A program made the translations under genes and the position numbers. Under the pieces are notes generated by a model. It searched no databases and had not been told where the DNA came from. It saw only the letters and a list, made by a program, of their open reading frames with translations. Source: Candidatus Wolframiiraptor allenii (GTDB lineage Archaea; Thermoproteota; Nitrososphaeria_A; Caldarchaeales; Wolframiiraptoraceae). Taken from it: 24,000 bases of DNA. The stretch lies in NCBI GenBank assembly GCA_023539495.1, contig JAKCEV010000012.1, positions 1-24,000 on the forward strand, written 5' to 3'. Shown piece after piece: positions 1 through 24,000 of the stretch; positions within the stretch are counted from its first letter, which is position 1, and every line of letters begins with the position of its first letter.

Positions 1-573
1 TTCAGGGTTTAAGCTTTCTATACTGAATTAGGAAATGGCTGGTGATAAGAGTGGGGCATGAGAGTTCTCGAAGAATGCAGCCTCCTAAAAGCTGGGTAAA
101 TTAATTGATTTTTAAGAAAGAATGGGGTGGAACTGGACAAGGAAAACCATGAACCACTATATAACATGGATAAGGGCAGTTTTCGAGAGCATATAGGTAT
201 GCGAGGAGGACTTACTCGGAGAAAGTCGGAGCAATAAGCCCCTAAATATTTTTGCCTTAGGAAGGTGGTGGGAGTTGGTGAAATGAATGAGCACAACGCT
301 GGACATTATGAGATTCTTGAGGAGCATGGTAGGAGAAGGCCGAAGTTCTTACCACCCATGGACTGGATAGCGGGAGATAGCTAAGTTAGGGAAGATAAAA
401 GATAGGTTGAACTCGAAATACAAGCTATAAACTATATTGGAGATATAGGATGAGCATCATGTTAAGGAGAATATTTAACTCATAGACAAGCAGAATCTAT
501 ATGACGAGGATAAGGTGGAGATGCACTATTCTGGAGGTCGCAGACAAACAGACGAAGAACACTAACTAAAAAT

Positions 574-590
574 GATAGTATAATACTATC
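574..590. repeat. Perfect 17-nt palindrome GATAGTAT-A-ATACTATC in an ORF-poor region
   Basis: Read directly: gatagtataatactatc equals its own reverse complement around a central A. It lies in the roughly 745-nt region that has no convincing ORF. Confidence 0.5.
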
Positions 591-719
591 AAAATCAAAG
601 AATATTGTTTCAAGAGAGCTAAACAGCTAACATAAGAGGACGATATAAGAACTTTCCCCTCTAGACGACTTACAACTTTGATAGGAGGATTAATAAGGCA
701 AGAAGTACATGGCTCTGCC

Positions 720-726
720 TTATAAA
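720..726 (+). promoter_or_regulatory. TATA-like box (TTATAAA) upstream of the coiled-coil gene
   Basis: ttataaa begins 26 nt upstream of the ATG at 746. That spacing fits an archaeal TATA box driving a leaderless or near-leaderless transcript. Confidence 0.3.
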
Positions 727-745
727 CAGCTCGTAATAGTCTAGG

Positions 746-1651
746 ATGTGGAAGTTATGGCCAAGGGGTGGATCAACTTTTTATAACACTTTGAAAGGCT
801 CTTGTCTAGAAATGTCGATATTTGGCGGTAAGAAGGTTGAGGAGCTTGAGGATAGAATTGAGGAGAGGTTAAACAAATTCGAACAGAGCATCTCCGCAAG
901 GGTAGTGCCTCTTAATGAGGCGTTGAAGAGGCTTGAGTCTAGGCTTGTGGAAATCCAAGGTCTTCTCGGGACATTGGCCTCGCAACCTGAGAGCATAAGG
1001 TCGAAGCTCTCAGTCTTCCTAGAGAAGGCCGAGAAGATCTCGGAGGAGCTTGATCAGGTCAGGTTCTATGAGAGCACACTCCTCTCCATACAGGAAGGCT
1101 TGAAGGACATTATAGAGACCTTGAGCAAGGAGCGCGAGGCGATAAAGAGGGAGGTAGAGGCATTATTGAAAGAGAAGAGTGAGCTGGCCGTGATCAGACA
1201 GGAGCTGAAAAAATGGGGAAATGATCTCGACGCGAAGGAGAGGGAGCTGGCGATAAGGGAGGCTGAGCTCAGGACCCTTGAGGAGAAGAAGCTTGACCTT
1301 GAACGCAGGATCTCGGAGCTGGAGAGCAGTTACCTCAAGGGGCTCGAGGAGCTGGGGAATAGGCTAGAGAACATGTTCAAGGGCTTTCTCAGGGACTTCA
1401 AGATAAGGGAGATAAGGATGGAGCGCCTCCTCAAGAAAGAGGCCGAGCTCAGGGAGGAGTTATCCAAGCTCAGGGAGAAGGAGGAGGCAGCTGAGGAGCT
1501 CGAAAGGAAAGTTCTCCAGCTGAGAAGCGAGCTGAACATGCTCGAAGAGCGTAAGAAGAGGCTCGAGGCTGAGGTAAAGGATCTTGAGAATAAACGTGTG
1601 AGTCTCGAGAAGCTGATCGCGGAAATGAGACGCGCGGTCGTCAGCCCCTAA
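746..1651 (+). CDS. Long coiled-coil protein of unknown function (301 aa)
   Basis: The long ORF is E/K/L/R-rich with heptad-like periodicity (EELDQV..., REAELRTLEEKKLDLERRISELE). An alternative start is the ATG at 812 (MSIFGGKK...). No catalytic motif was recognised. Confidence 0.6.
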   Translation: MWKLWPRGGSTFYNTLKGSCLEMSIFGGKKVEELEDRIEERLNKFEQSISARVVPLNEALKRLESRLVEIQGLLGTLASQPESIRSKLSVFLEKAEKISEELDQVRFYESTLLSIQEGLKDIIETLSKEREAIKREVEALLKEKSELAVIRQELKKWGNDLDAKERELAIREAELRTLEEKKLDLERRISELESSYLKGLEELGNRLENMFKGFLRDFKIREIRMERLLKKEAELREELSKLREKEEAAEELERKVLQLRSELNMLEERKKRLEAEVKDLENKRVSLEKLIAEMRRAVVSP

Positions 1652-1991
1652 TATTTTCTTCAAGCCTCTGAACTCTCTCAGCGAGCTCATGGACCACGTC
1701 GGTCAGGGTCATTAGCTTGTCATTAAGATCCTCTAGCTCAACCTCTAACCTTTTCTCTAAGTTCTTCAAGCCCTCCTCAACATTCTCAAGTCTAGCTTTC
1801 AGATCGCTTAGCTCTGCCGTGCTCGCCGGCGCCATGTCTCTTATCTTCTCCTCGAGTTCTGCCACAGCCTCATCGAGTATGTTTATCGCCTTCGCCAGTC
1901 CCATCACGAAATCATATGTGGGGATCTTGCCCTTGGGCGTCTCCAAGTACCTCGGCTTCAGGACTATGCCGCCATCCTCAGCTTTGCTCAA
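1641..1991 (-). CDS. Small coiled-coil protein (116 aa), probably the last gene of the ubiquitin operon
   Basis: The ORF starts 21 nt downstream of the RING gene stop on the same strand. Its C-terminal two thirds are helical and coiled-coil-like (LSDLKARLENVEEGLKNLEKRLEVELEDLNDKL). The N-terminal roughly 40 aa are not coiled coil. Confidence 0.6.
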   Translation of the reverse strand: MSKAEDGGIVLKPRYLETPKGKIPTYDFVMGLAKAINILDEAVAELEEKIRDMAPASTAELSDLKARLENVEEGLKNLEKRLEVELEDLNDKLMTLTDVVHELAERVQRLEENIRG

Positions 1992-2012
1992 GCCAGAGCA
2001 CCACCAATAATA

Positions 2013-2246
2013 TTATCCTTTCTGTGATAAAGGCCTTTTGCAGATCGGGCATGTCCCCCTCTCATCTATCCATGGCTGAACACATCTAGCATGCATCCTG
2101 TTCCCGCAGAATGGGCACTCGAATACAGGAACACCCTCATGTATCTCCGCTGAGCAGACCGGGCATATATCCAGCTTCTTTCCCTCCTCAAACTCGAGAT
2201 CCCACTCGCCTGCCTTCTCCTCCTCCAATATTATTATCCTCCTCAT
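2013..2246 (-). CDS. Small RING-type zinc finger protein (77 aa), putative E3 ubiquitin ligase
   Basis: Eight metal ligands are present: CPVC-x12-CPFC-x4-H-x2-C-x11-CPIC. The tail HARCVQPWIDERGTCPICKRPL resembles RING-H2 domains (H-x2-C-x2-W...CPxC). The start overlaps the E1 stop by 4 nt (ATGA). Confidence 0.85.
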   Translation of the reverse strand: MRRIIILEEEKAGEWDLEFEEGKKLDICPVCSAEIHEGVPVFECPFCGNRMHARCVQPWIDERGTCPICKRPLSQKG

Positions 2247-3436
2247 GGAGTCGTCACCTCCTCCTTGTGGAATTGAACCTTCAGCTGAAAGGGCATGAAC
2301 CTTCTACTAGTGGTGATATATAATGTGTCGCCCTCCTTGACCCCCAGCTCAGAGATCCTCTTATCATCTTGGAGCCTCCACTCCCGGTAAAGTATCTCAG
2401 GATCGGGGATGCTGAACGTCTCCGCTATCCTCCTCTTAAGGTCTAGGATAGTCTCATCAGGCTTGACCGTGATCGTCAGCCCCTCTTCAACTAGATCCCC
2501 GCAGACAAAGCATTCAGAGCTCCTCTCAAGCTCCACGATCGTGAACTGCCCCGCGAGACCATCATATACTAGGAGGCCCTTGATTGGCTCGCCAAGCTTA
2601 TTTCCATGAAGTATCTTCACTATCTCCGTTGAAGCCAGCCCCGAGATCATGGCGGCGACGCTTTGAAGCGCTGGGAGCTTCGGCTTCAGCTTCTCCCTTA
2701 TCCTCCTAACAACCTCCAGCGTCTTCTTATCCAGCCTCATCAACACGCCCTCATGAGCATACTTCAGATCATAGATCGTCTTGATGTCGTGCTCGAACAG
2801 CTTCTCCGCGATCTTCTGGCTAATCTCTATTCCCGCCTGCTTCAGGTCTTGAACGAGGTCTTCGGGTCTCCTCCTCCTCAACGTGCATTCAGCGAGCTGT
2901 GTCTCCTTCGGTATCAGATCTTCTCCATGACACTCTAGGCACGCTGTTTTCTTCGGTATCACGACTTGGAGATTAGCGTAAAACCCTTCCATCGCGACAT
3001 CCACGAGAGGCTTATCCAGCTCCACAGCGAGCGAGTTAAGCCACCTCCTAACAGGCCAATTATCAAGACATGATACTATAACATCAGCTCCCTCGAAGAT
3101 TGATTCACCGAGGTTTCTAACGTCCTCGAAGTATGGCTCAACCTCTATAAGTGGATTCATCCTCCTCAGTCTATCGGCTGCAACAATGGCCTTTGGCTTG
3201 CCAATATCCTCATCTAGGAAGAGCATCTGCCTACTAAGATTTGATAGCTCGATCACGTCATTATCGACTAGGATGAGCTTTCCAACGCCCATTAACGCGA
3301 GGTTTTTCGAGATCTCGCATCCCGTTGCGCCAACCCCTACCACAACGACTCTGGCCCTGCCAAGATTCTCCTGATCCCATCCCTCGATTCTCAGCTGCCG
3401 ATCATATCGCTCAAGGCCGCCTTGTTCCTCGGTCAT
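2243..3436 (-). CDS. E1-like ubiquitin-activating enzyme (ThiF/MoeB/UBA fold) with a C-terminal beta-grasp domain
   Basis: Adenylation Rossmann motif VVVGVGATGCEISKNLALMGVGKLILVDNDVIELSNLSRQ. Two CxxC pairs (CLEC, CFVC) could form a zinc site. LAECTL resembles the eukaryotic E1 catalytic-Cys motif. The last roughly 84 aa (LTITVKPDETILDLKRRIAETF...GVKEGDTLYITT) look ubiquitin-fold. Confidence 0.9.
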   Translation of the reverse strand: MTEEQGGLERYDRQLRIEGWDQENLGRARVVVVGVGATGCEISKNLALMGVGKLILVDNDVIELSNLSRQMLFLDEDIGKPKAIVAADRLRRMNPLIEVEPYFEDVRNLGESIFEGADVIVSCLDNWPVRRWLNSLAVELDKPLVDVAMEGFYANLQVVIPKKTACLECHGEDLIPKETQLAECTLRRRRPEDLVQDLKQAGIEISQKIAEKLFEHDIKTIYDLKYAHEGVLMRLDKKTLEVVRRIREKLKPKLPALQSVAAMISGLASTEIVKILHGNKLGEPIKGLLVYDGLAGQFTIVELERSSECFVCGDLVEEGLTITVKPDETILDLKRRIAETFSIPDPEILYREWRLQDDKRISELGVKEGDTLYITTSRRFMPFQLKVQFHKEEVTTP

Positions 3437-3499
3437 CCTACCACGTGAAAGCAGCCCAAATGGCTTATATGAGTATTATTATCTCTTCGGGATTCTCAG

Positions 3500-3979
3500 C
3501 TACTCTTGAAATGCGTACTCCGGCCTAGCATAAAGCTCAATATACGCCCTAACCCTAGCCTCGAAGATATCCGGCCTATACTTCATCTCAGCAGCGGCAA
3601 ATGTATTTAGAGGATCATCAGGGTTCGGATTATTGAGTAGGTTCCTTAAGGCTTCAACGACCGAGAAAAGATGAAGTGAAGGGCTCCAGTCATTCTTGAA
3701 TATCGATTCGCAGATCCTCGCGGGAACTTCATCCGTGAAGTTTGGATGCCATATCCTCGTCCACCAGACGACATCGGGAGGAGTGTATGGGAATGTACGC
3801 GGGACGATTATCTCCACCTTAAAGAATCCACCCTCATACAGTCCCTCGCCGATTATCACTCCACGGTAATGCGTCAGCTGGTTATCCACTATGTCGAATG
3901 TAGGCTCATTCTCCCTCATCAGCTTATACTCTAGCGCCAGTCTTCTACTCCACAGAGCCTCAGGAAGCCGTGTTTTCAA
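3500..3979 (-). CDS. E2 ubiquitin-conjugating enzyme (UBC fold)
   Basis: An HPN motif and catalytic Cys sit in WHPNFTDEVPARICESIFKNDWSPSL, followed by LLNNPNPDDPLN. Both are close to the eukaryotic UBC consensus (HPN...ICLDIL...WSPAL...PNPDDPL). The apparent start codon is TTG at 3979. Confidence 0.9.
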   Translation of the reverse strand: MKTRLPEALWSRRLALEYKLMRENEPTFDIVDNQLTHYRGVIIGEGLYEGGFFKVEIIVPRTFPYTPPDVVWWTRIWHPNFTDEVPARICESIFKNDWSPSLHLFSVVEALRNLLNNPNPDDPLNTFAAAEMKYRPDIFEARVRAYIELYARPEYAFQE

Positions 3980-4035
3980 GCTATTAATTCTATGCTCGGG
4001 AGGCAGGTAATTAACTTTGAGGCCCTCAGCCTACT

Positions 4036-4272
4036 TTATCCTCCAACAGTCCTAGTTATCAGTATGAGTTTATCTCCATCTTGGACTCCTATTGATTCAA
4101 GGGTTTCCGTATCCTTAAGTGCCCTACCCCTATATGTGAGCCTCGTCGTATCTGGTGGAAGCTTCTTCATCGCGCAAACCTTAGCCCTGATAGCTCCTAT
4201 AGTCGTGGAGGGCGAGACCTCCAGCTCTATAGGATTACCCCCTCCCACAGCGGGGACGATCCTAATCTTCAT
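4036..4272 (-). CDS. Ubiquitin-like protein (78 aa) ending in GG followed by the stop codon
   Basis: MKIRIVPAVGGGNPIELEVSPSTTIGAIRAKVCAMKKLPPDTTRLTYRGRALKDTETLESIGVQDGDKLILITRTVGG aligns by eye along its length with eukaryotic ubiquitin (ITLEVEPSDTIENVKAKI...[41 protein letters not shown]). The internal ATG at 4272 is preceded by aaGGAGtt. The GG codons are followed directly by TAA. Confidence 0.9.
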   Translation of the reverse strand: MKIRIVPAVGGGNPIELEVSPSTTIGAIRAKVCAMKKLPPDTTRLTYRGRALKDTETLESIGVQDGDKLILITRTVGG

Positions 4273-4314
4273 AACTCCTTCAAACCTCCTGCCTGAGAAT
4301 AGGGCAAGCACACG

Positions 4315-4326
4315 ATATATAAATAT
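4315..4326. promoter_or_regulatory. AT-rich TATA element (ATATATAAATAT) in the divergent Ub / JAMM intergenic region
   Basis: This is the only strongly TATA-like stretch between the Ub start (4272, minus) and the JAMM gene (plus). It lies about 45-55 nt upstream of the Ub ATG, leaving room for a short leader that carries the GGAG ribosome-binding site. Confidence 0.35.
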
Positions 4327-4450
4327 GTTGTGCGAGAAGCCTCCGGAAAAATATTCTTTAAGAGTTTTCCGGTAGGAATGACAAGTGCTGAGAAGGCCTG
4401 TTCCTACCTCAAGAATGTTAAAATCCCCCTTGAATAGCATTCTCCCTCGC

Positions 4451-5122
4451 ATGAGGGTTAGAGTCTATCCGCTGGCGCTTGGTAAGATGATAAAACATGC
4501 CCTTGATGATCTTAACAGGGAGGTTGCAGGGCTTCTCGTAGGGAAATACTTGAAGAAGGGCGATGTGCTTGAGATCTGGGACACTATAACGGGCGAGCAG
4601 AAGTCAACGCCCGGCTTCGTTTACCTCGAGGAGGAGACGATTGCCGCGGCGGCGGAATGGGTTCTCAGGAATAGGCCCGGCCTATACATCGTTGGATGGT
4701 ATCATTCTCACCCGGGTTTCGACGTATTCCTCTCGGCGATAGATATCGAGACGCAGAAGCTTTATCAGAGGCTTTTTCCAAAGGCCGTGGCCCTCGTAAT
4801 AGATCCTCTAAAATACGCGAAGACGAGGAGGCTTCAGGACCTCAACTTCAAGGTCTTCAGGATAAATCAGAAGGGCGAGGTGGTGGCTATTCCAGTCTCG
4901 ATAGGAATTCAGAGGCAGAAGCTATTGGAGAGCACGCTGAAGGGGATCGAGACCATGGAGCTGAAGTATATCAGTGGAGGCAAACCCGGCAGCGAGGCTG
5001 ATCAGGAGAAATTTGAAGATCTTGAGGCGGATCTCGGCTTTCCGGTTGACAGGCTCACGGGCTCACTGAGCAACCTCTTCAAAAAGATCAGAGATAGAGT
5101 TGGCTCCCATATCCAGCCTTGA
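4451..5122 (+). CDS. JAMM/MPN+ metalloprotease, Rpn11-like deubiquitylase
   Basis: Conserved upstream Glu (NREVAGLLVG) and the JAMM motif HSHPGFDVFLSAID (H-x-H-x7-S-x2-D) at 4703-4744. The start is set at the ATG giving MRVRVYPL. The ORF is open from GTG 4385, and ATG 4415 is another alternative. The gene is divergent from the Ub-E2-E1-RING operon. Confidence 0.85.
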   Translation: MRVRVYPLALGKMIKHALDDLNREVAGLLVGKYLKKGDVLEIWDTITGEQKSTPGFVYLEEETIAAAAEWVLRNRPGLYIVGWYHSHPGFDVFLSAIDIETQKLYQRLFPKAVALVIDPLKYAKTRRLQDLNFKVFRINQKGEVVAIPVSIGIQRQKLLESTLKGIETMELKYISGGKPGSEADQEKFEDLEADLGFPVDRLTGSLSNLFKKIRDRVGSHIQP

Positions 5123-5163
5123 TAAAGGTTTTAAGCTGGGAAATTTGACTAAAAAGCCGAAAA

Positions 5164-5457
5164 ATGCCGAAGTCTAAGGGATTCCGTTATAAGTCAAGGG
5201 ACTTGTTAACGAAGCCCGTGGGGAGTAGGCAGGGGCCTAACCCAGAGATCTATCTACAGGACTTCCAGCCCGGCGAGAAGGTTATCGTCAAGCTGAATCC
5301 GTCGGTACATAAAGGCGCGCCGCATAGGCGTTATCACGGGAGGATAGGGGAGATCTTGGGTAAGCGTGGGAGAGCATACGTTGTTAGGGTTAAGATAGGT
5401 GAGAGCCTTAGGACCCTTACAATTCTCCCAGATCACTTGACTAGATGGAGTGCGTGA
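5164..5457 (+). CDS. rpl21e: 50S ribosomal protein L21e
   Basis: MPKSKGFRYKSRDLLTK...HKGAPHRRYHGRIGEI is the typical L21e sequence and size (97 aa). Confidence 0.9.
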   Translation: MPKSKGFRYKSRDLLTKPVGSRQGPNPEIYLQDFQPGEKVIVKLNPSVHKGAPHRRYHGRIGEILGKRGRAYVVRVKIGESLRTLTILPDHLTRWSA

Positions 5458-5463
5458 TCGCTT

Positions 5464-5820
5464 ATGGCGAGGAGGATTATTTCCCGCACCCCACTCTCGC
5501 TCCCGGAAGTTGAGAAGATACTCAGCAGTAGCGGGGTGGAGCTTACGACGCTCCAGCAGAGGGTTCTAAATTACGTGAGGAAATATTCGAAGCTCTCAGC
5601 CGATAGAGCTGAGAGGCTGATAAACGAGCTCATGGAAAAGTTTGAGCTCACGAGGGAGGAAGCCGTCCAGATAGTGGATATATGCCCGGCTCACGTTGAG
5701 GAGGTTAGGGCAATCCTGAGCGGCTATAAGAGGCTCGCCCCAATCCTCCTATTCTCCGAGGAGAAGCTTCAAGCGATAGTCGAGCTCGTTAAAAGATATC
5801 TGCAGGAAGAAGGAGAATAG
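5464..5820 (+). CDS. rpoF: DNA-directed RNA polymerase subunit Rpo4 (RpoF)
   Basis: A 118-aa helical protein lies immediately after L21e and before the COG1491 and KsgA genes, which is the conserved archaeal arrangement. N-terminus: ISRTPLSLPEVEKIL. The call rests mainly on context and size. Confidence 0.65.
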   Translation: MARRIISRTPLSLPEVEKILSSSGVELTTLQQRVLNYVRKYSKLSADRAERLINELMEKFELTREEAVQIVDICPAHVEEVRAILSGYKRLAPILLFSEEKLQAIVELVKRYLQEEGE

Positions 5821-5860
5821 GAATAGAGGATAAGTTACTTGGAGTGGGATGTGAGACGTA

Positions 5861-6457
5861 TTGGTGAGGCAGAAAAAATACGAGGACTTCGCATACGTGC
5901 TGGACGTCTTCCCTGCCTCGGAGCTCAAGGCGCAATCTCCGGGCATAATCGTGCATAGGGATGAGAATGTGATCCAGCTTCTAGGCGAGGACTTCTTCAC
6001 ACTCCTAGAGGCCGCCACGCCCAAGGGGAATAAGCCCGCGATAGGGACTAGGCTATACATAGGGAAGGATGTTCCAAGGAGCATCCTGAGAATTCTCAGG
6101 AGGATAAGTTATGATGACCTGACGGTGAACGCGAAGATGATCCTCGAGAACGTGATCCTCAAGATACTGGAGGAGAATGAGAAGCGTTTCGTCGAGTTCT
6201 TCAATACCGCTCGACCACTGACCCCGAGGATGCACGCGCTCGAGCTCATACCCGGGATCGGGAAGAAGATAGCGATGAAGATAATAGAGGAGCGGGAGAT
6301 CAAGCCCTTTGAGAGCTATGATGACTTGAGGAAGAGATGTGGAGTTCTCGATCCGGTAAAAGCGCTCCAGCAGAGGATCCTTGAGGAACTTAGAAACCCG
6401 GAGGAGAAGTACAGGCTGTTTGTTAGACCACCAGTCTCACGCGAATCCGGGGAATGA
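5861..6457 (+). CDS. COG1491/DUF655-type predicted nucleic-acid-binding protein (OB fold plus helix-hairpin-helix)
   Basis: The N-terminus YEDFAYVLDVFP is typical of the family. The C-terminal LELIPGIGKKIAMKIIEERE is an HhH motif. It occupies the conserved position between rpoF and ksgA. Start is TTG 5861 or GTG 5864. Confidence 0.65.
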   Translation: MVRQKKYEDFAYVLDVFPASELKAQSPGIIVHRDENVIQLLGEDFFTLLEAATPKGNKPAIGTRLYIGKDVPRSILRILRRISYDDLTVNAKMILENVILKILEENEKRFVEFFNTARPLTPRMHALELIPGIGKKIAMKIIEEREIKPFESYDDLRKRCGVLDPVKALQQRILEELRNPEEKYRLFVRPPVSRESGE

Positions 6458-7230
6458 AGAAGGTCAGAAGGAAAATACTTGGCCAGCACTTCCTCATGGA
6501 CCACAATGTTCTTGATAGGATGGTGGATTATGCCGGGCTATCCCGATCCGATGTTGTGCTGGAGGTCGGCGCTGGAAACGGTGTACTCACTCGAAAGCTT
6601 GCGGAGAGAGCTGGAAAGGTGATAGCAGTCGAGATTGATGAGAGGTTTGCCAAGGACCTTAAAACGGTCTCCGAGGAATATCCGAACGTTGAGGTGCTAT
6701 TTGGCGATATCCTGCGCCTGAGGCCGAGTGGCTTCAACAAGGTGGTCTCGAATCCACCATACAGCATTTCCTCAAGGCTTATCGAGTGGCTCGTGGAGCA
6801 GCTGCCAGAACTAATGATACTGATGCTCCAAAGGGAGTTCGCGTCCAAGCTAACCGCGTATCCAGGCTCGCCAAAATACGTCTACACTTCGGCCATCTCA
6901 AACACCTACTATGAGGCCAGGATTCTGGAGATCGTGCCGAGAAGCTTGTTCAGTCCCCCTCCAAGGGTTGACTCGGCCATGGTCTTGATGAGGCGGAGGG
7001 ATGCTATCCCAAGACTAGGAATCTCCTGCAAGCTACTGTGGAAAAGACTCTTCACGAGAAGAAGACAAGTTCTCAGGCGCGTCCTAGCCGATTTATCGAA
7101 GGATGGCCTATTGCCACCCGGCCTCGTGAAGAAGCTTCCAGAGGCGTTAATCTCCAAGAGAATCTTCCAGCTCTCCCCCAGTGAGCTCCTCGACCTCTGC
7201 AGGCTTCTCGGCTTCTTGGGGGAAGCCTAA
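6454..7230 (+). CDS. ksgA: 16S rRNA dimethyladenosine transferase (KsgA/Dim1/RsmA)
   Basis: LGQHFLMDHNVLDRMV, the SAM-binding VLEVGAGNGVLT motif, and the NPPYSISS motif. A 4-nt ATGA overlap joins it to the upstream gene. Confidence 0.9.
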   Translation: MKKVRRKILGQHFLMDHNVLDRMVDYAGLSRSDVVLEVGAGNGVLTRKLAERAGKVIAVEIDERFAKDLKTVSEEYPNVEVLFGDILRLRPSGFNKVVSNPPYSISSRLIEWLVEQLPELMILMLQREFASKLTAYPGSPKYVYTSAISNTYYEARILEIVPRSLFSPPPRVDSAMVLMRRRDAIPRLGISCKLLWKRLFTRRRQVLRRVLADLSKDGLLPPGLVKKLPEALISKRIFQLSPSELLDLCRLLGFLGEA

Positions 7231-7259
7231 TTAGGTGGCTTCGCCGCTTAGCCCGCGGT

Positions 7260-7769
7260 ATGAAGGCGAAGAACTGGAGAGCGCTTGAGAGGCCCTATAC
7301 TAGGGCGGATTATATCGCCGGCGCGCCCCAGCCTAGGATAGCGAAGTACACGGGTGGAACGTATTCGGATGACTATGATTATGAGCTCCTGCTGGTCGCG
7401 AAGGAGGATATGCAGATCAGGGATGTCTCGTTGGAGTCGGCGAGAGTTTCCCTGACAAAATATCTGGACTCAACACTAGGCTCGTCAAACTATTTCATGG
7501 AGCTTAAGGCTCACCCGCACCACGTTCTCAGGGAGAACAAGCTGATCTTTGGCGCGCATGCTGATAGACTTCAGGAGGGCATGAGGAGGGCCTTCGGGAA
7601 GCCTGTAGGCAGGGCGGCTAGGGTGCTTCGGGGTTCCACGGTCTTCAGGGTCCTAGTTAGGGAGAATGGACTCCAAGCGGCGAAGGAGGCCCTCGACATA
7701 GCATCAAAGAAGCTTCCAAAGAGCTATCAGATTGTGATCAGGAAGCTGGAGAAGAAGGCCGCCTCTTGA
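7260..7769 (+). CDS. rpl10e: 50S ribosomal protein L10e (uL16)
   Basis: RPYTRADYIAGAPQPRIAKYTGG and RLQEGMRRAFGKPVGRAARV are typical of L10e. Length is 169 aa. Confidence 0.9.
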   Translation: MKAKNWRALERPYTRADYIAGAPQPRIAKYTGGTYSDDYDYELLLVAKEDMQIRDVSLESARVSLTKYLDSTLGSSNYFMELKAHPHHVLRENKLIFGAHADRLQEGMRRAFGKPVGRAARVLRGSTVFRVLVRENGLQAAKEALDIASKKLPKSYQIVIRKLEKKAAS

Positions 7770-8179
7770 AGAGGAAGCTGAGGATATTCGTTGATGGCTG
7801 CTCCCGGGGGAATCCCGGGCCGGCTGGAATAGGCTACCTGATATTCGATGAGGGTGGTCATCTATTATCTAAGAAGTGGAAGCATGTTGGGTTAAGGACG
7901 AATAACGAGGCCGAGTATCTGGCGGCCATAGAGGCGCTGAAGGAGGCGTTATCCTTGGGAGCATCGGAGATCGAGCTCCTCTCCGATAGCGAGCTCCTCG
8001 TAAAGCAGATTAGGGGAGAATACGCGGTTAGGAGCGATAGGCTGGCACCATTACATGAGGAGCTCATAAGGCTCGTGAGGAGCTTCGAGAAGTTCATAGT
8101 GAAGCATATTGAGAGGGATGGGAATCGCGAGGCTGATAGGCTCGCGAAGCTCGCAGCGAGCTCATCTCTTAAGATCTAG
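7766..8179 (+). CDS. rnhA: Ribonuclease HI (type 1 RNase H)
   Basis: The catalytic DEDD-context motifs are present: IFVDGCSRGNPGPAG, NNEAEYLAAIEAL, LSDSELLV, READRLA. The TTG start overlaps the L10e stop by 4 nt. Confidence 0.85.
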   Translation: MKRKLRIFVDGCSRGNPGPAGIGYLIFDEGGHLLSKKWKHVGLRTNNEAEYLAAIEALKEALSLGASEIELLSDSELLVKQIRGEYAVRSDRLAPLHEELIRLVRSFEKFIVKHIERDGNREADRLAKLAASSSLKI

Positions 8180-8728
8180 CGTCGCGATCCTTTCCAGTAT
8201 CAGTATTAGGATTGCCTCTGCCTTGTCCTTCGCTTGGACGGATTCTATTTCCGCCATCTCTATGCCATAGAACTCGATGGCCCTGGCAAGCCTATCCTCC
8301 CTCCTGAGATAATCATCATCAACCTCGGTGCCACCGACGGCCCTAGCTAGATCCTCCGCGCCCCTCACGGCTAATGACCTCTCATTGGCGAGGACGCAGA
8401 GGCCAACCTCCTCGGTCCCCTCCCTAACGCCAAGCCTCTCCAGGGCCCTCCCTATCTGCGTGTCGGCAGCAAGCCGGAGCAGCAGCTCAATCTCCATCTT
8501 TCTCGAGATATTTGTTCCAGCCTTGAAGGCTAGATAGGCGGCGACGGCAGCCGCATGAATCTGCCTAACAGACACCACACACCTAGCATCAAACACCTGC
8601 ATGACAGCATCCCTGCTAGAAGCCCTCAGCGAATCTAGAACCCCGATAGGGTTCGCTAGAAAGCTCCTCCTAGGATTTCTCAAAACTGAAGCTGCAACCC
8701 ACTTATCTCCAAAGCTTACAAGTCTCAA
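8162..8728 (-). CDS. cgi121: KEOPS complex subunit Cgi121
   Basis: The pattern VFDARCVVSVRQIHAAAVAAYLAFKAGTNISRKMEIELLLRLAADTQIGRALERLGV...ILERIATLDL matches my recollection of archaeal Cgi121 proteins. No search was run. Confidence 0.65.
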   Translation of the reverse strand: MRLVSFGDKWVAASVLRNPRRSFLANPIGVLDSLRASSRDAVMQVFDARCVVSVRQIHAAAVAAYLAFKAGTNISRKMEIELLLRLAADTQIGRALERLGVREGTEEVGLCVLANERSLAVRGAEDLARAVGGTEVDDDYLRREDRLARAIEFYGIEMAEIESVQAKDKAEAILILILERIATLDLKR

Positions 8729-8737
8729 GGCAGAGAA

Positions 8738-9058
8738 TCAGCCTCCATGAATAACGGGTACTAGGTGGATCTCCCTAACCTCCTTCAACCTTACCTCATT
8801 CGGCCTGCCTAGACACGATATTTCCACGCCATCAACTAGGACCAGCAGCTCGGGCGAGAGCATACCATCCTCGAAAACCCTCTTTAGAAGAGGGTCAGGA
8901 AGCCTCCTTAAGATATCCATGATGCTCTCACCTTCATCAGCCTCAACCTCGAAAAGATCCATTCCACCCGAGACTTCTTTAAGCGGGCCAAAGATCCTAA
9001 CCCTCACCCTGAGACGCCCCTTAGAAACCCCCTCAGAGAGGCGCATGCTCCTCATCAA
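8738..9058 (-). CDS. MoaD/ThiS-family small beta-grasp protein ending in GG (SAMP/Urm1-like sulfur carrier or modifier)
   Basis: RVRVRIFGPLKEV...LVLVDGVEISCLGRPNEVRLKEVREIHLVPVIHGG followed by stop is the archaeal MoaD-family pattern with a terminal di-glycine. The exact start is uncertain among several N-terminal Met codons. Its stop lies 9 nt upstream of cgi121. Confidence 0.75.
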   Translation of the reverse strand: MMRSMRLSEGVSKGRLRVRVRIFGPLKEVSGGMDLFEVEADEGESIMDILRRLPDPLLKRVFEDGMLSPELLVLVDGVEISCLGRPNEVRLKEVREIHLVPVIHGG

Positions 9059-9206
9059 TCATCCGTGCAGGTCATTCTCATCATTGGGATTTATTCTTAC
9101 CCCTTGCTGGGGGCTCAATTATAAGGGGATTATAGGTGTTTAAAAGTCTAGCGATGGAAACTAGCCGAGGAAATAGTTTTTACTTGTGTGGATGTCTTTC
9201 GCTTGG

Positions 9207-12200
9207 ATGGAGATTAGGAGCATCTATAACTTCGCTTGTAGTAATTGTGGCGGGGAGATAACCGATGCTAGGCTGATTGAGGTTGGGGTCTGTGAGAAGT
9301 GTCTACCCGGGAAGGCCACAAGCCTCATAGAGGCGGCCGAGGGGTTGAAGAGGCTTGGGAAGCTCGAGAAGCTTAGGGATTATCTCAGGATACAGGTCGA
9401 GTATGAGGGGTTTAGGAGGTTCTTCAGGAGGGCTCTCGGCTTTGAGCCCTGGGCTCTTCAGGAGGTCTGGGCGAAGAGGATAATCTCGGGCGATAACTTC
9501 GCCATAGTTGCTCCTACGGGTGTCGGCAAGACAGTTCTAGGGCTTATCATGGCGCTATATCTCCACGCAATGAGGCGGAAGCGGTGCTATGTGATAGTCC
9601 CCAGCAGCATCTTGGCCCAGCAGCTTTACGAGAAGGCATCATTATTCGCCGAGAGGCTCGGGCTCAAGCTCGGTGAGAGGCTGCTAGTCTATCACGCCGG
9701 CCTGAACAAGGCTGATAGGGAGAAGGTCCTTGAGGAGCTTAGGCAAAATGATGGCCCAATGATCCTGATAACGACCGACAGGTTCCTCGTGGATCATGGA
9801 GACCTGCTCATGAACATAAAACCATTCGACTACGTGTTCGTGGATGATGTCGACTCCTTCCTGAAGTCGCCTAAGAACATTGATAAGGCTGTTGGGCTTC
9901 TTGGGTTAAGGCCAGAGGCCGTTGACATTGCGCTCAAGCTTATAGATATCAGGATAAGGCTCGCGAGATCCCCTTCAAAGGACCTCTCCGAGGAATATGA
10001 GCGGCTCTCAAGGGCTATTGAGGAGGAAAGGAAGAGAAGGAGGGGGATACTCGTTGTAGCCGGCGCCACGCTTAAAGGGAAGAGGACAAGGCGCATGATG
10101 ATATTCGAGGAGCTGCTCGACTTCGAGGTCGGCAGATTCCAGGAGCTCGCGAGGAACGTCGAGGACCTCTATGTGGAGCCATCGGGAGACGTGATCGAGG
10201 AAACAATCAGGCTCATCAAGAATCATGGTGGCGGATGCCTCGTCTTCGTGCCACATGCTCTTGGTAGGACATATGCTGAGAGGGTGGCCGAGGCTTTGGA
10301 GCAGGCCGGCCTAAAAGCCCACCTATACAAGAAGATGAGCCCGGACATCCTCCAAAAGTTCGCGAGCGGTGAGATAGATGTCATGGTTGGCATAGCATCC
10401 TCGAGAAGCCCGTTCACGCGGGGGATAGATCTACCATCGAGGATAAGATACGCCGTCTTCGCCGGTGTCCCAAGGAGAGAGATCAGGATTGAGAGGGTTG
10501 AATATAATCCTGGTAAGCTCCTCACGCTTATCCTCAACCTGATACCGATTCTTGATGAGCGGCTGAGAAGGGAGTCCGAGCCAATTATAGCGAAGCTGAG
10601 GAAGATAACGCCGCTTACGAGGGATGTTATGGAGAAGATAAGGGAGGCTGATGAAAAAGGTGTGAGGCTCAGCGGCTTCGAGGGCTATGCACAGGATGTG
10701 ATAGCTTCAGCGAGGGATTTCGTGAACAGGATCCTAAGCCCCCAGCTCCTCGAGAGGATCGAGAGTGATCTCGATATAACCTTGAAGCAAGCTGATGATG
10801 GCTTCACCCTAATCATACCCGACACTACCGGCTATATCCAGGCATCCGGCAGGACCTCGAGGCTCTATCCATACGGCATCATGAAAGGCGTAAGCATAGT
10901 TGTTGTTGATGATGCTAGGGCTTTCAGGGGCCTTATAACGAGGCTTAAGGCCCAGATAGAGGAGCTGGACTTCGAGCCATATGATCCGAAGAAGGCTGAG
11001 CTGATATTCGAGCAGGTTGATAGGGAGAGGAGGATTCTCGCCGAGATCCAGCGAGGCGAGGTCGAGATACGCGTAAAGGACTTGGTCAGGGCCGCGTTAA
11101 TGCTCGTTGAGTCGCCGACGAAGGCTAGGACTATCGCCTACCTCTTCGGGAGGCCGTTCAGGAGAAGGATCGGGCCGCTGACTGTCTATGAGGCGGCGAT
11201 AGGCGGCGTGATAGTCGGCGTCGCCGCGACGCAGGGCCATATAACAGACCTGATCACAGGCTCTGAGAGGGGGCTTCATGGGGTTGAGAGGATTGATGGC
11301 AGGTTTATCCCGGTTTACGGCGTCATAAAGAGATGCTATAACTGCGGTGAGCAGTGGGCTGATGGAAGGCCATGCCCGTCATGCGGCTCAGATGATATAT
11401 TCGACAAGATCGAGATAATCGAGGCGATTAGGAGGCTTGCGCAGCAGTATAACGAGGTCTACTTGGCGACGGATCCGGATGCCGAAGGAGAGAAGATATC
11501 ATATGATCTCATGTGTCTTATTAAACCATTTAACCCGAACATCTATAGGCTCGAGTTCCATGAGGTTACAAGAAGGGCCCTACTCTCAGCTCTCCAAGCC
11601 AAGAGGGATGTTAACATTAACCTCGTGGAGGCGCAACTCTTAAGACGAATCGAGGACAGGTGGATAGGGTTCGAGCTTAGCAGGAAGCTCTGGGAACGGT
11701 TTGGGAGCAAGTGGCTCTCGGCCGGAAGGGTTCAGACACCCGTGCTTGGATGGATAATAGAGAGGACAAACGAGTATAAGAGGAAGAAGGCACTAGTACG
11801 TATAAGGCTTAGCGAGAATCTCTACATAGACCTCCTCGAGCCCAAGAACGCTGATGAGATCCTGAGGGAGTGGGAAGAGGGGAGGCTCAGGGTGATCGTC
11901 AGGGTTCTCGGCGAGGAGGAGGCTACCGTTAACCCGCCCCCACCATATACCACGGACTCCCTCCTAAGGGATGCCTCCGCCTACCTGAAGCTCTCGGCGG
12001 CTAATGCGATGAGGGTGGCTCAGGACCTGTTCGAGGCGGGTCTCATAACATATCACAGGACCGATGCGACAACGGTCTCGCAGGTCGGCATAGGGATAGC
12101 GAGGGAGTATCTGAGCAAGATTGATCCAAGCCTCTTCATGCCTAGGACGTATAGAGTTGAGGGTGCTCATGAGTGTATCAGGCCTGTTAAGCCTCTTGAC

Positions 12201-12836
12201 GCTGAGAAGCTCCGATACTATATCAGGATAGGCCTCATCACAGTGCCTGCAGCCAAGCTCACCGAGACACATTACAGGATGTACGACCTGATATTCAGGA
12301 GGTTTATCGCGAGCCAGTGTAGGCCGGCCAAAATAGTCACGCAGAGGGTCTCCGTCGAGGTCCTAGGCAATATTGTCGAGCAGGCTAGGGATGTGGCAAT
12401 ACTGGATAAGGGGTTCCTTGAGTTCTACCCGACAATCAGGGTTATGGATAGGGTTGAGGGCGGTGAGTATCTTGTAAGCGGCGTAGAGGTTAGGAAGATT
12501 CCATCCGCCTGGCTCCTGACCGAGGGCGATGTCGTCGCGCTAATGAAGGAGAGGGGGATAGGCCGGCCAAGCACATACAGCAAGATAATAGAGACTCTTC
12601 TGGAGAGGGGATATGTTATAGAGAGGGCTGGAAGGCTCATAGCGACCAGCAAGGGCATGAGGATATACCAGTATCTGACTGAGAGGTTTGGAGATTATGT
12701 CTCGGAGGAGCTGACGAGAAGGCTCGAGGCCGACATGGACCGCGTCGAGAACGGCGAGGCTGATTACCAGAAGATACTTGAGGAGCTCTATCAGGAGGTC
12801 ATGGCGATCAGGGCAGCTCCAGCGATAAGCAGGTAG
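9207..12836 (+). CDS. rgy: Reverse gyrase (helicase-like domain fused to a type IA topoisomerase)
   Basis: N-terminal Zn finger CSNCGG...CEKC. Walker A APTGVGKT and a DEAD-like VDDVD. TOPRIM motifs VESPTKARTIA and YLATDPDAEGEKIS. A second Zn finger CYNCGE...CPSCGS. Active-site tyrosine context LITYHRTD. The ORF is open from GTG 9186; ATG 9192 or 9207 are the likelier starts. Confidence 0.95.
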   Translation: MEIRSIYNFACSNCGGEITDARLIEVGVCEKCLPGKATSLIEAAEGLKRLGKLEKLRDYLRIQVEYEGFRRFFRRALGFEPWALQEVWAKRIISGDNFAIVAPTGVGKTVLGLIMALYLHAMRRKRCYVIVPSSILAQQLYEKASLFAERLGLKLGERLLVYHAGLNKADREKVLEELRQNDGPMILITTDRFLVDHGDLLMNIKPFDYVFVDDVDSFLKSPKNIDKAVGLLGLRPEAVDIALKLIDIRIRLARSPSKDLSEEYERLSRAIEEERKRRRGILVVAGATLKGKRTRRMMIFEELLDFEVGRFQELARNVEDLYVEPSGDVIEETIRLIKNHGGGCLVFVPHALGRTYAERVAEALEQAGLKAHLYKKMSPDILQKFASGEIDVMVGIASSRSPFTRGIDLPSRIRYAVFAGVPRREIRIERVEYNPGKLLTLILNLIPILDERLRRESEPIIAKLRKITPLTRDVMEKIREADEKGVRLSGFEGYAQDVIASARDFVNRILSPQLLERIESDLDITLKQADDGFTLIIPDTTGYIQASGRTSRLYPYGIMKGVSIVVVDDARAFRGLITRLKAQIEELDFEPYDPKKAELIFEQVDRERRILAEIQRGEVEIRVKDLVRAALMLVESPTKARTIAYLFGRPFRRRIGPLTVYEAAIGGVIVGVAATQGHITDLITGSERGLHGVERIDGRFIPVYGVIKRCYNCGEQWADGRPCPSCGSDDIFDKIEIIEAIRRLAQQYNEVYLATDPDAEGEKISYDLMCLIKPFNPNIYRLEFHEVTRRALLSALQAKRDVNINLVEAQLLRRIEDRWIGFELSRKLWERFGSKWLSAGRVQTPVLGWIIERTNEYKRKKALVRIRLSENLYIDLLEPKNADEILREWEEGRLRVIVRVLGEEEATVNPPPPYTTDSLLRDASAYLKLSAANAMRVAQDLFEAGLITYHRTDATTVSQVGIGIAREYLSKIDPSLFMPRTYRVEGAHECIRPVKPLDAEKLRYYIRIGLITVPAAKLTETHYRMYDLIFRRFIASQCRPAKIVTQRVSVEVLGNIVEQARDVAILDKGFLEFYPTIRVMDRVEGGEYLVSGVEVRKIPSAWLLTEGDVVALMKERGIGRPSTYSKIIETLLERGYVIERAGRLIATSKGMRIYQYLTERFGDYVSEELTRRLEADMDRVENGEADYQKILEELYQEVMAIRAAPAISR

Positions 12837-12848
12837 GAGGACTAAGAG

Positions 12849-13958
12849 ATGGATTACAGGCTTCTCGGAGAGGGCATAATGGTCAATCAGAGGAGCTATG
12901 ATAAGCTGGCCGAGGTCGAGGCGATAATCTTCGACTGTGATGGAACGCTCATAGACTCGACGGAATCATACTACTTGGCAGATCGGATCGTGGCCTGCAT
13001 AATCCTCGAGAAGCTCTATGGCCTCAGGTGCTCGCTTGGAAGGGATGTGAATGATGTCCTAGCGAGGCTTGAGATGCTCGGCGGCTTCAACAACGACTGG
13101 AACAAGACGAGCCTCATAACCCAGGCGATAATAATGGAAGTTGATGAGCCAGTTGAGAGGATCACCGACGACATCACCGAGATAGACGATATGAATGTGT
13201 ATTTGGGGAAATGTATGGTGGAAGTGAGCTCGCCCGGCTACGTTCTCGATGGCTTGAGGTGGCTCTCTGATAAGACCTCGCAAGCATATGGTGGTCTCAT
13301 GTGGCTGCGAGACTTTGAGGAGCTTATCGATGCTGAGGCTGAGATGCTCGGCAGGTTGATGAGGGTCCGGGAGTTAAGGAGCATACTGGGGCCCTTAACC
13401 CGGTATGGCTCCGGCCTCCTGACAACGCTCTATGACGAGGTTTACTTGGGGATTGATGGTGTTAAGGAGAGGTATGGCGTGGAGCCCCGATACGTGTCTT
13501 GGGAGGGGCTACTTGAAAGGGAGAAGCCTCTGATAACGGAGGATGTGCTTGAGAGGCTTGGCGAGGGTGTTCCAAGGGGCATCGCGATAGCCACTGGGAG
13601 GGGGAGGTGGGAGACGGAGAAGGGCCTCGGGGGCCTCATCAACTACTTCAACCTCGAGGCGAGCATATTCGCGGCGGAAGCCCCAGACAGATTTGAGAAG
13701 CCGGACTCTAGGATCCTGATAGAGTGCTCTAGAAAGCTCGGCGCCGAGAAGATCATGTATGTCGGGAACTCGCTTGAAGACCTCCTCCTAGTCGAGAATG
13801 CCAAGAAGAATGGACTCAACGCCTTCTTCACAGGAGTCCTAACAAACCCATACGCCTTGGAGGTATTCATTAGGAAAGGAGCAGATGCAATAATAGACAA
13901 CGTAAACCTCCTACCACGCCTCATGGAAAGAGAAGAAGCATTCTGGAAACCATTCTAA
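12849..13958 (+). CDS. HAD-superfamily hydrolase or phosphatase with a large cap insertion
   Basis: Motif I IIFDCDGTLIDS. Later elements are IATGRG, a conserved Lys (EKPDSR) and VGNSLEDLLLV. The substrate cannot be inferred. Confidence 0.7.
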   Translation: MDYRLLGEGIMVNQRSYDKLAEVEAIIFDCDGTLIDSTESYYLADRIVACIILEKLYGLRCSLGRDVNDVLARLEMLGGFNNDWNKTSLITQAIIMEVDEPVERITDDITEIDDMNVYLGKCMVEVSSPGYVLDGLRWLSDKTSQAYGGLMWLRDFEELIDAEAEMLGRLMRVRELRSILGPLTRYGSGLLTTLYDEVYLGIDGVKERYGVEPRYVSWEGLLEREKPLITEDVLERLGEGVPRGIAIATGRGRWETEKGLGGLINYFNLEASIFAAEAPDRFEKPDSRILIECSRKLGAEKIMYVGNSLEDLLLVENAKKNGLNAFFTGVLTNPYALEVFIRKGADAIIDNVNLLPRLMEREEAFWKPF

Positions 13959-14092
13959 CATATCCCTGAGCATGGCCTGGTCAGCCTAGTCAACATACAA
14001 TGATGAAACCAGAGCTTATGTCTGAGAATTAGGTCTTGATTATCAGTAAGGGGGATGCGAGCTTATATCTCGGCTGGATTAGGTGTTAATAG

Positions 14093-15193
14093 TTGCAGGC
14101 GGCCTCTTTCTCGGGCGTGTCGAAAGGCTTATCCAAGCTTCTGTCCATGCTCATAGGACTAGTAGTTGTTATAGTGGCGGGCATCGCCATCACCAACTCC
14201 TTTCACCAGTATGTTTACCCAATCTCTATTAGGCCCGCCGTGATGATAGAATATGTCGACTTAATTGAGGCTGGCAATAATGACATGCTCATACTGAACC
14301 TAAAGAATATCGGCAATGTTCCCGTTGACGTTCAACATGTTGTAGTTGATGGTGTTGGAGATGTTGATTGTAGGGTTGCTGGAAGCGGTTCTCCGGGGAC
14401 TACTTTCTCGATAGTATGCTCTGGCAATATCCTAAGCGGTTATGATGACTCAATCTCGGGGATAGTGAGGATAGGGTTCATAGATGGAAGCAGCATGGCG
14501 CTGATCTTCAAGGCCGGGAGAGGACAGGCGGTAGCAATTGGGACAATAACCGGAACATTAACGACGACCATTGAGACGCAGGATTTTGATATCTATTTTG
14601 ATCCTAGTGATGTGGCTGCGAAGCCCGGCCTGTCAAGATCATCTACACTAAGGATAATTTCCGAGAACTATGAGGGTGAAGTGACGCTGAATGTTGAAAG
14701 CTGTCCAAGCGACTGGGTATGCTACCTTAGCCGTAATAACGTGTATCTTCCAAGGAACGGTGATGCCAGCGTAACATTGACCTTCTCCGTACCAAGCATC
14801 GTCGAGGCGAGAAACTATGTTGTAATCGTCTCAGCGCAGGATTCCTCCAGCCGCATCAAGACAACTTCCCTAACAGTCATGGTGCAGGACTTCAAGATAG
14901 ACGTCGTAGAGGACAGTATTAGTGGAAAGGTGGGTAGCGATGCTCAAGTAACAGTAAAGATAATCCCCCTGAATGGTTATAGGGGTAACATAAACCTCTC
15001 CTATCAAGATGGTGTGGGAAAGGGGGAATTTAACCCGAATCCAGTAAGTGTTAGTGGTCAAGACAAAGAGGCGGTCTTCACGTTTAAAATAATTGGGCCG
15101 CCAGGCAAGAAAACGGTCACCGTGACCGGAGTAGATGAGGATGGCATAATGCGTTCAGACGATTTTAAAGTACATGCTGAAGCTGGCCACTAA
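14093..15193 (+). CDS. Type IV pilin-like protein (class III signal peptide) with two C-terminal Ig-like repeats
   Basis: SKGLSKLLSMLIGLVVVIVAGIAI resembles a prepilin peptidase site followed by a hydrophobic helix. The N-terminal roughly 135 aa are paralogous to the 15260-15685 product. Two tandem roughly 100-aa repeats start with DFDIYF (14582) and DFKIDV (14888). The start is uncertain: TTG 14093 or GTG 14114. Confidence 0.7.
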   Translation: MQAASFSGVSKGLSKLLSMLIGLVVVIVAGIAITNSFHQYVYPISIRPAVMIEYVDLIEAGNNDMLILNLKNIGNVPVDVQHVVVDGVGDVDCRVAGSGSPGTTFSIVCSGNILSGYDDSISGIVRIGFIDGSSMALIFKAGRGQAVAIGTITGTLTTTIETQDFDIYFDPSDVAAKPGLSRSSTLRIISENYEGEVTLNVESCPSDWVCYLSRNNVYLPRNGDASVTLTFSVPSIVEARNYVVIVSAQDSSSRIKTTSLTVMVQDFKIDVVEDSISGKVGSDAQVTVKIIPLNGYRGNINLSYQDGVGKGEFNPNPVSVSGQDKEAVFTFKIIGPPGKKTVTVTGVDEDGIMRSDDFKVHAEAGH

Positions 15194-15259
15194 AAGGGCC
15201 AACTTTTTAAAAGAATATCGTTCCGAAAAAGAAAATTAGGGGGAGAATATTTTACGATT
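15194..15259. terminator. Shared T-rich termination region between the convergent pilin genes
   Basis: A T5 run at 15204-15208 lies 10 nt after the plus-strand stop. On the minus strand, TTTTCTTTTT lies at 15226-15235, downstream of the minus-strand stop. Oligo-T tracts are the usual archaeal terminators. Confidence 0.35.
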
Positions 15260-15685
15260 TTAAGCGCTCCGAGCTCTTGCAGATATCGCGTATGACAACG
15301 TTGAACCACCACTGAATGTAATATTGACAAAACCTGACCAAACAGTTCCAGCAGTAGTAGGTAGGTCACTTATGTCGGTGTTATCCAATGTACAGCTTGC
15401 TGTCCCTCCCGGCGCAACATTAGTTATACCACAATCTACATTACTTACTTTAACAGCGGTAATAGGTACATTCCCTATGTTCTTTATGTTTATGACCAAA
15501 TAGCTATTAGTTCCATTTGTTACTAGGTCTATGTATTCCACGTTTGCTGCTGGTCTTGCAGATATTGTTGCCGCGTAGCTGAAGTATAGCTGTGCCAGCA
15601 GTATTCCCGCGACAACCGTCACTACTAGGCCAATTATTATCGCGAGCAGCGGCGATAAACCCTTCCTCGAAGCCCTCATGTTCAT
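15260..15685 (-). CDS. Type IV pilin-like protein (class III signal peptide), 141 aa
   Basis: MNMRASRKG-LSPLLAIIIGLVVTVVAGILLA is a short basic leader with a KG cleavage context and a hydrophobic helix. The motif NIKNIGNVP is shared with the neighbouring paralog. Confidence 0.75.
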   Translation of the reverse strand: MNMRASRKGLSPLLAIIIGLVVTVVAGILLAQLYFSYAATISARPAANVEYIDLVTNGTNSYLVINIKNIGNVPITAVKVSNVDCGITNVAPGGTASCTLDNTDISDLPTTAGTVWSGFVNITFSGGSTLSYAISARARSA

Positions 15686-15716
15686 CCTCCTCGCGGGAAT
15701 TGCTCAGAACCGTCCC

Positions 15717-15724
15717 TATATAAG
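15717..15724 (-). promoter_or_regulatory. TATA box (minus-sense AAAGCTTATATA) for the 141-aa pilin gene
   Basis: The element lies about 32-39 nt upstream of the ATG at 15685 and has a purine-rich BRE-like flank. This implies a very short leader. Confidence 0.35.
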
Positions 15725-15862
15725 CTTTATGCTCGAGGCCGTGCTAGCCATAGGGAAAACAAGTATCTCCAAACGCTTTGGCCACGAGCCCACATATGCT
15801 GTGAAATAGTCATGCGCAAGCCTTATTTTAGAAGTTATCAGCATTAGAGCCCGGGAAGGGGG

Positions 15863-16231
15863 TTGGTCGAGGAGTATCTTGAGCCAAACCTGGTCAAGAA
15901 GGCCTTCAAGGATGCCATGAGATCCATCTTTGGCGAGAACGGCTCGCGGATCCTCGAGCTCCATCTCAGAAGATTTCTCGGGAAGGATCCATATGAGGCC
16001 ATCTACGAGGATCCGAGGCTCTTCTGCGATGGCCTGAGAGCATTCTTCGGCCCCGGGGCTAGAGGCCTCCTCATAGTCCTGGCCAAGACCCTGATAAAGG
16101 AGAGCGGGATACAGGGCCTGACGCCAAGCCAGATCATCGAGATCCTAGAGAGCGGCGACCAGGAGCTTAAGACCCACTTCTTCGCAATCCTCTGCTCCTC
16201 CCAACGCAGAGTTGGGGGTGGCGTCAGGTGA
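15863..16231 (+). CDS. Small helical protein, paralog A of an uncharacterised family (122 aa)
   Basis: Shares G...LE..L...PY....DP.L....L...FG......L.....LI..SG with the 18869-19300 product (for example DPYEAIYEDPRLFCDGLRAFFG versus SPYKLLLRDPQLYYNALTSIFG). TTG start. The stop overlaps the KaiC-like GTG start by 4 nt. Confidence 0.6.
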   Translation: MVEEYLEPNLVKKAFKDAMRSIFGENGSRILELHLRRFLGKDPYEAIYEDPRLFCDGLRAFFGPGARGLLIVLAKTLIKESGIQGLTPSQIIEILESGDQELKTHFFAILCSSQRRVGGGVR

Positions 16232-17643
16232 ATCCAACCGGGATACCCGGCGTAGATGAGCTGATAGGAGGCCTGCCAAGAGGAGAGCTCGTGATAGTGG
16301 CCGGTGGCCCGGGAACAGGGAAAACAATGTTCTCGGCGGGATTCCTATACTGGGGCGCAGTGAAATACGGCGAGAAGGGCCTATACGTCTCGCTCGCCGA
16401 GGATCACGATACATTCATCAGGAACATGAAGCGGGTCAGCTATGACTTCAGGGAACTGGAGGATCGCGGCCTCTTCCACTTCATCGACGCATTAACAGTT
16501 ATGGAGACCGGAATAGCAGAGCTCCTCGAGACGATAATAGAGGAGGCATCATCATTTGGGGCCCAGAGGCTGGTCATAGACTCCCTCTCAGCCCTCGCCC
16601 AAGGGATGAGGGAGCCGAGAGAGCTCAGAGTCTTCCTCCACACGCTCCTATCAAGGATAATGAGAGGCCTAGGATGCACGACAATACTAATCGAGGAGGT
16701 CCCAGTCGGCGAGACAAGAATAGGGTATGGCTTCGAGGAATTCGTAGCCTCAGCAGTCATAGTACTTGAGAAAGACATGATAGATAACAGGTTCATCAGG
16801 AGGATGAGGATCGAGAAACTGAGAGGTCTCCCAATAAGAAGTAAAATGGCGTGTTACACGCTTGGAGCGGGGTTCATAGCCTTCCCACCATACAAGACGC
16901 CGGTACTTGAGAGTCCGAGGACTCCAGATCCTATACCAGACCCACCCGGTAGATACTCTAGCGGGCTAAAGGATTTGGATGAGGCTTTAGGAGGGTATCC
17001 GAAGGGGTCTACAATCCTCTTGGAAATAGACGCTATGGTAACCAGGGATCAATACAGGGTGCTAATTTGGCCGCATTCGGCCAACTTCCTTCGAAACAAA
17101 AGACCGATAATAACGGTCCCTGGGATAGGGAGTAGTCCGAAGGATCTGGAAGCATTCTATGAGAGTTATGCCCTCCCAGAGGATGAACGAAAGCTCGCAA
17201 GGCACTTCCTAGCAGTAGAGGCTGTTAACCGGCATTCTCCAGCAAACATAATCGCATATGATCCAAAAGATGGTGCGGTCTCATTAATTGAGAAAATTGA
17301 GTCTACTGCTGAGGAACTGATGAAGACTGTTGGAAGCCCGCCCTTGATTGTGATAAGCATGGACTCGCTTGAATTCAACTACGAGCTCGAGGATGTGTTG
17401 AAGATGGTCTCGAGGATTGCGGCTTGGACTAGGAGAAATAATGCTTTAAGTCTCTTAGCAGATAAATCCTCATATCCGGAGCTCACCAGAAAAATATCCT
17501 CAATAGCCTCCATCCACCTGAAACTCACGAGAAGGCATGGGTGCCTCCTTCTCTACGGCATCAAGCCCATGATACACCTACATGCCGTAAAAATAGAAAC
17601 CGGGAAGGGGTATTATGAGACAAGGCTCATCCCAATCACTTAG
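16228..17643 (+). CDS. KaiC/RadA-like two-domain ATPase with a degenerate second domain
   Basis: Domain 1 has GIPGVDELIGGLPRGELVIVAGGPGTGKT (Walker A) and RLVIDSLSAL (Walker B). Domain 2, from about 16948, repeats the fold entry SSGLKDLDEALGGYPKGSTILLEIDAM but has no GxxGxGKT P-loop. Confidence 0.85.
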   Translation: MNPTGIPGVDELIGGLPRGELVIVAGGPGTGKTMFSAGFLYWGAVKYGEKGLYVSLAEDHDTFIRNMKRVSYDFRELEDRGLFHFIDALTVMETGIAELLETIIEEASSFGAQRLVIDSLSALAQGMREPRELRVFLHTLLSRIMRGLGCTTILIEEVPVGETRIGYGFEEFVASAVIVLEKDMIDNRFIRRMRIEKLRGLPIRSKMACYTLGAGFIAFPPYKTPVLESPRTPDPIPDPPGRYSSGLKDLDEALGGYPKGSTILLEIDAMVTRDQYRVLIWPHSANFLRNKRPIITVPGIGSSPKDLEAFYESYALPEDERKLARHFLAVEAVNRHSPANIIAYDPKDGAVSLIEKIESTAEELMKTVGSPPLIVISMDSLEFNYELEDVLKMVSRIAAWTRRNNALSLLADKSSYPELTRKISSIASIHLKLTRRHGCLLLYGIKPMIHLHAVKIETGKGYYETRLIPIT

Positions 17644-18685
17644 TCCTCCGCTCCTCCTCCAAATGCCTATAAAACTCCCGGGGGGCCAGCTCTGGATACT
17701 CATCAGCCCCGGCCCTCTCAACAATATGCCTCCTAATATCGAGGCATAAATCGCACTTCGAGATGTATCCATCGCTTCTCTCCATGTAATTGTATTCCTT
17801 GACCGCGAACCTGTATAGGCTCCCGAGATCCTCGAGGATGAGCATGCCGAGGATGGGCCTCTCATCGGGATCCAAGCCTCCCTCAACTAGCTCATCAAGC
17901 TTCCTAGCGTCGCCGAGCGACAAGCCGGCGCAATACCCGGTGATGAGATTGCCATAATTATCAATATGAGCATGCCAGCTCCTCAGCAAGTTATCCCTAC
18001 AATCCTCGTCAAAGAAGACCTTCGCCGGATACCTCCTAAACAACTCGCGAAGCTTATAACATGCCCTCCCCATTGGCAGGAGCTCAGCCCACCTCAATCC
18101 ATCAACGCCAAGCCTCGCCAAATATTCCTCGAAGCCCATCGTCCCCCTAAGCCCAAGCCTCCTAAACTGATCATAGAACTCGCGCTGATAGATTATCAGG
18201 CTGCCATCAAATATTCTCTCACCCAGCTCAGCCGCCAACACCATCCTCTCAAACGGCGTATACTCCACGAGAAACGGGTTGACGCTGACGAGCATGCCAT
18301 CGAGGCCGGCCTGCCTAAGCTCAAGAAGCATCTCCTCAGCCCTCTCACGGCTCGCACACCAGAAACAATTCGTCTCAACAAAAACAGACGGTATACCATA
18401 ATCCTCCGCAAGCTCAACAGCCCTCAGGAGAAGCCTATAATTAAGAAACGGCTCACCACCGGTAAAATGAAGGCCATAATTGATGCCAATCCTCGACGAG
18501 CCACTAGGAGCAGGTATAATATTTCCCGAGAGCTGGCCCAATATTCTACCCAGATCGCTCTCCGAGATCCAGTCGCCACCCCAAGATGGAGAACAAGCAT
18601 ACATACAATGCCTACAAACCGAGGTGCACTTGTAAGAGAGAAGAATACCGCAGGAAACAGGCTTAGGCAGATAGATCCTCCCCAC
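17636..18685 (-). CDS. Radical SAM enzyme of unknown specificity
   Basis: CxxxCxxC cluster motif YKCTSVCRHCMY (18605-18628), the SAM-binding-like HFTGGEPFL, and extra C-terminal cysteines (GYCAG, CDLC). The GTG start is preceded by GGAGGGG. Its 3' end overlaps the KaiC-like gene end by 8 nt, in convergent orientation. Confidence 0.85.
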   Translation of the reverse strand: MGRIYLPKPVSCGILLSYKCTSVCRHCMYACSPSWGGDWISESDLGRILGQLSGNIIPAPSGSSRIGINYGLHFTGGEPFLNYRLLLRAVELAEDYGIPSVFVETNCFWCASRERAEEMLLELRQAGLDGMLVSVNPFLVEYTPFERMVLAAELGERIFDGSLIIYQREFYDQFRRLGLRGTMGFEEYLARLGVDGLRWAELLPMGRACYKLRELFRRYPAKVFFDEDCRDNLLRSWHAHIDNYGNLITGYCAGLSLGDARKLDELVEGGLDPDERPILGMLILEDLGSLYRFAVKEYNYMERSDGYISKCDLCLDIRRHIVERAGADEYPELAPREFYRHLEEERRTK

Positions 18686-18827
18686 GACCCCTCCAAAATC
18701 CTATAGCTCCCAACATGATAGACTTTTACGCGTAACTTATGGCCACCCTGAGAAAAATATATAAACTAGGAGCATTATTCGAGATGACTTTCTTTACATT
18801 TTTGCAAAAAGATTGGGAAAATTTTGT

Positions 18828-18839
18828 AAAAATATATAT
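18828..18839 (+). promoter_or_regulatory. TATA box (AAAAATATATAT) for small-protein paralog B
   Basis: The element ends 29 nt upstream of the ATG at 18869, which fits a leaderless or near-leaderless transcript. A second TATA-like element at 18753-18765 could serve the divergent radical SAM gene. Confidence 0.35.
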
Positions 18840-18868
18840 CCCCGCCAAACCATATTTTTATCGAAAAC

Positions 18869-19300
18869 ATGTCCGAGGAAGACAGGTACGCCTCCATCCT
18901 CAGGTCCGTGCTCGAGGAGCTTCTTGGAAGTAGCGCGTTAAAGGTTCTTGAATACCAGCTCTCAAAGAGCTATCCCGAGACAAGTCCCTATAAGCTGCTA
19001 TTAAGAGACCCTCAGCTATATTATAACGCGTTAACCTCAATCTTCGGGAACGAGGGCAGTCTCATCTTCCTAAAGCTGATCCTCAAACACCTCATAACAA
19101 GATCAGGCACCACCACAATAGACCCGGACACGCTCGCAAGATCACTCATACGCGGAGAAAAAGATGCCATAAACACGCTCATACAAACACTGGAGAAAGT
19201 AGCAAATTTTCGAGACGAAGCGAATCTCAAGATAATCGAGACGCCTCAAGTTTTAAAGGAAGCTGAGAAATGGAAGGGAATGGGGGTTGGAGGAAACTAG
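18869..19300 (+). CDS. Small helical protein, paralog B of the same uncharacterised family (143 aa)
   Basis: Similarity by eye to the 15863-16231 product across roughly 90 aa. Its 3' end overlaps the next gene's TTG start by 14 nt. Confidence 0.6.
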   Translation: MSEEDRYASILRSVLEELLGSSALKVLEYQLSKSYPETSPYKLLLRDPQLYYNALTSIFGNEGSLIFLKLILKHLITRSGTTTIDPDTLARSLIRGEKDAINTLIQTLEKVANFRDEANLKIIETPQVLKEAEKWKGMGVGGN

Positions 19301-20336
19301 AAAAGTAGTAGAAGCATTAATGAAAGTTGGTCCTAGATTTTCCGATATATCAAGAGCCACCGGTATCCCAGTCTCAACAGTAAGATACATTATACTAAAA
19401 AGACTACCAAAACTAGGTCTTTCCATTAGGCCCTCAATAAATTATGGAGCATTAGGCCTGCAAAGATATTTAGTGACGTTTCGGAGCAGCTATCCCACAT
19501 ACTACATTTCTAACATACTAGACCTACTTGGAGAATACGCGTACCTAGATTACTACACTTATCTAATGACGGAGAAAAAGTTTTTCGCGATCTTCGCTAT
19601 ACCGCCAAGTTACGAAAAGGACTTTCTAGATTTTCTAGACTTACTTGAATCGATGATTTTGATCAAGGAGGTGGAAACATGTAAACTCACATATATGAGA
19701 CCTCTTCCATTCATGGTTGAATTCTTCGATTTTTCGAGAGGGGTATGGATTCAGGATTGGATTAGCATGAGAAAGACTAGAAATATCCCAGAGACGCCTG
19801 AATATCCTGCCCCTCATCCCAAGATAGATAAAGTGGATCTTATCTTAATAGCAGAACTTCAAAAAGGTATAGCTCCAATAAAGTACAATAGTTTAGCTCA
19901 AAAATTCAATTTAACCCGCCAAACAATTAGTAAGCATTATAAGCACGTGAAGAATTTGATAAATTTGTTTACGATCTTTTGGGCTCCTCACATGAACCCT
20001 CAGCTCCTACTGCTTCCATTAATGGTTAAAGTGGAAGCTAGGAAAGATTTCAGGGAAATACTGCTTAGCATACCATTTACATATACTGAATTCAGAAGCG
20101 AAGGAGGGGATTATTTTGCGATGTTAATGATGCCAAACGTTGGTTCATACAATACTTTAAAATTCCTAACAAGTTCACTAGATGTGATTAGCATAGATTT
20201 TCAAGATATGGAATATAGTGGAAAATTTACAATTCAACATAATTTATTTAAAAACGGACTATGGATTAACGTCTTCGACGAAGTTGCAAGGAAGCTGGTT
20301 GTTTTGATAAAATCTCGCAGCGGACAATTACGATAA
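19287..20336 (+). CDS. Putative transcription regulator with two tandem HTH-plus-effector (Lrp/AsnC-like) modules
   Basis: Module 1: RFSDISRATGIPVSTVRYIILKRL followed by INYGALGLQRYLVTF. Module 2: DLILIAELQKGIAPIKYNSLAQKFNLTRQTISKHYKHV followed by a similar alpha/beta-looking segment. The start is TTG 19287 (an alternative is ATG 19320). The region is visibly AT-rich. Confidence 0.6.
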   Translation: MEETRKVVEALMKVGPRFSDISRATGIPVSTVRYIILKRLPKLGLSIRPSINYGALGLQRYLVTFRSSYPTYYISNILDLLGEYAYLDYYTYLMTEKKFFAIFAIPPSYEKDFLDFLDLLESMILIKEVETCKLTYMRPLPFMVEFFDFSRGVWIQDWISMRKTRNIPETPEYPAPHPKIDKVDLILIAELQKGIAPIKYNSLAQKFNLTRQTISKHYKHVKNLINLFTIFWAPHMNPQLLLLPLMVKVEARKDFREILLSIPFTYTEFRSEGGDYFAMLMMPNVGSYNTLKFLTSSLDVISIDFQDMEYSGKFTIQHNLFKNGLWINVFDEVARKLVVLIKSRSGQLR

Positions 20337-20383
20337 AAATAAAAATTTGGATGAATTTTCCGTCTTAGAGGGCGCTCCTAGGT

Positions 20384-20521
20384 TTAGAATGGAACTTTCG
20401 AAACCTTCTCCGCCGGAACGCCTGTTAGAGCTGCTACTGCTATTATTGCGGCTTCAATTGCTATTATGATCAGCATCTCTTTGGAGATTCCTGCTTTCAG
20501 GGCGACATCCTCAAACTTCAT
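20384..20521 (-). CDS. Candidate small hydrophobic protein (45 aa), absent from the ORF track
   Basis: Manual translation gives MKFEDVALKAGISKEMLIIIAIEAAIIAVAALTGVPAEKVSKVPF followed by stop. TTAATTAA lies 23-30 nt upstream of the ATG, which is leaderless geometry. A T-rich tract (ATTTTTATTTT) follows the stop on that strand. There is no homology evidence. Confidence 0.25.
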   Translation of the reverse strand: MKFEDVALKAGISKEMLIIIAIEAAIIAVAALTGVPAEKVSKVPF

Positions 20522-20693
20522 GCCGTATAATAGGTTCGGGGGGTTAATTAACATTTTCACAAAATTTTCATAATTGCTTGCATTTTTGTTAAGATCTTAG
20601 AGTAAAACTTATATATTATGTACCCAAAATCTGGGCTCCTATGCGTGAGATTGTATATTTTAGGCAAATTGATTTTAAGATGTTATTGGTTGC

Positions 20694-21374
20694 ATGGTTT
20701 TGATGCGGTTGAGTATTGGCTTCATCGTGCTGATTCTTCTTACGCTGGTCTTGGCCGTTTTCCTGATCTACCGGCTGGGGTTTGTGTTGTTTTCTTCTAG
20801 GGCCGACTCGGTTTATCCGAGGCCTGTTGTTGAGCTTTTTCTTGAGCATGGTGATGTGCTTATTCCTGTTCGGGGTGACGTATTGTTGAAGGAGCCTCTT
20901 CCCAGCGACCTTAAGCTTATTGTTAGGCTGAGTAACAATAGTAGTGAGCCTAGTTTGAAAGGTGAGTTTGCGGCTGGTGTCCTCTTGATGCTGGAGGGCG
21001 TGAGGGTGAAGGATATTGAGTTGCGCGGATTTGTGGGCGCGATTGGGGTAGGCGAGGATGGCAGCGTAGTCTCGCCCGTGAACGCCAGCATCGTAGAGTT
21101 ATTCGCTAGCAAGCTCGATCCATGGTGTTCCATAGAAGCAGAGCTCACCCTGCATAGGGGGAATGAGTCGGGTTGTTTCCAACTTGCTTATAGGGGTTGG
21201 ATAATGGATGAAGATGATCGTGTCTTGGAGCCTGTCAGCGGCTCTGAGGAGCCCTATATTGCCAGGTATCCTCCTGAGAGCTATCCGGATAATCCACCTG
21301 ATTCCAGATGGGCTGGGCGTGATTTTATGAAGTATGCTGTTTACCGGGCGGAGGTCTGTTATCTGGGAGGCTGA
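20694..21374 (+). CDS. Membrane-anchored protein of unknown function (226 aa)
   Basis: An N-terminal hydrophobic helix (LSIGFIVLILLTLVLAVFLIYRLGFVLF) is followed by a soluble domain with no motif I recognise. A TATA-like TTATATATTA lies at about 20609-20618. Confidence 0.55.
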   Translation: MVLMRLSIGFIVLILLTLVLAVFLIYRLGFVLFSSRADSVYPRPVVELFLEHGDVLIPVRGDVLLKEPLPSDLKLIVRLSNNSSEPSLKGEFAAGVLLMLEGVRVKDIELRGFVGAIGVGEDGSVVSPVNASIVELFASKLDPWCSIEAELTLHRGNESGCFQLAYRGWIMDEDDRVLEPVSGSEEPYIARYPPESYPDNPPDSRWAGRDFMKYAVYRAEVCYLGG

Positions 21375-21380
21375 GCCCGC

Positions 21381-23774
21381 CTAAGCCCTCTCAACCCGGG
21401 AGTATCCGGCCTCTATCTCGACGCGGTAGACTTGGTTTGCTGCTTGCTCAACTTCTGGGTCATGCGTGACGATTATCGCCTGCGGTATCAAGCCCCTCTC
21501 GCCACGGAGGTTTGCTAGGAGCCTCACGAGCTCCCTCCTCCTCTCGGGGTCAAGATGTATTGTCGGCTCATCCATCAGGATACACTGGATCCTGTTTCCG
21601 GTGAGAGCTGCCGCTATACCGAGCCTTAGGCAGAGGGCTATCGCCGTCTTCTCGCCGCCGCTCAGTGAGTCTATCGGTTGTTCGCCAAACGGCCCATAGA
21701 CATAGACGTTATAATCCTCATCGAGCCTCAGATCCGTGTATGCTAGGTTGAAGAATCTGAGAAGTCTCCTTGCATAATGTTCTATGCTCCTCCTCGCAGC
21801 GGCCCTTACATGCTTCTGGACGCCATCCTTTCCAAAGGCCTCCCGGATCACCCGAAGCCTAGAGAGCTCACGCTCTACAATCTCGAGCTTCTCCCTAGCG
21901 ATCTTCAACCGCTCAAGCTCGTTGGCGAGCCGCATCCTCTCATCCTCCAGATCTCTCAAACGCTGGACATGTGCGGAATACTCCTCCCTAAGGCTGCTAA
22001 GCCTCTCGAGAACATCCCTCAACCTCCCCCGGAGATCCTCGTAATCCTTCTCGCTATATCCGATGCTCCTCATCCTCTCCACCATCCACCTCTTCTTCTC
22101 CTCGAGCTCCATGATCTCGGATGCGAGCCTCTTGATCTTCTGCTCTATCTCGCTGCTCGATCCAAGCTTCTCGAGAATCCCTCTCTCCCTCTCCAGCCTC
22201 CTAACCTCCTCCTCAACACTCCTCATGGCGCTCATCCTCTCCTCCAAAGCCCTCTTGAGCTGCTCGAGCTCACTAGGAGCCTCTATGCTCCTCAGCTCCG
22301 ATTCGATCCTCATCTTCTCATTCTCCAGCTCCGCGAGCCTTGAGATCGTGTCCTCGACTCTACGCGGATCAATCGTCGAGAGCTCCTCAAGCATGGCCCT
22401 GGCGGACCCGAGATCTAGGCGAAGCTCCTCCCGCTCCACCTCGAGCGCCCTAGCCCTCTTCTCGTGCTCCTCAAGCTCGATCCTGAGATCCTCTAGGACC
22501 TTCATCCTATGCTCCTCCGTCATAGGTCTCCTGCATAGCGGGCACACCGCCCCGCCTTTTTCAAGCTCCTCGATCCTCTCCATCGCGGTCTTCACCATGC
22601 CCTGAGCCTCGCCGATCTCCTCGCCGAGTCTTCGAACCCTCTGCTCAAGCTCCTCCACAACCCTCCTCTGCTCCTCGATTAATCCCCTAAGGACGTTGTG
22701 CAGCTCCTCTAGTCTCTCAAACCTACGGCCTGAGAACTTCTCAATCCTCCTCATCCAGCCCTCAATAAGCGATCTATGCGACGAGACCTCCCTCATGATC
22801 TCCGTGAGCCTCCTCTCGAGAATATCCTTCCTAGACTTCATGGCCTCTAGCTCTATGAGCCTGCTTCTCAGCTCCTCCACCTCTCCTCTCAGCCTAGTCA
22901 GCTCCTCTTCCGCCTTCTCAAGCTCGAGCACCCGCTTTTCCGCTTCTTTTACAAGTGTTAGATTCTTTTCATGGGACTCGAGCTCCCCCCTCCTTGATGC
23001 TATCAGGCTATCAAGCTTCGCGATGGCCTCCTTGAGCCCCTCAATCCTCCTCCTATCTTCCTCCATGGACCTTAGCCTTGACTCAAGTTTACCACGCTCC
23101 TCCTCTAGGCCGCGGATCTCGGGCTCGAGCAGGCTCACCCGTTCCCGAGCCTTCGCAGCCTCCGTCTCAACCTCTCCCAGCCTTCTCTCAACCTCTCCAG
23201 CCCTCTCAACCTCTTTCCTAAGCTCCGTGGCCTTTTCCTCGAGCAGCCTAATCGGTGTCCTCAGATCCTCCCAGAGTCTCTCGAGATCCTCTATCCCGAG
23301 AAGCCTCGAGATTATCTCCTTCCTCTCTGCGGGCCTCGCCTCAAGCAGCCTCGCCATCTCTCCCTGCCTGACATACGCGGCGCTCATGAAGACCTCGCGC
23401 GGTATCCCGAGAATCCTCTCGATCTCCGGCAGAACAGTCTTCTCGCCAGCATCCACCAGCAACATCGAGCCTGATGTTAAATCCCGGAGGGTTGCCTGGG
23501 CCCTCTTACCCCTACCAAGCCTCCACGTTATCTCATATGCTCTCCCGCCGGAGCTGAATGTAACCTGAATCATGGCATTTGAGGCGGCCCTGTTTATCAG
23601 GTTCTCATCCCTCCCGCGGCTATGCTCCTTGAAGAGGGCGAATGTCACAGCATCGAGGATTGATGTCTTCCCAGATCCATTATCGCCCACCAAGACTGTG
23701 AGGCCCTGCGGGAACTCGATGAACGTATCCCTATGCGAGATGAAGTTTCTCAGCCTAACCGAGTGTATTATCAT
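21381..23774 (-). CDS. rad50: DNA double-strand break repair ATPase Rad50
   Basis: Walker A GDNGSGKTSILDA, a long bipartite coiled coil with a central zinc hook (GGAVCPLCRRPM), the ABC signature LSGGEKTAIALCLRL, and Walker B/D-loop CILMDEPTIHLD. Confidence 0.93.
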   Translation of the reverse strand: MIIHSVRLRNFISHRDTFIEFPQGLTVLVGDNGSGKTSILDAVTFALFKEHSRGRDENLINRAASNAMIQVTFSSGGRAYEITWRLGRGKRAQATLRDLTSGSMLLVDAGEKTVLPEIERILGIPREVFMSAAYVRQGEMARLLEARPAERKEIISRLLGIEDLERLWEDLRTPIRLLEEKATELRKEVERAGEVERRLGEVETEAAKARERVSLLEPEIRGLEEERGKLESRLRSMEEDRRRIEGLKEAIAKLDSLIASRRGELESHEKNLTLVKEAEKRVLELEKAEEELTRLRGEVEELRSRLIELEAMKSRKDILERRLTEIMREVSSHRSLIEGWMRRIEKFSGRRFERLEELHNVLRGLIEEQRRVVEELEQRVRRLGEEIGEAQGMVKTAMERIEELEKGGAVCPLCRRPMTEEHRMKVLEDLRIELEEHEKRARALEVEREELRLDLGSARAMLEELSTIDPRRVEDTISRLAELENEKMRIESELRSIEAPSELEQLKRALEERMSAMRSVEEEVRRLERERGILEKLGSSSEIEQKIKRLASEIMELEEKKRWMVERMRSIGYSEKDYEDLRGRLRDVLERLSSLREEYSAHVQRLRDLEDERMRLANELERLKIAREKLEIVERELSRLRVIREAFGKDGVQKHVRAAARRSIEHYARRLLRFFNLAYTDLRLDEDYNVYVYGPFGEQPIDSLSGGEKTAIALCLRLGIAAALTGNRIQCILMDEPTIHLDPERRRELVRLLANLRGERGLIPQAIIVTHDPEVEQAANQVYRVEIEAGYSRVERA

Positions 23775-23783
23775 CTTCCGGGT

Positions 23784-24000
23784 TCACCTCTCGCCCAGCC
23801 TGCTGAGGATCAGCCTCTCAACCTCCTCTATCCCGCGGCTCACATAGGCGTCATAGATCGCGACCGCGAGCTCCGCCTCATCCTCATGGAACCCCTTGGA
23901 GACGAGATAATCCCTGATAATCGCCCTCACATCTATCGCTGGGATCTCCTCGGCCTCCCCAGCCTCCTCAAGCTCCTCCAAAACCTCATACCTATAGTGG
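23784..24000 (-). CDS. mre11: 3' end of a gene running off the window, probably the Mre11 C-terminus
   Basis: The reading frame stays open upstream of the listed TTG to the window edge (HYRYEVLEELEE...). An acidic helical tail ends 9 nt before the rad50 start. In archaea mre11 usually sits immediately upstream of rad50. The nuclease motifs lie outside the window, so this call rests on context only. Confidence 0.45.
   Translation of the reverse strand, partial: HYRYEVLEELEEAGEAEEIPAIDVRAIIRDYLVSKGFHEDEAELAVAIYDAYVSRGIEEVERLILSRLGER

Follow-up and report, generated by a model that had tools for sequence, protein, structure and literature searches.

The window, i.e. the whole 24,000-nucleotide stretch of DNA analysed here, very probably carries a eukaryote-like ubiquitylation module of the Caldiarchaeum type, in the form of its Ca. 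Wolframiiraptor allenii ortholog. This assignment is supported by the genes present, their motifs and folds, their orthology and purifying selection, and each catalytic step is predicted by analogy with experiments on C. subterraneum. A complete Ub/E2/E1/RING/JAMM cassette is present, as a preliminary description of this DNA had proposed, but its novelty was overrated. The locus is a sound annotation rather than a discovery, because the orthologous C. subterraneum operon was discovered in 2011 (PMC3082918) and reconstituted and crystallised in 2017–2018 (PMC5654768, PMC6043591), so that both the biochemistry and the structures of the orthologs are published.

Organization of the locus

The minus strand carries genes for Ub (positions 4036–4272, 78 aa), an E2 (3500–3979, 159 aa, TTG start), a single-chain, UBA3-like E1 (2243–3436, 397 aa) and a RING-type E3 (srfp; 2013–2246, 77 aa). 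An Rpn11-like JAMM metalloprotease gene (4451–5122, plus strand, 223 aa) is transcribed divergently. Positions and strands of these five genes agree with those described previously, and the reported ATGA overlap between the E1 and RING genes is genuine and visible at 2243–2246 (...ACT CCA TGA / ATG AGG AGG). However, the interval 1641–5122 contains six ORFs rather than the five genes counted before. The additional one (1641–1991, minus strand) encodes a 116-aa coiled-coil protein, begins 21 nt downstream of the RING stop codon and comes fifth in the minus-strand operon. A convergent gene for another coiled-coil protein (746–1651, plus strand; 301-aa ORF, or 279 aa in gene calls that begin from Met23 at 812) overlaps it by 11 nt at its 3' end.

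The JAMM ORF is open from a GTG at 4385, and the start codon is most likely the ATG at 4451 instead. The 245-aa form that begins at the GTG is absent from a collection of 15 billion proteins, gene calls on contigs that are 98.7–99% identical give 223 aa, and CsRpn11 as crystallised begins at MRVRIYPL, which is homologous to the ATG 4451 start. We inspected directly the letters of the 178-bp divergent intergenic region (4273–4450). It contains TTTATATA at 4316–4323 on the minus strand, 43 nt upstream of the Ub ATG, which is preceded by GGAGG/GGAG, and TTAAAAT at 4418–4424 on the plus strand. Judging from general archaeal TATA-box spacing, both are putative promoter elements; TTAAAAT lies 26 nt ahead of the JAMM ATG, which suggests that the JAMM mRNA is leaderless.

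Neighbouring genes encode ribosomal proteins L21e and L10e, Rpb4, KsgA and Cgi121. Reverse gyrase, previously described as adjacent, is indeed present (9186–12836) but starts about 4 kb away, beyond genes for a ribosomal protein, an RNA polymerase subunit and other housekeeping functions.

Components of the predicted cascade

The Ub, E2, E1, RING and JAMM products all score above Pfam gathering cut-offs, and their functional assignments held in profile, solved-structure and fold tests. The Ub protein matches PF00240 (54.8 bits, cut-off 25.4) and also the Rad60-SLD profile. It aligns with human ubiquitin over its full length, as previously claimed, without gaps at an offset of two residues (28/76 identical, ∼37%). 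Solved-structure matches include C. subterraneum Ub (6fj7, 2mqj, 6fnn and 5zew; full-length, E about 1e-40) and human ubiquitin (2e-9). Thr46 is central in the hydrophobic patch; lysines are found at 2, 31, 36, 37, 53 and 68, and arginines at 4 and 48. The sequence ends in RTVGG directly followed by a TAA stop, without a propeptide.

The E2 protein matches UQ_con (100.7 bits, cut-off 27), which places it within the UBC fold, and it contains the expected HPN motif (78–80) and catalytic cysteine (Cys90, in the active-site column of UBE2K; E 4e-25) as well as loop-4 P64/Y65 and loop-7 W98-S-P100-S101. Its helix α1 requires the TTG start because the UQ_con match begins at profile position 2 at residue 14.

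For E1, the described adenylation domain, CT-type cysteine and ubiquitin-fold domain are borne out by a ThiF match (214 bits), the alignment of Cys184 and a PF00240 match (31.7 bits, cut-off 25.4) on residues 320–376, respectively; the C-terminal ubiquitin-fold domain spans about 318–390. In alignments, 'AECTL' with the catalytic Cys184 falls on 'PMCTI' of UBA3 and 'PICTL' of UBA1, and solved-structure matches to both are about 1e-37. Other identified residues are GxGxxG (34–39), R13/Q14, N66/R69, K82, D125 and two CxxC zinc pairs (C166/C169 and C309/C312); 30 homologs show no variation at the adenylation, zinc and catalytic residues. Top Foldseek matches of the AlphaFold (AF2) model (pLDDT 84.8, pTM 0.77) are UBA3 chains (3gzn_B, E 8e-28, TM 0.70, end to end), and the model fits this NEDD8 E1 catalytic subunit better than ThiF or MoeB. 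The E1 is thus of eukaryote type. It is presumably homodimeric because no APPBP1-like partner is encoded.

The RING protein that follows E1 matches zf-RING_2 (37.2 bits, cut-off 27.3) and, structurally, the RING-H2 domains of RLIM, EL5 and RNF13 (E 3e-9 to 6e-9). Its zinc ligands are C28, C31, C44, C47, H52, C55, C66 and C69, and all eight are invariant in 20 orthologs, together with W59, P67 and R71. V30, W59 and P67 lie on the predicted E2 face, K70 occupies the linchpin position and the N-terminus has a conserved G13-x-W15. The canonical His4 of RING-H2 is replaced by Asn49 in that column, and Cys44 presumably takes its role. Divergently from these genes, the JAMM ORF (4385–5122) matches PF01398 (66.4 bits, cut-off 22.5) and contains the JAMM motif (Glu24, H85-x-H87, S95 and D98). 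The protein matches crystallised CsRpn11 (6fju; E 3e-68, 57% identity over 197 residues) and yeast and human Rpn11 (about 3e-18).

By analogy with the C. subterraneum orthologs, the cascade could operate as follows: (i) Ub would be made in mature form with a Gly77-Gly78 C-terminus; (ii) the E1, presumably as a homodimer, would adenylate Gly78 with Mg-ATP and form a Ub thioester on Cys184; (iii) the E1 ubiquitin-fold domain would recruit E2 via helix α1, and Ub would pass to E2 Cys90; (iv) the RING protein would dock on E2 loops 4 and 7 via V30, W59 and P67, and the linchpin K70 and the RING would keep E2~Ub closed so that Ub is discharged onto substrate lysines and Ub itself; and (v) the Rpn11-like JAMM would take Ub off again. 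Because Ub has no propeptide, the JAMM protein may be needed here for deconjugation only, and not for Ub maturation.

Alternative readings of the gene set

Two other kinds of conjugation system, archaeal SAMP/UbaA/JAMM1 and the bacterial Bil or CBASS Cap2/Cap3 systems, likewise combine a JAB/JAMM protease and an E1-type adenylation domain with a beta-grasp modifier that ends in Gly. Both lack a separate canonical UBC E2 plus RING E3, and their E1s lack the UBA3-type architecture. One alternative is that the locus encodes a prokaryote-type sulphur-carrier or SAMP/Urm1-like system, in which a ThiS/MoaD beta-grasp protein and a MoeB/ThiF adenylyltransferase would work in thiamine, molybdopterin or tRNA thiolation and the JAMM protein would act as desampylase. 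The E1 adenylation domain does match MoeB, ThiF and SAMP-E1 models (1e-31 to 1e-40), all far below curated cut-offs, and JAMM weakly matches a desampylase model (21.9 bits against a cut-off of 130). However, the modifier's profile matches are PF00240 and Rad60-SLD, and the Pfam search returned no ThiS/MoaD match; the ThiS/MoaD assignment, which the preliminary description had named as one outcome that would refute its reading, is rejected on this basis. Furthermore, the same operon also encodes a canonical UBC E2 plus a RING finger, the E1 combines a catalytic-Cys insertion with a ubiquitin-fold domain at its C-terminus and is closer to UBA3 than to ThiF, and CsRpn11 leaves C. subterraneum SAMPs unprocessed (PMC6043591). 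Domain content effectively refutes this alternative, which has hardly any likelihood left. A role in antiviral defence, in which a Ubl-conjugation system like bacterial Bil or CBASS-Cap2/Cap3 would modify phage or effector proteins, is highly improbable. The Ubl, E2, E1 and JAB content of the locus resembles such defence operons, and PADLOC 'E1-E2' (Cap2-like) and JAB models match the E1 adenylation domain (up to 7e-25) and JAMM (3e-9), but these matches span generic adenylation and JAB cores only, and Ub, E2 and RING have no PADLOC match. The neighbouring genes gave no sign of a cyclase, an effector or a mobile element, and the block appears to be vertically conserved.

The components resemble eukaryotic proteins much more than those typical of prokaryotes, which could point to DNA from a contaminating eukaryote, a recent horizontal transfer out of a eukaryotic genome or a relic that is decaying and without function. 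Against this stand the operonic layout, the overlapping stop and start codons, TTG starts and archaeal flanking genes, as well as the same block on many independent contigs from different metagenomes; Nunoura et al. argued likewise for C. subterraneum (PMC3082918). Codon comparison with Ca. W. gerlachensis (21 synonymous and no non-synonymous differences in Ub, 43 and 2 in E2) points to strong purifying selection on both genes. Synteny and selection refute this reading, whose probability is vanishingly small.

Comparison with related systems

The ubiquitylation module shares genes, order, orientation and divergent Rpn11 with C. subterraneum CSUB_C1473–C1477 (Rpn11-like, Ubl, E2-like, E1-like and srfp), described as five partially overlapping genes by Nunoura 2011 (PMC3082918). 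Both clusters have a fifth CDS after srfp (unannotated in C. subterraneum), a mature Ub of 78 aa with a TVGG end and the RING pattern C-X2-C-Xn-C-X2-C-X4-H-X2-C-X10-C-X2-C. All residues that the published reconstitution mutated are conserved here (Hennell James 2017, PMC5654768): E2 P67/Y68 and P103/S104 correspond to P64/Y65 and P100/S101 here; srfp I30, W58 and R69 to V30, W59 and K70; and Ub T46, K53, K68 and the TVGG end are kept. The differences are small: (i) CsUb is an 87-aa precursor that requires Rpn11 cleavage before E1 use; (ii) CsUb K4, a chain-linkage site, and K48 are Arg here; (iii) the RING spacer is X12 rather than X11; and (iv) the JAMM protein extends further at its C-terminus (223 aa versus 202 aa in both CsRpn11, truncated by Fuchs as Δ149–202 (PMC6043591), and the Caldarchaeum L011 gene call).

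The previously considered near identity to the Caldiarchaeum operon does not hold, but orthology does: identities to Caldarchaeum loci are 82–88% (Ub), 66–67% (E2), 52–58% (E1), 31% (RING) and 54–57% (JAMM). The low RING identity, the missing His4 of the RING and the two Ub lysines replaced by Arg count against the assignment. Wolframiiraptor and Caldarchaeum loci repeat the divergent JAMM and Ub-E2-E1-RING order. Pelearchaeum likewise has the Ub-E2-E1-RING core, but no JAMM gene was found in the upstream flank there. Genes flanking the block vary between lineages. Because gene order persists as protein identity declines in parallel with lineage divergence, the block appears to be vertically inherited across the order.

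Such operons were said to be rare, which is overstated. The ubiquitin system is general in Aigarchaeota/Caldarchaeales, being present in all six bins studied (PMC6053391), and E1 homologs comprise 205 cluster representatives (E ≤ 1e-20). Five of the six proteins queried already have GenBank entries from Ca. Wolframiiraptor allenii MAGs, the exception being JAMM as queried from GTG 4385. Three carry the names ubiquitin family protein, ubiquitin-conjugating enzyme E2 and ThiF family adenylyltransferase, and the RING and coiled-coil proteins are listed as hypothetical. 'Hyperthermophilic' was also slightly strong for a genus that is called thermophilic and whose labelling microcosms were run at 75°C (PMC9246946).

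Eukaryotic NEDD8/ubiquitin cascades (UBA3; UBC-fold E2s such as UBE2K; RING-H2 proteins such as RLIM and RNF38; Rpn11) share folds and catalytic residues with the module, along with the E1 ubiquitin-fold domain, the E2 helix-1, loop-4 and loop-7 surfaces, the RING Trp, the linchpin K/R and the JAMM motif. By contrast, the genes here form an operon, the E1 is a single chain without the APPBP1/UBA1-type pseudo-adenylation half, the 77-aa RING is minimal with Cys replacing His4, and Rpn11 is free-standing outside a proteasome lid; C. subterraneum Rpn11 is active alone (PMC6043591).

The 116-aa coiled-coil gene is the lineage-restricted, least-explored part of the locus. Its product has an N-terminal beta-hairpin with an invariant E17-T18-P19-x-G21 (ETPxG) motif, followed by a ∼90-residue coiled-coil helix (AF2 model, pLDDT 84.8; strands 15–18 and 21–24, helix 26–115). 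Searches with it against Pfam, NCBIfam and PADLOC gave no family match above cut-off, and its model has no fold match in the PDB. Homologs comprise 67 cluster representatives, all of 89–122 aa (E ≤ 2.4e-14), and the gene directly follows RING in nearly all loci, namely L001–L009, L011/12, L014–18, L021 and L022, with one displaced copy in L020. The convergent 301-aa gene is likewise a conserved operon neighbour, found in the same place and orientation in L001–L007, L009, L011, L014–L018 and L021. Its product is 33–35% identical to Caldarchaeum and Pelearchaeum counterparts and gives coiled-coil noise alone in Pfam, NCBIfam and PADLOC. To our knowledge, no native substrate or proteasome link is known for any archaeal system of the Caldiarchaeum type.

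A second, membrane-anchored RING E3 gene lies near the operon, and a second RING E3 is close by in C. subterraneum as well. The same block occurs in Ca. W. gerlachensis (L009, JAJPCT020000017.1), the sole genome among these tied to a laboratory enrichment culture (PMC9246946), with identities of 100% (Ub, likewise ending at GG), 98% (E2), 94% (E1), 91% (RING), 92% (116-aa protein), 91% (301-aa protein) and 93% (JAMM). It differs in a longer Ub–JAMM intergenic region and in lacking a 743-bp AT-rich insertion that separates the 301-aa and membrane RING genes here.

Gene organization and relation to the known operon

The interval at 1641–5122 contains six ORFs. Five of them form a tight string on the minus strand (1641–4272; ORF list and minus-strand read), namely the genes for ubiquitin (Ub; 4036–4272, 78 aa), E2 (3500–3979, 159 aa, TTG start), E1 (2243–3436, 397 aa), a small RING protein (2013–2246, 77 aa) and a 116-aa protein (1641–1991, TTG start). 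Gaps of 56 and 63 nt separate the Ub, E2 and E1 genes, the E1 and RING genes overlap (...ACT CCA TGA / ATG AGG AGG), and the 116-aa gene follows 21 nt after the RING stop. A JAMM gene (4385–5122, plus strand, 245-aa ORF) is divergent from Ub. The ORF list and the sequence read bear out the coordinates, strands, gene order and ATGA overlap of the preliminary description; all five genes of its proposed cassette are present, but the 116-aa ORF must be added to them. Each of the five products exceeds the curated Pfam cut-off for the family to which it had been assigned.

The gene order Ub-E2-E1-RING with a divergent Rpn11-like gene is common to the window, two Caldarchaeum loci and the published C. 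subterraneum operon (PMC3082918). By tblastn, the products of Ca. W. gerlachensis are 100% (Ub), 98% (E2), 94% (E1), 91% (RING) and 93% (JAMM) identical to those of the window; the corresponding values are 82%, 67%, 52%, 31% and 54% for the Caldarchaeum locus L011, and 88%, 66% and 58% for Ub, E2 and E1 of the 'C. subterraneum' MAG locus L013, where the contig stops before RING and JAMM is not adjacent. The Ub identity to Caldiarchaeum (82–88%) thus refers to Caldarchaeum/Caldiarchaeum MAG loci and not to the original C. subterraneum ubiquitin (CsUb) PDB chains. A scan of genome contigs that used E1 as its one query returned Wolframiiraptoraceae-like and Pelearchaeum genomes alone, and the Caldarchaeum loci were obtained instead by a homologous-protein search followed by retrieval of the encoding contigs. 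On these comparisons, the locus is an ortholog of the C. subterraneum operon and not the near-identical copy that would have removed its novelty.

The preliminary description read the sequence correctly and with care, but the system it describes is a new member of a kind already known and characterized. The C. subterraneum operon has been described (PMC3082918) and reconstituted biochemically (PMC5654768), and the structures of its Ub and Rpn11 have been solved (PMC6043591). The rarity of such operons in archaea was overstated, since the system has been described as a general feature of Aigarchaeota genomes (PMC6053391) and the E1 search returned 205 cluster representatives at E ≤ 1e-20. By exact look-up, the Ub, E2, E1, RING and 116-aa proteins are Ca. 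Wolframiiraptor allenii MAG proteins in GenBank (MCL7393622-6 and MCL7386699-703), named ubiquitin family protein, ubiquitin-conjugating enzyme E2, ThiF family adenylyltransferase or hypothetical protein. The Wolframiiraptor paper, which places the genus in Wolframiiraptoraceae, Caldarchaeales (syn. Aigarchaeota), makes no mention of ubiquitin (PMC9246946); therefore, the window operon appears to be undescribed in the literature, though annotated. As annotation it carries little weight, because the system type, its biochemistry and two structures are published and the proteins are already deposited.

Ubiquitin processing and the predicted cascade

The 78-aa protein belongs to the ubiquitin family (PF00240, 54.8 bits against a cut-off of 25.4), and the Pfam scan finds no ThiS/MoaD family in it, an assignment that, by the preliminary description, would have refuted the reading. 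Among solved structures it matches C. subterraneum Ub chains over its full length (6fj7, 2mqj, 6fnn_C and 5zew, E ~1e-40); eukaryotic Ub chains are also matched full-length, with mono-ubiquitin at E ~2e-9, and 28 of 76 residues are identical to human Ub without gaps. Some pipelines call Ub at 134 aa and E2 at 139 aa. A length of 78 aa is supported by a TTTATATA box at 4316–4323, by GGAGG/GGAG ahead of the Ub ATG and by the homologous CsUb N-terminus, and one of 159 aa for E2 by a UQ_con match that begins at profile position 2 on residue 14. Thr46, which was mutated in the C. subterraneum work, is at the same position in the window Ub, and the chain-linkage lysines K53 and K68 are kept, whereas the third mapped linkage site of CsUb, K4, is Arg, as is K48. 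Covalent attachment of Ub to lysines has been demonstrated only for the C. subterraneum ortholog (PMC5654768).

The two ubiquitins differ in processing. CsUb is an 87-aa precursor from which Rpn11 must cleave the nine C-terminal residues to permit activation by E1 (PMC5654768, PMC6043591), whereas the window Ub ends in ...RTVGG with TAA directly after Gly78, so that the Gly-Gly is available for activation and no trimming is needed. The tail after GG is absent in the window, L002, L003, L005 and L009 (Ca. W. gerlachensis), and is 6–13 aa long in L001, L007/8, L011 and L013; its length is 13 aa in L001, 7 in Pelearchaeum and 6 and 8 in the two Caldarchaeum-type loci. In the related locus L001, Ub (4770–5045) is 100% identical over 78 residues and carries the 13-aa tail ILKNSTAFPLSSR, which arose from an indel at the stop codon. 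Its presence on an otherwise identical protein implies that the propeptide has been gained and lost even among close relatives; the trait is variable and does not define the operon family. Extension at the C terminus, rather than an alternative N-terminal start, may also account for the 91-aa members of the Ub cluster. Since the window Ub has no propeptide, JAMM is predicted to be needed only for deconjugation in this organism.

The protease itself scores 66.4 bits against JAB (PF01398; cut-off 22.5). Its E...HxHx7Sx2D metal site consists of E24, H85, H87, S95 and D98 (223-aa numbering), and it matches the C. subterraneum Rpn11-like protease (CsRpn11; 6fju) at E 3e-68, with 57% identity to the crystallized protein, and yeast and human Rpn11 at ~3e-18. 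An exact look-up finds the 245-aa form absent from the protein collection; near-identical contigs have JAMM called at 223 aa, and CsRpn11 begins at a Met homologous to the ATG at 4451. A TTAAAAT box ends 26 nt before this ATG, which suggests a leaderless transcript.

The E2 reaches 100.7 bits against UQ_con (PF00179; cut-off 27), with residues 14–146 matching profile positions 2–139, including the N-terminal helix 1. It has the HPN motif and catalytic cysteine claimed for it: in the match to UBE2K (E 4e-25; one of >270 E2 chains in the PDB at E < 0.01), HPN is at 78–80 and Cys90 falls in the active-site Cys column. Residues P67/Y68 and P103/S104 of the C. subterraneum E2 correspond to P64/Y65 and P100/S101 here.

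In E1, too, the adenylation domain, the 'CT' cysteine and the ubiquitin-fold domain were recognized correctly (ThiF, 214.1 bits against 28.1; Cys184; PF00240 at residues 320–376, 31.7 bits against 25.4). Both UBA3 and UBA1 match at E ~1e-37 with both CxxC pairs aligned, and Cys184 (AECTL) lies under the catalytic Cys of UBA3 (PMCTI) and UBA1 (PICTL). Residues R13, Q14, G34/G36/G39, N66, R69, K82 and D125, the zinc residues and Cys184 are invariant in 30 homologs. A model built from this 30-sequence alignment (pLDDT 84.8, pTM 0.77) has a Rossmann core, a helical insertion (177–250) that holds Cys184 and a C-terminal domain with a beta-grasp secondary-structure pattern (320–389). Foldseek places UBA3 chains on top over the whole length (3gzn_B, E 8e-28, TM 0.70, ~430 aligned columns), SAE2 next and ThiF lower, with the core only.

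The small RING protein matches zf-RING_2 (PF13639, 37.2 bits against 27.3) and the RING-H2 domains of RLIM, EL5 and RNF13 (E 3e-9 to 6e-9). Its eight zinc ligands (C28, C31, C44, C47, H52, C55, C66 and C69), as well as W59, P67 and R71, do not vary among 20 orthologs that span Wolframiiraptor to Caldarchaeum, and the ligand spacing (C-X2-C-X12-C-X2-C-X4-H-X2-C-X10-C-X2-C) would fit a cross-brace. The protein lacks the canonical RING-H2 His at ligand position 4: in the RLIM alignment, Asn49 occupies the His4 column, and Cys44, two residues before Cys47, is an extra cysteine that presumably substitutes for His4. We therefore regard the domain as a C4HC3-spaced variant and not as a textbook RING-H2. 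A comparable 'C3B' cysteine has been discussed for the C. subterraneum small RING finger protein (srfp; PMC5654768), and the motif of that protein, CSUB_C1477 (PMC3082918), is the same except for X11 where the window has X12. The alignment predicts V30, W59 and P67 as E2-binding residues and K70/R71 as the linchpin; srfp I30, W58 and R69, which are required in the C. subterraneum cascade (PMC5654768), correspond to V30, W59 and K70. Preceding the RING domain, residues 9–20 (encoded within 2013–2246, minus strand) form an acidic segment, EEKAGEWDLEFEE, with invariant Gly13 and Trp15, which is kept out to Caldarchaeum (AGFWNP). The papers cited here on the system do not discuss this segment, which could be a binding motif.

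All C. subterraneum cascade residues tested by mutation (PMC5654768) have conserved counterparts in the aligned window proteins. Selection on Ub and E2 is strongly purifying, with 21 synonymous and no non-synonymous codon differences from W. gerlachensis in Ub, and 43 and two, respectively, in E2. Because of this conservation and selection, the operon very probably encodes a functional ubiquitylation cascade of E1, E2 and RING together with an Rpn11-type deubiquitylase; we infer its catalytic steps from the C. subterraneum enzymes. Other systems with related folds were weighed against this reading. A sulphur-carrier or SAMP system, to which an NCBIfam scan gives only generic matches, all below cut-offs, is excluded, since the operon has an E2 and a RING gene, its modifier falls in PF00240 and its E1 is of the UBA3 type. 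A defence system of the Bil or CBASS type would share adenylation and JAB cores with the operon, and these generic parts are what PADLOC matches, below cut-offs, with nothing for Ub, E2 or RING; the housekeeping gene context and the conservation of the block across the order also make this unlikely. Synteny, together with the purifying selection, excludes contamination or a relic.

The ubiquitylation operon therefore provides a second, 50–90%-diverged and putatively thermostable copy of the minimal E1/E2/RING/Ub/Rpn11 set, in which a Ub without processing need should allow simpler reconstitution. To our knowledge, the native substrates of any archaeal ubiquitin system have never been identified. 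Ca. W. gerlachensis, which is held in a laboratory enrichment culture and has an identical Ub and 94–98% identical E1 and E2, is a culture in which they could in principle be sought by 'TVGG'-remnant proteomics.

Additional genes between two RING genes

Wherever a locus extends far enough to show it (L001–L009, L011/12, L014–18, L021 and L022), the 116-aa gene is the next one after the RING gene. The sole exception is a displaced and most divergent homolog in L020 (4193–5312), which is away from any Ub operon and adjoins an IS1595-family transposase fragment. In position, the 116-aa gene of the operon corresponds to the unannotated fifth CDS of the C. subterraneum cluster, described as 'five partially overlapping genes' (PMC3082918). 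Pfam, NCBIfam and PADLOC give the protein no family beyond coiled-coil noise, and we reject its JGI names (prefoldin subunit 5, FlaC, Zn-ribbon protein and chromosome segregation ATPase) as such noise; the protein contains no Cys. Its orthologs share an invariant E17-T18-P19-x-G21 motif, which an AlphaFold model (pLDDT 84.8) places in a beta-hairpin (15–24) followed by a ~90-residue helix; a fold search against the PDB finds nothing below E = 7. A family profile search returns 67 cluster representatives, all of 89–122 aa and at E ≤ 2.4e-14, with none weaker, and the named matches are Caldarchaeum and Nitrososphaerota archaea. The family is apparently discrete and restricted to Caldarchaeales.

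A convergent coiled-coil gene (746–1651, plus strand, 279–301 aa) overlaps the 116-aa gene by 11 nt. Exact look-up of the 301-aa ORF is negative, and others annotate the 279-aa start; the protein is 33–35% identical to its Caldarchaeum and Pelearchaeum counterparts. Past this gene, relatives have a second RING gene with a 228–240-aa product (L009 8756–9478; L011 8669–9358). It might seem missing here, as window 1–716 has no homolog in W. gerlachensis, but this idea is rejected: in L014, a contig 98.7% identical to the window, a 240-aa membrane RING gene (10063–10785) lies just outside the window, 63 nt beyond position 1. By eye, the protein shows four hydrophobic stretches, and its C-terminal RING has the ligand spacing of the small RING protein. 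It is predicted to be a membrane-anchored paralog, with a layout reminiscent of eukaryotic membrane RING ligases, and is the 'second E3' mentioned for C. subterraneum by Fuchs et al. (PMC6043591).

Both coiled-coil genes (1641–1991 and 746–1651) thus sit between two RING genes. The block from Ub to the second RING gene, plus a class-II aaRS after it, persists across lineages, while the outer upstream flank changes: the window has L21e and housekeeping genes there, Caldarchaeum thiolase genes and L013 archaellum genes. Three extra genes (116-aa, ~280–300-aa coiled-coil and membrane RING) are kept from Wolframiiraptor to Caldarchaeum, a pattern that suggests, short of proof, a functional link. 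That they belong to a functional module larger than the five published components is a tentative and rather doubtful proposal. The coiled-coil pair could be a scaffold or adaptor linking the soluble cascade to the membrane E3, or could be native substrates; the C. subterraneum in vitro cascade ubiquitylated lysines in Rad50 coiled-coil regions. Only these three genes of the locus could bring something new to the picture of pre-eukaryotic ubiquitin signalling.

A possible insertion and flanking genes

An AT-rich segment of 743 bp (GC 0.39) separates the convergent coiled-coil gene from that for the membrane RING E3; it covers window 1–719 and ~24 nt past the left edge and is complete in L014 (9277–10019). 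W. gerlachensis and other relatives lack the segment and have ~60 nt between the two genes. An 8-bp direct repeat, TTATAAGG, flanks the segment and overlaps a TATA-like box. Rfam gives no match to it at gathering score or E ≤ 1, and none of its ORFs exceeds 95 aa. Repeats are lacking within window 1–900, as are terminal inverted repeats in the L014 copy, and neither the window nor the loci contain the segment a second time; the one match in JGI metagenomes comes from this very locus. The segment may be an old insertion, or else an RNA gene that has gone unrecognized.

On the other side of the operon, the reverse gyrase (9186–12836; zf_Rg, DEAD, Toprim and Topoisom_bac domains) is genuine, but it is not next to the operon as had been described: 4 kb separate its start from the JAMM gene, with genes for L21e, Rpb4/RpoF, DUF655, KsgA, L10e, RNase H and Cgi121 in between. 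Labelling microcosms of the lineage, which is described as thermophilic, were incubated at 75 °C (PMC9246946), and reverse gyrase is also present in thermophiles (PMC3082918).

Further along the window, the DUF499 match of ORF 14093–15193 is confined to the C-terminal end of the profile (802–893 of 1024), and the ORF may be a fragment. ORF 16228–17643 encodes a KaiC-like ATPase with a GvpD basic-region match. The low-GC stretch at 19000–21400 (0.40) may be a small island; three ORFs there (18869–19300, 19287–20336 and 20694–21374) have no Pfam family, with a weak HTH match only in the second. It is followed by a gene for a Rad50-like SMC ATPase with a zinc hook (21381–23774, minus strand).

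Follow-up and report, generated by a model that had tools for sequence, protein, structure and literature searches.

The window analysed here, a stretch of 24,000 nucleotides, comes from a hot-spring archaeon, and both of the gene pairs at the locus lie beside type IV pilus genes. Reading the sequence bore out the coordinates that a preliminary description had given for five ORFs, i.e., a small protein A, a KaiC-like ATPase, a radical SAM enzyme, a second small protein B, and an HTH protein, together with the overlaps claimed within the two pairs (Table 1). A and the KaiC-like gene share 4 nt (GTGA), the KaiC start lying on the stop codon of A, and B overlaps the HTH gene by 14 nt. The radical SAM gene was correctly placed between the two pairs on the opposite strand; it is convergent with the KaiC-like gene, and its 3' end runs 8 nt over it.

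Table 1. Genes and predicted control elements of the locus, numbered from the first nucleotide of the window; L numbers denote loci of relatives.
Feature	Position	Strand	Description
Pilin-like protein, 366 aa	14093..15193	+	N-terminal hydrophobic, class III signal-like segment; KG|LS motif
Type IV pilin-like protein, 141 aa	15260..15685	-	RKG|LSPLLAIIIGLVV; divergent from A
Divergent pilin/A control region	15686..15862	.	Ten-locus alignment A8
Central conserved TTTGGCCAC	15777-15785		Within pilin/A control region
Paralog A	15863-16231	+	122 aa, TTG start; small all-alpha, predicted DUF3227/NitrOD5 (PH0832-like) family, A-type (KaiC-coupled)
KaiC-like ATPase	16228-17643	+	471 aa, GTG start
Putative radical SAM enzyme	17636-18685	-	349 aa
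Cassette, 2,692 bp	18690..21381	.	B, tandem-Lrp regulator, 45-aa ORF, orf226; variable among relatives
TATGGCCAC	18738..18746	+	Second copy of TGGCCA-containing motif (other in pilin/A spacer)
B-operon promoter	18799..18842	+	Two boxes and TATA
Predicted operator box 1, TTTTTGCAAAAA	18799-18810
Predicted operator box 2, ATTTTGTAAAAA	18821-18832
Paralog B	18869-19300	+	143 aa; same predicted family as A, B-type (coupled to tandem-Lrp regulator)
Putative tandem Lrp/AsnC-like regulator (HTH protein)	19287-20336	+	349 aa, TTG start; two HTH-plus-effector halves
Conserved 45-aa ORF (MKFEDVALKAGISKEMLIIIAIEAAIIAVAALTGVPAEKVSKVPF)	20384..20521	-	Homolog at same position in L016
Second, inverted double-box promoter	20540..20600	-	Before 45-aa ORF; inverted repeat I2, 86% over 22 nt
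orf226, 226 aa	20694..21374	+	Last cassette gene; N-terminally membrane-anchored (TM-like N-terminus)

The paralogy proposed for A and B is upheld by a formal pairwise comparison (BLASTP E=2e-9, 25% identity over 89 aa), and both proteins independently match the same Pfam model, PF11537. A family profile searched against the ORFs of the window matched A and B alone (B at E=2.9e-35). The two share the blocks G-x2-[GA]-x2-[IV]-LE-x2-L and PY-x5-DP-x-L-x4-L-x3-FG, which had been noticed before with a spacing that was off by one. In a rough NJ tree, drawn with no bootstrap, A-type and B-type proteins form separate clades.

The preliminary description could assign these proteins to no known family. 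Profile comparisons indicate that they are divergent members of, or neighbours to, PF11537 (DUF3227/NitrOD5; PDB 2p9x, PH0832). The gathering score of this model is 27 bits, and both A (25.4 bits, E=1.6e-5) and B (15.7 bits, E=0.017) fall below it. P0001, a protein 97% identical to A, carries the PF11537 annotation, 27 of the 74 family members match the model at E<0.01, and the family member P0108 reaches 27.0 bits. The top PDB match of the 74-sequence family profile is 2p9x (E=8.9e-5, 66 residues covered), which a single-sequence search finds at E=0.043. The AF2 model of A (pLDDT 88) has five helices, two of ~30 residues each; in a Foldseek search with this confident model, neither 2p9x nor any death-fold domain was matched significantly (best E=2.4). 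Family representatives, 89 in number, are nearly all 95–170 aa long, and homologs of B go by the JGI name 'predicted transcriptional regulator'. Coupling to a partner is not universal within the family, as several divergent members stand alone between large spacers, with neither partner nearby.

The protein encoded downstream of A matches PF06745 (E=7e-59) and KaiC structures in the PDB at E values down to 1e-45. A motif scan located a Walker A motif (GGPGTGKT, residues 26–33), a Walker B motif (LVIDS, residues 115–119), and a C-terminal domain that is KaiC-like and GvpD_bR2-like, without a P-loop (GvpD_bR2, 38.2 bits, cutoff 27.9). Of the two domains in the earlier reading of a KaiC-like ATPase, only the N-terminal one is active, and the second lacks a P-loop. 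The suggested linkage of A homologs to KaiC-like genes is conserved: such a gene follows the A-type gene in 12 of 12 informative metagenome loci, in a sample that contains many close relatives and in which about four independent lineages stand behind this pairing and, likewise, behind that of B with its regulator. The pairing is kept in relatives down to 28% identity, and the 4-nt overlap recurs in L001, L014 (54% identical), and L017/18 (28% identical).

The preliminary description missed the strongest contextual clue at the locus, its neighbouring type IV pilin genes. The 141-aa pilin encoded next to A has a weak UpsA pilin match (E=9.9e-6), and 31 of the 32 informative loci have a homolog of it on the opposite strand, upstream of the A-type gene; in the exception, L046, a homolog of the pilus-locus protein TackOD1 is found there. 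The N-terminus of this pilin is strongly conserved even at 38% identity of A. The 366-aa pilin-like protein is its paralog, encoded by a gene that is variable among relatives, being absent between the HAD gene and the 141-aa pilin gene in L019, L032, L034, and L040. The window has pilins only, with no pilus ATPase or TadC gene, and in the distant relative L049 a complete pilus operon (a TackOD1 protein, T2SSF, T2SSE ATPase, and two pilins) faces A and KaiC.

Makarova, Koonin and Albers 2016 (PMC4858521) describe a predicted pair in archaeal type IV pilus loci, made of a KaiC-like ATPase (arCOG01174) and an alpha-helical 'DEATH-like' protein (arCOG03758), and propose that the latter acts as a KaiB-like second component or adaptor. 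Judging by sequence and gene context, A and the KaiC-like ATPase are probably this pilus-associated pair. As in their loci, a small all-alpha gene adjoins a KaiC-like gene beside pilin/pilus genes, and DUF3227/PF11537 provides the family link to A and B.

The partner of B is, by the following comparisons, a putative tandem Lrp/AsnC-like regulator. Its HTH matches are weak (residues 4–38 and 180–219) and its score on HTH_AsnC-type, 21.4 bits, lies under the cutoff of 27, which the homolog in L003 exceeds in two stretches with 34.8 bits. Profile A4 of the regulator matches the Lrp-family structures 2dbb (E=9.6e-5) and 1i1g (residues 180–301, effector domain included). The two halves align in register (hhalign E=0.0022), in agreement with the two tandem HTH-plus-effector modules read from the sequence earlier; a search with PF01037 gave no match, and the AF2 model has a pLDDT of 40. 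B-type genes are paired with HTH genes in the clade of the window, L016, L049, and L052, and in reversed order in L003, the pair recurring in at least four lineages. These conserved pairings support the view of a duplicated small helical protein, each copy with a different partner.

The composition of the locus is not fixed, contrary to the single module first envisaged. The cassette containing B and the regulator is present in L011/12, L013, and L029, its gene set is also found in L016, it is absent from the close relative L036, and in L001, likewise closely related, blastn breakpoints place 48 bp in its stead. The HTH gene has a GC of 0.367 and a GC3 of 0.354, against 0.50–0.57 for its neighbours. 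The membrane-anchored product of orf226 matches nothing in Pfam, NCBIfam, or PADLOC, and in L016 a homolog of it (E=8.6e-63) follows the HTH gene.

The cassette also carries its own predicted control elements. In the promoter of the B operon, two palindromic boxes lie 22 bp apart, and the TATA box AAAATATATAT abuts box 2. A scan found only two such box sites in the window, and exact copies in the fetched loci occur upstream of B-type genes only. In alignment A9, of six loci, invariant positions are concentrated in the boxes and the TATA box, and the flanks diverge. The inverted double-box promoter before the 45-aa ORF is arranged alike in the window and L016. Since both cassette promoters bear the same double palindromic operator by a TATA box, the cassette most likely regulates itself, with the tandem-Lrp regulator as the putative operator-binding protein. 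The promoter region said to be shared between the radical SAM gene and B is indeed a divergent spacer, of 183 bp, but the promoter and operators of B fill just the 75 bp nearest B.

Turning to the pilin side, the control region shared with A contains a TATA box near the pilin gene, the central motif listed in Table 1, and a TATA-like CCTTATTTTAGAA ~35 nt before the start of A. No TTTTTGCAAAAA-type operator was found near this promoter in the window scan, so nothing directly ties the regulator to the pilus genes. The pattern TWTGGCCAC, picked after the data had been seen, occurs twice in the window against an expectation of 0.10, over a TGGCCA background of 0.25 per kb, and B-type genes are preceded by TGGCCA in L011, L013, L029, L016, and L049 as well.

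These observations bear on an explanation in which the two pairs are functionally unrelated: A and KaiC would serve the pilus locus, the cassette would be autonomous, self-regulating, and possibly mobile, and the small proteins would share ancestry only. We consider this fairly unlikely. In its favour, the cassette forms a clean 2.7-kb indel of deviant GC with duplicated operator-bearing promoters of its own; it is found without a KaiC gene in the 1.4 kb upstream in L052 and beside other genes in L003; and A and KaiC persist without it in L001 and L036. It fits less well that A–KaiC directly adjoins B–regulator both in the clade of the window and in L049, lineages between which the small proteins are 38–50% identical, or that the TGGCCA-containing motif is found in both promoter regions across lineages. 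Similarly, no flanking direct repeats or integrase marking the cassette as mobile were found.

The putative radical SAM enzyme has its CX3CX2C motif at residues 20–27 (CTSVCRHC) and scores 29.1 bits on PF04055 (cutoff 29.5). Membership in YydG was rejected at 41 bits against a cutoff of 300, only the core resembling YydG and aligning to 8ai3. The preliminary description had put this enzyme at the centre of an integrated module, its product being possibly controlled or sensed by the two adaptor pairs. Its location between the pairs, with the 8-nt overlap at the 3' end of KaiC, and its adjacency to A–KaiC across a close Aigarchaeota clade (the window, L001, L011, L013, L021, L029, and L036) speak for such a module, which we nevertheless hold to be very improbable. 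This adjacency is confined to that clade, all of its loci being at least 73% identical in A, and plain inherited synteny may account for it; the gene converges on KaiC, which rules out co-transcription of the two; and it is retained in L001 and L036, which lack B and the regulator. L049 has A–KaiC–B–regulator in one contiguous run, with no radical SAM gene between KaiC and B. Thus, this gene is an insertion confined to one lineage, a bystander outside the module and not one of its components.

The reading we favour, and regard as reasonably probable, is that of two partner-specific pairs built on one protein family, each small protein binding the protein encoded directly downstream, with the radical SAM enzyme outside. 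The first pair, A and a KaiC-like ATPase in which one domain is active and the other degenerate, is divergent from the type IV pilin genes; here, A would act towards its KaiC-like partner much as KaiB acts towards KaiC, setting or reading out its ATPase or oligomeric state. The second pair, B and the tandem Lrp/AsnC-type regulator, sits in a separately transcribed cassette with the 45-aa ORF and a membrane protein, where B would adjust how the regulator binds DNA. Transcription would be the output, that of the cassette and, with less certainty, that of the pilus genes. The region as a whole appears to extend a computationally predicted signalling module; for the second paralog with its tandem-Lrp regulator and conserved operators, we found no earlier description.

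It is quite improbable, in our estimate, that the small proteins are not adaptors but DNA-binding regulators themselves, or simply factors that chaperone or stabilise the protein encoded downstream. The JGI name of the B homologs and the many stand-alone family members with large flanking spacers would agree with this, and B could in principle bind the conserved operators. Neither A nor B matches an HTH or other DNA-binding model, however, and A is modelled as a five-helix bundle with two long helices. Along the same lines, a fusion to a receiver domain (REC-NitrOD5; PMC5847659) and the tight coupling to two unrelated partners are better suited to a protein–protein module.

An extension of the two-pair reading, which we put forward as a speculative and rather unlikely possibility, is that A and B also bind each other homotypically, bridging a KaiC-type ATPase switch or timer to the tandem-Lrp factor and so setting pilus and surface-protein expression. 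If true, this would be an archaeal signalosome comparable to eukaryotic death-domain assemblies or to the KaiC–KaiB output pathway, into which the REC-NitrOD5 fusions of Thaumarchaeota would plug two-component signals.

Several known systems resemble parts of this arrangement. Proteins of the PF11537/PH0832 family have the same homologous core (VLE-HL ... DP--F---L---FG) in ~100 all-alpha residues and are usually stand-alone, often with several copies per genome; A and B have an extra C-terminal helical part and, unlike these proteins as Pfam describes them, are coupled to KaiC or Lrp partners. In the literature, the DUF3227/NitrOD5 family goes by the name of 'Death domain-like' archaeal adaptors linked to KaiC-like ATPases. 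Receiver-domain fusions of the family are known as the REC-NitrOD5 response regulators of Thaumarchaeota (Galperin 2018, PMC5847659), and no such fusion is present in A or B. Compared with the pair of Makarova et al., the ATPase here bears an additional KaiC-like domain that is degenerate, the host belongs to the Aigarchaeota and is related to Ca. Wolframiiraptor, and another paralog comes with a tandem-Lrp regulator and conserved operators. The KaiC-like/DEATH-like prediction was reportedly extended by Makarova, Galperin and Koonin in 2017 (mBio).

As in cyanobacterial KaiABC, a small partner protein is encoded alongside, and the N-terminal domain aligns with KaiC CI/CII (E=1e-35 to 1e-45); the partner here is all-alpha, not thioredoxin-like, the second KaiC-like domain has no P-loop, and the window contains no KaiA or KaiB gene. 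A bona fide circadian KaiC was rejected on the NCBIfam KaiC score (128.6 bits vs 408), the C-terminal domain without a P-loop, and the lack of a KaiB-like gene. In the gas vesicle system of haloarchaea, GvpD, a KaiC-family P-loop protein, is proposed to act on the transcription regulator GvpE. The likeness lies in the C-terminal match to GvpD basic region 2; identity with GvpD was rejected, as the GvpD_P-loop model is unmatched (15.8 bits vs 24) and there are no gvp genes in the window. Furthermore, the regulator here is Lrp-like, not GvpE-like, and a small adaptor paralog is interposed.

For archaeal Lrp/AsnC regulators, palindromic boxes beside the regulator's own TATA box signify autoregulation. 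The autoregulators LrpA, Ss-LrpB, and PH0061 (FFRP) share with the regulator described here a putative HTH_AsnC-type motif and effector domain, and with the B promoter the AT-rich palindromic boxes by the TATA box. They differ in that two Lrp-like units are fused here in a 349-aa chain, the N-terminal half very divergent, and a DUF3227-family gene always lies next to the regulator gene, on one side or the other. An experimental analogue of the proposed system comes from Haloferax volcanii, in which CirA, a KaiC-like protein, acts together with the regulator CsmR to control motility and shape (PMC13286277). CirA and CsmR belong to other protein families and another phylum, with no adaptor paralogs and no adjacency described; the likeness is that of a KaiC-like protein and a transcription factor converging on one regulon and a type IV pilus-like surface structure (PMC13286277).

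All five open reading frames of the preliminary description lie where it placed them, and their junctions, read off the sequence, agree with it as well: the gene of the small protein A overlaps that of a KaiC-like ATPase by 4 nt (GTGA), the gene of its paralog B overlaps that of a helix-turn-helix (HTH) protein by 14 nt, and, between the two pairs, the KaiC-like and radical SAM genes converge with an 8-nt overlap. The proposed paralogy of A and B is borne out by a formal pairwise comparison (BLASTP E=2e-9, 25% identity over 89 aa), and no other window ORF is matched by a profile of the family. The shared motif blocks are present, with spacings one residue off those first described, which leaves the conclusion unchanged. 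A rough neighbor-joining tree without bootstrap places the KaiC-coupled A-types and the Lrp-coupled B-types in separate sister clades; its third clade holds mostly stand-alone members, together with one KaiC-coupled and one Lrp-adjacent protein.

The two small proteins had been taken for an unassigned family, a claim that does not stand. Individually, A and B score 25.4 and 15.7 bits against PF11537 (NitrOD5, formerly DUF3227), both below the cutoff of 27, and A, as a single sequence, matches the solved structure PH0832 (2p9x) weakly. An exhaustive profile search of the family gathered 89 cluster representatives, nearly all stand-alone proteins of 95–170 aa. PF11537 is matched by 27 of the 74 aligned members, 2p9x is the top PDB match of the family profile (E=8.9e-5), and a 97%-identical homolog of A already carries the PF11537 annotation; A and B thus belong to PF11537/PH0832 or stand beside it. 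The AF2 model of A contains five helices (pLDDT 88, pTM 0.81); a Foldseek search with this model returned no significant structural match and did not confirm a death fold. According to Galperin et al. (2018, PMC5847659), NitrOD5 serves as an output domain of response regulators; it frequently stands alone, with multiple copies in one genome. For type IV pilus loci, a pairing between a KaiC-like ATPase (arCOG01174) and an alpha-helical DEATH-like protein (arCOG03758), the latter a possible KaiB replacement, was predicted by Makarova, Koonin and Albers (2016, PMC4858521). Given this prediction and the PF11537 assignment, the family is not unknown, and its pairing with KaiC is not new.

Divergent family members from Nezhaarchaeales, Thermosphaera, Sulfolobales, and other hosts stand alone between long flanking spacers, with neither a KaiC nor an Lrp partner (L004/L005, 5001-5402; L006, L007, L010; L008, L009; L015), near genes for an MFS transporter, PIN, rhodanese, or archaellin. 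Residues 82-99 of A (window 16100-16160), GIQGLTPSQIIEIL, are similar to the TAL-effector repeat core HGLTPEQVVAIAS. The TAL-effector matches of A and of the family profile were rejected as sums of many weak repeats with no single significant stretch; the likeness is probably a chance resemblance between helical hairpins, with inflated summed E-values.

The KaiC-like protein combines an N-terminal domain with Walker A and B motifs (PF06745, E=7e-59; PDB KaiC matches to E=1e-45) and a second KaiC-like domain, which has lost its P-loop and exceeds the Pfam cutoff for GvpD basic region 2; the protein falls below the equivalog models of true KaiC and ArlH. A genome scan with this protein as the single query returned two near-identical loci only. 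Among 33 metagenome loci found with the A-type alignment, a KaiC-like gene lies downstream of the A-type gene in all 12 informative contigs, and, of 32 informative loci, 31 carry a homologous pilin gene upstream of it in divergent orientation; at the remaining one, L046, the place of the pilin is taken by a homolog of TackOD1, a protein of pilus loci (2-406, minus strand). The 4-nt overlap between the A and KaiC genes recurs in relatives at 73%, 54%, and 28% identity. The A–KaiC pair adds a member to a kind of pair so far only predicted by computation.

The pilus context extends beyond the adjacent gene. The gene immediately upstream of A is type IV pilin-like and runs on the other strand; a second pilin-like gene lies beyond it. 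The presence of the 366-aa pilin-like gene varies among relatives: four loci (L019, L032, L034, L040) lack it and carry the 141-aa pilin gene directly after the HAD hydrolase gene, and in three more (L022, L031, L042) it is apparently split into fragments. In L049, whose A-type protein is 38% identical, A–KaiC faces a full pilus operon that encodes two pilins along with a TackOD1 protein, T2SSF, and the T2SSE ATPase. Like NitrOD5, TackOD1 is an output domain of thaumarchaeal response regulators (PMC5847659); pilus loci thus bring two such domains together.

The partner of B shows weak HTH matches in both halves. A homolog from a Bathyarchaeota genome (full-length BLASTP E=1e-8) exceeds an HTH_AsnC-type cutoff over two stretches, and a small profile of the regulator family matches Lrp/AsnC structures (2dbb, E=9.6e-5; 1i1g over the HTH and effector domain). 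Aligned in register, the two halves gave a weakly positive hhalign score (E=0.0022); BLASTP of one half against the other found no significant match, and the AF2 model of the protein was too poor to use. The description that suits the 349-aa protein best is that of a tandem Lrp/AsnC-like regulator. Together with B it lies within a stretch (window 18690-21381, 2,692 bp) that corresponds to only 48 bp at the matching place in L001. This cassette is missing from L036 and present in L011/12, L013, and L029, and L016 has a matching gene set: a B-type gene, the regulator, a small minus-strand ORF, and a homolog of orf226, the gene for a 226-aa membrane protein. The B-type/regulator pair also occurs with no KaiC gene in the 1.4 kb upstream (L052) and, in the Bathyarchaeota locus L003, in reversed order; the ORF of 147 aa that lies upstream of the regulator in L003 proved not to be a family member. 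The regulator gene has a GC content of 0.367 and a GC3 of 0.354, versus a GC3 of 0.55-0.75 for every neighbor; within the cassette the low GC is confined to this gene, B and orf226 showing no such shift. A mobile-element reading of the cassette was rejected: neither flanking direct repeats nor RNA genes were found, and no RNA families were detected in the window.

Two TTTTTGCAAAAA palindrome boxes, spaced 22 bp center to center, precede every B-type gene, the second abutting the TATA box. Among the retrieved loci, exact copies occur upstream of B-type genes only, and when six promoter loci are aligned, the boxes and the TATA box hold the invariant columns and the flanks diverge. An inverted second copy of this double-box promoter precedes a conserved 45-aa ORF, likewise in L016, where the annotated homolog of the ORF has a false 29-codon N-terminal extension running through the operator. 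A double operator beside the TATA box is the typical layout of autoregulated archaeal Lrp-type regulators, and the tandem-Lrp protein is the predicted binder of the TTTTTGCAAAAA boxes. A window scan found no TTTTTGCAAAAA-type box near the pilin/A promoter, and direct control of the pilins by the regulator is therefore not claimed. A different motif, containing TGGCCA, has one site in the pilin/A promoter region and one in that of B, and may be a site for a shared regulator. T[TA]TGGCCAC has only these two sites in 24 kb versus 0.10 expected, a pattern picked after the data were seen, and hence the motif serves only as a lead. L014, L016, L046, and L048-L050 carry its TGGCCA core at corresponding positions, against a background of 0.25 per kb.

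The radical SAM gene had been tentatively linked to the module. In L049, a B-type gene and the N-terminus of a tandem-Lrp gene directly follow KaiC, with no radical SAM gene between them, and the gene adjoins A–KaiC in a close Aigarchaeota clade only; for these reasons we read it as a lineage-specific insertion and a bystander. A defense-system reading is unsupported, PADLOC having returned only generic similarity of the radical SAM core to viperin models. Matches of residues 243-277 of the radical SAM protein (window 17855-17960) to designed pentatricopeptide-repeat proteins (summed E=1e-13) were judged spurious, because no stretch was individually significant. A C-terminal CxxC at residues 311-314 of this protein could bind an auxiliary cluster.

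The window, from an Aigarchaeote closely related to Ca. Wolframiiraptor gerlachensis, also encodes a eukaryote-type ubiquitin system, known from Caldiarchaeum-type Aigarchaeota, in which the fusion of E1 and ubiquitin is unusual, and reverse gyrase, a hyperthermophile marker. In the relative L001, Mre11 follows Rad50.

Coordinates of features in the window and, where indicated, in the related locus L049
Feature	Position	Strand	Remarks
ThiF/E1 with fused C-terminal ubiquitin domain	2243-3436	-	Eukaryote-type ubiquitin system
UQ_con E2	3500-3979	-	Eukaryote-type ubiquitin system
JAB/MPN deubiquitinase	4385-5122	+	Eukaryote-type ubiquitin system
Reverse gyrase	9186-12836		1216 aa
Pilin-like gene	14093-15193		366 aa
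TGGCCA-containing motif TTTGGCCAC	15777-15785		One per promoter region
A	15863-16231	+	122 aa
KaiC-like ATPase gene	16228-17643	+	471 aa
Radical SAM gene	17636-18685	-	349 aa
TGGCCA-containing motif TATGGCCAC	18738-18746		One per promoter region
TTTTTGCAAAAA box	18799-18810		Exact; with the next, only such sites in 24 kb
TTTTTGCAAAAA box	18821-18832		2 mismatches
B	18869-19300	+	143 aa
Regulator gene, partner of B	19287-20336	+	349 aa
Conserved 45-aa ORF	20384-20521	-	Hydrophobic core; homolog with the same layout in L016
Inverted second double-box promoter	20540-20600		
Rad50-like ATPase	21381-23774		
TackOD1 (double zinc-ribbon) protein	L049, 841-1929	-	In pilus operon facing A–KaiC

What remains of the duplicated adaptor-plus-partner module first envisaged is its two pairs, with A–KaiC conserved and B–regulator recurring; the unassigned family and the tentative link to the radical SAM enzyme are lost. 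We moderately favor a scheme in which each small protein would bind the product of its own adjoining gene, with the radical SAM gene a bystander: A would be the pilus-associated second component of the 2016 proposal, acting on the KaiC-like ATPase, and B would act on the tandem-Lrp regulator within a self-regulating cassette. A–KaiC is adjacent to B–regulator in two well-separated lineages, and each pair is also found without the other. A further contact, between A and B themselves, would connect the ATPase to transcription but seems to us unlikely.

Among the candidate signaling proteins of archaea, the KaiC-like ATPases have expanded the most, and, to our knowledge, almost nothing is known about their partners. 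The locus offers a compact, testable case, with one active KaiC-like ATPase, two paralogous adaptors, each with its own partner, a regulator with a precise candidate operator, and pilins as the likely read-out. Should the adaptors bridge ATPase and regulator, the ‘KaiC hub’ hypothesis would gain its first concrete wiring diagram, and DUF3227/NitrOD5, also a response-regulator output domain, would gain a function; should they not, the annotation of the family and of the tandem-Lrp regulator with its operator, the radical SAM gene being dropped, would still be useful. In the accessible literature we found no description of a paralog wired to a tandem-Lrp regulator, of the conserved double operator, or of the variably present cassette. 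An experimental precedent for KaiC-like proteins and transcription factors acting together on pilus-like structures comes from Haloferax (PMC13286277), where CirA, a KaiC-like protein, has a motility regulon in common with the regulator CsmR.
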